Source of the DNA: Squalus acanthias
Taxonomy: Eukaryota
DNA length: 64,000 bases
NCBI GenBank assembly: GCA_030390025.1
Contig: CM059432.1
Coordinates: 24,492,001 to 24,556,000, forward strand
Direction of reading: 5' to 3'
The position numbers were made by a program, and so were the translations under genes. The notes under the pieces are model-generated. The model had not been told where the DNA came from and made no database searches. It saw nothing but the letters and a program-made list of their open reading frames with translations. Below are positions 1 to 64,000 of this stretch, in pieces (position 1 is the first letter of the stretch; each line of letters starts with the position of its first letter).

Positions 1-289
1 GCATATGCACCACACTTGTTTGACAGATGATTTGACAGTGTTTGATGGCAGCTGCAGCTGAGATTGCAGAATGCCATCTGTCACTTCTCCCGATGAGATG
101 AGGCTACACAAACATTTCACAGCTTGTCACCTGCAGAAACATCTAACCACATTAAAAATTACTTTCACAACATATCCTTACCTCTGATACTAACCAGTGT
201 CCCATTGCATCCTTCACACCACTTCTGCAGCTGTCATCCAAACACCAACATAACACAGGCCCACAGCACGCCTCACTTACCCTGGTGGG

Positions 290-562
290 GTTCCCCGACG
301 TTGGGAAGCCCGCAGCAGCAGTCAAAAAATTGGAAAAAGCCTCTTAACTGCCTGTTAACTACCTGCTAACAGGCAGTTAAGTGGCTATAATCCTCTTCCC
401 GCCGCTAGGAGTCGGGTCCCTGCGCAAATCGGGGACCCGACTTCTGGGAAGATTGGTTGGAGGCGGGTTGGGAGCGGGTTTGGGAACCGCTCCCATTTTT
501 TGGGACTTTCTCAGCAGTCCCGCCTCCAAACCCACCTCCTCAGGGCTGGTAAAATCCAGCCC
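290..562. mobile_element. Right end of a PIF/Harbinger-type MITE or non-autonomous DNA transposon
   Basis: Ends in aaaatccagccc (551-562), the same TIR as the MITE at 49272-50029; GC-rich subterminal region; left end not located. Confidence 0.5.
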
Positions 563-782
563 TATCTCTCTTACTATCTAGACAGTATTAGAGTCCCATG
601 TTGGGGCTGGTCTAATCCCTTTGATTGTGGGCAAAGTTCCATAGTACAAAACTGCCCAGAATTTGGTACTAATTGGCAGTAATGCACTCTTACACAAAGC
701 AGCTAGAAGAATATTCAAAGTAGAAATGTCATACTGGTACAGTAGGATAACCTCCTGTGCTGTGCAGAGGAAGTTAATATGT

Positions 783-1825
783 CATAGGAATATAAGAACA
801 TTAAGAACAGAAGTAAGCCATTCAGCCCCTCGAGCCTGCTCTGCCATTCAATTATATCATTGGCTGATCTGCACCTCAACTCCGTTTTTCCACCTTTGCT
901 CCATATCCCTTGATACCCTACTAACAAAAATCTACATATCTCAGTCTTGAAAGCTCCAATTGTCCCAGCATCCATAGCCTTTTGGGGGTGAGAGTTCCAG
1001 ATTTCTACTGCCTTTTGTGTGAACAAGTGCTTCCTGAGTTTGCTCCTGAATGGCCAAGCTCTAATTTTAAGATTATGGGGGAAAAAATTTGGTATCGACC
1101 ATTTTGGGTCGCTAACATCGCCTGGGCGTTAACTTTAGCGCCCGGCGCTAATTAGCGCCGGCGACCACGAAATTGAGTTTTAGCGCCCCTAAGAGGGAAG
1201 TGGAGTACTAAATCAAGCAGTCCACTTCATTCCTGGAGCGCAACAGGCAGCAGGCGGAAGTTGTGCAGCGCTGCAGCATTAGAAGGCTCCTTCCCACCCT
1301 TAAAGGGAAGGGCCACCGCTGCAGGCTCTGCAAGGAAAAAACTTACCTGCTCCCCAATGGCAGCTGCGATCCGGCCCAATCAGCCCGATGCACTGCAGCA
1401 GAGTGCCGGGCTGATCGATGGCTGGCGACGAAAAAAAAAGCACAAAGAGAATTTCAGAATTTTTTTTACCCTATCTCGGCCACCTCGCCTTTAAGTATCA
1501 CCCCTGAAGCGCCCGACCTCCCGATCAACGCCTCCTGCAGCTGGCGTTGTCATTGCCCGGCGCGGAAATGAACTTCGGGTCCGTGGCGCTACCTGATGAT
1601 GTCACGATCTCCGGGCGCAGGAGATCGTGGCACTAGGGGTTACCGCCGCTGCAAACCGCCAGGTGAATTTCACGGGCAGCAGTTAAAATCGCCGTGCCCG
1701 GGCAGTCAGTCCTTAGTGCCCCATTATCGCCCCCTGGAGGCGCTAATGGGAGGCTCTAAGGCACTGAATTTCTAGCCCTAATAGTCTCCTTGTCCTTCAT
1801 TCCCCCACCAGAGGAAATAATTTCA
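783..1825 (-). mobile_element. CR1 LINE 3' fragment split by a MITE
   Basis: Minus ORF FTQKAVEIWNSHPQKAMDAGTIGAFKTEICRFL is the CR1 ORF2 C-terminus; (TTCTTATG)-like tail near 783-810; homology resumes after 1781. Confidence 0.8.
1077..1778. mobile_element. GC-rich MITE, probably PIF/Harbinger superfamily
   Basis: Imperfect TIRs (gggggaaaaaattt / aatttctagccc); interrupts a CR1 fragment; non-coding. Confidence 0.6.
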
Positions 1826-1997
1826 ATAAAACATTTTGTTAATGTCTTATTAAGGAAGTGCAGCTTTACGCTATCTAACTGATGACTTTGCCTGGAAGTG
1901 TTTTACAGATAGGAAATGGGGAAACAGATGGTTTGGGGTTGGGAAAAATAAGAACATTAGAAAATCCAGAGTCAACGTCTGACTATTCTATCAAGAG

Positions 1998-2068
1998 TGA
2001 GAAGTCGCACAACACCAGGTTATAGTCCAACAGCTTTATTTGAAATCACAAGCTTTCGGAGCGCTGCT
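1998..2068 (-). mobile_element. Penelope-like pLTR 3' fragment
   Basis: Nearly identical to 20464-20530 (tgagaagtcgcacaacaccaggttatagtccaacag...aagctttcggagc). Confidence 0.8.
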
Positions 2069-2959
2069 TACAAGGACTTCCTTCTGATACCAGCTGATTC
2101 CTTATTTTAGGGAACACTAATTTCCTTTCCTGACCTCCCCTGAAAAAAAGATGAAAATGGTCAGATTCTCTTCTCTGCATATATTCCTATATAACACATT
2201 CTCAAAAGCACATCAGGTAGGTAAGGGTAAATTCACGAATACTGCATTCCCAATGGAGAGCAAGTCCACACTGGTTGTGCAGGATCAGTGAATTATAGAA
2301 ATAATTTCTGAGCCTTTTCTCTGAGAAAGTCTGCAGTTAACATTAATTGTCACTATCCATCTTTAATTGGTGTTAATATAATGCCTTACACCAGCAGTAA
2401 TTGTATGATCAGGGACAACAATTTCTGGAGATCTGAGGCTCACACACTTTGTGAAGACTGCGCACCAGTGCTTTACTCCCCGGGCTATGTGGTAGGATTA
2501 TTTGCAATACAAACCCAGTCACTATTGGTAATTAAGTGGGGGAAGCCTACGACATTGCTGCCTTCATGCACCATGCATGTGATACACTAACCTCGCCCAT
2601 ATAAAATAGGCATTAGAGCTCTTGCTTGTTGGGAATCCAAAGCTAACAGCAGCAGTGTCAATCAGTCTTTGCTGGCTGACAGTTTACAACTATTGGGGTT
2701 GCTTTCAGAGTTCCCCTGTCACTCATTTAAATGAAGGAAAATGACCAGGAGCCGAGAAGGACTGTTAGGAATGTCAGATGCCACCAGAGGCTTTCGGCCT
2801 GCACCTGTCAATATGCCATCCATGAGCTGTGAGAACAATGCAGAGTGAGGAGGTCATTTGCTTCAGGAGTTGTGACCAAGGAAGTTTGGACCAGAGGGAG
2901 TTAAACCAAAACACTTTTCAGGGATTGCACAGCAACAACTGCATGATAGGGCTACCTAA

Positions 2960-3400
2960 TCGCACCAGACTGCTGGCTTTCTGACAGTAGAGGAAAGATC
3001 GATGACACCCACATGGCCATCCAGGGCCCTAGGCACAATGCAATGGCCTACATCAATAGAAACTCTATCAATGTGCAGCTGCTCTGTGATAACCAGCTCT
3101 GTGTCATGCAGGGCAATGCCAGTCCCCTGGGCAGCAAGCATATGTTCTCATTTTGCAACAACCTGTACCAGGTTTATTTCAAGGAGAAGGGAGACTGAAA
3201 GAATAGCTCCTTGAAGATCAGCCTTGCTAATGACTCCCTTGCGGCATCCAGGTTCATTACCGAGTATATAATTGGTATCTTGAAGCGGCGCTTTGGATGT
3301 CTGAACAGATCAGGGTGTATGCATTTCACTGCAGCCCTAGGTCTCCCAAGACTATTGTCATCTGCTGCATGCTATTCCAAGAGCCCTAACCATAGAGGAG
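2960..3400 (+). pseudogene. Decayed PIF/Harbinger transposase (HARBI1-like DDE nuclease)
   Basis: Translates to IDDTHMAIQGP..AYINRNSINVQLLCD and TEYIIGILKRRFGCLNRSG, matching the Harbinger IDCTH/SLNVQ/IGxLKxRFRCLDRSG motifs; frameshifted and deleted. Confidence 0.75.
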
Positions 3401-3825
3401 AAAACCAACCCAGAATCAAGGCTAATTCAGGGAGCAAACACTGATGAAATTTATGTAACTGCAGAAATGCCAGTGTAGCCAGTCAGACTGCTACACCAAG
3501 TGCTCGTCCAAAGTTCATTCAGTGCCTCAACTGCCCTTTTAAGGAACCCTCCTGACAATGTGTAACCAAAAAGTGTGTCTCAGCACCTTCTCAACACTGT
3601 TCTCTGCTCCTTAGCAGCAACCATCAATGGCCATTGATTGCTGTTGTAAGACATTCTGATGGTCTGACAGTTTATAGAGTTCAGGTCCGTGGAACAGACA
3701 ACACAAAACCCAATGAATCTGTGAAACTTCTTTTACTTAAAAATCAACAAGAGGTTACAAGTAATTACCAGAATATAAACTGTTCTCAATTCATGTACTT
3801 ATTACAAGCAAGCATCTAAAATCTA

Positions 3826-4125
3826 TTTCAGAATAAGGGGTCACCCATTTAAGATGGAGATGAGGAGGAATTTTTTCTCTCAGAGGGTCATGAATCTTTG
3901 GAATTCGCTACCCCAGAGAGCTGTGGTGGCGGAGTCATTGAATATATTCAAGGCAGAGATAGACAGACATTTGAACTACAAGGGAGTCAAGGGTTATAGA
4001 GAGAGCGGGGAAGTGGTGTTGAGGCCAAGATTGGATCAGTCATGATCTTATTGAATGGCGGAGCAGGCTCGAGGGGCCGATTGGCCTACTCCTGCTACTG
4101 TTTCTTATGTTCTTATGGTCTTATC
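3826..4125 (+). mobile_element. CR1 LINE 3' fragment
   Basis: EMRRNFFSQRVMNLWNSLPQ; 3' UTR hairpin ggagcagg..cctgct followed by ttcttatg repeats. Confidence 0.9.
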
Positions 4126-5345
4126 ATTTACTTTAAGCTTAGGTGATTATAAGCAAAACCACATACGTACTAAGACCAGATGAGAAGTCAATTCAACAAT
4201 GACTAGACATATGACTTTAACTGGCAACTGACCAGGTTGTCATCGACTGCAGCCACGAATGTCAGTCCACAATATCCCTTATACCCCAAAACTTGGCAAA
4301 TCGCCCACAGCATTCGTGTCCCAAACTGTGTGACTAACATTGTTTTTCTCTCTCTCCTTCTGTCTGTTTTGATGCTCAGTTAACCAAGGCTAGACATTCA
4401 AGGATTGGAGAGAGTCATTGGTTTTACATTTGCAGGTTGTTGACTCGTGGTTCTCACAGAATTTTCAAGATCTTATCTTTTGAAGGAAAAATACCAGCAT
4501 ATCATGTTTTAGCCAAGCAGTCTCTTGCCCTCAAAGCTTGTTGGTACATTTGGTCACTTTTAGCTTCAGTCAAGTTTACCACTGTCTTGTCACCTTTTGC
4601 TGTACAAATAGAAACACACCATCTGGGCAAGGCAGTGGGAGAGGATGGGGAGTGCAGGGGGTGGAAGGGAAAGTAGAGGAGGAAGGAAGAGGGGAGGGGT
4701 GAGGGCAGGAGTGCTGAGGAAGAGGAAGTCAGAATGTAGTGGGTAGGAGCATTGAGGCATGAAACAGCCATCAGGAGAGGAGACATATAACCAATGTACT
4801 GTGGATGGGACTGCAGTCAGGTGGCGGTTGCAGTAAAAGGTAAATTAAAACGGGCAACAGCAGCCAGTGGGGATGGAATGGGAAATACAGCCAGCTTTGG
4901 CGGTGGAGAAATTGCGTCAAAATCTTGCTAATCAGGAGTCTGAAATCTTATTCATCAGGAGGGGGAAGGGTTGAGTGTGGGAGGAGCATTTCCTGTTTGC
5001 TCGCTTCACGGCCATCACATTTTAACCCACTCTGCCCAGCAGGAAACTGATGGGATTAGTTTGGTCACCTGTTTTATACGCTATACTTTTACTTTCTATT
5101 GAGTTTAACGGAATGTTATAATGGGCAGGGTGTAAAATGGGCAGCCAATCTGATTCCATCACTTTCCCTCTGGGTGGGTTAGGTTAAAATTACCCCCACT
5201 GTTTTTAGTATATTATCTATGTATAAATGCTCTAAACTAGGGAATAGGAGATAGAATGTCAAAAATTTGCTGACATGAGGCAGATATAAGCGCAATGAGC
5301 TGTTCTGTAACTTTACTATAGCTTCCTCAGGCCAGCCATCTTCTA

Positions 5346-7400
5346 GTCATAGAGTCATAGAGTTATACAGCACAGAAAGAGGCCCTTCGGCCCATCGTGT
5401 CTGCACCGACCATCAAGCCCTGTCTATTCTAATCCCATTTTCCAGCACTTGGTCCGTAGCCTTGTATGCTATGGCGTTTCAAGTGCTCATCTAAATGCTT
5501 TTTGAATGTTGTGAGGGTTCCTGCCTCTACCACCCTTTCAGACAGTGAGTTCCAGATTCCAACCACCCTCTGGGTGAAAAAGTTTTTCCTCAAATCCCCT
5601 CTAAACCTCCTGCCCCTTACCTTTAAACTATGCCCCCTGGTTATTGACCCATCTACGAAGGGGAAAAGTTCCTTTCTATCTACCCTATCTATGCCCCTCA
5701 TAATTTTGTACACCTCAATCAGGTCTCCCCTCAGCCTTCTCTGCTCTAAGGAACCCCAGCCTGTCCAGTCTCTCTTCATAGCTGAAGCGCTCCAGCCCAG
5801 GTAACATCCTGGTGAATCTCCTCTGCACCCTCTCCAATGCAATCACATCCTTCCTATAGTGTGGCGACCAGAACTGCACACAGTATTCCAGCTGTGGCCT
5901 AACTAGCGTTTTGTACAGCTCCATCAGAACCTCCCTGCTCTTATATTCTATGCCTCGGCTAATGAAGGCAAGTATCCCATATGCCTTTTTAACCACCTTA
6001 TCTACCTGTCCTGCTGCCTTCAGGGATCTATGTACATGCATACCAAGGTCCCTCTGATCCTCTGTCCTTCCTAGGGTCCTACCATTCATTGTGTATTCCC
6101 TTGCCTTGTTAGTCCTCCCAAAATGCAACACCTCACACTTTTCAGGGTTAAATTCCATTTGCCACTGTTTTGCCCATCTAACCAACCCATCTATATCGTC
6201 CTGTAGCCTGAGGCTTCTCTCCTCGCTATTTACCACTCCACCAATTTTTGTGTCATCTGCGAACTTACTGATCATACCTCCTACATTCATATCTAAATCA
6301 TTAGTATACACTACAAACAGCAAAGGAACCAGCACCGATCCCTGTGGTACACCACTGGACACAGGCTTCCAGTCACAAAAATAACCTTCGAACATCACCC
6401 CCTGCCTCCTGCCACTAAGCCAATTTTGGATCCAATGTGCCAAATTGCCCTGGATCCCATGGGCTCTTACCTTCTTGACCAGTCTCCCATGTGGGACTTT
6501 GTCAAAAGCCTTACTGAAGTCTATGTAGACTACATCAACTGCACTACCCTCATCCACACACCTAGTCACCCCCTCAAAAAATTCAATCAAATTGGTCAGA
6601 CATGATCTCCCCCTGACAAAGCCATGCTGACTATCCCTGATTAATCCTTGCCTCTCCAAGTGGAGACTAATTCTGTCCCTCAGAATTTTTTCCAATACTT
6701 TCCCTACCACTGATGTTAGGCTCACTGGCCTGTAATTCCCTGGTTTATCCCTACTACCCTTCTTGAACAATGGTACTGCGTTAACTGTTCTCCACTCCTC
6801 TGGCACCTCCCCTGTGGCCAGAGAGGTTCTGAAAATTTGTGTCAGAGCCCCTACAATCTCCTCCCTTGCCTCACACAGCAGCCTGGGATACATCCCGTCA
6901 GGACCTGGGGATTTATCCACTTTTAAGCCCGCTAAAACCGCTAGTATCTCCTCCCTCTCAATACTAATTTGTTCAAGTATATCACAATCCCCCTGCCTGA
7001 TTTCTATGCCTACATCGTCCTTCTCCATAGTGAACACAGATGCAAAATTTTCATTTAAAACCTCACCTACATCTTCCGGCTCTACACACAGATTGTCACT
7101 TTGGTTCATAATGGGCCCTACTCTTTCCCTGGTTATCCTCTTGCCCTTAATATACTTATAAAACACCTTGGGATTTTCCTTTATTTTGCCCGCCAGTGTT
7201 TTTTCATGTCCCCTCTTCGCTCTCCTAATTTCTTTTTTAAGTACCCCCCTGCACTTTCTATACTCCTCTGAGGCTTCCACTGTTTTCAGTCCTTTGTATC
7301 TGCCAAAAGCCTCCCTTTTTTTCCTAATCCATTCTTGTATATCCCTTGACATCCAGGGTTCCCTGGGTTAGTTGGTCCCACCCTTGACCTTTATAGGAAC
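5346..7400 (-). mobile_element. 5'-truncated CR1 LINE (RT domain; frameshift near C-terminus)
   Basis: 545-aa ORF 5715-7352 with [21 protein letters not shown] and KFADDTK motifs; (CTATGACT)n tail; same subfamily as 42270-44310. Confidence 0.95.
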
Positions 7401-7409
7401 ATGATCTTT

Positions 7410-7590
7410 CTGATCTGCATTCACATCTTCTGGGTTGTGTTCGGCAGTAGCGAATGAGTCTTTTCGAGACGAGTGCCCTTCTATCCCATACAGAACGGCC
7501 CTCTGTTCCCACACTTTCGGCTTCAGCAGCTCCAGTGTTGAATCATCAAAGGAGGCTGTTCAAGGGCGACAAGCCTCCACTTCCATCCAA
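7410..7590 (-). pseudogene. Harbinger Myb/SANT-like DNA-binding gene remnant
   Basis: Minus translation ASFDDSTLELLKPKVWEQRAVLYG resembles the N-terminus of the Myb/SANT relics at 28680 and 62821. Confidence 0.45.
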
Positions 7591-8155
7591 CTTTACAGCA
7601 CTAACTCCCGACTGGACCCAAAAGTACAGCTGTTCAAATGACTGTCGCTCAGCTGCTTAATAAGTGTAGGCAGGAGCTCGCACAACTTAAACAGCAGAAG
7701 TCTCTCTTGTAAGCACCTCTTGTGCCGTTTTGCTAGGGTTCCCGCAGCTCTACCACTAAAATTACGGCAAGCAAGCAGGAGAACTCTGGTGGAAATTCAC
7801 CCCAGGTGAGCACATTCCTCAAATCCATCAATGATGCACCAATAACCCTGATGAGTGCATCTACAGCAATGCCACGGTCTTGTGACTCTGCCAGCTCCTA
7901 TATTTGCACCAATACCATGCTTGTACTGGCCACTAAGTTGTACATGAAAGTGGCCCAGGGTGACCCACCCTCCAGTGTTCCTCTCTCCAATCCAGGAGTG
8001 ACATTCCTCCATTTGGTACCTATCCCTGATACCATGGCCAGGGTCAGGAGGTTAGCGTTTACCACATGGCAAATTGCAGCATATATCTAACCATTTTGTT
8101 GAACCCAATATTTTTAAATTGGTTTAATAACAGTCTCTATCTTATTTTTCTTCAG

Positions 8156-8212
8156 AAATTCCAGCTGTGTTAAGAACTGACGGATGCTCTACAGAGACAG
8201 AAACAATTATTG
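8156..8212 (+). other. Candidate 57-nt host exon (phase 1-1), xIPAVLRTDGCSTETETII
   Basis: Strong acceptor tcttatttttcttcag, donor G|gtaatt, only one open frame, lies in non-repeat DNA. Confidence 0.3.
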
Positions 8213-9271
8213 GTAATTACACATTTTGTCAAGGATAAGGCTCTTTTCAAAAACCCTTTCATTATATAGCAGCGAATTATTAGATTTATTTCTTTCAAAC
8301 AACATCTGTGTTCTCTGAACAGTTAAATCTGTCATTGCTTCCTGCTGATTACCAGGTGAATTTGTTGGTTCCAGGATGCCACCAGTAAACAGAAGCGTTC
8401 TGTACTCTATGTGAGAATGCGTCTCTGTATAAATAGCACCATTATTTATGAGGAACCACATGTCAGCTTAAATTCTATTGCTTCATTGCAAGATAGCCAA
8501 GCTGATTAAATTCGAAATACACAGCTCTGCATGCTTTTCCTCCCTGCATCGTTACTGTGTTGAAATCAAGACTCAATGCAAGATGTCTTACTCTAATTAT
8601 CTTCTTTCCCAGAATCTCAAAACTTATTGGAGCTGATTTTTGTCCCACTACCGGAAGCAAGCTGAAAATTTCAAGAAAATGAAAAGTGGCGACTTACCGC
8701 TGAATCTCCGCCCATTCCAGTTTTCAGGCGGGCCTTTGTTAGGAACGCTAACAGGAAAGGTTTTATGAAAGAATCCATTTTATGTTCAGTTAATTACTAC
8801 TATGAGAGGAAACCAGCTCGAAGCTGTGTTCTCTGTGCCAAGAATTATTGCCCGAATTAACTCCCCTCGTCTGGCAGGAAACCAGGATGGGTGGGGGGGT
8901 GGGGGGAGGCGGTGGGGGGCGGTTTAGTTAAAATGGTCTGGGGAACTTATCCACTCCTTTCCCACCCCAAGCTGTCCCAAGCCGGTGGGGTCCTCTTTAA
9001 GTATGCAGATCGGGCTCTCATGATGTCATTGGAGCCCGATCTGCTATTTTAACCGGAGACCCGAGCAGGGGAGCACTGGTGGCTTTGAGCCCTCCCATTA
9101 AGGTGCTGCTGCAGGCCCACATCAGTCTATGCCAATTGGATTTCTCACCCTCCCAAATGGTGAGCTGCCTATAAGAAGCAAAATAAGAGCTGACAGCTCC
9201 CCTGTTCTATTAAATGAGTCGGGACCACGAAAACTGACTGGGCCTCCTGCCCTAAAATCCCACTTAGCTCA

Positions 9272-10205
9272 TTCAGAGCTACAAAAACAGTGGGAGCCCA
9301 AGAGAGAGCGAGAGTTCGGAGTTACAAAAAACAGTGGGAGCCCAGGAGAGAGCGAGAGTTCGGAGCTACTAAAACAGCGGGAGCCCAGGAGAGAGCGAGA
9401 GTTCGGAGTTACAAAAACAGCGGGAGCCCAGGAGAGAGCGAGAGTTCGGAGTTACAAAAACAGCGAGAGCCCAGGAGAGAGCGAGAGTTCGGAGCTACTA
9501 AAACAGCAAGAGCCCAGGAGAGCGAGAGTTCGGAGCTACTAAAACAGCGGGAGCCCAGGAGAGAGCGAGAGTTCGGAGCTACTAAAACAGCGGGAGCCCA
9601 GGAGAGAGCGAGAGTTCGGAGCTACTAAAACAGCGGGAGCCCAGGAGAGAGCGAGAGTTCGGAGCTACTAAAACAGCGGGAGCCCAGGAGAGAGCGAGAG
9701 TTCGGAGCTACAAAAACAGCGGGAGCCCAGGAGAGAGCGAGAGTTCGGAGCTACTAAAACAGAGGGAGCCCAGGAGAGCGAGAGTTCGGAGCTACTAAAA
9801 CAGCGGGAGCCCAGGAGAGAGCGAGAGTTCGGAGCTACTAAAACAGCGGGAGCCCAGGAGAGAGCGAGAGTTCGGAGCTACTAAAACAGCGGGAGCCCAG
9901 GAGAGAGCGAGAGTTCGGAGCTACTAAAACAGCAAGAGCCCAGGAGAGAGCGAGAGTTCGGAGCTACTAAAACAGCGGGAGCCCAGGAGAGAGCGAGAGT
10001 TTGGAGCTACATAAACAGCGGGAGCCCAGGAGAGAGCGAGAGTTTGGAGCTACTAAAACAGCGGGAGCCCAGGAGAGAGCGAGAGTTCGGAGCTACTAAA
10101 ACAGCGGGAGCCCAGGAGAGAGCGAGAGTTCGGAGCTACTAAAACAGCGGGAGCCCAGGAGAGAGCGAGAGTTCGGAGATACTAAAACAGCGGGAGCCCA
10201 GGAGA
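9272..10205 (+). repeat. 43-bp tandem repeat, ~22 copies (aaaacagcgggagcccaggagagagcgagagttcggagctact)
   Basis: Period measured from 9541 to 9584; a few 41-bp variants; no spacers. Confidence 0.97.
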
Positions 10206-10245
10206 ACGGGCACAACAGACCGATGAGTGTAAAGAAATCAAAGTG

Positions 10246-10285
10246 TGATGTCACCAGAAAGCAGGTAAGTGATTGGTTGGTGAGT
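10246..10285 (+). promoter_or_regulatory. CR1 5' UTR cassette: CRE-like TGATGTCA, GTAAGT donor, ATTGG (reverse CCAAT), GTGAGT donor
   Basis: Same ordered motifs at 16831-16870 (+) and 53275-53316 (-); rearranged version at 48712-48765 (-). Confidence 0.55.
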
Positions 10286-10396
10286 ATTTCTATATTTCTC
10301 GCTTTTTTCCAAACTTGGGCGTATAAATTTAAGTGCCTTGGTGTAGATTAAAAGATATACGTCTTCCAAATTTTAAAACTAAATGAATTAATTGAG

Positions 10397-11341
10397 ATGG
10401 GAGACCAGGCAATGTGTTGTTGTTGTTGCATGTGGGAGCTGGTGGACACCATTGAGGTCCAAGGCGACCAAATCTGCAGCAAATGTTGGCTGCTCGAGGA
10501 ACTTCGGCTCAGAGTTGATGAGCTGGAGTCCGAGATTCAGACACTGTGACACATTAGGGAGGGGGAGCGTTACCTGGACGCTAAGTTCCAGGAGGCAGTC
10601 ACACCCACTAGAGTAATTACTTCCGATGTGGCCCATGGTCAGGGACAGGATGGTGTGACTACAAGCGAGGCAGATATTGGGATCCAGGAGGTAGTGATGG
10701 AGGAGCCTCAGCCCTTGGCCTTGTCAAACAGGTACGAGATTCTTGCTCCCTGTATGGACGAGGGCAGGGACTGCAGGGAGGATGAGCAATCTGACCACAG
10801 CACCGTGGTACAGGGAGCCATTCAAGTGGGGGGAGTAAAAAGAAATGTTGTAGTGATAGGGGATAGTATAGTTAGGGGGATAGACACTGTTCTCTGCAGC
10901 CGAGAGCGTGAGTCCCGAAGGCTGTGTTGCCTGCCCGGTGCCAGGGTTAAGGACATCTCCTCTGGGCTGGAGAGAAACTTGGAGTGGGAGGGGAAGGATC
11001 CAGTTGTCATGGTCCAATGACATAGGTAGGACAAAGAAGAGGTTCTGCTGAGAGAGTATGAGCAGCTAGGGGCTAAATTAAAAAGCAGAACCTCAAAGGT
11101 AATAATCTCTGGATTACTACCTGAGCCACGAGCGAATTTGCATTGGGTAAATAAGATCACAGAAATGAACGAGTGGCTCAAAGACTGGTGTGGGAGAAAT
11201 GGGTTTCGATTTGTGGGGCACTGGCACCAGTACTGGGATAAGAGGGAGCTGTTCTGTTTGGACGGGCTTCACATGAACCATGCTGGGGCTAGAGTCCTGG
11301 CGAATCGAATAACTAGGGCAGTAGAGAGGGCTTTAAACTAA
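10397..11341 (+). pseudogene. CR1 ORF1 (Zn-finger/leucine zipper + SGNH esterase), disrupted
   Basis: CxxC..CxxC motifs, LRLRVDELE zipper, VVVIGDSIVRG and DGLHMN esterase motifs; stops and frameshift. Confidence 0.9.
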
Positions 11342-11519
11342 ATAGTGGTGGGGAGGATCCAGGTGAGCGGGAATTAAAAAAGTCAATGAGAAATGAGAAA
11401 GCAATAGAGCAGGATAGAGATGGGAGAAATAATAACCAGAGTGTGACAGGAAGGGACAGAATGTTTAAAAATAAGAGTGCAACAGAAAATGGAGCCAAAA
11501 CAAGGAGAATGGTAAAAAG

Positions 11520-14500
11520 ACAAAGTTAAAAGCTCTATATCTGAATGCACGCAGCATTCGTAACAAGATAGATAAGTTGTCAGCACAAATAGATACAAAT
11601 GGGTATGATCTGATCGCCATTACGTGGTTGCAAGGTGATCAGGGCTGGGAACTGAATATTCCAGGGTATTTGACAAATCGGAAGGATAGACAGAAAGGAA
11701 AGGGAGGTGGGGTGGCTTTGTTGGTAAAGTATAGGATCAGTACAGTGGTGAGAAGAGATATTGGCTCAGAAGATCAAGATGTAGAATCGGTTTTGGTGGA
11801 GATAAAAAATAATAAAGGGAAAAAGTCTCTGGTGGGCTTAGTCTACAGGCCGCTGAACATTAGCAATACTGTTGGACAGAGTATAAATCAGCAAATAATG
11901 GAGGCCTGTAAAAAGGTACGGTAATAATCATGGGTGATTTTAATCTCCATATTGATTGGACAAATCAAATTGGCCATGGTAGCCTTGAGGAGGAGTTCAT
12001 AGAGTGCATCCGGATGGTTTCCTAGAACAGTATGTAATGGAACCAATCAGGGAGCAGGCTATCTTGGATCTGGTACTATGTAGTGAGACAGAATTAATAA
12101 ATTACCTCATAGTCTAGGAAAGAGTGATCATAGCATGGTTGAATTTCAAATTCAGTTGGAGGGTGAGAAAGTTGTATCTCAAACCAGTGTCCTGATCTTA
12201 AACAAAGGCAATTACAGTGGCATGAGGTCAGAACTGGCTAAAGTGGACTGGAAAAATAAATTAAAGGGTAAGACAGTTGAAATGCAGTGGCGGACATTTA
12301 AGGAGATATTTCATAACTCTCAACAAAAATATATTCCAGTGAGAAAGAAAGATTTTAAGAGAAGGGAACACCATCCGTGGCTAACTACGGAAGTAAAGGA
12401 TGGTATCAAATTGAAAATGAAGACATACAATGTTGCCAAGATTGGTGGGAGACCAGAGGATTGGGAAATTTTTAAAAACCAGCAAAGGATGACTAAAAAA
12501 ATAATAAAGAGAGAGAAGATGAATTATGAGAGTAAACTGGCAAGAAACATTAAAACAGATAGTAAGAGCTTCTACAGGTATATAAAAAGGAAGAGGGTAG
12601 CTAAAGTAAACGTTGGTCCCTTAGAGGATGAGACTGGGGAATTAATAATGGGAACGGAGAAATGGCAGAGACTCTGAACAAATATTTTGTATCTGTCTTC
12701 ACGGTAGAAGACACTAACAACATCCCAATAATGGATAATCAAGGGGCCACAGGAAGTGGGGAACTAAAGACAATCACTATCACTAAGGAAATAGTACTTG
12801 GTAAAATAATGGGACTAAAAGTTGACAAGTCCCCTGGACCAGATGGCCTGCATCCCAGGGTCTTAAAGGAAGTGGCTGCAGAGATAGTGGATGCATTGGT
12901 TGCAATATATCAAAATTCCCTGGACTCTGGGAGGTCCCAGCGGATTGGAAAACCGCAAATGTAACACCCCTATTTAAGAAAGGAGGGAGACAGAAGGCAG
13001 GAAACTATAGACCAGTTAGCCTAGCATCTGTTGTTGGGAAAATGCTGGAGTCCTTCATTAAGGAAGCAGTAGCAGGGCATTTGGAAAATCATAATGCAGT
13101 CAAGCAGAGTCAGCATGGTTTTATGAAAGGGAAATCATGTTTAACAAACTTGCTGGAGTTCTTTGAGGAGGTAACGAGCAGGGTGGACCAAGGTGAACCA
13201 GTGGATGTGGTGTATTTAGATTTCCAGAAGGAATTCGATAAAGTGCCACATAAAAGGTTACTGCATAAGATAAGAGCTCACGGAATTGGGGGTAATATAA
13301 TAGCATGGATAGAGAATTGGCTAACTAACAGAAAGCAGAGAGTCGGGATAAATGGGTCATTTTCCGGTTGGCAAACGGTAACTAGTGGGGTGCCACAGGG
13401 ATCGGTGCTAGGGCCTCAACTATTTACAATTTACATTAATGACTTGGATGATGGGACCGAGTGTAATGTAGCCAAGTTTGCGGATGATACAAAGATGGGT
13501 GGGAAAGCAAGTTGTGCAGAGGACTCAAAGAACCTACAAAGGGATATAGACAGGTTAAGGCCCTGTGGGTGGCGGAGCGGGCCCAGGGGCCGAGTGGCCT
13601 GGTCCTGCTCCTACTTCTTGTGTTCTTTAGAGTTGAGGTTGGATCAGATCAGCCATGATCAGTTTGAATAGCGGAGCAGGCTCGAGGGGCCGATTGGTCT
13701 ACTCCTGCTCCTATTTCTTATGTTCTTATGTTCTTATGTTAAGTGAGTGGGCAAACATTTGGCAGATGGAGTATAATGTGGGAAAGTGCGAGGTTATCCA
13801 CTTTGGCAGGAAAAATAAAAAAGCAAATGATTATTTAAATGGAGAGAGATTACAAAATGCTACAGTTCAGAGGGACCTGGGGGTCCTTGTGCATGAAACA
13901 CAAAAAGTTACAATGCAAGTACAGCAAGTAATTAAAAAGGCAAATGGAATGTTGGCCTTTATTTCAAAGGGGTTGGAGTATAAAAGCAGGGAAGTCCTGC
14001 TACAACTGTACAGGGTATTGGTGAGATCACACCTTGAGTACTGCGTACAGTTTTGATCTCCTTATTTAAGGAAGGATATACTTGCACTGGAGGCAGTTCA
14101 GAGATGATTCACTAGGTTAATTCCAGAGATGAGGGGGTTGACTTATGAGGAAAGGTTGAGCAGGCTGGGCCTATACTCATTGGAATTTAGAAGAATGAGA
14201 GGTGATCTTATTGAAACATATAAGATACTGAGGGGACACGACAAGGTAAATGCAGAGAGGATGTTTCCCCTTGTGGGGAAATCTAGAACGCGGGGGCACA
14301 GTTTTAGAATAAAGGGTCGCCCTTTTAGAACTGAGATGAGGAGGAATTTCTTCTCTCAGAGGGTCGTAAATCTGTGGAATTCTCTGCCCCAGAGAGCTGT
14401 GGAGGCTGGGTCATTAAATACATTTAAGGTGGAGATAGACAAATTTTTGCAAGATAAGGGAGTGAAGGGTTATGGGGAGTGGGTGGGGAAGTGGCTTTGA
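11520..14500 (+). pseudogene. CR1 ORF2 (APE endonuclease + reverse transcriptase), disrupted
   Basis: [25 protein letters not shown] and FADD motifs spread over several frames. Confidence 0.92.
13560..13737 (+). mobile_element. Two tandem CR1 3'-tail-only insertions inside the RT domain
   Basis: Two 3' UTR hairpin+tail units; target duplication gttaag at 13554-13559 and 13738-13743. Confidence 0.8.
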
Positions 14501-15207
14501 GCCCAAGATCAGCCATGATCTTATTGAATGGCGGAGCAGGCTCGAGGGGCCAAGTGGCCTATTCCTGCTCCTATTTCTTATGTTCTAACATAGTTCTGCC
14601 CCGCCCCCTCACCCCCCATGCAAAAGACCAGAGAACGGAAGTTCCCTGCATTTACGCCAGTTCTGCACGGTTATAAATGATCGCCTAACATTTTAGACAC
14701 AGCAGGTCCCAAACTCTATTTCTGCTGTTATAAAGCATTTTTAAGCAATTTTCTTTGCACTGTATTTCCTATATCTTTGAATGCTTTATTATGGCCTTAG
14801 AATTTGTTGCAATAAAAAGAATAAAGCTTCCAAAATTGCATTTTCTTATACATGCTGTGCCTAATGTGCATTAATGATAGTTCGATGGCTTCATTCTTTA
14901 ATTTTCATACATAAAGAAGGAATATGTCATATATTTCAGGTTTTCCTCAGGCTCGATTGTTTACTCTGATCTCTGCTTGTTTTACACCATTTTTTTGCGT
15001 TCTGACAAATGTAAATGCGATTCTCAGGAAATATCAGCGTAAGTTGCTGTCGGCAATATCGGAGTAGAAACCAGCGTAAATTTCAGCATTTTGGTGTAAG
15101 TTGGATTGAGGTGCAGTCGATATGTCAAAATTAAGAATGCTTCTGTTGATGCCAACAATTTACAAATTTGTTGAATATGAAACTAAGCACCAATTATACA
15201 TGTAGAT

Positions 15208-15660
15208 GGAAAGAAAGACTTGCATTTATATAGCGCCTGTCACGACCACCGGACATCTCAAAGCGCTTTACAGCCAATGAAGTACTTTTGAAGTGGAGTC
15301 ACTGTTGTAATGTGGGAAATGCGGCAGCCAATTTGCGCACAGCAAGGTCCCACAAACAGCAATGTGATAATGACCAGACAATCTGATTTTTTGTTATGTT
15401 GATTGAGGGATAAATATTGGCCAGGACACCGGGGATAACTCCCCTGCTCTTCTTAGAAATAGTGCCATGGGATCTTTTACGTCCACCTGAGAGAGAGCAG
15501 CTGGGCCTCGGTTTAACGTCTCATCCGAAAGACGACACCTCTGACAGTGCAGCACTCCCTTAGCACTGCACTGGAGTGTCAGCCTAGATTTACATGCTCA
15601 AGTCCACAACCTTCTGACTCAGAGGCGAGTGTGCTACCCACTGAGCCACAGCTGACACTG
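15208..15660 (-). mobile_element. tRNA-derived DeuSINE-like SINE with L2-type tail
   Basis: Deu-like core (gcaggggagtt..cctggccaatatttatccctcaa), tRNA-like head, tail ggcgctatataaatgcaagtcttt. Confidence 0.75.
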
Positions 15661-16034
15661 CACTGGAAGGGAGGCTTTTGGCTCACCAATGATTTTTATT
15701 ATCCTATTTGAATTTAGATATCTCAGTGGTAACAGCCTTACTTACATGAAGCCTCATTTACCCACAGTGGGACAGTGAGACAGATGGAACCAAGTATGTT
15801 CCATTATTGCCTTCAGTACTGTCCTGTGATTAGCTGAGATCCTAGTAAAATCATCGAATATTACAGCACAGTAACAGACTATTTGGCACAGTAAGTCTTT
15901 GCTGGTGCTATTCTTCACATGAATCACCCAATCCAATCCCACTCTCCTGATTGCTTCCCATACCCTTTCATGATCCTCTTTTTAGGCAACTATCTAATTT
16001 ATTTTTAAAAGAATTTTTATGGACATAGCTTCGA

Positions 16035-16328
16035 CCGTTAAACCTTGGCCTGTCTGCCCTCTCGAGTGGATATAAAAAAAATGCCACTATTTCAAAGAAA
16101 GCAGGGGAGTTCTCTCCGGTATCCTGGCTAATATTTATCCCTCAACCAACATCTAAAAAACAGATTAACTGGTCACATATCTCATTGCTGTTTGTGGGAG
16201 CTTGCTGCATGCAAATTGATTGCCACCTTTCCTACATTACAACAATGACAACACTTCAAAAGTACTTCGTTGGCTGTGAAACGCTTTGCGACATCCTGAG
16301 GTCATGAAAGGCGCTATATAAATGCAAA
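16035..16328 (+). mobile_element. Partial DeuSINE-like SINE
   Basis: Homologous to 15208-15530 in the opposite orientation. Confidence 0.75.
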
Positions 16329-16330
16329 TC

Positions 16331-16795
16331 AGTACTTAAAACAGCGGGACCAGGACTTAATACAGCGGGAGATATAATCAGCAGCGTGGAGCTAATTGGA
16401 GATGGTATCAGCGGCAGCAGTACTTAATACAGCGGGAGACCAGGCAGCGCGGACCTAATTGGAGGTGGTATCAGTGGCGCCGGTACTTAAAACAGCGGGA
16501 GACAGGGCAGTGCGGACCTAATTGGAGGTGGTATCAGTGGCGCCGGTACTTAAAATAGCGGGAGACAGGGCAGTGCGGACCTAATTGGAGGCGGTATCAG
16601 TGGCGCCGGTACTTAAAACAGCGGGAGACCAGGCAGCGCGGACCTAATTGGAGGCAGTATCAGTGGCGCCGGTACTTAAAACAGCGGGAGACAGGGCAGC
16701 GCGGACCTAATTGGAGGTGGTATTAGTGGCAGCGGTACTTAAAACAGCGGGAGACAGGGCAGCACGGACCTAATTGGAGCTGGTATCAGCGGCGC
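16331..16795 (+). repeat. 63-bp tandem repeat, ~7 copies, in CR1 5' UTR
   Basis: Period measured from 16501 to 16564; unit tacttaaaacagcgggagacagggcagcgcggacctaattggaggtggtatcagtggcgccgg. Confidence 0.95.
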
Positions 16796-19029
16796 CCGAA
16801 CCTTCGATGATTTCCAAAAAAACAAGGAGCGATGTCACAGGACAGCCAGGTAGGTGATTGGTTGGTGAGTATTAAGGTTTTTTTTTCCTCTCTTTTCTCT
16901 CTAACCTGGGACAGTGCTTTAAACTAGGTGCAGGAAACTACAAAGTACTGTATTAAATTTATAGCTTAACTAGTTAAACTAATGAATATAATTGAACAAA
17001 GACTTTAACTAATTAAATAAATAAAATAAGGCTAGACTAAGATATGGCAGGGCAGGTTGTGTGTCTGGACTGCAGTATGTGGGAGTTTGTGGACAGCGAT
17101 ACTGTCCCGAGCGAACACGTCTGCAGGAGATGTCTCCATCTCGAATCTCTCCGGCTCAGAGTCATTGAGCTGGAGTGTGAGTTGGAGACACTCCGACACA
17201 TAAGGGAGGGGGAGGAATTTCTGGACAGTTTTATCGAGAATGCAGGCACACCCCAGAGGAAAGCACAGGTTCAGGAAGGGGAAGGTGTGACTGCTTGGGA
17301 GCTGGGTTGTGGGGATTTAGGAGAGGTTGAGAAGGAGGTCCTGCAGACACTGGTCCTGTCCAACAGGTATAAAGTACTCGCTACCTGTGAGGACAAGGAG
17401 AAAGACTGCAGGGAGGACAGCCACAATGCAGACCAAGGCACCGTGGCTCAGAAGGCTGTCCAATGGGGGGAAGAACAGAATAGAAATGTGGTAGTGATAG
17501 GGACTCTATAATTAGGGGGATAGATAGCATCCTCTGCAGCCAAGAATGAGAATCCTGAAGGGTAAAGGATATCTCACGGTGGCTGGAGAGGAACTTGGAA
17601 AGGTAGGGGGTAAATCCAGTTGTAGTGGTCCCTGTTGGAACAAACAACATTGGTAGGAACAGGGAGGAGGTCCTGCTGAAAGTGTATCAGGAGTTAGGCT
17701 CTAAATTAAAAAGCAGGACCTCAAGGGTAATAAATTCTGGATTATTGCCCGAGCCATGTGCAAATTGGCATAGAAGCAGACAGATCAGGAGAATTAACAC
17801 ATGGCTAAGGGGCTGGTGTGGGAAAGAGGAGTTCCTTTTCATGGGACACTGGCACCAGTTCTGGGACAGGAAGGAGCTGTACTGATTGGATGGGCTCCAC
17901 CTGAACCGGGATGGGACACGTGCCCTAGTGGAAAGGGTAAAAAGGGAGGTGGCAAAGGCTTTAAACTAGTAAGATGGAGGGAGGGATCTACAAGAAATGT
18001 AACCAGCCTAATTATAAACAAAACAGGAAAAGAAAACATAGGAAAGAATAAAGTAAGGGAGGACATTGATGGCAAGAGAATAAACAGAGTTATAGAACAG
18101 GAGTCTAAAAAGACGGTTAAATATAAAGCGAGAGGAAATCCTATTAAAAATTAGTTAAACTGTTTGTACAGCAATGCACACAGTGTTCGTAATAAAACAG
18201 GGGAGCTGCAGGCAATCATGCGTTGCGAGGAACCAGACATAGTGGGGATTACTGAGACATGGCTACAGAAAAATCAGACTGGGAATTAAACATTGCAGGG
18301 TATAACATATTTAGAAAAGATAGAGAGAGAGAAAGGGGAGGTGGAGTAGCTGTACCTTTTCGGGATAACATAATAGCAGTAGAAAAAAGTGACGCAGCTA
18401 TCAGCAAGAAAAAAATAGAATCCATATGGATAGAGATAAAAGATAATAAAGGATCAATTACACTAGTAGGCGTAGTCCTACAGACCACCTAATAGTGAAA
18501 GGGAGGTGGAGGAAGAAATATGCAGACAAATTAGGGAAATGAGTAAAAAGCATAGAATAATAATCATGGGGGATTTCAGTTACCCCGCTATTAATTGGAC
18601 AGAAGAGGTAGGTAAAGGGGATAAGGGAATGGAGTTCCTACAAGTGTACAGGACTCCTTTCTAACCCAATATGTAAAATGCCTAACAAGGGAGGATTCGC
18701 TATTGGATCTGATAATGGGGAATGAACCAGAGCAGATAAGAGAAGTAAAAGTAGTGGAACATCGAGGCAATAGTGACCATAATATAATACACTTTAAGAT
18801 GATAATTGATAAGAATATAAGTATGACGAAAACCAGGGTAATAGATTGGAGAAACACTGATTTTGAGAGGCTGAGAATAGAACTTGGGAAAATAAAATGG
18901 GCAACAATATTAGCAAACAACAATGTAGAACAGCAATGGGAAACATTTAAAACGGTGTTCAACAGAGTGCAGGAACAATATATTCTGCTAAAAGGAAAGA
19001 ACAAGCTAAACCCTACTGAGACTCCATGG

Positions 19030-19105
19030 ATGATCTTATTGAATGGCGGAGCAGGCTCGAGGGGCCGAATGGCCTACTCCTGCTCCTATTTCTTATGTTC
19101 TTATG
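19030..19105 (+). mobile_element. CR1 3'-tail-only insertion replacing a short part of host ORF2
   Basis: gatcttattgaatggcggagcaggctcgaggggccgaatggcctactcctgctcctatttcttatgttcttatg in mid-ORF2; atga at both junctions. Confidence 0.8.
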
Positions 19106-20512
19106 AAAGAGGCATACATTAAGTACATAGACAGCAGGGGAGTGCATGATAAGGGAGAATATGAAAAGATTAGGAGAGAATTCAAAAACAATTAGGAAGG
19201 CAAAGAGGAACTATGAAATTAAATTATCAAGGAACATAAAACAAAATAATAAAATATTTTACAGCCACATCAATAAAAAAAGGAAGGTTGGGATGGGAAT
19301 CGGGCCATTAATAGATAGACAGGATAATACCACAGGTAATGATAGAGAGATGGCAGATATATCAAATAATTATTTTGCTTCAGTATTTACCAGGGAGATA
19401 GAACAGGTGGACATGACATTGGATGATGAGATTAGTAATGAGATAAGTGCATTTAAAATAAAAAGAGGATATATTAAATAAACTAATGAAACTCAAAGAG
19501 GATAAAACCCCTGGTGCAAATGGATTGCAGCCATGCATTTTAAAAGAATCGAGGGAAGATATAGCAGAGGCATTACTACACATATTTAATAATACGTTAG
19601 AAAAAGGTGCAGTTCCAGAGGATTGGCGGATAGCTAACATAATATCTATATATAAGAAGGGGGATAGAACATGTCCAGGGAATTATAGACCAGTTAGCTT
19701 AACATCAGTGGTAGGAAAAATAATGGAATCCCTACTAAAGGAGAAAATAGAAGAACATCTAGAAACCAAAAATATAATAATGAATAGTCAGCATGGATTT
19801 CAAAAGAGGAGGTCTTGCTTGACCAATCTCATTGAATTTTTTGAAGAGGTAACAAAGAGAGTAGACAATGATAATGCAGTAGATGTAATTTATCTAGATT
19901 TTTAAAAGGCCTTCGATAAGGTACCCCATAATAGACTGATGAACATGGTCAGAGAATGCGGAGTCAGGGGACAAGTAGCAGAATGGATTGCTGGCTGGCT
20001 TCAAGACAGAAAGCAGAGAGTGGGGGTAAAAGGTAGCTATTCACAGTGGCAGAAGGTGGGTAGTGGTGTTCCACAAGGATCAGTGCTGGGACCACTGTTA
20101 TTCATAATTTAGACTTTGGAATCAAAAACACAATTTCTAAATTTGCGGATGACACCAAATTGGGCAGGATAGTCAATACTGAGGAGGCCTGCAACAACTT
20201 ACAGGAGGACATTAATAAACTTGCAGAATGGTCATATAATTGGCAAATGAAGTTCAACACAGATAAATGTGAGGTATTACATTTTGGTAGGAAGAATAGG
20301 GAGGTCACTTATTACTTGGAGGGTGCGAGTCTACATGGGGTAGAGGAACAAAGGGATCTCAGAGTACAAATGCTCAAATCACTAAAAGTTGCGACACAGG
20401 TTAGCAAGGTCATAAAAAAAGCATGATGTGGAGATGCCGGCGTTGGACTGGGGTGGACAAAAATGAGAAGTCGCACAACACCAGGTTATAGTCCAACAGA
20501 TTTATTTAATTT

Positions 20513-20549
20513 TACAAGCTTTCGGAGCTTTTCGCTCCTTCCTCAGGTA
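20513..20549 (-). ncRNA. Minimal hammerhead ribozyme motif (copy on the inverted PLE arm)
   Basis: Reverse complement of 22438-22474. Confidence 0.7.
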
Positions 20550-20787
20550 GGTTAGCAGTGAGAGAATCTCCCAGAATTCACAATTTAAACACAGACAAAA
20601 TCTATTCAAATCTTTCCCTACATCAAAGACACACTAAGAGCACAGCCAAGACAATGAGATGTGTCCCAGGGGGTCCAACGTGTCAAACCATCTGCTGGCT
20701 GCATACCCTGTCAATTTGTGTTGGTTCTTGTGTTAGTCTTTTTTAAAAAAAAAACAAACACCTGGGAAGACCGGCCATGATGTCAAG

Positions 20788-21214
20788 TCACGTTCTGTAT
20801 CGTGACATGAACCCGATATCGCGATTGAGGCCATCCTCATGAGTGCGGAACTTGGCTATCAGTTTCTGCTCTATGATTTTGCGCTGTCGTGTATCCCGAA
20901 GGCCGCCTTGAAGAACGCTTACCCGCAGATCCGAGGCTGAATGCCCCTGGCTGCTGAAGTGTTCCCCGACTGGGAGGCAACCCTCCTGCCTGGCGATTGT
21001 TGCGCGGTGTCCGTTCATACGTTGTCTCAGTGTCTGCATGGTCTCGCCGATGTACCATGCTCTGGAGCATCCTTTACTGCAACGTATGAGGTAGACAACG
21101 TTGGCCGAGTCACATGAGTATGTACCGTGTACCTGGTGGGTAGTGTCCTCACGTGTGATGATGGTATCTGTGTCCATGATTTGGCATGTCTTGCAGAGGT
21201 TGCCGTGGCAGGGT
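20788..21214 (-). pseudogene. Inverted copy of the PLE GIY-YIG coding end
   Basis: 129-aa minus ORF identical to the C-terminus of the 356-aa ORF except one residue (KII vs KTI). Confidence 0.92.
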
Positions 21215-21218
21215 CGGT

Positions 21219-22197
21219 TTCCTCAGAATCGGTTTCATTCTTGGACACACGAATCTCCATCAAAGACGGACGCCTCAGCACTTCACTCTACCGCAAGCCC
21301 ACGGACAACCTCACGATGCTCCACTTCTCCAGCTTCCACCCTAACCACGTTAAAGAAGCCATCCCCTATGGACAAGCCCTGCGAATACACAGGATCTGCT
21401 CAGACGAGGAGGAACACGATGGACACCTACGGACACTGAAAGATGCCCTCGCAAGAACGGGATATGACGCTCGACTCGTCGATCGACAGTTCCAACGGGC
21501 CACAGCGAAAAACCGCATAGACCTCCTCAGAAGACGAACACGGGACACAACCAACAGAGTACCCTACGTCGTCCAGTACTTCCCCGGAGCGGAAAAACTA
21601 CGCCATGTTCTTCGCAGCCTTCAACATGTCATCGATGACGACGAACACCTTGCTAAGGCCATCCCCACGCCTCCACTACTCGCCTTCAAGCAGCCGCCTA
21701 ACCTCAAAAGTACCATCGTTCGCAGCAGATTACCCATCTTTCAGGAGAACAGCAACCACGACACCACACAACCCTGCCACGGCAACCTCTGCAAGACATG
21801 CCAAATCATGGACACAGATACCATCATCACACGTGAGGACACTACCCACCAGGTACACGGTACATACTCATGTGACTCGGCCAACGTTGTCTACCTCATA
21901 CGTTGCAGTAAAGGATGCTCCAGAGCATGGTACATCGGCGAGACCATGCAGACACTGAGACAACGTATGAACGGACACCGCGCAACAATCGCCAGGCAGG
22001 AGGGTTGCCTCCCAGTCGGGGAACACTTCAGCAGCCAGGGGCATTCAGCCTCGGATCTGCGGGTAAGCGTTCTCCAAGGCGGCCTTCGGGATACACGACA
22101 GCGCAAAACCATAGAGCAGAAACTGATAGCCAAGTTCCGCACTCATGAGGATGGCCTCAATCGCGATATCGGGTTCATGTCACGATACAGAACGTGA
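21219..22197 (+). pseudogene. PLE ORF C-terminal part: RT thumb, Cys linker, GIY-YIG endonuclease (open, but lacks the RT catalytic core)
   Basis: FLDTRISIKDGRLSTSLYRKPTD..FHPNHVKEAIPYGQALRIHRICS; PCHGNLCKTC; VVYLIRC..WYIGET..LRQRMNGH..EQKLIAKF..GLN. Confidence 0.92.
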
Positions 22198-22437
22198 CTT
22201 GACATCATGGCCGGTCTTCCCAGGTGTTTGTTGTTTTTTTTTTAAAAAGACTAACACAAGAACCAACACAAATTGACAGGATATGCAGCCAGCAGGTGGT
22301 TTGACACGTTGGACCCCCTGGGACACATCTCATTGTCTTGGCTGTGCTCTTAGTGTGTCTTTGATGTAGGGAAAGATTTGAATAGATTTTGTCTGTGTTT
22401 AAATTGTGAATTCTGGGAGATTCTCTCACTGCTAACC

Positions 22438-22474
22438 TACCTGAGGAAGGAGCGAAAAGCTCCGAAAGCTTGTA
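22438..22474 (+). ncRNA. Minimal hammerhead ribozyme motif in PLE pLTR
   Basis: tac CTGAGGA a GGAGC gaaaa GCTCC GAAA gc TT gta: catalytic core, 5-bp stem II, 3-bp stem I, palindromic AAGCTT in place of stem III. Confidence 0.7.
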
Positions 22475-22716
22475 AAATTAAATAAATCTGTTGGACTATA
22501 ACCTGGTGTTGTGCGACTTCTCATAAAAAAAGCAAACCAAGCACTAGGGTTTATTTCTAGAGGTATGGAATTGAAAAGTAGGGAAGTTATGCTAAACCAG
22601 TATCGAACCTTGGTTAGACCACACTTAGAGTACTGCGTACAGTTCTGGTCGCCATATTATAAAAAGGATATAGAGGCACTGGAGAGGGTGCAGAGAAGAT
22701 TTACAAGGATGATACC

Positions 22717-23960
22717 ATTCTACCCACCCTCTGCACAAAGAATTGTTTCAAACTTCCATTTAACTCTTTTCGTGATTGTTGTGCCAGCCAGCAAAAACAA
22801 TTGTTCACTATTTACCTTATCAAAACCCTTCACAATCCTGAAGATCTCTAGCATCTCAGCTCAATGAAAAGAGCCCTAATTTCTCACTTCTCTCTCTTCA
22901 TATCATTATCCCTCCTCCCTAGTGAATTTACCCTCCAACTTTTCCATTGCTTTCTATAATGGAGTAACCAAAACTGTACACAATACTCGAATGCAATCTA
23001 ACTACAGGAAACTCTTTCGTATCCGGCACCGACGGGACCGGGATGGTGCCGATTGATTAAAAATTCCGGATAACGGAGAGGTATATCTACCGAGGCTATT
23101 TTTAACAAACAAAAATAAAAACATCAAGAAATGTGCAGTATAATTGGGTACTCCCCTACAGAATGTTGTGTTAAATGGATGGTGGAAGATGCTTGATTAA
23201 GTACAGTAATGCCAGTTGAGGGTAATCCATAACTCTTTAATTACTTAACAGTAAAACAAAACTTATAAACGACTGTATACTGTAGTTTTCGGAGTATGAA
23301 TTCTGCCGGTTATTAGAGAATTCCGGATATTTAGGTGCCGTTTAAACGAGAGTTTCCTGTAGCATCTTACACAAGTTCAACATTATCGCCTTGCTTTTGT
23401 ATTCTATGCTTCTCGATACAAAGTCATAGATTCTGTTTGCCGTTTTTATGGCCTTATCTACTTGCACTGCCACCTTTAATGCCCTGTGTATCTACATACT
23501 GAGATCCCTTAGCTCCTCTACTCCATTGAAAATCTTACCAATTAAAGTTTACTTCCTTTCCATAATGCATTTCTTTTTTTTTTCTAAATTGTGTATCTGG
23601 CCATCTTGCTAGCCTTCTATAGTCTTTTGCAAGTCCAAATCGCTTGCATGTAAATAAGAGTGGCCCCAACACATGACCCTGTGGAACATCACTTACCACT
23701 TCTTTTCAGGCCACGAAGCTTCCTTTTACCCTTATCCTTTGCTTTACAGCCTCTATCTCCCATATAGCCACACTTCCTTTAGCTCTATGTACCATTACTT
23801 TTATCATAAATATTTTAAGTGCTACCTTACCAAATGTTTTTTTCAAAATCCACATAAACCACACTCAATGCATTTACTTAATTTTTTTTCCCATTATTCC
23901 TTCAAATATTACTATAAGGTTGATCAAACACAATCTGCCTTTGAGAAAATGGTGCGGACT
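22717..23960 (-). mobile_element. Old, heavily decayed CR1 fragments
   Basis: Residual similarity to CR1 RT (e.g. HHFLKGRLCLINLIVIFEG, aaactgtacacaatactc). Confidence 0.6.
23005..23359. mobile_element. Tigger/pogo-type MITE
   Basis: TIRs caggaaactct / agagtttcctg flanked by TA on both sides; non-coding. Confidence 0.85.
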
Positions 23961-24035
23961 GGCCCTGATAAACTCAGTTTTTCCCAAGATCCCCAGCAAT
24001 GTGAGCCATTCCCACTGATGCCATGGCCTAGATTT

Positions 24036-24143
24036 TCTGAAATAAAAACAGAAAATGCTGGAAACACTCAGCAGATCAGGCAGCAACTGTGCAGAGAGAA
24101 ACAGCGTTAATATTTCAGGTCGATGACCATTCATCAGAACTGC
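24036..24143 (-). mobile_element. Short non-coding PLE-like element (single arm) with hammerhead core
   Basis: Homologous to the arms of 26850-27083; minus strand reads gtt CTGATGA atggtcatcgacct GAAA ta TT aac. Confidence 0.75.
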
Positions 24144-24226
24144 TTTCGTTCGGGGTCAGGGAGGGAAAGATCAGAGGGGATAGTGAAAACACGCCAAAGG
24201 GTGAGAGTGGAAAGAGGGATGGGGAA

Positions 24227-26165
24227 AGAAGAGCATGCCAGGAGCAGCACCAGGCTAACCTAAAAATGCGGTGCCAACCTGGGAAAGCTGCAACACAGGA
24301 CTACATGCATGCTAAAAAGCGGAAGCGGCATGCTATAGACAGAGCTAAGTGATCCCACAATCAACAGATCAGATCAAAGCTCTGCAGTCCTGCCACATCC
24401 AGTCGTGAATGGTGGTGGACCATTAAACAACTAACGGGAGGAGGAGGCTCCATGAATATCCCCATCCTCAATGATGGTGGAGCCCAGCACGAGTGCAAAA
24501 GACAAAGCTGAAGCATTTGCAACCATCTTCAGCCAGAAGTGCCGAGTGGATGATTCATATCGGCCTCCTCCTGAGGTCCCCACCACCACAGAAGCCAGTC
24601 TTCAGCTAATTCGATTCACTCCACGCGATATCAAGAAACGGCTGAGCGCACTGGATACAGCAAAGGCTATGGGCCCCGACAACATCCCGGCTGTTGTGCT
24701 GAAGACTTGTGCTCCAGAACTAGCCACGCCTCTAGCCAAGCTGTTCCAGTACAGCTACAACACTGGCATCTATCCGACAATGTGGAAAACTGCCCAGGTA
24801 TGTCCTGTCCACAAAAAGCAGACAAATCCAATCTGGCCAATTACTGCCCCATCAGTCTACTCTCAATCATCAGCAAAGTGATGGAAGGTGTCGTCGACAG
24901 TGCTAGCAAGCGGCACTTACTCACCAATAACCTGCTCACTGATGCCCAGTTTGGGTTTCACCAGGACCACTGAGCTCCAGACCTGATTACAGCCTTGGTC
25001 CAAACATGGACAAAAGAGCTGAATTCCAGAGGTGAAGCGAGAGTGACTGCCCTTGACATCAAGGCAGCATTTGACCATGTGTAGTATCAAGGAGCCCTAG
25101 TAAAACTGAAGTCAATGGGAATCGGGGAGAAAATGCTCCACTGGCTGGAGTCATACCTGGCACAAAGGAAGATGGTTGTGGTGGTTGAAGGTCAATCATC
25201 ACAGCCCCAGGACATCATTGCAGGAGTTCCTCAGGGCAGTGTCTTAGGTCCAACCATCTTCAGCTGCTTTATTAATGACCATCCCTCCAACATAAGGTCA
25301 AAAATGTGGATGTTCGCTGATGACTGCACAGTGTTCAGTGCCATCCGCAACTCCTCAGATAATGAAGCAGTCCATGCTGCATGCAATAAGACATTCAGGC
25401 TTGGGCTGATAAGTGGCAGGTAACATTTGTGCCATACAAGTGCCAGGCATTGACTATCTCCAACAAGCAAGAGTCTAACCACCGCCGCTTGATATTCAAC
25501 GGCATTACCATCATCGAATCCCCCACCATCAACATCCTGGGGTCACCATTGACCAGAAACTTAACTGGACCAGCCACATAAATACTGGCAAGGCTTTGGG
25601 GGGTCAGGAGGTGAGACACTCACCGCAGAATACCTAGTATCTGACCTGCCCTTGTCCTTCTCTCTACTTGCCTGGATGAATGCAGCTCCAACAACACTCA
25701 AGAAGTTCGACACCGTCCAGGACAAAGCAGCCCACTTGATTGGCACCCCCTCCACCAACTTAAACAGTCATTCCCTCAACCACCTTCGTACCATGGCTGC
25801 AGTGTGTACCATCTACAAGACGCACTGCACCAACTCACCAAGGCACCTTCGGCAGCACCTCCCAAACCCGCGACCTCTACCACCTAGAAGGACAAGGGCA
25901 GCAGGTGCATGGGAACACCACCACCTCCAAGTTCCCCTCCAAGTCACACACCATCCTGACTTGGAAGTATATCGCCGTTCCTTCATCGCCGCTGGGTCAA
26001 AATCCTGGAACTCCCTACCTAACAGCACTATGGGAGCACCTTCACCACACGGGCTGCAGCGGTTCAAGAAGGCGGCTCACCACCACCTTCTCATGGTCAA
26101 TTAGGGATGAGCAATAAATGCTGGCCTTGCCATCGACGCCCAGATCCCATGAACGAATAAAAAAA
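24227..26165 (+). mobile_element. 5'-truncated decayed LINE of the CR1/L2 group (distinct family)
   Basis: [24 protein letters not shown] and MFADDC motifs; tail gcaataaatgctggccttgcc..cccatgaacgaataaaaaaa. Confidence 0.85.
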
Positions 26166-26849
26166 TATATATATTCTCAGGCTTCCCCTCAACTTTCAAA
26201 TAGATGCCTACATTGCACTTGTATCTACCGTTCAAATGGTGCAATGCCAGGAAATACGTTGGAGACAGTACTTCCCTCATGTGCATCTTCCTCCCATTGG
26301 TCCACCCACAAATGGACTGGTGTATTCTGCATAACTGGTCTTGGGCATCAATAAATGGGGGAGATACAAAGGCGCCGCCGGTACATGTGCCCATAGATAC
26401 GTATAACCTGGGTACAAACTCAATTACGTGGCTTAAAAAATTGCAGACTTTTGGGCATACGTGAGTTACACTCGTAACTCCGATACGCTTAAATCTCTTT
26501 GATCCTGTATAGTCATCTATCAATCCCTCCAAACACATGCATCTCCACCCATAAAACTGGCCCCAATCCCAAATTAGTGAGTCTCATATACCAGTTTCCT
26601 ACAATTGCGCTTGCTCAGAGATATATCTGTTAGGTAATGACCATTTCCCAAAAGAGAAAGCCCAGTCAGCTCCCCATGGCATTCAACAACACCATTAATG
26701 TCAATTCCCCACCATTAACAGTTGGGGGTTACGACTGATCAGGAGCTTAACACCATGGCTGCAAGAGCAGGGCAGAAGCTGGATACTCTGTAGCTGCAAC
26801 AACACTCAGGAAGCTCGATACTACCCAAGACAAAGCAGATTACTTGATT

Positions 26850-27083
26850 ACAAAAGCAAAATAATGCGGATGATGGAAATCTGAAATAAAACCAGAAAAT
26901 GCTGGAAATACTCAGCGGGTCAGGCAGCATCTCTGGAGAGAGAAACAGAGTTAACGTTTCAGGTCAATGACCTTTTGTCGGTTCTGACGAAATGTCATCG
27001 ACCTGAAACGTTAACTCTGTTTCTCTCTCCAGAGATGCTGCCTGACCTGCTGACTATTTCCAGCATTTTCTGTTTTTATTTCC
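26850..27083. mobile_element. Palindromic non-autonomous PLE-like element carrying a hammerhead core
   Basis: ~104-bp inverted arms around a 2-nt loop (26982-26983); ~28-nt one-sided tail; 12-bp TSD gattacttgatt at 26838-26849 and 27084-27095. Confidence 0.85.
26981..27015 (+). ncRNA. Minimal hammerhead ribozyme motif
   Basis: gtt CTGACGA aatgtcatcgacct GAAA cg TT aac; stem I gtt/aac; palindromic AACGTT; one stem II mismatch. Confidence 0.6.
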
Positions 27084-28375
27084 GATTACTTGATTGTTTG
27101 ATAACGCTCTGTGAAGCGCCTTGGGGCGTTTTACTACATTATATAAATACAAGTTGTTGTTGTAACACCTCTGCCGCTGGACTCAATAACCACCCTTCTT
27201 CTTGTTCCTATATCACTCATAACACACCAAGAAAATTGTTATCTCACGTTTGGATATTCAGGACCCTCCGCACATCTGACAGCACCTGCCTCATCTATAA
27301 CTGGTCCTCCATTTATTTAAGGGGCTGGCACGCAGGTTGTTATCAATTAAACAACTGAAATTCCAGTTGTGTATGTACACATTTTATCAGCAGAATTCCT
27401 CATTAGCTCCTCATCCTCTATTTTGTGTTGTGGTTTAAGTCATATCAAAATTTCGGCTGACCCAAACAGACTGCTTCACATGATTTGGAGGGTACAATTG
27501 GATTATCTTTTCATGGACAGAGATAGCCATTTCAACAAATGAATGGAGGATTCACCTCCTTCTCCAGTGGAAGCTATAGCAGTGACTGGGGATCCAGATG
27601 GAACACTTGAATATCTGTCTCATCACCATACGTTTGTTGAACCAATACCATTTTGCAGTTAGGGTGTTAAGAAGCAGAGGTAGGAGAAGCCTTATGTTTG
27701 CCTCTCCAGCTTCTGAACCTCTTTTTGCAAGAGAAGATAAGTCTGATTCTCATGTTTCCCTCTACTAACACGCAAGATAATAGAGGTTATGAAGTGTGCT
27801 TTACAAGCATTCCAGAGCACCATACAAAGATATATTTCAGTTTGAGTTTGACATTCCCTTAATATCAATAAGTCTCACATCAAATTTGCAATTCAAACAT
27901 GTTAGATCTAGATTGGACAAGTCAGTCGATCTGCAAGATGGAGTTTGTAAGCTAGCAGGATCAGTTGAATGCTGTTGTATTTAAAGTTATTTTGGATCTT
28001 AACAAATCTATTCCTTTATCATTCAATCTTAGATTTGAATGTACCCTGAAATAAGTACACTCACCTTACTCACTGAACCACAAGGATGCTCAGATCACTT
28101 TTAGAGTGTTTCCTTTGCTTGGGTTTTCCACGTCAGGTACTATTCCCAGGATATACACAAACCTCTATTGCAAAGCTTTTGACAAATTGGCACTGAGCTA
28201 AAAGTCACACTTAGAGATGCCATAAAGATGGCTGGTGGGGGAAATGGAAAAATTCACATTGGTGTAGTACAGACAGACTTCTGAGAATGGGATTGAGGCG
28301 CATTATTGAAGTAGAGTAGAGAGAGCTTTAATCTGTATCAAACATATACACGGGCATACTTGACACTGAAACTGA

Positions 28376-30117
28376 GGCCGCGATTTTCCTTACCTTGGCG
28401 GGTCCGTGGTGGGCGAGGTCGCAGGTGGGTTGCGGCCCCGCTGCTGGCTCCATTCTAGCCTCCGACATGACTTTCCCATGATTGGGATTGTCAAGCCTGC
28501 CCAGCGCGTTTCACAGCCCAATTGAAGGAAGCGGGTCTGATGACGTAATTTGATGACGCGTCATCAGCCAGTTTCCTTAAAGGGACCATGCACAAATTTA
28601 CTTTGACATTTGTGCTGTCAGTGTTCTACAGCATTGAGGTGCTGCAAACACTGACAATCACTGCACAAAGGTGCACGGCTGCATCCAGGCTCTCCCATGA
28701 CTCCCTCCATATGCTTATGGAGGAAGTCACAGCACACAGGGAGGTTCTCTTCCCTTCCAAGGGGCGGAAGAGACCGCCCCAGGAGAGTAACACAGCCTGG
28801 TTGCACATTGCACAGGAGGACACAAGCATGGATGTCGTCAGGAGGACCAGGCTGCAGTAGCGCAAACCTTTCAATGATTTCAGTAGATCACAAAACGCTA
28901 CTGCAAATCCACACTCATCACATCCCCATCACTCTGCCTTCCCTACCCTACTCCTGCACATCCTTACTCATACCAACTTAACTTGCACCTCCACCCATCT
29001 CTCTCTATCTACATTATCACTTCCCCATCTCACTAGCCCTAGTCCAAACATAACAACTAACAACACACAAGGGTAGGCACTTGTGTGTTTTAGCCAATGT
29101 TCATGTGAAGTTTCTGTTAATGTGCTGTCAAACATTGAAATCTTTGTTTTCAACAGTTTGTGTTCTTGGACAGATTTGTGTGCACCTTTGGAAGTGGCTT
29201 AGTGAGTTGCAGTGAGTGGTGAGACATAACAGTACCCCTCGCAACGCTGATGAGTGTGAAAGGAATGGCTTGGGCATTGTAGGGATGCTTTATGGTGTTT
29301 GTGTGGGGTGGTACCAACCTGGCATATCATATGGCAGCCAGAGTGTGCAGCGTCTAATGAAGTAAATGTGGCCATGGTGAGGCCATCCCTGGCGTCCCGT
29401 GCAGCAATGTGGTCGGGTGCTGATGCCCTCTGTCCTGTGCAGCATCAGGTAACTGTGGAGAAGGTTGGTGTGGTTGTTGGCGCTGCTGGTGTGCATGGTG
29501 ATGCTGGTGTTGCGGCTGATCGTGGTCAGATTCTGAGGACCAAGGTGAGAGTATAAAGTGTACCCATGCTAATGGAATAGATGGCAGGTGAACTTGAGAT
29601 GACAGAAACAATCTGTAAATGGTGAGAGATGTTGTTCCAATGAGGTGATACTGGATAGAGAGTTTGATCCAAACACTTGCAACCTGCATAAAGCTCAATC
29701 TGTCTTCCAAATGCAGTAAGCAATAGCTTCTGAGCTTGGAAAGTAAACAGCTGTGAGATGGGAGCTTTTATAGCACATTTCAAGCTGTCAAATAAGGAGA
29801 TGATTCCATGGCCATTCAACTCCCGCCTCAGCTTAACAGACGTGATCCCCAAGCAGCGTGGACCCCGTTGGCGAGCTGGTAAATTCTAAAGGTGAGCTCA
29901 AAATTGTTGTTAATCCTCTGTTAACGAGGTGATAATGACCTGAATTGCCTCCTCCACCGCTGTGTCTCGGGTCTGCTCAGCGCTGGCAGACCCGACATTT
30001 GGTAAAGGCGCGTGCCAGCGGGTTGACAGCAGGGTTCCGACCCACTGTCAAAAAAAAGCACTTTCCCATCCAACCCGCCGCTGATCATGCCCGCTGACAC
30101 CCCGGAAAATTCCCCCC
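28376..30117. mobile_element. Internally deleted PIF/Harbinger transposon
   Basis: Imperfect TIRs ggccgcgattttcc / ggaaaattcccccc with tga/tta flanks; Myb/SANT remnant on + (28680-28885: SLHMLMEEVTAHREVLFPSKGRKRPPQ..AWLHIAQ..RTRLQ*RKPFND); His/Gln-rich putative transposase 5' end on - (~29380-29570). Confidence 0.7.
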
Positions 30118-30555
30118 TTACTGCCAGAAGTCCCATTCCCCAGTGCTGACATCCCTCACTTCGATGAGAAAAGAGAAATCATTTTAATGAATGCTATGGT
30201 CCCTGTAATGTTTCTGAGTCGGGCCAATATTCAAGAATCCTGTTTACAAAATCCACATAAAATCACAAAGGCTTGGTGTTAATATTCAAATGGAACTTTG
30301 TGAATCATCATGGTTGTTACAATATTGTACTTTATGTGTGGTTCTATGCAGCAGTTTAAAGGGTAATTCATGTTTTAATAGTAACATTTATTTTTAATGA
30401 GTCATTTCCAAGAAGAATAGATTGCAACCTTTTATATATTACCATCTAGTTACAAACATGTTCAATATCATTTATTCTTTTCTATAAAATGAGCTTTTGC
30501 AGTTATTGCAATGTCAAAGTGTTCTGCAGCACCTACTGAGGAGTAAATATTTGAG

Positions 30556-30609
30556 ATGTATCTTGGTTTTTATCCATTTGGAGTGGGAGTTGCTAGGACC
30601 ATTGATAGT
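30556..30609 (+). other. Candidate first coding exon MYLGFYPFGVGVARTIDS
   Basis: TATAAAA at 30483, ATG with G at -3, upstream in-frame stop, donor |gtaagt at 30610; non-repeat DNA. Confidence 0.25.
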
Positions 30610-31233
30610 GTAAGTAAATAGAATTTGCAGAGTACACTGTCAATTTGGAAAGACTATGCTATGCATTAGAAGGCCTGGTTAACCCAAAGTTTGCAAGCAA
30701 ATATGTGATTGTTAAATAACCTGCAAATCCGTGGCCTGATAGCAAAGCAGGTAAGTCACCCTATCATCACGTTGGATGCATTTTTGGATAATTGTTTCAT
30801 TTACTTACATTGTATATCCACAATATGTAAAACAGATAGCGACTGCGGATCCCAACATTTTGGCAAAGTAGAAAATTTGTTCTAACTTTGAAATTCTGTA
30901 TGAAAAATGCAGTCTTAATTCTACTCTTCACTGTAGTCTATTTAACTTAAGGTTAATTTCATTCTGCCATACTTCTCCAAACAATACAATGTTCACCAGA
31001 ATTAGAATACAATTTCTTACTTATTCCCCACAGGGTAGTGATCATGTGGAATTCCAGAGAAATTATTTGATTCAAGGTCGAGTAGGACTTTTAGGAAGCA
31101 GTTGGATCCATATCTGTCAAGAAAGAAATTGAGGCTATTGAAGCTATTAATAGCACTGGGGAAGGCACTTAGCAAGTATGGAACCAAAAGGTAGTGGGTA
31201 TGGAGGAGAGTGGTAGTTGATGCTGACGATTGG

Positions 31234-31652
31234 GGGTACGGTAGCATTGTGGCTATGTTACTTGACTAGTTATCCAGGAGTGCTTGGATTAATGATGTAG
31301 AGATATGAGTTCAAATCCCATGACAGCACCTGGGGAATTTAAATTCAATTAATGAATTAAATAAATCTGGAATAAAAAGCTACTATCAGTAATGGTGACC
31401 GTCAAACTATCAAATTGCCATAAAAACCCATCTGGTTCACTAATGTCCTTTAGGGAAGGGAAATCTGCTGTCCTATATGTGTCTCCAGACCTACAGCAAT
31501 GTGGTTGACTCTTAACTGCCCTCTGAAATGGCCTAGCAGCCACTTATTTAAGAAGGCAGCTCACCACCACCTTCTCAAGGGCAATTAGGGTGAGGCAATA
31601 AATACTGGCCTTGCTGGCAACACCCACATCCCATGAATGAATAAAAATAAAT
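31234..31652 (+). mobile_element. tRNA-derived SINE sharing its 3' tail with the LINE at 24227-26165
   Basis: A-box-like ggtagcattgtgg, B-box gagttcaaatccc; tail aagaaggcagctcaccaccaccttctcaagggcaattaggg..cccatgaatgaataaaa. Confidence 0.85.
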
Positions 31653-32004
31653 AATAGTCTCTGGAGTTTGGTGTTGAATGGCCTTTTCTTTCTGAGAACA
31701 TTTTTACATTCCTCTACTTAGTGCCACAACTGGTAAGTTATTTGTGGTTTCCAAGTATTACCAAACTCTCTTTCAAACCCAGACAATAATGACATGATGG
31801 GCAAGCTGCTTCTGTTAAGAATTATAGCACGTTAACATCTATGTATGTGTGTAGATTTTAGGCATGGACAGGCTCAGGGTCGGCTGTAATGGCCCCCAAA
31901 CTCAAAAAGACACTGACATTTATTTTCCAGGCTTTCCCGTGAAGAACGGCTAGTTTGGCACTGGAGAACCACTACCATCCATGAATTTACTCCCATATGC
32001 GTAA

Positions 32005-32375
32005 GTGGTGTAGTGTGGTGGTTGTGTTACTGAACTAGTATTCCAGAGGTTTGGCATAATCATCTAGAGAATGTGAGCTCAAAACCCACCATTGAAGTTT
32101 GAGAATTTGGTTTCAGTTTTAAAAAATCTGGAAATAAAAAGCTGTGACCATGAATCTGTCAGTTTGTTGTAAAAACCCAACTGTGGTACACTAATGTCCT
32201 TTAACTGGTTTTACCTGGTCTGGTCTACATGTAACTCCAGTCCCACAACAATATGGTGGACTCTGAAGTGGCCTAGCATGTCACTCAGTTGTACCAGGAC
32301 ATCAAGAGATGGGTAATAAATGCTGGCCTTGTCAGTGACACCCAAGTCTCCAAAATGAATAAATAAAAAAATAAT
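32005..32375 (+). mobile_element. Second copy of the same SINE family
   Basis: Collinear with 31234-31652. Confidence 0.8.
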
Positions 32376-33025
32376 GGGACACCAAATGAGAAGAGAACAT
32401 TGGACCATATTTTGCGACCCCTACGGGTGCGTACGAGGGGGTGTGCACGCACCCATAGGGGCCGCACAAGTTCCGGGTTTAGGCATGCGAAGCACATGCG
32501 CTGAAACCCGGCACTTGCGATCTGCTTTTACAGGTTGAGCGTCCTGAATCCGGCAACCTCGGGACCGAGGCCGAGCCGGTTTTCATGTTTTTCCAGACTT
32601 CGGAACGTGTTTCTGATGTCCGAAGTCCGGAAATATCGCAACCTGGGCTCGGGCGTTTCCGGACTTCGGACATCAGAAACACGTTCCGAGTCCGGAAATG
32701 CCTGGGCCCAGGTTGCGATATTTCCAGTTTTTTGGACGTCACCTTGTAGTTCTGCTCCTCGCAGGCCTTGTAGTCCTCGCTTCTTCGCAACACATGGTAA
32801 GCCTCCCTCTCTTGTTTTTGCAACGCTGTACTCTGTAACTGTACTTAATGTGAGCTTCCTGGCCTGTAACTTTTGCTACCATCTTCAAATTTGAAAAGGA
32901 ATGTACAGTACTCAAAGCATGAAATATAATAAAGGTTTTTATTTGTAAAACAGTTAAGTTATGAAATATAAAACAGTAAATGAAGGCTTTTATTTGTTAA
33001 ACAGAGTAAAAATAAACAGGTAGAG

Positions 33026-35075
33026 TTACAATTGGCTGGAGGTTGTGCTTGAGGTAGAGGGCGCAGCTATGATGTCTGGGGCTGATGATGGGCCAGCAAT
33101 AGGATTATCAAATGTGGAAATTACTGGTGTAGTTGCACGCTGTAGGTCTTGGGCCTTCTGTTGCGACATCTTTTGAAAGATATTTAATATTGTTGTTTGT
33201 TTAAATAATTTGGGCTTTTCTTTCACTAATCTTTCCCGAATTCTGTAGACCTGCAGTATTTCTTCTTCACTTATGAAGCTTCGTTGCTCTAAGGCGTGAA
33301 TTAATTCTTGACAAAGATTGATTGCCTTGTCAATGGGCACTTTTTCAACTTGATCACAGGCATCATCATCATCCTCACTGCTTTCATCCTTTTCTTCTGG
33401 ATGCAAAACCCCCTGCATGGTTTCTTCATCTGTCACTGCATGCACAATGGGAGTGATGTAAGAAAACTACTAGGCACTTGGTCTAAGCGTTAAACAAAGC
33501 TTTAATCAACTGTTTTACAACATGGAGGTCCAGTTGTGTCCTTCACTAGTTCCTGTTCAGAATGTCCTGCGCAAGCTGGGCCCGTGCCCGAGTATTTATA
33601 CTCTCCCTGGACAGCGCCACCCGCAGGCCACGCAGTATTATTTCATAAGTCTTTCTTTCATGAATGACAGATTCATGTCAGGGAGCATCGTTGTCTATGT
33701 CCATGACTTCTGCGACATCGTCCTCATTCAATTCCTGCGCAGCTTTGCAAGTCAGCCCTCTTGCATAATCTAAAAGTTGAGCAATCATTGCTTTCTCCCT
33801 GGACACACGAAAGCCTTGAAAGTCCTGAGGAGCATCATCAGCATCATCGTCAGCAAACATAGTTGATGGCCAGATGTTATGCCAAGCATTGACCAAGGTG
33901 TCTGCAGTTACCAAGTTCTATGCATCCGCAGCTGTCCATATGGCGTCCTTGATAGAGAAAGTTTTTGAGAATGCTTTTATTCCCATGCCTGTGTTCACAG
34001 CATTAAGTAAACACCTCATGAACTCGTTTTAGTACAGACACTTCATCGATCTCAAAATTCCTTGGTCCATTGGCTGTATCAGTGATGTAACATTTGGAGG
34101 TAAGTAGATTCCATGGACATTATCCTTTACCAAAAGCTCAGCATCGGGATGTGCTGGGCAATTGTCTAGCAGCAAGTTTATTTTGCAGTTTTCCTCAAGG
34201 CCAGCTTCCGTGCGATGAGCACGCGCCTGAGGGACAAAATTCTTCTCAAACCAGTTCAGAAAGATTACCCTGGTTACCCATGCTTTCCTATTGGCATAAT
34301 AATGCACTGGCAATACTGTCAAACCCTTGAAACATCTTGGACGCTGGCTTCTCCCAATGACCATAAGTTTACACTTATGTGTCCCAGCCGCATTTTCAGC
34401 AGCAAGCACAGTCAACCTATCCTTGGCGTCTTTAATACCTGCTGGCTGCGTTTCTTCTGCTGCTGCTAATGTCTTTCGCGGTAGGTAGCGCCAAAACAGT
34501 GCTGTCTCGTCAGCATTGTATATTTGCTCAGGTGAAAGGTTTTCATCAGCAATTAGTTTGATGAACTCATCAATATAATTTTCAGCTGCCTCGTGATCTG
34601 CTGAGGCTTTCTCACCACATACTTTTAGTTGCCTGATGCCATGATGCCTTTTAAATTTGACTAGCCAACCAGAAGAGTACTCGCATGGAGTTTCAATCCC
34701 CAGTTGTGCATGGAATATTTTAGCTTGTTGCACCACCATTGGGCCAGACAAATGAACCTTTTCACTTTGCCTCTGTCGCCACCATTCCATCACTGCTCGA
34801 TCCAAATCATCACATTTCGGCTTATGCATACTTTTTCTCTTACTCATTTCCTTATGAACATCACTTTCCGCATAAAACTTCATGAGCTGTTCTTTCTGTT
34901 TTCTAATATCATAGATGGTGGAGAGTCCAACACCATACTCCTCACTCAATCTTCTCACTGAAGCACCTCTATCTAATCTCTGAAGTAACTCAACATTCTT
35001 GGCAATTGAAAGTGAACTATGCTTCCTCTTTCCTTTATCTGAACCCATTGGGGTATCAGTTGGCCTTTTTGACAT
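33026..35075 (-). pseudogene. Tigger/Jerky-like (CENP-B family) DDE transposase with premature stops and an LTR insertion
   Basis: N-terminal HTH, SSGWLVKFKRHHGI, YNADETALFW, LLLDNCPAH and LPPNVTSLIQPMDQGI motifs; stop at 34029; acidic C-terminus. Confidence 0.93.
33454..33680 (-). mobile_element. 227-bp solo LTR
   Basis: TG...CA ends; 5-bp TSD gggag; minus-strand TATAAATA and ATTAAA; removing it restores DAP|IVHAVTDEE in frame. Confidence 0.85.
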
Positions 35076-36093
35076 GTTTGCAATGACAACACAAATTCAC
35101 AATCTTCACCTGTGCAGATCTTCAAATCAGGAAAAACACCACAGCAATGGAGTCAGGTTGGGTGGGGTCTGATCATGGGGTGTAGGTTGGTCACCTGGGG
35201 TTGATTCTGGCCAAAGGGACTTGTGTGCTGTGCAGAGTTACTGCGGACCCAGGAGCAGCGGTGCGGTGACTGTGAAGACCTGGCCTGGAGCAGGTAGGAT
35301 TGGTGTTTTTATTCTTGCGATTTTTGTCACTGTACAGTAGTTGGATTTCATTTTTTGACTTTTCACTGGGCCCGGCTGTCAGCGGAAACGGTTTGACAGG
35401 GTGTCCGGATTCCGGTACATTTTACGGATTCCGGACGACCCTGCCACCAATCGTCCTGGAGTCCGGATTCTGGAACATTCCGGATTCCGGAACTCCGGAT
35501 TCCGGAACTCCGGATTTTGGACGCTCAACCTGTACCATCATAAGAGCTTTAAAAAATAGAAAAATAAAATTTTATCACTCACTTATACTTTAAAAACCCT
35601 GTCCAATAAGGTAAGTTTATATTTAGCCCCGTTAAAAGATATACTTAAAAAAAAATTACATTTGTTTAAAATATTTAATTAAATGCCATTTTAATTAATA
35701 TTATATATGTAATTTATTTATTTATTTATTTCATGTGTTTGTGTATTTTTTAAGTCATCCCCATTTATACTTATGACAGTTCCGTGCGTATGGAATCCCC
35801 ATAAGTATAAATGGGGATTCCCTTCTTTCATTGGTTGGGCTGGTCCACGTGATCCCAGGGGCGCTTGCGAACCGCATGTGCCCCTGGGATACGTGGGCCT
35901 CTACATATTTCTACCAGGAGAGGCAAAGGATCGCAAGCCTCCGTAATTCCCGGGCTACCAGGTAAATGCATCGATTTTTTGATGATCGGAGGCCTCCGAT
36001 CGCAAATTCAGGCCCATTATTTTTTTAACTCTCCTTAGATGATAATTTGTGATGTCAAATACATACATACACAATTAAAATTTTGTTCAAGAA

Positions 36094-37075
36094 TATTCAG
36101 TGTGGCAGAAGGTGGGTAGTGGTGTTCCACAAGGATCAGTGCTGGGACCGCTGCTGTTCACAAGTTACATTAACGATTTAGACTTTGGAATCCAAAACAA
36201 TTTCTAAATTTGCAGATGATGCCAAATTGGGGGGGATAGTCAATACTGAGGAGGACTGCAACAAATTACAGGAAGACATTAATAAACTTGCAGAATGGGC
36301 AAATATTTGGCAAATGAAATTCAACAGAGAAAATGTGAGGTACAGTATTACATTTTGGTAGGAAGAATAGGGAGGTCACTAATCACTTGGAGGGTGTGAG
36401 TCTAGGTGGGGTAGAGGAACAAAGGGATCTCGGAGTACAAATACACTATTCACTATTATTTCTAGAGGGATAGAATTGAAAAGTAGGGAAGTTATGCTAA
36501 ACCTGTATCAATCCTTGGTTAGACCACACAGAGTACTGCGTGAAGTTCTGGTCACCATATAAAAAGGATATAGAGGCACTGGAGAGGGTGCAGAGAAGAT
36601 TTACAAGGATGATACCAGAAATGCGAGGGTAAACATATGAGGAAAGGATGAACAGGCTGGGTCTCTTTTCCCTTGAAAAAAGAAGGCTGAGGGGTGACCT
36701 AATAGAGGTCGTTAAAATTATGAGAAGTTTTGATAGAGTGGATACAGAGAGAATGTTTCCACTTGTGGGGAAGAGCATAACTAGAGGCCATCAATATAAG
36801 ATAGTCACCAAGAAATCCAAAAGTGAATTCCAAAGAAACTTCTTTACCCAAAGAGTGGTGAGAATGTGGAACTCGCTACCACAGGGAGTGGTTGAAGTGA
36901 ATAGTATAGATGCATTTAATGGGAGACTGGACAAGCATATGAGGGAGAAGGGAATAGAGGGTTACACTGATAGATTTAGATGAGGAAAGACGGGAGGAGG
37001 CTCGAGTGGAGCACAAATGCCGGCATGGACTGGTTGGGCCGAATATGCCGTATATCCTATGTAATCCTATGTAAT
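36094..37075 (+). mobile_element. CR1 3' fragment, same subfamily as 16331-22716
   Basis: Near-identical to 20038-22716 by eye; tail cctatgtaatcctatgtaat. Confidence 0.9.
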
Positions 37076-39149
37076 AATTATGTGCTCAAGTTCCAGCACA
37101 TCTAACTCATGTGCGGGAATGCTACCAACTGAGCAAATTTACCTACAGTCCCAAGCTTGTCATTTCTCACAGTACAGTCATGAAGCCATTTTCTTTTGAT
37201 ATTCTAGAGATGTGCTGGAATTATAATGGATTTTCTTCCATTCACAGTATCACTGTGCTTTTATGAGTGGTCATTGCTGATGCCTGCAAGGAAGAGCATG
37301 GCAATCGTAATAACTACGAGTAGTAATGGTAGTTGTTCTTCAGATGTGAATGTCAGAATTCCAGGAGGGATGCATACAAGTGACAGAGATATCATGCAGA
37401 CAGCTGTTTCTGCACCAAAATGTGACACTTCAGATAATCCCATGGTACACTACTACACACTATAATGTGGGCTCATATTTCTTTTGACTGTTGTAGCAAC
37501 ATCAGACCAGTGTACACTGGAGGCATTGTATCCTTATAAATCTACCATCATTTTACAAGTCTCCAGTGTAAAGTCTCATGATTTAAACTACATTGCTGAA
37601 ATTTTGTGCTAATCAAGGTGAAAGATGTCAGTGCTGAAGAACTGAACATTTCTCTATTCACAGTGCTCAGTCACAACCTCGAACGTTCCATATTCTGACA
37701 GATTTCTATCAGATGCTGACAGACTTGCTATGTCTTTCTAACAATTTCTGTTCTTTTTCTTCAAATGCTGCCAGGTCAAGTATGCAGAGCATGGATTAGA
37801 TGTGAAGAGGAATTTTGTAGCGTTCTGCTCCCAGCTGGGAGTTTCAGAAACATGAGTCACAAAATTGGCACTACAGCATTCTAGCCCTATCTCCGACCTG
37901 CACTCATGCTCAGTGAGGCACCACACTGGAAGTGAAGCTTCACAAATTTACCTCACGATGCAAATCTCACTGCTTCACAAATTTACCTCACGATGCAAAT
38001 CTCACTCTGTCTCAACGCATTGTTTGAGGATTGTGAATCCAAATTCTTTCGATGTTTATCCCTGGTTTGTTCAATTCCGATACTCATGAATTGACATAAT
38101 ATAATATAATATAATATTGAAGGTTTCATTGAAAAGCTCCTCAAAGAAAGAACCATGTGACAGATAATGTAATGCTCAGCAACCATAGCATTGATGTGCA
38201 TCAGGCACAGACAACCCACATTATCTAGCGCTGAGGCTTCCTGTGCATCTGTGCTTTGGATGTAGTGTGGGATAATGCAGAGGGGAAGCACCCATGGAGT
38301 TGATGGCCTGGGCACTAGGCCTGCACTAGTCTTGTTAAGGCTTCAAAGAAATATGTTAACGAGATCCTTATCACATAAAGCAGGCTCAACACTTAACAGT
38401 GCTACTCAAGATCAGTGCCCATGGGTACTGGAAGGTTGGCCTGTTCAGCCATGTTGATTCCTGTTCTTTGAAGGGGAATCTGTTTCGTAGTAATTGTTGG
38501 TTGCATGTTGACCCACCAATTTTGTTATTTATTGCATTGTGACCTTCAGTTTCACTGCAGCTGCTCATACCTTTGTAAAGATGCACCCCATCTGTGATCT
38601 GCAGGTGTTAGTCTAGGGAAGTGTAATTGAGCTCTACCTAAATGGGACCTGTTGACATGTTGGTGGCCAACCCTCTGTATTTGTTGGTTCTGGAGGAGAA
38701 AAGGCAGGAATCCCTGAAGCATGCAGTACAGGCCATTCTAGGTACCCAAGGTGATTTAAATCTAAGGTCTTCTACAACCTTACCCTGCAACGAGCCACTG
38801 TGATGGAGCAGGTGGTGAAGAAGAGAACTTGCCTCAACCTGTTGCAGAAGAGGGCTCTGGCCATCAGCTACTTTATGTGAATCTGTAAACATGCAGGTGT
38901 CTTGCGATGGTTGCATGCTTGGTGTTTGTTTCTTTCATGGACCTCAGGGAAGATGCGTTGATGTGACAGCAATACAGAGCGCAGTTATAAATCACAGACA
39001 GACCTGCGTATTTGGAAAATAGGTCAACAGTTGCCAGAGTGTTGTGTATTCTCCCTCTATGATGCTCCACCAAGCTTATAATGTAGTGTCTGTTAAGATT
39101 CTTTGTAAGGCAACACTGTAAAATGAAGTATGAGCTTAACCATGGCAAC

Positions 39150-39250
39150 TTTTCAGAGGTTGAGCAAATTAATTTATATAACTGGTGCCAGGATCTGGTC
39201 ACAGGTGATACATTATTGAGTATTCCTGCCAACTCAGCCCAAGCTGCTCG
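39150..39250 (-). pseudogene. Harbinger Myb/SANT-like remnant
   Basis: AAWAELAGILNNVSPVTRSWHQLYK. Confidence 0.45.
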
Positions 39251-40017
39251 AAACAACAACAACAACTTATATTTATATAGCGCCTTTAATGTAGTAAAAC
39301 GTCCCAAGGCGCTGCAGAGGTGTATTTTAAGACAAAAAATTTGACACCGATCCACATAAGGATAAATTAGGGCAGGTGACCAAAAGCTTGGTCAAAGAGG
39401 TAGGTTTTAAGGAGCATCTTAAAGGAGGAAAGAGAGGTAGCGAGGCAGACAGGTTTAGGCAGGGAATTCCAGAGTTTAGGGCCTAGGCAACAGAAGGCAC
39501 GGCCACCAAAGGTTGAGCGATTATAATCAGGAATGCTCAAGAGGGCAGAATTAGAGGAGCGCAGATATCTCGGGGGGGGATTGTGGGGCTGAAGGAGATT
39601 ACAGAGATAGGAAGGGGTCGAGGCCATGGAGGGATTTGAAAACAAGGATGAGAATTTTGAAATCGAGGCGCTGCTTACCCGGGAGCCAATGTAGGTCAGT
39701 GAACACAGGGGTGATGGGCGAATGGGACTTGGTGAGAGTTTGGACACGGGCAGCCGAGTTTTGGATGACCTCAAGTTTACGTAGGGTGGAATGTGGGAGA
39801 CCAGCCAGGTGTGCACTGGAATAGTCAAGTCTAGAGGTAACAAAGGCATGAATGAGAGTTTCAGTGGCGGATGAGCTGAGGCAAGGGTGGAGATGGGCGA
39901 TGTTACGGAGGTGGAAGTAGGCGGTCTTTGTTATGCTGCGGATATGTGGTCGGAAGCTCATTTCAGGGTCAAATATGACACCAAGGTTGCGAACAGTGTG
40001 GTTCAGCCTCAGACAGA
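39251..40017 (-). mobile_element. L2 LINE 3' fragment
   Basis: RNLGVIFD..AYFHLRNIA..LIHAFVTSRLDY..IQNSAARV..LHWLP; tail ggcgctatataaatataagttgttgttg. Confidence 0.9.
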
Positions 40018-40816
40018 CTGAAGCCCACCCATGAGTTCCAGCATAGACCTCCTGCCCAAGGTTCCTCTGCCCCAACATTTCTTCAACCCACCATCTATAG
40101 CACTTGCTTCTTCACTCACAGGCAGCATCTCAGATATTTTCACCTGGGGTAATTAGATAGTATGAGTGAGGATGCGGCAGGAGGTGATTCACAGAGCACA
40201 AAGGAAACAAAGGAGTAGTTATATAAGAACATAAGAATATAAGAAATACGAGCAGGAGTAAACCATACGGCTCATCGAGCCAATCAATAAGATCATGGCT
40301 GACCTTCGGCCTCAACTCCACTTTTCCACCTGATCCCCATATCCCTTGATTCCCCTAGAGTCCAAAAATCTATCTATCTCAGCCTTGAATATACTCAATG
40401 ACTCAGCATCCACAGCTCTTTGGGGTAAAGAATTCCAAAGATTCACAACCCTCTGAGTGAAGAAATTCCTCCTCAACTCAGTCTTAAATGGCCGACCCCT
40501 TATCCTGAGACTATGCCCCCTAGTTCTAGGCTCTCCAGCCAGGGGACACAACCTCTCAGCATCTACCCTGTCAATCCCCCTCAGAACCTTATATGTTTCA
40601 ATGAGATCATCTCTTATTCTTCTAAACTTCAGAGAGTATAGGCCCAATCTACTCAATCTCTCCTCATAGGACAACCCTCTCATCCAAGGGATCAATCTAG
40701 TGAACCTTGGTTGCATCGCCTCTAAGGCATGTATGTCCTTTCTCAGATAAGGAGACCAAGGTGTGGTTTCACCAAAGCCCTGTACAATTGTAGCTAGACT
40801 TCCTTACTCTTGTACT

Positions 40817-41556
40817 TGTAGCACTTTCTCTTACTACTGTTCGGACCTCAAGAATTACGACTTAGCTTAACGATGACAGACAAGGATGTGATCAATAAAA
40901 TTGGTCTTTTAATCAGACTATAGTTCAAAATACATAGAAGCACCTTTGGCAATAAATTCAAAGAACTCCCGGCAATAAATATGCCTGCAACTTATCAATT
41001 CAAAGTATATAAACATGCCTCTTTAATGATTCAATTGTACATAAAAGTACCCCCTTTAACAATATCTAAGCCCATGTCCAATTTTCATACATACTCCTTC
41101 ATTTCTGGTCAAAGGAAACTGTAAGTCGAAACATAAACTGGCCAGCTTTCTCACTTCAATCTTCCTCCTGCTTTGTCTTCTCTGTTCTTCTTCTTATCTC
41201 TGAAAACTCCCGCCACTGGGTTATAAGGCCTCGTTGATCGTAAATTACTCTCTGCCTCCCTTGGATAGGTCTGTTCCACTCCAAACCTTCCCGAATTGGA
41301 ATTCCATTCCTGTTCCTGTGAGATGTATGTTCTCCCCTTCTTGTCCAGGTGGCCACTCAAACAAAGAACACACACTGACCACCATTTTGTGTCTTCACAA
41401 ACAAAGAACACACACTGACCACCATTTTGTGTCTTCACAAAGAACACCTGCTGATTTCTTACATTTTAAATCCGTCCGTTATCATCTTACAATTTGTTCA
41501 CAATTTCGATCTCCACACGGTAGAAGCGGTTTTATTACACTTTTCAGAATCTTACA
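40817..41556 (-). mobile_element. 740-bp solo LTR (Gypsy- or ERV-like)
   Basis: TGTA...TACA ends; 4-bp TSD tact; minus-strand TATAA (~41222) and ATTAAA (~40908); internal ~40-bp tandem duplication at 41359-41440. Confidence 0.88.
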
Positions 41557-44500
41557 TACTCCAACCTCCTTGTAATAAAGGCCAACATGCCATTTGCCTT
41601 CCTAATTGCTTGCTAAACCTGCATGCTAACTGTCTGTGTTTCCTGTACGAGGACACCTAAACTTCTCTGAACACCAACATTTAATAATTTCTCACCATTT
41701 AACAAATATTCTGCGTTTCTATTCTTCCTACCAAAGTGAATAACCTCACATTTCCCCACATTATACTCCATCTGCCACCTTATTGCCCACTCACTTAACC
41801 TGTCTATATCCCTTTGCAGGCTCTTTGTGTCCTCCTCACAACTTACTTTACCACATAGCTTTGTATCGTCAGCAAACTTGGATACACTGTACTTGGTCCC
41901 TTCATCTAAGTCATTAATATAGATTGTAAATAGCTGAGGCCCAAGCACTGATCCTTACGGCACTCTACTAGTTACAGCCTGCCAGCCAGAAAATGACCCC
42001 TTTATCCCTACTCTCTGTTTTTTGTCTGTTAACCAACCCTCTATCCATGCTAATATATTACCCCCAACCCCATGAGCTCTTCTAATGCACCTTAACGAAT
42101 GCCTTTTGGAAATCTAAATAAACTGGTTCCCCTAATCTACCCTGCTAGTTATATCTTCAAAAAATTCAGATAAATTTGTTAAACACGATTTCCCTTTCAT
42201 AAAACCATGTTGACTCTGCTTAATCACAGTATGATTTTCTAAGTGCCCTGTTACCACTTCCTTAATAGAGTCATAGAGTCATAGATTTATACAGCACAGA
42301 AAGAGGCCCTTTGGCCCATCGTGTCCACGCCGGCCATTAAGCCCTATCTATTCTACTCCCATTTTCCAGCACTTGGTCCATAGCCTTGTATGCTATGGCG
42401 TTTCAAGTGCTCATCTAAATGCTTCTTGAATGTTGTGAGGGTTCCTGCCTCTACCACCCATTCAGGCACTGAGATCCAGATTCCAACCACCCTCTGGGTG
42501 AAAAAGTTTTTCCTCAAATCCCCTCTAAATCTCCTGCCCCTTACCTTGAAACTATGCCCCCTGGTTATTGACCCCTCTACTAAGGGGAAAAGTTCATTTC
42601 TATCTACCCTATCTATGCCCCTCATAATTTTGTACACCTCAATCAGGTCCCCCCTCAGCCTTCTCTGGTCTAAGGAAAACAACCCCAACCTGTCCAGTCT
42701 CTCTTCATAGCTGAAGCGCTCCAGCCCAGGTAACATCCTGGTGAATCTCCTCTGCACCCTCTCCAATGCAATCACATCCTTCCTATAGTGTGGCGACCAG
42801 AACTGCACACAGTATTCCAGCTGTGGCCTAACTAGCGCTTTGTAGAGCTCCATCATAACCTCCCTGCTCTTATATTCTATGCCTCGGCTAATGAAGGCAA
42901 GTATCCCATATGCCTTTTTAACCACCTTATCTACCTGTCCTGCTGCCTTCAGGGATCTATGTACATGCAGACCAAGGTCCCTCTGATCCTCTGTCCTTCC
43001 TAGGGTCCTACCATTCATTGTGTATTTCCTTGCCTTGTTAGTCATCCCAAAATGCATCACCTCACACTTTTCAGGGTTAAATTCTATTTGCCACTGTTCT
43101 GCCCATCTGACCAACCCGCCTATATCGTCCTGTAGCCTAAGGCTTCCCTCCTCGCTATTTACCACTCCACCAATTTTCGTGCCATCTGCGATCTTACTGA
43201 TCATACCTCCTACATTCATATCTAAATCATGAATGTACACTCCAAACAGCAAAGGACCCAGCACTGATGCCTGCGGTACAACACTGGACACAGGCTTCCA
43301 GTCACAAAAACAACCTTCGACCATCACTCTCTGCCTCCTGCCACTAAGCCAATTTTGGATCCAATGTGCCAAATTGCCCTGGATCCCATGGGCTCTTACC
43401 TTCTTGACCAGTCTCCCATGCGGGACTTTGTCAAAAGCCTTACTGAAGTCCATGTAGACTACATCAATTGCACTACCCTCATCCACACACCTAGTCACCC
43501 CCTCGAAAAATTCAATCAAACTGGTTAGACATGATCTCCCCCTGACAAAGCCATGCTGACTATCGTTGATTAATCCTTGCCTCTCCAAGTGGAGACTAAT
43601 TCTGTCCCTCAGAATTTTTTCCAATAATTTCCCTACCACTGATGTTAGGCTCACTGGCCTGTAATTCCCTACCCTTCTTGAATAATGGTACTACGTTAGC
43701 TGTCCTCCAGTCCTCTGGCACCTCCCCTGTGGCCAGAGAGGTTCTGAAAATTTGTGTCAGAGCCCCTGTAATCTCCTCCCTTGCCTCACACAGCAGCCTG
43801 GGATACATTTCGTCTGGGCCTGGGGATTTATCCACTTTTAAGCCCGCTAAAACTGCTAGTACCTCCTCCCTCTCAATACTAATTTGTTCAAGTATATCAC
43901 AATCCCCCTGCCTGATTTCTATGCCCACATCGTCCTTCTCCATAGTGAACACAGATGCAAAATATTCATTTAAAACCTCACCCACATCTTCCGGCTCCAT
44001 ACACAGATTGCCACTTTGGTCCCTAATGGGCCCTACTCTTTCCCTGGTTATCCTCTTGCCCTTAATATACTTATTATCACCTTGGGATTTTCCTTTATTT
44101 TGCCCACCAGTGTTTTTTCATGCCCCCTCTTCGCTCTCATAATTTCTTTTTTAAGTACCCCCCTGCACTTTCTATACTCCTCTAGGGCTTCCATTGTTTT
44201 TAGTCCTATGTATCTGCCAAAAGCCTCCCTTTTTTTCCGAATTCATTCTTGTATATCCCTTGACATCCAGGGTTCCCTGGGCTTGTTGGTCCCACCTTTG
44301 ACCTTTACGGGAACATATTGGCGTTGTACTCTCTCTATTTCCTTTCTGAAAGACTCCCACTGCTCTGATGTGGATTTTCCTACAAGTAGCTTATCCCAAT
44401 CCACTTTTGCCAGATCCTGCCTTATCATATTAAAATCGGCCTTCCCCCAATTTAGAACCTTTATTTCTGGTCCATCTTTGTCCTTTTCCATGACTACCTT

Positions 44501-45428
44501 AAATCTCACCGAATTATGGTCACTGTCACCAAAATGCTCTCCTACTAACACTTCTACCAGTTGCCCGGCTACATTCCCTAGAATTAGGTCCAGTACCGCC
44601 CCCTCTCTTGTCGGACTTTCTACATGCTGGCTCAAAAAGCTCTCCTGGATGCACTTTAAGAATTCCGCACCCTCAAAGCCTTTCACAGTCTGACTATCCC
44701 ATTTAATATTGGGGAAGTTGAAATCCCCTACTATTATTACCCTATTATTTCTACACTTCTCTGAGACTTGCCTACATATCTGTTCCTCTATCTCCCCCTG
44801 ACTCCCAGCAAAGTGCTTGCCCCCTTTTTGTTTTTAAGTTCTACCCATATGGCCTCATTAGAGGAACCTGCTAAGATATAATCCCTCCTTCCAGCAGTAA
44901 TTGACTCCTTGATTATTATTGCGACACCCCCTCCTCTTTTACACCCCCCTCTGTCTCGCCTGAAGATTCTATACCCTGGAATATTGAGCTGCGAGTCCTG
45001 CCCCTCCCTCAACCATGTCTCTTTGATAGCAACAATATCATACTCCCATGTGTTCATCAACACCTTCAATTCATCTGCCTTACTCACAAGAATCCTTGCA
45101 TTAAAATAAATGCCATCCAGCCTTGCCATACTCCCTTGTGCCATTACATATTTGCTCTGCCTTCCAGGCTGACTTGTTTTTTCCTCTATATTTGGCTGTG
45201 CATCACCCCCTACTATAGCTCCACTCCGTATCCCATCCCCCTGCCAAGTTAGTTTAAATCCCCCCAACAGTACTAGCAAACCTCCCCGCAAGGATGTTGG
45301 TCCCGTTCCGGTTCAGGTGCAACACATCCGACTTGTACAGGTCCCACCTTCCCCAGAAGCAGACCCAGTGATCCAGGAAACTAAAGCCCTCCCTCCTGCA
45401 CCAACTCTTTAGCCACGCATTCATCTGC

Positions 45429-48130
45429 TAGATACATAGATACATAGATGATAGGAGCAGGAGTAGGCCATCCGGCCCTTCGAGCCTGCTCCGCCATTTA
45501 ATGAGATCATGGCTGATCCTCCAATTCAGTATCCCGTCCCCGCCTTCTCTCCGTAACCCTTAACCCCTTTTGCCTGTAGAAATATATCTAATTCCCTCTT
45601 AAATATATTTAATGAGCTGGCGTACACTGCCCTCTGTGGCAATGAGTTCCACAGGTTCACCACCCTCTGAGTGAAGAAATTCCCCCTCATTTCTGTCCTA
45701 AATGGTTTAGCCCTTATCCTTAAATTATGTCCTCTAGTTCTGTTCTCACCCGCCGAGGGAAACATTCCTTCTGCATCTAGCCTGTCTAGACCTGTCAGAA
45801 TTTTATACACTTCTATGAGGTCCCCTCTCAATCTTCTAAACTCCAGTGTGTACATCCCTAAACTACATAGTCTCTCCTCATAGGTCAATCCCGCCATTCC
45901 TGGTATCAGCCTGGTGAATCGCCGCTGCACCCCCTCCATGGCAAGAACATCTTTCCTCAGATGAGGCGACCAAAACTGTACACAGTACTCGAGGTGTGGT
46001 CTCACCAGTGCCCTGTACAGCTGCAGCAAAGTATCCCTGTTCCTGTATTCCAACCCTTTTGCTATGAAGGCCAGCATACCGTTTGCCTTCTTGACCGCCT
46101 GTTGCACCTGCATGCTCGCCTTCAGTGACTGGTGTACAAGAACACCCAGGTCTCTCTGTACCTCCCCCTCTCCCAATTTATTGCCATTTAAATAATAATT
46201 TGCCCTCCCGTTCCTGCACCCAAGGTGGATAACTTCGCACTTGTCCACATTATAGTGCATCTGCCATTTATCCGCCCAATCACCCAGTCTGTCCAAATCG
46301 CTCTGGAGCTTCCTGGTCTCCTCCTCTGAGCCCACCCCCCCTCCTAGTTTAGTGTCGTCTGCAAATTTGGAAATGCTGCATCCGACTCCCTGATCCAGGT
46401 CATTAATGTAAATTGTGAACAGCTGGGGACCCAGGACAGATCCCTGTGGTACCCCACTTGTTACTGCCTGCCATTCAGAAAATGAGCCGTTTATTCCAAC
46501 TCTCTGTTTTCTATCTGACAGCCAGTTCTCTATCCACGTCAATACTTTCCCCTTTATCCCATGAGCTTCAATTTTCTCTGCTAATCTTTTATGTGGGACC
46601 TTATCGAAGGCCTTTTGGAAGTCCAGGTACACCACATCTACTGGCTCTCCCCCATCTATTTTACCAGTTACTCCCTCAAAAAATTCCAATAGATTAGTCA
46701 AGCACGATTTACCCTTTGTAAATCCATGTTGACTCTGTCCTATCCTGTCCCCATTTGCTAAGTGCTCCGCTATTTCATCCTTAATGATGGACTCCAGCAT
46801 TTTGCCCACAACTGATGTAAGGCTTACAGGTCTGTAATTACCTGCTTTTTCCCTACCCCCCTTTTTGAATAGTGGGGTAACGTTAGCTACCCTCCAATCC
46901 ATGGGCACTGTTCCCGAGTCTAATGAATTCTGAAAAATCATACTTAGTGCATCCGCTATCTCTAGGGCCACCTCCTTCAGCACCCTAGGATGCATGTTAT
47001 CAGGCCCTGGGGATTTGTCCGCCTTCAATTCCTTTAGCTTCCTTAACACCATATCCTTAGAGATATTGATTTGCGTCAGTTCCTCCTTTGCAAATGTCCC
47101 TATTTTTCCCGATATCCCAGGGAGGTTTTTTGTGTCTTCCTTCGTAAAGACTGACCCAAAGTATGCATTTAGTTGGTCTGCCATTTCCTTATTTCCCGTT
47201 ATATATTCCCCCGTATCTGACTGCAATGGGCCAACTTTGGTTTTCACCAGTCTTTTCCTCTTGATATACTTATAAAAGCTTTTGGAGTTAGTTTTTATAT
47301 TTTCTGCCAGCTTGCTTTCGTAAGCTATTTTGCCCCTCTTGATTAAGCCCTTTGTCCTCCTTTGCTCTATCTTAAACTGTTCCCAATCTTCCGCTCTGGC
47401 GCTTTTTTTGGCTATTTTATACGCCCTATCTTTGGATTTTATGCTGTCTCTAATTTCCCCTGTTATCCACGGTTGAGTCACCTTTTTAGATTTCCTTTTA
47501 TGCCAGATTGGTATAAACAATTTTTGCAATTTTGTCATTCTATCTTTAAATGCTTGCCATTGTTTATCTACCTCCAGTCCTCCCAGGAACGTTGTCCAAT
47601 CAGACCTACTCAGTTCCCGTCTAATGGCATCATAATTCCCCTTGTTTAAATTCAGGACCTTAGTATCTGAGTCAATTTCTTCGCTCTCCATTTCGAGTGA
47701 GAAATCGATCATGTTATGATCGCTCTGACCCAAGGGTCCCCGTACAACAAGATTACTAATTAGTCCCTTCTCATTGCACAGTACCCAGTCCAATATAGCC
47801 TGTTCCCGAGTTGGTTCCTCGACATATTGATCCAGATAACCATCCCTTAAACACTCAAGGAATTCCTCCTCCTCATTATTTTTACTGATTAGGCTATTCC
47901 AATCTATATGTAAGTTAAAGTCACCTATGATGACAGCTGTGCTCTTATTGCACGCTTCTCTAATTTCCCTCGTGATGCCCTCCCCAAACTCTATTTTACT
48001 ATTTGGAGGCCTATATACCACTCCTATTAATGTTTTTCGCCCCTCGCTATTTCTTAGCTCCACCCATATAGATTCTGTATTAACTGAGTTAATATCCTTC
48101 CTTTCAATTGCATTTATCCCTTCTTTTACC
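45429..48130 (-). mobile_element. Young 5'-truncated CR1 (CR1-D) inserted in CR1-B ORF1
   Basis: Uninterrupted ORF2 from mid-endonuclease to stop at 45526; (CTATGTAT)n tail; host ORF1 joins across it (catctgc|tctatcctc). Confidence 0.92.
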
Positions 48131-48252
48131 TCTATCCTCATATTCCTATACTCACTCGCACGTGGCACCAGTGCAGCTAAGCCACTCGTAGTGCCACGGA
48201 CTTGGCTCTTGCTGCATTCCCCTGAGAAACCATCTCCCCCAGCAGTATCCAA
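45526..48252 (-). CDS. 908-aa open frame: ~40 aa of CR1-B ORF1 fused to CR1-D ORF2 (partial APE + intact RT)
   Basis: ORF track; [19 protein letters not shown] and FADD motifs; N-terminal APE motifs absent; expression unproven. Confidence 0.55.
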   Translation of the reverse strand: MDTAGGDGFSGECSKSQVRGTTSGLAALVPRASEYRNMRIEVKEGINAIERKDINSVNTESIWVELRNSEGRKTLIGVVYRPPNSKIEFGEGITREIREACNKSTAVIIGDFNLHIDWNSLISKNNEEEEFLECLRDGYLDQYVEEPTREQAILDWVLCNEKGLISNLVVRGPLGQSDHNMIDFSLEMESEEIDSDTKVLNLNKGNYDAIRRELSRSDWTTFLGGLEVDKQWQAFKDRMTKLQKLFIPIWHKRKSKKVTQPWITGEIRDSIKSKDRAYKIAKKSARAEDWEQFKIEQRRTKGLIKRGKIAYESKLAENIKTNSKSFYKYIKRKRLVKTKVGPLQSDTGEYITGNKEMADQLNAYFGSVFTKEDTKNLPGISGKIGTFAKEELTQINISKDMVLRKLKELKADKSPGPDNMHPRVLKEVALEIADALSMIFQNSLDSGTVPMDWRVANVTPLFKKGGREKAGNYRPVSLTSVVGKMLESIIKDEIAEHLANGDRIGQSQHGFTKGKSCLTNLLEFFEGVTGKIDGGEPVDVVYLDFQKAFDKVPHKRLAEKIEAHGIKGKVLTWIENWLSDRKQRVGINGSFSEWQAVTSGVPQGSVLGPQLFTIYINDLDQGVGCSISKFADDTKLGGGVGSEEETRKLQSDLDRLGDWADKWQMHYNVDKCEVIHLGCRNGRANYYLNGNKLGEGEVQRDLGVLVHQSLKASMQVQQAVKKANGMLAFIAKGLEYRNRDTLLQLYRALVRPHLEYCVQFWSPHLRKDVLAMEGVQRRFTRLIPGMAGLTYEERLCSLGMYTLEFRRLRGDLIEVYKILTGLDRLDAEGMFPSAGENRTRGHNLRIRAKPFRTEMRGNFFTQRVVNLWNSLPQRAVYASSLNIFKRELDIFLQAKGVKGYGEKAGTGY

Positions 48253-49271
48253 AACGGAAAATCTGTCAGAGAGGGAGATGGACCCAGGGGACTCCTACAC
48301 TACCTTCCTAGTTCTTTTACTCTGTCTGGTGGTCACCCATTCCCTGTCTGCCTGTGCACTCTTTACCTGCGGTGTGACCACTTCGTTAAACGTGCTATCC
48401 ACGGAGATCTCAGCTTCGTGGATGCTCCACAGTGACTCCAGCTCCGAAACGCGGATTTCGAGTAGCTGCAGCTGGAGACACTTCCTGCACATGTGTTCGC
48501 CCTGGACACTGAAAGTGTCCCTGACTTCCAACATAGCACAGGAGAAGCACTCCACGCTGCCGAGCTGCCCTGCCATGTCCTAACCTTAACTTACTCCCTT
48601 TACTTCCTTTAAATTAAAGAATATTAAATACACTAGGGACCTTACTTCACTTTAAACACTACTTATTCTAAACTAGAGACCTTACTTTTACTTCAACGAC
48701 TGGACTGTAGAAATACTCACCAGGTCCTACTTACCAATCAGCTCCTTTCCTGGTTGTGAAGTCACTTTAGCGGTTTTGCAGTTGTTGTTTGACTACTCCC
48801 GCTCTCTGACTCTTTCCCAACTCGCAGCACTCCTCTGCAGCGCTCCTTTATGGCCGCTCCGCCTTCTCTCAGGTCCCGCTGCCACTCCCACACAGGTCCG
48901 CCTCCTCTGAATAGATTCCAGGATTTTCCTGATGACTGATGTCAGGCTAACTCGCCTATAGTTCCTGTTTTTCTCTCTCCCTCCTTTATTGAATAGCTGG
49001 GTTACATTTGCTACCTTCCAATCCGCTGGGACCATTCTAGAATCTAGGGATTTTGGAAGATCACAATCAATGCATCCACTATCTCCGCAGCCACCTCGTT
49101 TAGAACCCTAGAATGTAGGCCGTTAGCTCCAGGAAATTGTCCCCTTAGTTACTCAAGTATTTTTTCTCTACTGATATGAATTACTTTACATTCCTCACTC
49201 TTATTAGTCCCTTGGTTCTCCATTATTTTTCGTATGCTTTTTGTGTCTTCTGCTGTGAAGACAGATACAAC

Positions 49272-50029
49272 GGGCTGGATTTTCAATGACCCGTGGAGTC
49301 GGGTTTGGAGGCGTGTGGGGGGTTAAAATAGCGAAAAGTGGCGGGCGGACCTGATCCCGACTCCATTCCGCCTCCACGCAATTTTGACAAAATCAGTCGT
49401 GGGGTTCCCAACTCTGTCCCACCTCCAAGAGGCGGGAGAGGCCATTAAAGCCCTTAACAAGCCCTAAATTGGCTCTGTAATGCCATTTTGAAACGTTTTA
49501 GCGAGTTTAACCCTTTTCCGATGTGAATCACGCCTGATGTGAAACACGCCAGTGAAACCTGGCGGGAGCACAAGTGGATAGCTGACTATCAGCTGCAGGT
49601 CCACTATTACAATGGAGATGTGATGAAGGTAGTAGTATTATTAGGTCTGAAAGTCACCTCTGATGCTGCTGCATTGAATGTCTTCAGAGACTGCCTGGGA
49701 GGACTTGGTTGCAAATAAAATTCTCTCTCTCTCTCTCTCTCTCTCTCTGAGATGCTGCTCATTTTGCATCCAGGTCCTCTCACAGCAAAGGCCAGGCAGT
49801 CTCTGAGACCAGGCAGTCTCTGACCTGCAATGCAGCAGCAATGATGACATCATCAGAGGCGACTTTCAGACTGAAACCACTAATTGGTTCATGGGTTCCC
49901 ACATGCTGGAACTCAATTGCCCAATTAAGTGAAAATTGCATCAATCTCCCACATCCAATTGCAGTCAGGTGGATAACACGAAATGCGGATGACACAACCC
50001 CAACCCGCCCCAGTATCAAAATCCAGCCC
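49272..50029. mobile_element. Harbinger-type MITE
   Basis: Perfect 12-bp TIR gggctggatttt / aaaatccagccc; 3-bp TSD aac; contains (CT)n at ~49722-49748. Confidence 0.88.
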
Positions 50030-50588
50030 AACATATTTGTTTAATGTCTCTGCTATTTCCTTATTCCCCATTATAATTTCACCTGTCTCAGCCTCTCAGG
50101 GACCAATGCTTACTTCTGCTACTCTCTTCCTTTTTACATACTGTAGAAGCTCTTGCAATCTGTTTTTATACTTATTGCTAGTTTACTCTCATATTCTATT
50201 TTCTTCCTTTTAATCAATTTTTTGGTCATCCTTTGCTGTTTTCTAAAGCTCTGCCAATCTTCAGGCTTACTACTATTCTTTGCAACATTAAAAGCCTCTT
50301 CTTTTAATCTAAGACTATCCTTAACTTCTTTAGTTAGCCACAGATCGATCACTTTTCCCACGGAGCTTCTATTTCTCAATGAAATGTATATTCGTTGAGA
50401 ATTTTAGAATATTTCTTTAAATGTTTGCCACTGCTTATATACCATCATACCCTTTAATCTAATTTCCCAATCTACCTTAGCCAACTCACCCCTCAGACCT
50501 ATGTAATTGGCTTTATTTGAGTTTAAGACTCTCGTTTCAAACTTAATTATTTAACGCTCAAAGTCAATGTGAAATTCTATCATATTAC

Positions 50589-53500
50589 ATATGAACATAC
50601 GAATTAGGAGCAGGAGTTGGCCACTTGGCCCTTCGAGCCTGCTCCGCCATTCAATAAAATCATGGCTGATCCGATTACTCCACATTCCTGCCTACCCCCG
50701 ATAACTTTTCAGCCCCTTGCTTACCAAGAATCTAACTACCCCTGCCTTAAAAATATTTAAAGACTGCTTCCACCGCCCTCTGAGGAAGAGAGTTCCAAAG
50801 ACTCACGACCCTCTGTGAGAAAAAAATTCTCCTCATCTCTGTCTTAAATGGGTGAACCCTTATTTTTAAACAGTAACCCCTAGTTCTAGATTCTCCCACA
50901 AGAGGAAACATCCTCTCCACATCCACCCGGTCCAGACCCCTCAGGATCTTATATGTTTCCATCAAGTCACCTCTTACTCTTCTAAACTCCAGCGGATACA
51001 AGCCTAGCCTGTCCAACCTTTCCTCATAAGACAACCAGCCCATTCCAGGTATTAGTCTAGTAAACCTTCTCTGAACTGCTTCCAATGCATTTACAGATTT
51101 TCTTAAATAAGGAAACCATTACTGTACAGAGTACTCCAGATGTGGTCTCACCAATGCCCTGTATAACTGAAGCATAACCTCCCTACTTTTGTATTCAATT
51201 CCCCTCGCAATAAACAATAACATTCTATTAGCTTTCCTAATTACTTGCTGTACCTGCATAGTAACCTTTTGCGATTCATGCACTAGGACACCCAGATCCC
51301 TCTGCATCTCAGAGCTCTGCAATTTCTCACCATTTAGATAATATGCTTCTTTTTTATTCTTCCTGCCAAAATGGACAACTTCACATTTTCCCACATTATA
51401 CTCCATTTGCCAGATCTTTGCCCACTCACTTAACTTATCTATATCCCTTCGTAGCTTCCTTATGTCCTCTTCACAATTTACTTTCTTACCTATCTTTATG
51501 TCATCAGCAAATTTAGCAATCATACCTTCGGTCCCTTCATCCAAGTCATTTATATAAATTGTAAAAAGTTGAGGCCCCAGCACACCACTCGTTACATCTT
51601 GCCAATCAGAAAATGACCCATTTATGCCTACTCTCTGTTTCCTGTTAGCTAGCCAATCTTCTATCCATGCCAATATGTTACCCCCTACACCATGAGCTTT
51701 TATTTTCTGCAATAACCTTTGATGTGGCACCTTATCAAATGCCTTCTGGAAATCTAAGTACGGTACATCCACCGGTTCCCCTTTATCCACAGCACATGTT
51801 ACTTCCTCAAAGCACTCCAATAAATTGGTTAAACATGATTTCCCTTGCACAAAACCATGTTGACTCTGCCTGATTACTTTGAAGTTTTCTAAGTGCCCTG
51901 CTATCACGTCTTTAATAATAGCTTCTAACATCTATTTGCGCTATCAGTTCATCTGTTTTGTTTCAAATGCTACGTGCATTCAGATGCAGAGCCTTTAGTT
52001 TTGTCCTTTTATTATTTTTGTAACCTCTAGCCTTATCTGTTGATTTACTCTTAGATTTGTACTCTCTATCCCTTCCTGTCACAGTCTGTTTATCATTTCC
52101 CATATTAATACCTTTCTCGATTGCCTTGTCTCTAATCTTTGAATTACCACATCTTCCCAAATTTGATCCCATGCCCCCAATATTTCGTTTAAAGCCCTCT
52201 CTACCGCCCTAGTTATACGACTCGCCAGAACACTGGTCCCAGCATGGTTCAGGTGAAGACCGTCGCAACGATACAGATCCCACTTTCCCCAGTACTGGTG
52301 CCAGTGCCCCAGGAATTGAAACCCATTTCTCTCACACCAGTCTTTGCGCCACGTGTTCATCTCTCTAATTTTATTTACCCTATGCCAATTTGCTCATGGC
52401 TCAGTTAATAATGCAGACATTATTACCCTTGAGGTTCTGCTTTTTAATTTAGCCCCTAGCTGCTCATAGTCTCTCAGCAGAGCTTCTTTCCTAGTTCTAC
52501 CTATGTCGTTGGTACCTACATGGACCATGACCACTGGCTCCTCCCTCTTCCACTGCAAGTTCCTCTCCAGCCCAGAGCAGATGTCCCGAACCCTGGCAGA
52601 CAACACAGCTGTCTGGACTCTCACTCTTGGCCGCAGAGAACTGTATCTATCCCCCTGACTATGCTGTCCCCAATTACCACTACATTCCTATTAACTCCTC
52701 CCGCTTGAATGGCTTCCTGTACCTCGGTGCCATGGTCAGTTTGCTCATCCACCCTGCAGCCACCGCTTTCATCCATAAAGGCCGCAAGAACCTCAAACCT
52801 GTTGGACAATTGCAAAGGCTGAGGCTCCTCCACCTCCTGGGTTCCCATACATGCCTCACTCGCAGTCACATCCTCCTGTCCCTGACCACTGACCAAATCA
52901 GAAGACCCTATCCTAAGGGGTGTGACTGCCTCCTGGAATAAAGTGTCCAGGTAACATTCCCCCTCCCTGATGCATCGCAGTGTCCGCAGCTCGGCCTCCA
53001 GCTCATCAACTCTGAGCCGAAGCTCCTCAAGCCGCAGACACTTACCGCAGACGTGTTCGTCCTGGATCACACTGGCGTCCAGGAGCTCCCACATACTGCA
53101 GTCGCAACACATCACCTGCCCTGCCATCTTTATTGAGTCTTAATTTATTTATTTTTATTAAATAAACCCTACTACACCTAATAAGATTTATTACTGCTAG
53201 TAAACTAGTACTAATGAAACCTTGCAATTACTAACACATTTCCTGGGCTTTAAAAGATAAGGGAAGTGAGCAAAATACTCACCAACCAATCACTTATCCT
53301 TTTCCCTGTGATGTCACCTTTTATTGTTCTCCAAATGCGGTTGGGGGGTGTCACAGAACCGAACTCCCGCTGGTTCTCTGTCCCCTCTTGTTCAGCTTTT
53401 TAACTCCTGCTCTCCTGGAAGCTGACAAAGATAGAAAAAGAAAGGAACACCTCCCTCCCCGATCCCGCTCTCACCAAACTCGCAGCTTTACACTCTGTTC

Positions 53501-53825
53501 TGAGCTGCACTCTGTGACAAACTGCACTCTAGCCTCCCTTATTTATACTGCTGAGATTTAAATAAGTGAGCTCTCTGGCAGTTACAGAACCAGATTAGAC
53601 CAGTTAATTAATTAATTACACTCACCTGCTCTCCAGCACAGATCTTGCTTAGCCCTGCCCAAGCCTGGAAGAAACTTAAAACTTGAAACAGTAAATTTAA
53701 ATTTAAGTTAAATGCTAATTGCAAGCACACAAGACTAGATTTTATAAAAATGAGATTAACCATTAAGATTCACTCCCTCACTCACCAAACTCGCAGCTTT
53801 ACACTCTGTTCCGAGCTGCACTTTG
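50589..53825 (-). mobile_element. CR1 (CR1-C) with intact 5' end and a large internal ORF2 deletion
   Basis: ORF1 from 53127 (MAGQVMCCDCSMW..GDSIVRG); ORF2 start LHLNARSI joined directly to RT at ~51931. Confidence 0.88.
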
Positions 53826-56800
53826 TTTTGATCACTCTTCCCCAGAGGATCCTTTACTATGAGATTACTAATTAACCCTATCTCATTACACAATACAAGA
53901 TCTAAAATAGTCTGTTCCCTGGTTGGTTCCATGACATATTGTTCTAGGAAACTGTCTCAAAATGTATTCCATGAACTCGTCCTCCAGACTACCTTTACCA
54001 AGGGGTAAATGGGTAAGAATATTCCACCTTCCCAGCGGAAGCAAGAAAGAAGGCTGCCTATGGCTGTAGAGCAATGAGACCCAGAACTCATGGATAAATG
54101 CCTGAAAAAGATGTTTGAGAAACATCGTAACTACGTGTAGGCTTCGAAGTGAATCTTCTAGGATATGCCGCAACTGCGAGTTCACAGTTCTCATTTGCGA
54201 CAACATCATTTTACTCCATTGCAGGCATCAATGGCAGCATCATCAGAATCTGCAGCAGATCTGCAATGGCCAGGGACTAGTTGTGCCTCTACCACAATTT
54301 TGATGGTAATAGGGAAGGGAATAGACTGAACCCTGAATAGCAGTTTTCAGACCACAATGGCCACGATGCATGCTGATGTGTCTCAAGGCTATCAGGATCT
54401 GATAGCTGCCATTCTTCCAATCAGTGAAGACACAGATCCAGGGCCCAGTGCAATGGTGATGGGTTTAGTCAATTCGTTTGATTCTGCCATTACTCAGGAT
54501 TACATGCCAAGCCTCCAGCCTTCCTGCTCAGTGCAGCACATCAGTGGAACATGGGAGGCTACACCAGATTGCTCAGTAACAAGCTCCAGAGATGAAGCCA
54601 GAAGTAACTTCCTGCCAAGAGTAAGCCACCATAAGAGAAGGGCCACCTCAGTCCCATGACCCTTTTGTAGAGCATGAGCAGGTAACCACCTCTCTTGGTA
54701 CTGACCCTCAAGTTGCACCTAGGAGAAACACTAGAAGGGTTATCGAAAGCCATGTGAAGGTATCCAGGGAAGCATGGTGTTAGAAAAGAATAGGTTGGCT
54801 TGTGTACACTTTGGACTTCATTGTAAGAAAATAGAGTGCTCAGCGACATTGCTCTTTGTTATTTATGGAGAATGCATTGATTTGGTGCTGACTTATTCAT
54901 TCAGGTGATGATTATTGGCATACTCAAGTTGGAACAAAAAGGACTGATGTGTTGTTATGTTGTATGATTGGTCATGGATTGAGAGAATGTCAATGGCCCG
55001 GAATTTGCAGTTGTAATGATGGCAAAACTGTCAGCGCTGGCCATCATTGCTGTGTGAAACTGACAGCAAACTCTGGTGTCTGCACATGTGCAGTTAATCA
55101 TGGAAATACAGAAGTTGCTGTCAGTATACCCTGCTCCTCCACAGGGTGTGGTGTTGCAGTTCTCACAGATGGAATTCATTAGAAATCACTGAATTGACAT
55201 GAACTTAACTTTTTACGCACTATTCTCGCTGTAAAAACCCTTGAAAAACTTAAGCCTTGTTGAATTATGTGTAACTGAGTGTTTATCGCCGGACTAAGTC
55301 ACAATTACTGCTGAACAACCTCTCTGGCCCTGAAAAAATAGTTTTATATTGTGGAATGTCATTTTCTCCATTCTGTGATAAAAAAAATTCCATATAGTTT
55401 TAAAATAATAAAAATTAGTTGATTATTTTATTTTTTAAGTTTGCTTATGATATTTCAGCTTGCACCTTAATCTCATGTGTATGTCCCAATCCTTATTTTG
55501 CTTTCTGTGAAAGTATTAAAAAGTGAATGATAAAACCTGCTGAAAAATGGAAATTGATGCCGCAGAGCCCGCTAAATGTTTGTGGGCAACTTTCTTCGAG
55601 GTCAGCGACAAGCACTGTCCCTTCGCTGCTGACCGTAAGATCCGGGCTATTATCTATGTGCGCAGGAGGTAAGTGGGCTTTGTCACCCAGAAGCCACCCG
55701 TTGACCTATTTTTCTTCCCTCAAGAGGTCAGGCACCGGGCCAAATTTCGAAGGATGTATGCATCATGACAACTTGGAGTAAGTCGGAGGTTGGGACAAAC
55801 AATGGCTTAATGGCGGGAAACTGCCAGAAATGGCTTCTACCCGATTTTCCCATTACAAAAATGTAGTTGCTCCAATTGTACATTGCAAATACGATGAAAA
55901 TGAAAAGTATATTCATCCCCCACATTTTCAATTTATCGCATTTACCCCCCCTCCCCCTACCATGAGTAAATACATAGAAATAACCCTACATCATATAGAA
56001 CAATTATACTATTGTATAGAGTCATGTAGCTCAGGAAGGGAGATTGCTGGAATTGTTCTAACTGGTCTGAGAAATATCTGGAGCATATTTTAATTCTTAC
56101 CAGAATATTATAGAATTGTCTAAAAGTAAAATAAATAACTGAACAGCTTTTTACAAATTGAGCCAATAGTAAATAGTAGCTAAAAAAACATATTGTAAGT
56201 CACGGTTCATCACCATGTGCTTCTGCGAGCTTTAATAAATTACAAAGGTGTTGTGTCGTGCCCTTCATGCAGTGTGTAAGATGCACATATAGATCGAAGC
56301 TTCCTACTCATCTCAGTGAGCACACAGCACAGATTTATGCGATTGGATCTGAGCTAATTATTTTTTATTTTTTCAAATCAAGTCATAGCCCATCTTCAAG
56401 ATTGTAAAAATTATCTGCTTATTTGGCAGCCGATGCTTTAAGAAGATTGACTACTTGACGACCACTTGCTATTGCTGTGTTATGTTTAAAACCAATTATC
56501 ATTTGTCTCCATGAACGCTCACAGGCAGCATAACTAAAATTTGCCAAATCGTTCTTCTGTCATGTTGTTACATATTTCCTATCCATCTGCCAGCCAACAT
56601 TTAGCTGTTATTTAGTTGGAAGGAAGTGCTGTTGCTGCTACCAGGTGTTGGTTTTATTTATTTGTGCACAAAAAAGAAGTGCATTAATTGGATGAGGAGT
56701 GTTAGATCACATGTCAAAGTGAAATTATTAGACTATTTTACGACTCCCAGTCACTCAGTTGGCAAGCATAATGCTCAGTGAAGAACTAAACTATTCAGAC

Positions 56801-57399
56801 CAGGTTTATTCCCCAGTCTGTGCTGAGTTAGCAGGGAACTACAATTATGATTAGCGCTCTCAGCTGGAAAGAGAGTAAAAAAAGTCATGGTTTCCAGTCC
56901 TGATGATCATCAGTGACTCTTGCTGGAATGTGTGGATACTGGGGGAGTCCCCAGCCACCCAATTCTAATATATGATAATAAGGGCCAGGGCCATGGCAGC
57001 CCCAGATTTTCCATATCGATGCTCATAATGCATTAGCGGTAAGTTAGATTAAGGTACAGCTGTTATCAAAATCATTTGCGTCTGGTGGAAGTGAGGAGTT
57101 TTTGAGGCGGAAGATTGCTGAAAGTTTAGTGATTACTGCAGCTGGCAATGTCTCTCATGGAGTGATTTTTTTTGTATTCAGCCTACGCAGCCTTAGACTT
57201 GGTTCTGACGCCCTGTAGGAGTGTGAGGCCACCAAAAGATTGTGACCCCCTCCGCACCGTGAGGACCTCTCAGGAACAGGGAAGGCATTCCATAGGGGCA
57301 TCTTTGCAAGCCAATATTGTGAAGGAGGAGCAGGAGAGGATAGAGGAAAGAAGAGGGCAGCATAATTTAAAGATGATGCAACTCACTAGTTATTACATC

Positions 57400-57595
57400 T
57401 CCCAAGAGCACATGTATTAGCAAAGTGGGCTTCACTAAAGAGGCAATAGGAGAGTTCTGCCACCTACCGTATGAGGGCTTGCATTCACGGTCTTCCGCCC
57501 ATACTGCTCTGTCTGTGCTTATGGAGGTCACAACTGCACTCAACCTTTATGGTGCCAGGTTATTTCAGGCAGCATCTGATGAAAACTGCAGCCAA
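57400..57595 (+). pseudogene. Harbinger transposase N-terminal remnant
   Basis: FTKEAIGEFCHL..TALSVLMEVTTALNLYGARLFQAASDE resembles HARBI1-like ALxFYASGSFQ region. Confidence 0.65.
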
Positions 57596-57659
57596 GATAA
57601 AGACTACGATCAACTTAATCCACAAATTAGCTGGGACCAGCTGAGGAGCAGATGCATTT

Positions 57660-57880
57660 TTAAAAAAATTAATTCTCGGGATGTGGGCATCACTGGTGAA
57701 GCCAGCATTTATTGCCCATTCCTAGTTACCCTGAGAAGGTGGTGATACAACTTAATGGCTTGCTAGGCCACTTCAGAGGGCAGTTAAGCATCAACCATGT
57801 TGTGGGAGTGGAGACACATATAGGCCAGACTGGGTCAGGATGCCAGGTTCCTTCCCTAAAGGACATTAGTGAACCAGTTT
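57660..57880 (-). mobile_element. Partial SINE (31234 family)
   Basis: Reverse complement of the SINE body and tail. Confidence 0.75.
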
Positions 57881-58234
57881 GGACTTCCAGCATATCTTAT
57901 GTTGATGTGCACCATTCTTAATCTGTACAGTCAGGGAATGGAAGCCCTTTCTGTTGAGGAAGCTGAGGGGGTTGACTGTAGAAGCTCACAAAGAAATGTG
58001 TGTGCCATCTATTGCACCGTGGGCCTTGGGAAAGCTAGTAATGGCATAAAACTGTGTGACCCTATCTTGCTGCTGCCTTGCTGTGATGACAAAGCTAATA
58101 AATTTCCCAGCTCTCCAGTAAAGTGAGTCAGTGGTCTGATTAGAATGCATGTCCATACTGCAACCTGACTGATACTACTGGATACCCCATGGTTGTCTGA
58201 AATCTTCTTTCGTATGGCATCTTGAAAAGCAACG

Positions 58235-58885
58235 TTAAATGTCAACGTCCAAGTTCGTCATCCAATCTGTGGCCTCTGGTGATATGGAGTGAATAGATGC
58301 TATAGTACAAGGGTGTGATCTTAGCGAGCAATGGTTCAGAAGAGGCTCCATGGTTTGGATAGCCTCTCCACAATCGCACATCGTGCTATCCTTCATCTTC
58401 CATTTATGTAGTAGGAAGTTACAGCGCCCAACTGAAGTTCTGATGGGGTTTGCAGTGACCCATATTTTAAATGGCACGGTGATGCCGGATGGTCCATGAT
58501 CAGGTCCTGATTCTTGATCCCATTGGTTTCCCACATCCTCCGTTATTTATCTTTAGATGAAAGTACTGAGCTTTTGAGAGTTTTGGTCGCCAACCAGAAG
58601 GGGTTCCTAGACTTATGGCAGCATGTTGGGAGGTTCTGGAGATATTCATTAATAGGCAGATCTGAGTTTGCTAGGGCCTGGTTTTATTCTCTGATTATTG
58701 CTGCTTCTCTCCTGAGAGGTGGTGGTAAGATATGTGCGAGGACAGGGAGCTAGAGTATCAGTGTTGGTTTAAGTACTCCTATAATGATTCTCATAGTTGC
58801 ACATCAACAAAATTTGTGTGTAAACTTCCTTCCCATGCTGGTGTGCAATATTTAGCCACTGAAAAGACGAGGGCCAAGGTACCTG
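58235..58885 (-). mobile_element. Vingi/Ingi-like LINE 3' fragment
   Basis: IRTSVGRCNFLLHKWKMKDSTMCDCGEAIQTMEPLLNHC (C-terminal CCHC-like); LALVFSVAKYCTPAW upstream. Confidence 0.65.
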
Positions 58886-58900
58886 TCCACATTGGGTAAT

Positions 58901-59660
58901 TGGGCATGGTAGTATAGTGGTTATGTTACTCAACTAGTAACCTAGAGGCCTCGACGATTAATCCAGAGAATGCAAATTCAACTCCCACCATTGTAGTTTA
59001 AACATTTTAATTCAGTTTAAAAAATCTGGAAATATAAAGCTGGTACCAGTAAAAGTGATCATGAAGCTATTTTTTTCTTGTAAAACATTCTGGTTCACCG
59101 ATGTCCTTTAGGGAAGGAAACCTGCTGTCCTTACCCAGTGTGGCCTATATGTGACTCCAGTCCACACCAATGTAGTTGACTCTTACCTGCTCTCTGAAGT
59201 GGCCGAGCAAACCACTTCGTTGTATCATAGAAACATAGAAACATAGAAGATAGGAGCAGGAGTAGGCCATTCGGCCCCTCGAGCCTGCTCCGCCATTCGA
59301 TGAGATCATGGCTGATCATCCAAACTCAGTACCCTGTACCTGCCTTTTCCCCATATCCCTTGATACCTTTATCTTTAAGAAATATATCTAACTCATTTTT
59401 GAATATATTTAATGACTTGGCTTCAACTACCTTCTGTGGTAGAGAATTCCACAGGTTCACCACTCTCTGGGTGAAGAAATTCTTCCTCATTTCTGTCCTA
59501 AATGGCTTACCCCTTATCCTTAGATTATGACCCCTGGTTCTGGACTCTCCGACCATCAATCCGACCAGCGTATCAATCCGCTTCTCAGGGAAACTAGAGA
59601 TGGGCAATAAATGACAGCCTTGTCATCGGTCCACACATTCCCAGAATGAATAACAAAAAA
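58901..59660 (+). mobile_element. SINE (31234 family) interrupted by a minus-strand CR1 3' fragment (59228-59569)
   Basis: TSD gtatca at 59222-59227 and 59570-59575; CR1 tail (TTTCTATG)n. Confidence 0.8.
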
Positions 59661-60319
59661 AGGAAGAAGTTCTCTTCTCCTCTTCATCATCATCATCTTC
59701 CTCCTCTCTGCCATACTTTGTCCCCTGTTGCTGTGGTCGGACTACAGAAAAAGAGGATACACGCTAAGAATGGGCGAGCTTTACACCTTTGGGACTAAGG
59801 AGACAGAGAAGGAGATGGAAGATTATGGTTGCGTGCTGCTTCACAAGGATGCCGTAGTGACTGTAGGATTGCAGCCACTAACCTGGTGCCGGCACTGTTG
59901 TCCCAAACCTCGTCATCTCCCATGATAAAAGCAGGGTGGCTCCCCATCAGGTCCAGGGTCTGTCACCCATTAGAGAGTGAGTTCCTTGAGGTTGGGGATG
60001 CTCCCCCTGGTGCGCTGCTTCTCATGGGTATTGTGTACAAGTTTCCTCTGCAACAATATTGAGTGAATTAGGTTAGGTCTGTCTCCCCTATGACATTAGA
60101 TAACTGTGGAGAACTCCGTGGTATTACCCTATGGAAGTAGAGGATGGAATTTTAAAGTTGTGTATGCCTTCGATGTGATGGCTACTCATACTGTAAGGTT
60201 TCTAATTTCTGCCCCCTTTAATTAGAGTGCAATGTGAAGGTTTAGTTGTGCAAGTCTGGATTTTAGAGAGTGAAAAGTGTTATTGGTGCCCACAGTTTTC
60301 CAGGAAGAAAAGAGGTCTG

Positions 60320-60545
60320 TTACTTTGCCTGCCATGGTTAGGTTACTGAACTTCCTGCTGTTCTGGTATTCATGGGGTGAGACAGTTGGCAGTGCCACCT
60401 CCCTCCACATGGCCCTGGAGACATTTTTTTTGAGGCTTCCTGCCATGCAGACCCAGCGGTCTATCTCTTCTGTGTTCTATCTCCTTGAGGATTTGGAGGT
60501 CAGTCTCACCGAAGCTGTGAGCTTATTTTTGTTCCTCCTTGACAT
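60320..60545 (-). pseudogene. Harbinger Myb/SANT-like remnant
   Basis: SFGETDLQILKEIEHRRD..AMWREVA..RKFSNLTMAGK followed by |gtaac donor. Confidence 0.5.
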
Positions 60546-61784
60546 ACCGTTGTCCCTTTTTAAAATTTGTTTCGGCCAGGTCCTCCAGTGGATGACATTC
60601 CTGAAAAGTGGGACAGAAACACAGATGAGCCATCCAGTGCAGCGACCTAATAGTGACCTCAGTGATCCAACACTTTGCTGCTTGCCTGCTGCGAACCCTG
60701 CTTGCCGCTGCAATCTTCAGCCAGACTTGGCTTCTAAAGGCTACACACTCATTTTCAAGTTACTCCCATTTTAATCGGGATTGACACTGGCCAATCTCCA
60801 ATGGACATGCAAATATGCAGACCCTGGAAATTTTTGTGGATTCAGCTCTGCAGAGCATCAGTGGTCGCAACTTTTGACTCCTTGGCACAAATCTGGTGCA
60901 ACTCACTGCATGGAATTTCAGGGCCATGGACTCTATTGCACCTAGTTAACCTTCCACTTTTCAAAAATACTCTGTAATACCCAAAGTATCATGATTAGTT
61001 CACTTGAAGAAGATCTTTTGGGCTCATTTGCTCTCATCCAACTTTACCCTATTTTCATTACCTTTTTTTAATAAGTACCTATCTGAACAGACCTTGCTTA
61101 ATGTCTCACTTTAAGGGTGAAAATGCAGCACTTCCTAGTTACTGCCTTAGAGGTGTCAGTCTAGCTCATGCACCTAAATCCTGGTATGGGGCTCAAAACC
61201 ATAGAATGCAACCAAAAGAGTAAAACTGATATTTCCTTGAGCCGATCTGACTAGACTACTGACGATAGAAATCAAGTGAGACTCCAGAATATTTGACCAT
61301 TCCTCCCCCTGGCCCCAGCTGTGCAGTCATCATATTCCATTTGATCATCTCACTCTTTAATTACCTCTGTAGCCTTCAATTCTGTTGCTAGCCAAGTATT
61401 GATTCAGCTTTTGCAAGAGTTAATGGACACACCACTAATTGTTTTTGCACAGAGTCAGTTTTCACAATGCTGTGAAAAAAAAATCTTCTAATATTGAGTT
61501 CCACTTGAGGCTTTTTAATAATATTATACTATCAACCTTTAGTTCATTAATGGAGACAATACCATTTACCCTGAAGTCAGCAATCAATTTTGAAAAGTTA
61601 TGAATTTCCAAACCATAGATATAAAGATTTTACAAAGTTATTTCTAGGTCACTGCAGACTAAGAATGTATTAAGGACTACCTGAGGAAAGATTCACCATC
61701 CTTTCTTATTTAATAAGAATGTGCAAGAACCTGCAGACCCACAACATTAGCACAGTTATAGGTATGTTTAGGCGGGCTTAAATA

Positions 61785-62622
61785 GAACTATGTAGAATTA
61801 TATAGAATACACAGCACAGAAACAGGCCATTCGGTCCAACTAGTCTGTGCTGGTGTTAATATTCAACACAAGTCTCCTCCCATTCCATCTACCTCCTCAG
61901 CCTTTCAGCATATCTTTCTATTCCCTTTTCTCTCATGTACTCATCTAGTTTTCTTTTGAAAGCATCTTAGCTATTTGCCTCAACCACTTCCTGTGGTAGC
62001 AAGTTCCACATTCTAACCACTCTCTGAGTAAAGAAATTTCTCCTTATTTCCCTATTGGATTTATTAGTAACTATCTTGTATTTATGGCCCCTGGTTTTGG
62101 ATTCTCCCACAAGTGGAAACATTCTCTCCACATCTACCCTGTCCAACCCATTCAAAATTTTAAAGACCTTTATCAGGTCTCCTCTAAGTCTTCTATTTTC
62201 TAAAGAAAAAAGCCTCAACCTGTTCAATCTTTCCCAATAGCTGTAATCTCTCAGTTCTGGTAGCATTCTTGTAAATCTTTTTTGCACTTTCTCAAGTGCT
62301 TCTGTGCCCTTTTTACAGCATGGAGACCAGAACTGTACACAGTACTCTATGTGTGGCCTGACCAGGGTCCTCTTCAAGTTTAACATAACTTTTGAATTCA
62401 ATAACCCTCAAAACAAATCCCAGTGCTTTTAATTGCTTTGCTGACCTGCAATGTTTTTAATGATTTGTTTACCTGTATCCCTAGATCTCTTTGCTCTTCG
62501 ACCCCATTCAGTTTCTTATTTTCTAAGGTGTAGGTGATGTTTCTATTTTTCCTACCAAAGTGCATCTCCTCACATTTATCTATGTTAAAGTTCATCTGCC
62601 ACTTAACTGCCCAGTCTGCATT
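61785..62622 (-). mobile_element. CR1 3' fragment
   Basis: LVRPHIEYCVQFWSP..NFFTQRVVRMWN. Confidence 0.9.
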
Positions 62623-62820
62623 GCTCAGAGCGACTTTAACTTAATGGCCCCAATTGAAAGACTCATGCGCGTTTCCCGGCCCTATTAAATGGTGCGGGTT
62701 TGCTGACTTGTTTCCAGCACCAATATTTAAAGCAGCCTTGCACTCAAATCGTTTGAAGTTTGCTAGAGGGGGGTGGAACCTGACAAACAAACACCACAGT
62801 AATCGTATAAAGTTGCAAGG

Positions 62821-64000
62821 ATGGATAGCCAAAGGCAGAGGGCGGCACCATGCTTTTCAGACTCATCGCTGCATACTCTGGTGGAGGCTGTCAGAGCACG
62901 CAGGGAGGTCCTAGTCCCTACTGATAGGCGAAAGAGACCTCCACAAGTATTGAAATGCTTCAATTATCTCATGAGATCAGGAAAGATGAGTGCAATGCCA
63001 CCCTTACCTTCATCCTGATGTGCCTGTCAACACATCCCCATTACTCTGCCTTCCCATTCCTCACACCAACCTACCTTGCAGGTCCACCCATCCCTCTCTC
63101 TCTATGTACATACTCACATCCCCATCTGACTAACCATCCCTCACACTTACCCTCATCCTAATGCAATCATAGCAAGTAACACCACAGAAGGAGGCTATTT
63201 GGCATTGGCACCCCACTCCCTCATAGTCACCATCTACAGATGTAACCCATTCATTCCTTACACTCATTTCATCACTCTCACTCAAACTTCTCTTCTTTCC
63301 CTTCTTGCAGGAGAAAAGAACCCAGAACAACAGAGAGAGGCAGAGAACCGGAGGTGGCCCTCCAGTCTTCGCACAACTAACAGCGAAGAGCAGGGGACTC
63401 TGGAGATCTCGGGAGTTTGAGAGATGCTGGCAGTGGGAGACGGAGAGAGGGGGACATCCCAGCAACCTGGTGACAGAATCACATCTCATACAGCCACATG
63501 GCATTCAACAGTCACTCTTATGGTGACTGATGTCAGCAGTCAGTGAAATGTCATCATGTGCATAATGGTAACATTACCCATTCTTATTATAAGACTTCTA
63601 ATTCATCTCTTTACTCTCCCACGGGTACATCAACTGCCTGCCCCCACTGTCCAGCTGAAGTAGCAAGATCACTTCTCAGAGGAACCCCCAGCTTCTGAGG
63701 GTGCAACGTCAGCAGCCCCAAGCACACCTACCACTAGTGCAGATACGCACACCTCAGTGGGTCCTTTGCGCCATAGAGTAGAGTTGTCACCTGATGTCTC
63801 ACACATCACAAGTGAGCAAGAGCAGGTGGTGTTGACAGGGACAGCAGTGGAGACTCCTCGCCGGAGGGCGCAGGACGCTCCAAGCTCTGCTGAGCTGCAT
63901 ACAGACGTTGAGCCTCTGGGGCCATCGAGAAAGAGGGTGATCTTGGAAGGGCAGCAACAATTGCATGAGCCTCTAACATCTTTTACAGCCGTGATGTCTG
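62821..64000 (+). pseudogene. Spliced Harbinger Myb/SANT-like gene relic (element runs off the window end)
   Basis: Exon 1 MDSQRQRAAPCFSDSSLHTLVEAVRARREVL..KCFNYLMRSGK with mutated donor (atgagt); acceptor ttgcag at 63310; exon 2 EKRTQNNRERQRTGGGPP. Confidence 0.7.

Follow-up and report, generated by a model that had tools for sequence, protein, structure and literature searches.

CR1 retrotransposons, a type to which the LINE HER1 belongs, are the main LINEs of sharks, reptiles and birds. For any LINE the promoter has to lie within its own transcript, and the element has to survive losing its 5' end. To our knowledge long monomer arrays have been described for L1, most of all in the mouse, and the transcription start of CR1 has been little studied. 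If a monomer design were present in CR1 too, this would represent a repeated solution among LINEs. This question is raised by a tandem array that heads a CR1 element, here called copy A, in the window, i.e. the whole stretch of 64,000 nucleotides of Squalus acanthias DNA that we analysed (Table 1). An earlier note on this DNA had proposed that the array was either a monomer-type internal promoter or a variable tandem repeat that expanded after insertion.

Tandem Repeats Finder described the array with a period of 43, 95% matches and a score of 1670, which bears out the approximately 22 monomers read before from the letters. Cutting at a fixed anchor gave 21 whole units of 11 types, and nine of the 21 were identical, so that the homogeneity claimed for the array was confirmed. 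The 14-bp core TAAAACAGCGGGAG, or a variant of it with at most two mismatches, was present in every 43-bp unit of copy A. The array had CpG-island character, with a GC content of 56% and a CpG observed/expected ratio of 0.84 (0.92 in a second array, that of copy B); the ORFs had ratios of 0.32-0.38 and the window as a whole 0.39. No YY1, CCAAT, CRE or E-box motifs were found in the copy A unit by motif scan, E boxes were found in neither copy A nor copy B, and Rfam gave no matches across 8500-17200. A coding role of the array was ruled out by stops in all three forward frames and the absence of ATG from 9272-10205. A role in RNA structure was likewise rejected, four units folding no better than shuffled sequences (z 0.20).

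Table 1. Positions in the window of copy A and of the leaders and boxes of copies B, C and D.
Feature	Position	Strand	Basis or detail
Copy A leader, 21.8 tandem 43-bp units	9272..10205	+	Tandem Repeats Finder and unit alignment
Copy A head part-unit, opens TTCAGAG, putative 5' end of the insertion	9272..9293	+	One contig of another copy has the same phase and head variant
Copy A unique 5' UTR ("tether"), 191 bp, GC 35%	10206..10396	+	Box comparison, composition
Copy A box: GTGATGTCAC, GTAAGT, TGATTGGT (presumed reverse CCAAT), GGTGAGTA (presumed splice-donor-like)	10245..10286	+	
Copy A ORF1: Cys-rich N-terminus, heptad region, SGNH/GDSL esterase; broken; ends TTTAAAC and stop	10397..11341	+	
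Copy A ORF2: APE endonuclease and reverse transcriptase; broken	11342..14500	+	Domain matches, alignment
Later insertion in copy A ORF2: two CR1/SINE-type 3' tail pieces, TTAAG duplication	13560..13738	+	
Copy A 3' UTR hairpins and TTCTTATG octamer tail	14505..14586	+	Fold z -2.96, 1/200 shuffles as stable
Copy B leader: two 21-bp core repeats, then 6.6 x 63-bp units	16328..16796	+	Same 14-bp core, opens ATCAGTAC
Copy B conserved box	16829..16871	+	ORF1 next at 17044
Copy D: 140-bp leader, no array, and box	48714..48905	-	AGCGGGA twice, opens TTCAGAG; ORF1 from 48576
Copy C: 509-bp leader and box	53276..53826	-	53-bp block twice at 311-bp spacing (92%), AGCGGGA twice; ORF1 from 53127

The array forms the 5' end of a full-length CR1, as had been suggested, and is followed by the UTR, ORF1, ORF2 and a CR1-type 3' tail. 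Judged by its sequence, copy A is a full-length, decayed CR1-type LINE of the shark/ray type. Its ORF1 aligned over all 318 aa with intact ORF1s of sharks and rays, with 62% identity to P0003 and 63-67% to ray and shark relatives. The cysteine pattern of the N-terminus was visible in the alignment, and Lipase_GDSL_2 matched the copy A fragment below the curated cut-off (E 4.8e-6) and the intact relative P0003 above it. Kapitonov and Jurka are said to have described in 2003 a CR1 ORF1 type that combines a Cys-rich/heptad N-terminus with an esterase. ORF2 matched RVT_1 (E 1.7e-26), a fragment of it matched Exo_endo_phos below the cut-off (E 0.001), and it aligned along P0089, which has both endonuclease and reverse transcriptase (RT). 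Among the 120 matches listed for the RT were mostly RT proteins of birds and turtles, together with unnamed matches of 73-79% and one ray protein; none of them carries the label CR1, which we take to apply to this element.

The earlier note had described many stops and frameshifts in both reading frames. Damage was indeed present, yet the decay was moderate. ORF1 contained one nonsense codon and a short out-of-frame stretch, and ORF2 contained five frame changes, two stops in its 3' part, two more in an uncertain first piece and the insertion of ~180 bp. Two estimates placed copy A at about 1.2-2.1% divergence from family members, a loose range that depends on the source species of the public run X2 used for comparison. 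The best public run contained 0.57 of the 31-mers of copy A, corresponding to 1.8% divergence, and among the differences listed over 1,195 bp at least 14 had another letter at 90% or more of the depth and at least 25 at 70% or more.

This low divergence bears on how the array is to be read. Of the 65 CpG sites of the array 8 were lost, and of the 32 sites in 10206-11400 at least 4, about 12% each. The survival of CpGs in copy A is expected, because its divergence is so low, and special protection of the array CpGs was unsupported, as loss was about the same in array and body. That most of the approximately three CpGs per unit are kept stands (57 of 65 sites, with all three in 15 of the 21 whole units), whereas the contrast drawn with a decayed body does not. 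The clustering of variants at the left end of the array proved weak, with 14 of 25 differences in the first seven of 21 units (permutation p 0.044) and five of six units variant at the array start versus 12 of 21 overall (p 0.15).

Signs of turnover lay in the sharing of variants. Of 20 substitutions in whole units 15 were shared between units, among them a change of two bases present in both unit 5 and unit 15, where the null mean was 2.8 and none of 20,000 simulations reached this number. Some of these shared variants were probably inherited. Singletons numbered four in 903 bp of the copy A array, where a divergence of 1.2-2.1% predicts 11-19 (P 0.054 if divergence is 1.0% and 0.0003 if it is 1.8%); the copy B array had ten in 378 bp. 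The scarcity of private variants in copy A suggests homogenisation or growth after insertion, depending on the divergence estimate.

ORF1 sequence is present in five CR1 copies of the window, of which four (A to D) retain the ORF1 start and the fifth is 5'-truncated. Short-unit arrays were found in copies A and B and in neither C nor D, and the leaders upstream differed among all four. What the four shared was a box 152-213 bp before the ORF1 start with the consensus GTGA(C/T)NTCAC (GCGATGTCAC in B), TGATTGGT and GGTGAGTA. We take these motifs to be CRE-like, CCAAT and splice-donor-like, respectively. GTGATGTCAC in A and GTGACATCAC in C are the two deamination products of the palindrome GTGACGTCAC (CRE-like), and position 10249 reads C in other copies at 78% of the depth in run X2 and 99% in run X15. 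Polymerase II promoters commonly pair a reverse CCAAT box with a CRE-like palindrome some 20 bases further upstream. The box pattern had no loci in metagenome contigs or prokaryote genomes. A spliced 5' UTR intron beginning at the donor-like sites was also considered; no GT..AG joint started there among the 15 of 21 joints listed, in contigs, which cannot exclude one.

The array of copy B is independent evidence that such repeats belong to the element. Its first base is the exact breakpoint of a SINE-like repeat, as seen against another copy of that SINE, and the array is therefore the 5' end of the insertion. Its 63-bp unit and the 43-bp unit of copy A have the exact 14-mer core in common. 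With up to two mismatches the core occurred 30 times in the window, 22 times in the array of A and eight times in that of B, where 0.44 were expected. Thus all 30 core matches in the window lay in two CR1 5' arrays, and the unit was not found mostly away from CR1 5' ends, an outcome that had been named as one that would speak against an element-borne leader. The local alignment score between the two units was 30, a score reached by none of 3000 shuffles (maximum 28), and no match longer than 10 bases was found elsewhere in the window. A shorter motif, AGCGGGA, had 28 of its 30 window matches inside the four leaders; its double occurrence in C and in D was reached by 0 and 2 of 2000 shuffles, respectively. 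In copies A and B the core follows the 5' end at a distance of 8-11 bases, B opening eight bases before it, and the 5' boundary reads TCAG or CAG in A, B, D and one X15 contig and not in C, a pattern noticed post hoc. In viral contigs the core pattern gave eight single matches, which were taken as chance, and ORF1 alignment confirmed none of 362 metagenome candidates and none of 92 in viral contigs.

Copies A and B are distant relatives. Their identity over 154 RT residues was 59%, equal to that between A and a stork protein, whereas A, C and D were 71-76% identical to each other and grouped at 97% support in an RT tree (155 columns; seven copies from the window and five proteins from databases; without an L2 or L1 outgroup). 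That A and B share the core would call for strong constraint or, alternatively, for leaders having been exchanged between lineages. Arrays are evidently not needed by every lineage, because C and D, which are closer to A than B is, lack a short-unit array. At the level of sequence these comparisons establish an element-borne tandem repeat, a core common to far-apart CR1 lineages and a box common to four lineages. The shared core, the second array and the conserved box go beyond the earlier note.

We consider it fairly probable that the array is the CR1 subfamily's own 5' UTR monomer region, situated above a conserved tether that carries the box, with the core as a start-placing promoter element, and that it was turned over after insertion. 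From the position and conservation of these parts we infer a candidate two-part internal promoter. The box would bind general activators and so recruit them, and the core would help to fix the transcription start a few bases upstream, each unit offering a spare start site. Repeating a core-bearing stretch might thus provide spare starts, so that a copy shorn of its front units would still be transcribable, as in mouse L1. Different lineages may have amplified different stretches, of 43 and 63 bp, around one core. Once inserted, the array would have acted as a minisatellite, subject to unequal exchange, conversion and slippage; such turnover could account for its homogeneity and probably for part of its 22-unit length. 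The 14-base core and the box are two small candidates for how CR1 elements start transcription, and arrays that change length after insertion could provide the host genome with CpG islands of variable size.

A broader proposal is more tentative. CR1 lineages of sharks that have diverged as much as shark CR1s have from those of birds may have kept the 14-base core for positioning the start and independently built candidate monomeric promoters (units of 43, 63 and perhaps 311 bp) above a fixed box, each unit serving as a start. If true, this would be convergence on the design of mouse L1, with units a fifth the size and a number that changes after insertion.

Against a monomer promoter speaks the length of the unit, 43 bp being far below the approximately 200 bp of mouse monomers; moreover, the motifs recognisable as promoter-like sit in the single-copy box and not in the unit of copy A. 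It is possible, though we think it rather unlikely, that the box and one 5' core make up the working promoter and that the arrays are slippage-prone passengers whose extra units add nothing. Such an arrangement would fit the retention of the box in 4/4 copies and of arrays in only 2/4, the lack of any tested motif in the unit of A and the minisatellite-type turnover of the arrays. It would also fit copy D (45538-48576, minus strand), in which an internal deletion fuses the first third of ORF1 to ORF2 and the remaining ORF2 keeps 864 open codons, including the endonuclease and RT domains, behind a 140-bp leader without an array. It sits less well with two far-apart lineages each having amplified a stretch with the same core, or with the unit array of B also having ATTGG in seven places, and a start 960 bases above the box would be hard to explain if copy A inserted with a long array.

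Copies elsewhere bear on whether the array was already present in the source element. The stretch 10151-11400 was present in part in 20 of the 24 listed runs, from eight coded organisms and in shares of 0.12-0.57; no RNA runs were among the listed runs containing it. Of four runs examined, the contig runs X2 and X15 were informative, and the raw-read runs X21 and X22 gave eight reads, all in ORF1, and none, respectively. X15 is RNA by guess only and gives no evidence of expression. In X2, a public DNA run, 13 contigs crossed position 10206 reading G versus A in copy A (depth 1,614 of 1,721), with the differing letter up to 31 letters from the contig end. Other copies thus have the unit joined to the same UTR, so that the possible objection that other members of the subfamily lack it did not hold for the copies in this run.

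Two go-back joints in X2 (10186 to 10151 and 10192 to 10154) further represent variant units in tandem. Summed depth in X2, which is not equal to copy number, was 103,092 for the one-unit bin and 30,615, 16,299 and 32,078 for the subfamily-specific UTR bins; on a crude reading there are several units per element and no free satellite. Depth at the junction (1,721) amounted to about an eighth of that deeper in the UTR (11,000-15,000). Many copies that share this UTR may thus have a different leader, or contigs may break at this point. In X15 one contig led from the ORF1 of one element through a 20-letter head into the unit, with the same first base as copy A and the same head variant (CAGAG, then ACAAAAAC). 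It may therefore be from the source element that the variants at the left end were inherited. The unit phase of the 5' end rests on two copies of A's subfamily, namely copy A and this contig.

These data make it improbable that the source element had one or two units and that the 22-unit array is a variable tandem repeat grown at this locus only. With its four singletons the array has a uniformity beyond that predicted from the age of the body, as such local growth would have it; tandem variant units in the X2 contigs of other copies, the 3-6-fold excess of unit depth in X2 and the independent array of copy B all stand against it. Of the two readings offered before, the monomer leader holds as a structure, and the choice between them as strict alternatives does not, as the shared variants and the few singletons suggest later turnover of an inherited array. 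A free minisatellite family beside which a CR1 landed by chance, or an assembly artefact, is very improbable: no target-site duplication was found for copy A to fix its left boundary, as such an origin would allow, whereas the unit-to-UTR junction was found in other copies, unit depth was of the same order as that of the UTR and not orders higher, the array of B opens at a SINE break, the window had no match above 10 bases outside the two arrays, and the array has 11 distinct unit types.

Taken as the monomer region of its subfamily, the leader of copy A can be compared with known systems. By analogy of layout it resembles a monomeric L1 promoter, without belonging to that family. The L1 elements of mouse (A, Tf, Gf) and rat likewise have tandem CpG-rich units at the very 5' end and a tether of ~200 bp to ORF1 (available parts of PMC9022269 and PMC5381506). 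In the former source, the mouse L1 monomer measures ~200 bp and is followed by a tether; the mean in young subfamilies is 3-4 monomers, and more than 10 occur at 7 of 5,765 loci. In the mouse, starts cluster within the monomer and tethers are more conserved than monomers (PMC9022269); here, too, the tether with its box is more conserved between subfamilies than the units, and there are hints of phased starts. Mouse monomers had been called additive promoters in the earlier note; in the same portion of that source their effects are often synergistic, with a non-linear effect of the third monomer, and not simply additive. Other mammalian L1s carry two to three tandem motifs of 70-100 bp (PMC5381506, in part). 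Copy A differs from mouse L1 in belonging to the CR1 clade with an esterase ORF1, in its units of 43 bp (63 bp in copy B) versus ~200, in having 22 units versus a mean of 3-4 (PMC9022269), in the absence of YY1 motifs from its unit, unlike L1 Tf, and in that different unit lengths here share one short core.

Within CR1, short direct repeats in the 5' UTR have a precedent, which qualifies the earlier note's remark that it did not know 5' monomers as a standard CR1 feature. According to the accessible text of PMC2734521, the citing paper through which we compare, turtle CR1 (Kajikawa 1997) and a pufferfish CR1-like LINE (Poulter 1999) have a direct repeat of 32 bp in their promoter regions, the chicken CR1-B 5' UTR shows promoter activity, and CR1 subfamilies differ in their 5' UTR (Haas 2001, as cited there). 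The likeness is that a vertebrate CR1 has short direct repeats where its promoter lies or would lie; E boxes, an obvious feature of the turtle and pufferfish 5' UTRs, set these apart from copies A and B (PMC2734521). Neither long 5' monomer arrays in CR1 nor 5' ends of shark CR1s were found by title or start of abstract in the full-text literature, a scope with subscription journals and Repbase outside it. HER1 of sharks and rays (Ogiwara 1999, PMC3747384, in part) is alike by description only, copy A having shark/ray ORF1 relatives and a hairpin-plus-octamer tail. The 3' end of CR1 is described as a hairpin and an octamer microsatellite, with ATTCTRTG as the avian octamer (PMC8665684, available part); copy A has the same layout, with TTCTTATG in its place. 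Transposon-derived minisatellites also arise by tandem turnover of a piece of a retroelement, and the CR1 example in the part of a review available (PMC9659126) comes from the 3' UTR/ORF2, whereas the repeat of copy A is a 5' leader that is still attached.

Several further observations concern the CR1 copies of the window. The 3' end of ORF1 was TTTAAAC in all four copies examined, at 11332-11341 (plus strand), near 17960 (plus), and near 52190 and 45265 (both minus), with a stop directly after it in copies A and B. ORF2 of copy B contained an insertion of ~2.1 kb at 20410-22535, flanked by duplicated CATAAAAAAAGCA, and stopped abruptly where it adjoins a reverse-strand CR1 piece (22717-24002). 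Inside the insertion was an open frame of 359 codons without a Pfam match, whose C-terminus we take to be Penelope-like (GIY-YIG). At 40234-53956 (minus strand) same-strand CR1 pieces were nested head to tail. Copies C and D both start inside ORF2 of another CR1, and in one X15 contig the 5' end lies inside ORF1. This nested pile may reflect a preference for inserting into other CR1s.

In the leader of copy C (53463-53826, minus strand) a donor-like GGTGAG terminates each 53-bp block, and an acceptor-like TTTCTTCCAG and another GGTGAGT lie between the blocks. The repeated stretch may represent a 311-bp monomer, or else a leader cassette of its own. Immediately before copy A, 9005-9044 forms a 40-bp imperfect palindrome centred on TGATGTCA. 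Small tandem repeats were further found at 35462-35516 (15 bp x 3.5), 37937-38006 (a perfect 35-bp duplication) and 41358-41441 (a perfect 40-bp duplication).

Follow-up and report, generated by a model that had tools for sequence, protein, structure and literature searches.

Results

CR1 LINEs in the window

The window, by which we mean the whole stretch of 64,000 nt analyzed here, is repeat-rich vertebrate DNA consisting mostly of pieces of CR1 LINEs. Searches with tblastn found four ORF1 starts, at 10397 (plus strand), 17044 (plus), 53127 (minus) and 48576 (minus), in elements that we call A, B, C and E, respectively; because their reverse-transcriptase (RT) regions are 64–78% alike at the DNA level, we regard them as members of four families. 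All are CR1-clade LINEs of the esterase ORF1 type. The GDSL/SGNH esterase domain (PF13472) was detected on the ORF1 fragment of element A (E 4e-06, 27.9 bits, under the cut-off of 32.9) and is present in four full-length ORF1 relatives, shark, ray or unnamed, with 54–66% identity; pieces of A, B, C and E contain RVT_1, and E also has Exo_endo_phos_2, the two parts of an ORF2 with APE endonuclease and reverse transcriptase; and the tails of A, C and E end in a short tandem repeat rather than poly(A), element B being 3'-truncated by another insert. The ORF1 relatives are from sharks and rays, and none were found in the viral, metagenome or prokaryote contigs searched; exact 16- and 18-mer DNA matches in 46 viral and metagenome loci were dismissed as chance, as these had no tblastn match to ORF1 or ORF2. 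The main features of the four elements are as follows.

9272..10205, plus strand: array of a 43-bp monomer in the 5' UTR of element A, 21.8 copies
10397..11341, plus strand: ORF1 of element A, with a Cys/coiled-coil N-terminus and a GDSL esterase, broken, ending in TTTAAAC and a stop codon
16381..16796, plus strand: array of a 63-bp monomer in element B, 6.6 copies
17044, plus strand: ATG of ORF1 of element B
48900-48172, resuming at 45433, minus strand: element E, split by a nested 5'-truncated LINE, D (about 48150-45430)
48576, minus strand: ATG of ORF1 of element E
53127, minus strand: ATG of ORF1 of element C

The TTTAAAC at the end of ORF1 (11329-11341, plus strand, in A) does not vary among A, B and C, and E has it as well. 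The 5'-truncated LINE that splits E has an open frame of 922 codons (45526-48294, minus), and a 5'-truncated copy with 94% identity to E lies at 5345-7402. C, E and other inserts, all in one orientation with it, break up an older CR1 (40230-54001, minus). The 3' end of B is interrupted by a 754-bp inverted repeat (20463-22524; 20463-21214 against 21771-22524, 99% identity), inside which an open frame of 359 codons (21118-22197) had no Pfam match. Further along, 23360-27358 holds a distant LINE ORF2 of another clade, with flanking repeats and about 28–30% identity to the CR1 ORF2, and 34029-35096 (minus) an open frame for a pogo/Tigger-type DDE transposase (CENP-B_N, HTH_Tnp_Tc5 and DDE_1).

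A cassette upstream of ORF1

A first-pass annotation of this DNA had described a cassette of a CRE-like motif, a CCAAT box and twin splice donors in all four CR1 5' UTRs. The cassette is real: the motifs are where they had been placed, all four ORF1-bearing LINEs carry them, and they occupy the same four places as the only ORF1 starts found with tblastn. Two details need correction. Twin donors are present in A, B and E, but C has a single one, with GATAAG at the place of donor 1; and the fourth cassette (48712-48765, minus), whose host is the split element E, is present but differs in order, CCAAT coming first and both donors after it. The parts of the cassettes and the spacers that follow them are listed below.

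10246..10253, plus strand: CRE of A, TGATGTCA; family consensus TGACGTCA (SquAca_CR1-15a, matched by eye)
10262..10272, plus strand: donor 1 of A, CAG followed by GTAAGTGA, GT at 10265, rank 3 of 6725
10272..10276, plus strand: inverted CCAAT box (ATTGG) of A, 18 bp after the CRE
10277..10287, plus strand: donor 2 of A, TTG followed by GTGAGTAT, GT at 10280
10288..10396, plus strand: pyrimidine/U-rich tract of A, then AT-rich spacer (GC 0.29), no strong acceptor
16830..16872, plus strand: cassette of B; decayed CRE 16830-16837; donor 1 with GT at 16850 (CAG followed by GTAGGT)
16857-16861, plus strand: ATTGG of B, gap 19, against 18 in the consensus SquAca_CR1-3; donor 2 with GT at 16865
16873..17043, plus strand: U-rich tract and AT-rich spacer of B, with two AATAAA
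48713..48764, minus strand: cassette of E; CRE variant TGACTTCA at 48764-48757; ATTGG at 48738-48734, gap 18
48734 and 48720, minus strand: GT of the two donors of E (GTAAGT and GTGAGT)
53275..53316, minus strand: cassette of C; CRE variant TGACATCA at 53316-53309; ATTGG at 53290-53286, gap 18; donor 2 with GT at 53282
53297, minus strand: donor 1 position of C, A in the window copy and G in the family
53128..53274, minus strand: AT-rich spacer of C, with five AATAAA

Chance is a poor explanation for this arrangement: the pattern GATTGGT-N(1-14)-GGTGAGTA matches four times in the window, compared with a mean of 0.01 and a maximum of 1 in 100 shuffles. The distance from the CRE to ATTGG is 18, 19, 18 and 18 bp in A, B, C and E, and in all four the donors adjoin or overlap ATTGG. 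Ordered by the energy of the duplex with U1 among the 6725 GT sites, seven of the eight sites take ranks 3, 4, 20, 22, 23, 24 and 31, the sense-strand strength expected of a protective promoter-proximal U1 site; donor 2 reads GTGAGTAT in all four copies and matches U1 through +8. The spacers before ORF1 are AT-rich, as had been claimed (GC 0.28–0.33), those of A and E being devoid of AATAAA. That of E (48577-48712, minus) contains three more GTAAG motifs. A fifth CRE-like/ATTGG pair at 18 bp (28548, minus) sits in an unrelated repeat and was set aside.

In element C, both donor positions can pair with the sequence just past donor 2 in a predicted hairpin (53250-53302, minus; z -1.97, 5/200 shuffles). 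Nothing comparable was found in A, B or E, and a search for conserved RNA structure across the cassettes was negative, C alone folding better than its shuffles.

Conservation of the cassette

Pairwise identity among the four copies is 0.63–0.87 in the cassette (0.47–0.53 when shuffled), compared with 0.53–0.59 (0.50–0.54) in the 100 nt upstream of it and 0.45–0.58 (0.43–0.51) in the spacer, the borders of the cassette having been chosen after the conservation had been seen. Identity exceeds that of ORF1 positions 1-180 in five of the six pairs, mostly by 0.03–0.07, and in a three-way alignment 32 of the 52 cassette columns do not vary; stretches of 46 columns in ORF1 contain a median of 27 invariant ones, with a maximum of 40. 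The cassette is thus about as conserved as ORF1, not more. The earlier view that it looks selected between divergent flanks is nevertheless supported beyond what was visible from the window, because the 18-bp spacing between the CRE and CCAAT is fixed and the donors have been repeatedly gained and moved across three shark genera. What did not survive is its treatment as one unit: in the published consensuses, it is composed of two layers separable in evolution, a CRE–CCAAT pair, probably a promoter element, and a set of sense donors.

A probable promoter element of fixed spacing

For comparison we used the CR1-group consensuses of PMC13343379 (Supplementary Table 2), scoring the first 400 nt of each by eye. 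We scored 70 shark rows (24 Squalus, 24 Carcharodon and, taken from one part of the file, 22 Scyliorhinus), half of which (35) show the UTR upstream of the spacer and are informative; the other 35 begin further 3' and were dropped. The rows are related and some are collapsed, and the independent count is therefore smaller. Among the families, A corresponds to SquAca_CR1-15a, B to SquAca_CR1-3, E to SquAca_CR1-6a and C to the collapsed SquAca_CR1-21.

The consensuses matching A, B and E contain a perfect CRE, TGACGTCA, and the CREs of A and B in the window therefore show CpG decay; in A it is the central CpG that has decayed, while the CRE of E differs by a transversion. The CpG-free form TGACATCA is found at the family level in the family of C, CarCar-16 and -7a, and ScyCan-12 and -16. 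Fixed in several shark families (53309-53316, minus, in C), this form could be insensitive to methylation; the c-jun promoter has the same CRE variant.

In 14 of the 15 shark rows that have a CRE-like 8-mer here and an intact sequence after it, ATTGG starts exactly 18 bp past the CRE (Squalus 15a, 15b, 18, 3 and 6a; Carcharodon 11, 14, 16, 7a, 19b and 4; Scyliorhinus 12, 16 and 19), the exception being SquAca-9 and the collapsed SquAca-21 having been set aside. The content of the 18-bp linker differs and comes in about nine types. A fixed length with free content is what one would predict for a DNA site bound by two proteins, and the CRE and the inverted CCAAT box at 18 bp probably constitute a promoter element acting at the DNA level. 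Three search terms joining ATTGG to a donor gave 15 sense matches, all in 14 shark CR1 rows, and four reverse-complement matches in other rows.

Donors that move and multiply

A sense G|GTRAGT was seen by eye in 30 of the 35 informative rows (8/9 in Squalus, 14/16 in Carcharodon and 8/10 in Scyliorhinus), the remaining five lacking a strict donor in the first 400 nt. The 25 Squalus and Carcharodon rows together have 34 sense donor sites and, by eye, none in antisense (roughly 1 expected, by estimate); antisense donors occur in two of the 10 Scyliorhinus rows, one of them just upstream of the CRE. In most rows, the donors number two or three and lie on the 5' border of a spacer rich in T or AT, and their positions vary: before ATTGG, after it, on both sides of it or upstream of the CRE. 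They alternate between GTAAGT and GTGAGT, both compatible with U1. In CarCar-3, -5, -6 and -19a and SquAca-7, there are two or three donors, some below the strict motif, and neither CRE nor ATTGG, and ScyCan-2, -9 and -11a likewise have two or three donors without either; ScyCan-12 and -19 have kept the CRE–ATTGG pair and have their donors upstream instead. In two rays, with the first five rows of each viewed, HypSab-1 and PriPec-1, -10, -2a and -3 contain two or three donors without a CRE–CCAAT pair. The window agrees with the consensuses: GGTRAGT occurs six times in the four 300-nt UTRs, compared with 0.43 expected, and once in five coding bodies (16 kb), compared with 3.3.

Free position, redundancy and strand bias are as predicted for a signal in RNA, and they argue against the explanation that a factor site carries the donor along. 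Over the whole consensus set, there are 127 sense and 90 antisense donors, and so modest a bias speaks against donor strand bias as a strong trait of the CR1 group in general. Outside the elasmobranchs, single donors were found in some tortoise, alligator, lungfish, caecilian and frog rows, and the cassette was not seen by eye in the handful of rows viewed for each; the coelacanth rows are truncated, and the skate and chimaera rows are not clear-cut.

Acceptors and RNA evidence

The first-pass annotation had remarked on the lack of an obvious acceptor before ORF1, and this holds: none of the four spacers contains a YAG preceded by at least 11 pyrimidines in 15. By the same threshold, there is none in the 3.6-kb body of B, one in A, in an inserted tail fragment, and one in C, near its 3' end. 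E has an acceptor-like site at 48263, inside ORF1, and in C a pyrimidine tract runs up to an AAG located 35 nt past donor 2. That is too close for an ordinary intron, given the usual size limit.

Four contig sets were aligned to C (51950-53900, likeness 85): X1, X2 and X5 are RNA by guess, and X19 is of DNA size. Donor 1 is intact in the family of C, as G dominates at 53297 in all of them (25.2 of 30.1 depth in X1, 12.2 of 12.2 in X2, 21.5 of 21.5 in X5 and 5064 of 5458, in 20 contigs, in X19). Unspliced contigs cross the donors or the spacer in every set (record 4 of X1, record 22 of X2, record 31 of X5 and records 14 and 15 of X19), and a joint of 53129 to 53274 in X5 replaces the spacer while keeping donor 2 and the ATG. 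Evidence for junctions from the cassette donors is thin: one contig leaves C at donor 1, but no joint from these donors is among the 15 listed of 55, and no loose end at them among the 24 listed of 870. The contig in question is record 6 of X1, with a length of 215 nt and a depth of 40.5. It matches C between 53442 and 53298, the base adjoining donor 1 on its 5' side, and beyond that point come 63 letters that do not resemble the window; it is a single contig from a 93%-alike relative, its direction taken from records X2-17 and X5-25, and it may represent a splice out of the element or a subfamily difference. The suggestion that these LINEs drive first exons fits only that contig. Shark gene models P0006-P0008 were rejected as cases of LINE first exons, the ORF1 piece lying mid-protein and the models looking like prediction artefacts. 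A spliced ORF2 mRNA, also suggested earlier, is not supported: there is no strong acceptor near the start of ORF2 and no such joint among the 15 listed of 55. Nor are spliced retro-copies (SpIREs) present among the four window copies, all of which keep donor 2 and the spacer. The fall in contig depth from 53326 to 53297 was discarded as evidence; it is seen in X1 (113 to 30) and X2 (105 to 12), but also in X19 (10800 to 5458), and X5 scarcely shows it (27 to 22). The middle of the CRE of C does not figure among the 40 differences listed of 319.

Upstream of its cassette, C has a longer leader.

53298..53421, minus strand: exon-like segment of C, 124 nt, between a pyrimidine-rich acceptor (AG ending at 53422) and donor 1
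53422..53828, minus strand: extended leader of C, with a donor GT at 53785, an acceptor at 53665, a 39-nt exon-like piece and a donor GT at 53625

The donor at 53625 is the best U1 site of the window (rank 1 of 6725). One contig of X5 runs from 53786 straight into 53421; the skipped part has GT..AG ends, which coincide exactly with a donor predicted in the leader and with the acceptor predicted there as best. The intron so defined is upstream of the cassette, and its joint has a side of 29 and does not occur in X19. As a whole, the leader (53283-53828, minus) resembles a multi-exon 5' UTR with a duplicated 45-nt start: the second copy begins at 53510 and has a TATA box (TATAAAT, 53547-53541) 30 nt before it. 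ScyCan_CR1-11b has a similar monomer layout.

Discussion

What can be read directly from the DNA is which motifs are present, how they are spaced, on which strand they lie and how they turn over, and that ORF1 is not preceded by a strong acceptor; for the factors that bind, the start site, and the binding of U1 and its effect, we have to infer. The account that we favor, and that we think could equally well prove right or wrong, is an internal promoter coupled to orphan U1 sites that would license the elongation of an intronless, AATAAA-rich RNA. [quoted passage not shown] On the nascent RNA, two to four strong 5' splice sites and a U-rich tract would bind U1 snRNP, with no need for splicing, and U1 would mark the intronless, A-rich, AATAAA-rich transcript as mRNA-like. 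So marked, the transcript could escape early termination, by Restrictor or by premature cleavage and polyadenylation, and be copied at full length with the cassette intact; splicing from the donors to host or cryptic acceptors would be an occasional by-product. The cassette is inherited solely through unspliced RNA that starts upstream of it, and the donors must therefore pay without being used. Of the three functions proposed in the first-pass annotation, U1 binding for expression or protection from early termination appears to fit best.

Several published observations bear on this account. In mammalian cells, Restrictor is blocked by a strong 5' splice site in sense, even one that is not spliced (PMC12211998), and the short list of motifs that explain human transcription starts includes NFY, CREB and U1, the last acting after initiation and raising mature RNA (10.1101/2023.06.27.546584). 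In the element bodies, AWTAAA exceeds the shuffled level in A (12 vs. 5.0), B (16 vs. 7.1) and C (6 vs. 2.4) and is not enriched in E (3 vs. 2.5) or in the nested element D (3 vs. 4.5). The hairpin of C would hide its donors from U1 and possibly counts against a role of U1. NFY can repress when just downstream of the start site (PMC11269187), and as NFY and CRE usually act upstream of the start, the pair may drive a start inside the spacer or in antisense. Evasion of HUSH was dropped as an argument, since protection from HUSH is independent of the 5' splice site (PMC8770142). Taken further, the clusters of orphan 5' splice sites in shark and ray CR1 elements might have evolved, and re-evolved, in many families as a decoy first exon that recruits U1 snRNP without splicing and so defeats a host filter against non-mRNA transcripts, an idea that we put forward tentatively and somewhat short of an even chance.

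A competing use of the donors is regulated splicing, in which leader exons are joined either to sequence downstream or to an acceptor within the element, in ORF1 or ORF2, yielding a second mRNA or limiting the element. The X1 contig that leaves C exactly at donor 1, the X5 joint between a predicted donor and the best acceptor of the leader, the layout of that leader as exons and introns and the acceptor-like site in ORF1 of E all speak for it, as does the fact that donors in the human L1 5' UTR do splice (PMC5860796). Yet the contig is a single one, from a relative, and open to a subfamily difference; strong acceptors are missing from the body of B and number one each in A and C, in an inserted fragment and near the 3' end; no cassette-donor joint or loose end is among those listed; and the unspliced contigs of X1, X2 and X5, if RNA, read through the donors or the spacer. 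Were an internal splice efficient, moreover, new copies would lack the donors, yet these persist. We consider regulated splicing unlikely, and a spliced ORF2 mRNA would be its weakest form. That the donor-like sequence is a by-product of factor sites in the DNA, with the promoter alone being of importance, is distinctly unlikely. The donors do adjoin or overlap ATTGG in the window, and the L1 donor lies within a RUNX3 site and, when mutated, leaves about 18% of the mRNA (PMC5860796), but the shark donors outlast the CRE and ATTGG, shift relative to ATTGG, multiply, alternate between two forms and are nearly all in sense, and ray elements have donor clusters without the pair.

Another alternative has the CRE–CCAAT pair as a separate downstream or bidirectional promoter with a start in the spacer or in antisense, and the donors serving read-through or host transcripts from upstream. 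NFY and CREB motifs activate starts pointing away from them on both strands (10.1101/2023.06.27.546584), the spacer is AT-rich, and antisense donors exist in two Scyliorhinus rows, one just upstream of the CRE. An RNA started in the spacer, however, cannot pass the cassette on, so its conservation would have to be explained through the supply of protein only, and the TATAAA in the spacer of A is absent from the consensus of A; we judge such an arrangement improbable. Hardly credible, finally, is that the cassette is a neutral leftover of shared ancestry between replaced flanks. Its identity is close to that of ORF1, and CR1 5' UTRs are described as differing between subfamilies (PMC2734521), but the linker diverges while its length stays 18, the donors recur at nonhomologous positions, and the spacer is near the shuffled level though enclosed by homologous anchors; the patterns of spacing and turnover already largely refute neutrality.

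Splice donors in LINE leaders, as in human L1, and protective U1 sites are each already known. What we did not find in the open literature is a report of both together with a fixed CRE–CCAAT pair in shark CR1, or of the layers having been separated by evolution; a description of the cassette was likewise not found in the open literature searched, subscription papers and repeat databases lying outside its scope, and the main text of PMC13343379 has no match for 'splic', 'promoter' or 'motif'. The retention of potentially harmful splice donors by LINEs has been called surprising (PMC5860796). The donor of human L1 overlaps with the factor site, and the two are inseparable there; shark CR1 families have separated them, which makes the question of why LINEs keep such donors directly testable. 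The fixed spacing also provides a first handle on the shark CR1 promoter. CR1-group elements constitute 22–34% of shark and ray genomes (PMC13343379); with a promoter and strong donors in every full-length copy, they could be a source of numerous alternative first exons. If the decoy reading is true, these abundant elements would be ready-made units of promoter plus first exon, and its logic may account for the donors of other LINE leaders, the one in human L1 now ascribed to RUNX3 among them.

Comparison with known systems

A zebrafish LINE of the CR1 group, ZfL2-1, is said to have been reported by Tamura, Kajikawa and Okada in 2007 to carry functional splice sites that affect the expression of host genes. 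The X2–Y distance of MHC class II genes is similar to the 18 bp of the shark pair. In their SXY module, as in the shark, order, orientation and spacing are fixed, the CREB site coming first and the inverted CCAAT second (PMC7866136), but the shark cassettes have no RFX X1 box or S box upstream, where the flank is A-rich in all four and unconserved (judged by eye). The geometry differs from the bias between bZIP and CCAAT sites described from ENCODE data, where the distance is 10–12 bp on the 5' side of CCAAT (PMC7793273). The chicken elements CR1-B and CR1-F are alike in having an internal promoter in the 5' UTR and UTRs that differ between subfamilies; the factors named for the chicken promoters are E boxes, C/EBP, USF, Sp1 and Oct-1/AP-1, and 'CCAAT' does not occur in the text of that paper, nor GATTGG, GTAAGT or GACGTCA in the supplement (PMC2734521).

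With the promoter-proximal 5' splice sites that block Restrictor, the shark donors share strength, sense orientation and, presumably, an early position in the transcript, and the effect of those sites does not require splicing (PMC12211998; 10.1101/2023.06.27.546584); they were described in host genes and reporters in mammalian cells, not in a retrotransposon or a shark, and we extend the effect here by inference (PMC12211998). The closest parallel among LINEs is the donor G98U99 in the RUNX3 site of the human L1 5' UTR, together with the SpIREs: there, too, the internal promoter of a LINE holds a conserved and mostly unused donor beside a site for a transcription factor, and spliced copies are dead ends (PMC5860796). 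Human L1 differs in having one donor at a fixed place, working acceptors in the UTR and ORF1, and a retention ascribed to RUNX3 (PMC5860796). Shark CR1 elements, in contrast, have two to four near-consensus donors that are mobile and persist when the factor sites are lost, and their ORF1 has no strong acceptor ahead of it; an L1-type tie between donor and factor site does not seem to hold for them, as donors persist without CRE or ATTGG in five Squalus and Carcharodon rows.

Follow-up and report, generated by a model that had tools for sequence, protein, structure and literature searches.

The small palindrome at 26838-27095 of the window (the whole stretch of Squalus acanthias DNA analysed, 64,000 nucleotides) is probably a promoter-less stump of an autonomous Penelope-like element (PLE), generated by priming on both target strands, run-off at the 5′ end of the RNA and head-to-head joining of the two products. 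To judge from sequence, its arm is the pLTR of an autonomous PLE of the Neptune/Nematis type (family 1).

The element is bounded by two identical 12-bp copies of GATTACTTGATT (26838-26849 and 27084-27095, unstranded), as the sequence-only reading had claimed, and the first four bases of the right copy also match the element (microhomology). A tailed arm on the minus strand (26850-26981, positions 0 to +131) and an untailed arm on the plus strand (26980-27083, positions -4 to +99) lie between them; arm numbering throughout takes C3 of the CUGA core as position 0. The tailed arm has a mutated hammerhead core and lacks the 5′ strand of stem I, and the untailed arm begins at the inferred transcription start. 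The claimed one-sided tail of about 28 nt is present on the left arm only (26850-26877, minus strand, +104 to +131, 28 nt) and terminates at the outer of two 3′ end points of the family. The inverted arms (26878-26979 and 26986-27087), given earlier as about 104 bp, are 102 nt long and 93% complementary. Their 2-nt centre also held up, the centre of symmetry being TT at 26982-26983, and folding gives an actual RNA loop of 4 nt. The tailed and untailed arms overlap at 26980-26981, which we read as a presumptive 2-nt microhomology with one base changed since, going by the identical junction in L002 and L014. This layout of tail and inverted arms is not due to chance, as a search of the 3.7-Gb genome found it again at all 40 places scored; 29 further loci were examined, the majority with a target duplication.

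A minimal type I hammerhead is predicted at 26980-27016 on the plus strand (CTGACGA..GAAA CG TT AAC from 26984). Stem I is formed by 26980-26983 and 27013-27016, the core (26984-26990) is followed by an extra A (26991), and stem II (26992-26996/27000-27004) has a mismatch at 26993 (G>T). GAAA (27005-27008) precedes a palindromic ACGT, and the predicted cut falls after 27012. The hammerhead core reported at the centre of the palindrome does begin there, at 26984, but its stem II is mismatched and this copy fails the minimal-hammerhead descriptor at that stem, which a neighbouring PLE passes. The suggested check with the Rfam hammerhead model went against the window copy: no match was found in the window, neither at the gathering score nor at E ≤ 10. 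The only Rfam matches at E ≤ 10 were to microRNA and sRNA families, far under their cut-offs, and these weak matches stem from the hairpin alone. At the family level, the descriptor gave 179 distinct matches in the collected loci and none in 30 Markov controls of the window. The stems stay paired with different letters between lineages, and the loops vary from 3 to 9 nt. A minimal hammerhead in the pLTR, as expected of an EN+ PLE parent, is therefore found at the family level. Folding of a single arm was ordinary relative to shuffles (z -1.5), and a transcript reading through the palindrome is predicted to form one hairpin of about 100 bp (-165 kcal/mol) in which the hammerhead is buried.

A 19-nt arm pattern had at least 66,096 matches in the genome and a 32-nt core pattern 22,360 exact matches; reversed control patterns had 0-1, compared with these tens of thousands. 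Most of the first 30 core matches extended upstream into a pyrimidine-rich stretch, and in eight of these (L057, L067, L068, L070, L071, L076, L079 and L080) the end of a PLE ORF was found about 300 nt above the core. Arm copies collected without bias continued upstream into a 3′ UTR and the end of a GIY-YIG ORF. One copy (L107:3863-6694) contained 943 open codons encoding RT and GIY-YIG (DKG, YIDD and YIGET motifs), with Pfam matches to RVT_1 and GIY-YIG that were both under the curated cut-off. A 13-bp duplication frames this copy, which has a tailed inverted arm and an untailed arm and has lost its 5′ pLTR. No ORF is present in the window element. Its relatives are thus attached to a PLE ORF, a point that had been left for checking: the 943-aa frame and the ORF ends above the core both attest to it. 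The L107 protein (P0002) has a C-x4-CxxC linker and CxxC motifs, and no solved structure matched it. In the accessible text of PMC8557442, a CX2-5CxxC linker before GIY-YIG, together with CCHH, defines Neptune/Nematis, and the C-x4-CxxC linker points to a probable placement of the parent there.

At the other end of the ORF, the arm was found upstream of the ORF start in 28 of 30 loci, with 3′ UTR sequence before the arm in 24, and in these partial tandems the tail runs on into the ORF start. Since arm and tail directly precede the ORF start in 28 of the 30 loci, they form the leader of the RNA. The alternative suggestion of the sequence-only reading, an extreme 5′-truncated product of a second PLE lineage, is therefore right, the arms running into the ORF end of that lineage and the tail into its ORF start. 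The ORF of the anole element begins within the hammerhead; for subfamily A such a start was ruled out by an in-frame stop after the tail in all seven loci translated. The parent has its ORF flanked by pLTRs (partial tandem), together with an inverted 5′-truncated copy and a tail of 30-40 nt at one end. Target duplications were 6-18 bp long, most commonly 14 (43 pairs, one mismatch allowed; the short values may be chance). A 5.2-kb copy (L101) had inverted arms of 2.1 kb, and L104, L105 and L106 (G000:C1:6.98-7.13 Mb) contained family 1 3′ ends recurring every 1.7 kb or so within several duplicated blocks.

The neighbouring PLE (20421-22524, plus strand) belongs to another lineage, family 2, and provided the comparison lineage. 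It consists of a 5′-truncated ORF end (21118-22197) and a tailed inverted arm, with intact minimal hammerheads at 22441 (+) and 20546 (-). Its arms are 99% identical across 754 nt, as befits a young insertion, its protein has a C-x4-CxxC linker, and an AATAAA is located about 40 nt behind the hammerhead, upstream of both 3′ end points. Between this element and the full-length family 1 copy there is no DNA similarity and 33% protein identity, which bears out the earlier remark that a nearby PLE has the same layout with unrelated sequence. The related copy claimed at 24036-24143 is a genuine solo untailed stump of family 1 (24036-24142, minus strand, positions -5 to +101, 88% alike). The much decayed copy claimed at about 37670-37750 survives as a weak 48-nt match (37711-37758, plus strand, 75%, E 0.001), possibly a decayed arm fragment, but contains no hammerhead. 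Family 2 is also represented by a solo untailed stump at 1992-2062 (+18 to +88), and a further self-complementary stretch of 110 nt (84%) is found at 32590-32698. Other elements in the window include a Tc5/pogo-type transposase frame (34029-35096, minus strand, 355 aa, CENP-B, HTH and DDE_1 domains), a near-complete LINE ORF2 (45526-48294, minus strand, 922-aa open frame, APE endonuclease and RT), more LINE RT pieces (5715-7367, 12826-13671, 42353-43690 and 51119-51931) and tandem arrays at 9272-10208 and 16342-16796 (periods of about 86 and 63-67 nt).

The outer ends were fixed in the 30 best matches to the whole element, their centres differed, and the centres of copies collected without bias varied too. 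Because the centres differ from copy to copy, we conclude that the palindromes arise at insertion. Stumps were found for every subfamily of the parent, none with the upstream TATA-like box, and both arms of a palindrome belonged to the same subfamily (58 A/A, 7 B/B, 3 A2/A2 and 3 unclear, of 71). Copy lengths graded continuously into ORF-bearing copies. One old family 1 palindrome had an identical centre and flanks at six loci, 82-87% alike (L014:1903-2045, L034:7189-7326, L083:2079-2219, L092:1506-1648, L177:3013-3156 and L206:1802-1944); this PLE stump travels as the passenger of a different dispersed repeat, one containing a (CTTCCTCCTCTTCTG)-like run, and was the only fixed-centre group found.

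These observations bear on the sequence-only reading's first proposal, a non-autonomous ribozyme-bearing family that mimics the PLE layout. A self-propagating, retrozyme-like palindromic family mobilised in trans would account for thousands of short non-coding copies with target duplications and fixed outer ends, and for the recurrence of certain junction types. Promoter-retaining truncated copies could provide RNA in trans, and vertebrates do have retrozymes derived from pLTRs, according to the available part of bioRxiv 10.64898/2026.07.22.740005. However, the centres vary widely, the lengths are continuous with those of ORF-bearing copies, the arms are inverted rather than tandem, and a stump has no TATA-like box and would be transcribed into the single -165 kcal/mol hairpin. 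A non-autonomous master is unlikely given the varied centres, the stumps in each subfamily, the hairpin fold and the passenger status of the lone fixed-centre group; we regard such a family as largely refuted and its probability as very low. A MITE is rejected by the unequal ends, the duplications of 6-18 bp and the retroelement parent. A tRNA-SINE is rejected as well, as ARAGORN found 0 tRNA genes in window positions 20000-38000 and the pLTR accounts for the entire arm. Neither of these ordinary families, which the earlier note had named as possible refutations, therefore fits. A non-LTR retrozyme requires head-to-tail tandem units and was rejected because the arms here are inverted. Two short family 2 units do lie head to tail, 117 nt apart, at L346/L347 (G000:C1:246481391-246481541); each begins at -12 and has a hammerhead and an internal deletion, and the pair looks like the seed of a tandem retrozyme.

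The 3′ ends of the arms fell into two clusters about 35 nt apart, at about +92 to +103 and +129 to +139, and nearly every short palindrome that could be classed used one of each. Among short family 1 pairs, 34 of the 35 classifiable were tailed plus untailed, none was tailed plus tailed, and the single untailed pair was an old copy (about 71-77%). This count leaves out loci picked by the whole palindrome or by the ORF start, as well as 8 further pairs that were unclassifiable, and most pattern-search loci lie at the start of contig C1; an earlier tally stood at 32 of 33 (p 4e-9). Family 2 showed the same pairing in 27 of 28 pairs, giving 61 of 63 classifiable pairs in the two lineages together. 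Solo short copies of family 1 were tailed in 47 cases and untailed in 40. A near-strict one-tail rule was not found in the open-access literature searched, the 2005-2006 PLE reviews aside.

We take the one-tail rule to reflect two priming events. For the anole element, in vitro work showed that both target strands are cleaved and extended and that two internal RT starts bound the tail; a dimer is predicted, and uncut RNA is the main template (PMC11167929, in the portion available). By analogy with that element, which belongs to a different clade, the two 3′ points may be RT start sites. The element's enzyme would cut both target strands, and one cDNA per cut strand would start at each of two internal sites of the RNA 5′ leader, a dimer presumably performing both priming events. 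Both cDNAs would run off the likely 5′ end of the RNA, just before the uncut hammerhead, and would be joined head to head into a palindrome. Solo stumps would represent events in which one cDNA survived, and trimming at the join would explain 5′ ends that lie downstream by anything from a few bases to some tens of them.

The mirror arm could alternatively have been made by fold-back, with one tailed cDNA stopping near the hammerhead, priming itself and copying back to the inner end point. Self-priming has been proposed for rotifer Penelopes (PMC3846280, in the text accessible), and it would explain the one-tail rule without a dimer. The two arms always belong to one subfamily, and rare variants were common to the arms of one element in 16 of 212 cases, compared with 234 of 34,943 between elements. 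This 11-fold excess fits a single RNA, fold-back or later conversion alike. A few junctions also use the complementarity of stem I, with -4 joined to +29 (L221). However, a hand count of 31 pairs found the untailed arm reaching further 5′ than its tailed partner in about 12 (about 11 favoured the tailed arm and 8 were ties), and simple copying of the tailed arm could not have produced these untailed arms without a later deletion of the centre. In L069 the tailed arm spans +91 to +132 and the untailed arm 0 to +106; as the untailed arm reaches further 5′, a plain cDNA fold-back is excluded there without later deletion. In addition, solo untailed stumps (40 of 91) reach the same inner point with no mirror arm to copy from. 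We thus consider fold-back unlikely, and two priming events the better explanation of the mirror arm.

The 5′ truncation point is not random, a feature that the sequence-only reading had missed. Of 72 family 1 arms unselected for their 5′ end, 13 started within the 10 nt from -8 to +1, compared with 9 in the 92 nt above; the remainder started at +2 to +27 (18 arms), at +28 to +30 (2), later (4) or beyond -100 (26). Among 100 family 1 matches listed, a hand count placed 71 starts at -6 to +5 and 1 at -7 to -9, with 28 long copies, the anchor of this search depleting long copies. In 53 of 56 long arms, which are related copies of about three subfamilies, TTA(A/T)A was found 29-33 nt upstream of the A at -4. 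The family 1 box is TTAAAA, not a canonical TATA, and the A at -4 lies in CCAGTTC, an initiator-like sequence.

The family 1 cliff falls where stem I ends and where the sequence TTTTTCCAG resembles a splice acceptor; family 2 was for this reason taken as the comparison. The family 2 pattern had 49,641 matches, against 12 for its control. Here TATATAT was found 30-33 nt upstream of the A at -7, short arms ended at -6/-7, and there was no AG splice acceptor at the cliff. The subfamily of family 2 to which the neighbouring PLE belongs has its box at -43, and ends at -13/-14 were predicted for it before an enriched search, though after four such rows had been seen. Among 100 listed of 296 matches, a hand count gave 46 ends at -12 to -14, 8 at -15/-16, 18 at -7 and 28 elsewhere; the filter of this search hides ends beyond -16, one recurring junction accounts for 11 rows ending at -12 and 8 ending at -7, and 3 of these are local duplicates. 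A script placed 13 of the first 30 loci at -12 to -16, and two more were misread by the yardstick. Only about 13 of 100 copies in this subfamily were short. All three groups have their 5′ ends at an initiator-like A (about -4, -7 and -13) that follows a TATA-like box at a distance of about 30 nt. The 5′ stop moves with the TATA-like box and not with stem I, and the sequence arrangement makes the pile-up likely to mark the transcription start.

If the reverse transcriptase paused, whether because of the hammerhead fold or because of a splice acceptor and the proteins bound to it, the stop would not mark the RNA end. In favour of a pause, stem I of family 1 has its 5′ end at the cliff, where a pyrimidine tract is also followed by CAG, long copies pass the site freely, and the D. 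virilis intron terminates at the 5′ end of helix I (PMC4209133, as far as its accessible text goes). Family 2, however, has no AG acceptor at its cliff, which is 3 nt clear of stem I (-7) or about 9 nt clear of it (-13) and follows the box, and the junctions revealed no upstream exon in common. We therefore consider a pause improbable. Against the promoter reading stands the transcription start of D. virilis, which is about 120 nt upstream of the hammerhead and behind a 75-nt intron (PMC2377424 and PMC4209133, available parts). A pile-up at the ribozyme cut was not found: by hand count, 1-2 of 100 arms started at the predicted cut at +29. Of 79 rows ending at -4, 33 had a G in front (hand count, 21 mirror-templated rows dropped; background 0.31), an excess with p 0.006 at a background of 0.28 and 0.17 at 0.36. 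Before -3 ends there was no G excess (37 of 100 against 0.33), and the target duplication accounts for many of the bases at the junctions. A cap-copy G signature is thus weak or absent. A stump length bounded by the promoter was not found in the open-access literature searched, the supplements of the in vitro and retrozyme papers aside.

Only 2 of 28 ORF-start copies with an upstream arm began at -8 to +5, and 24 ran further upstream. Since these long copies pass the inferred start, they need another template or a jump. We propose that the template may be a read-through tandem transcript, a circle made by the hammerhead (suggested in the accessible text of PMC4209133) or a jump to the 3′ pLTR. 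No chimeras of upstream and downstream subfamilies were found (35 A/A, 19 B/B, 1 unclear), and RNA-to-RNA jumps are not shown by these copies. A tentative extension, which we find possible though not probable, is that PLE replication as a whole has a strong-stop step: the dimer would prime both strands in the 5′ leader and reach the capped end after about 100-135 nt, and the promoter and ORF would be copied only through a jump to the 3′ pLTR or on a circle. If so, the partial tandem would be built only after that jump or on RNA circularised by the hammerhead, which has no 5′ end. The tens of thousands of stumps would be failed events, preserving in the genome the point where transcription starts, both priming sites and the chemistry on the two strands.

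The stumps thus offer three genomic read-outs, namely that palindromes almost always have a single tail, that their 5′ stop is linked to the promoter, and that nothing points to a linear template cut by the ribozyme. The mechanism of tandem and inverted PLE insertion is called undefined in the accessible text of PMC8557442, and with these read-outs the question can be put to the in vitro system already established. In genome annotation, palindromes of this kind should be classed as PLE ends and not as MITEs, SINEs, retrozymes or microRNA genes. We estimate roughly 8,000 near-perfect 100-bp hairpins in family 1 (from 66,096 arms, with 16 of 66 non-passenger sampled arms paired), which might give rise to double-stranded RNA. 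Repbase or Dfam may well list the parent family already.

The layout of inverted arms with a tail is itself already published, and the stump is an instance of it. EN+ PLE insertions comprise a 5′-truncated copy and an adjacent inverted copy with a 30-40 nt tail at one end, and a TATA box and an Inr-like motif have been noted in a rotifer pLTR (PMC3846280 and PMC8557442, in the parts available). The elements described here share with those insertions the variable target duplication, the partial tandems and the pLTR hammerhead. They differ in that their arms are trimmed to about 100-135 nt with a stop that tracks the TATA-like box, and in that the single tail is near-strict here, whereas the accessible passages of the same two papers call it 'often' present or 'optional'. 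In Schistosoma, opposite-strand hammerhead pairs 100-700 bp apart have been ascribed to truncated PLEs (PMC4209133, accessible text). The hammerheads described there are likewise minimal type I, with an extra base before stem II, a short stem I and a palindromic stem III; stem II of family 1 is closed by A-U or G-U, unlike the usual G-C, and the pairs here abut at the centre.

Similar end points are known from the anole Poseidon element, where, in the portion of PMC11167929 available, the hammerhead is also followed by end points about 35 nt apart and 100-135 nt downstream, these lie in the pLTR part that precedes or opens the ORF, and uncut RNA is the template. That portion contains no model of inverted arms or of 5′ ends. 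Unlike Poseidon, the parent here has the Neptune/Nematis C-x4-CxxC linker, and the arm and tail of subfamily A are untranslated. Non-LTR retrozymes are similarly short, non-coding, hammerhead-bearing and derived from PLE pLTRs (bioRxiv 10.64898/2026.07.22.740005, available part; see also PMC7229834). Their units are repeated head to tail, an arrangement that allows dimeric ribozymes and circles to form (the former source, available part). The window element differs from them in being head to head, with one core per strand. In LTR retroelements, minus-strand strong-stop DNA is a short cDNA of fixed length that results from priming in the leader and run-off at the 5′ end of the RNA. The process modelled here would differ from this in being primed by cut target DNA and not by tRNA, twice per event, with the product left in the genome and with strand transfer putative.
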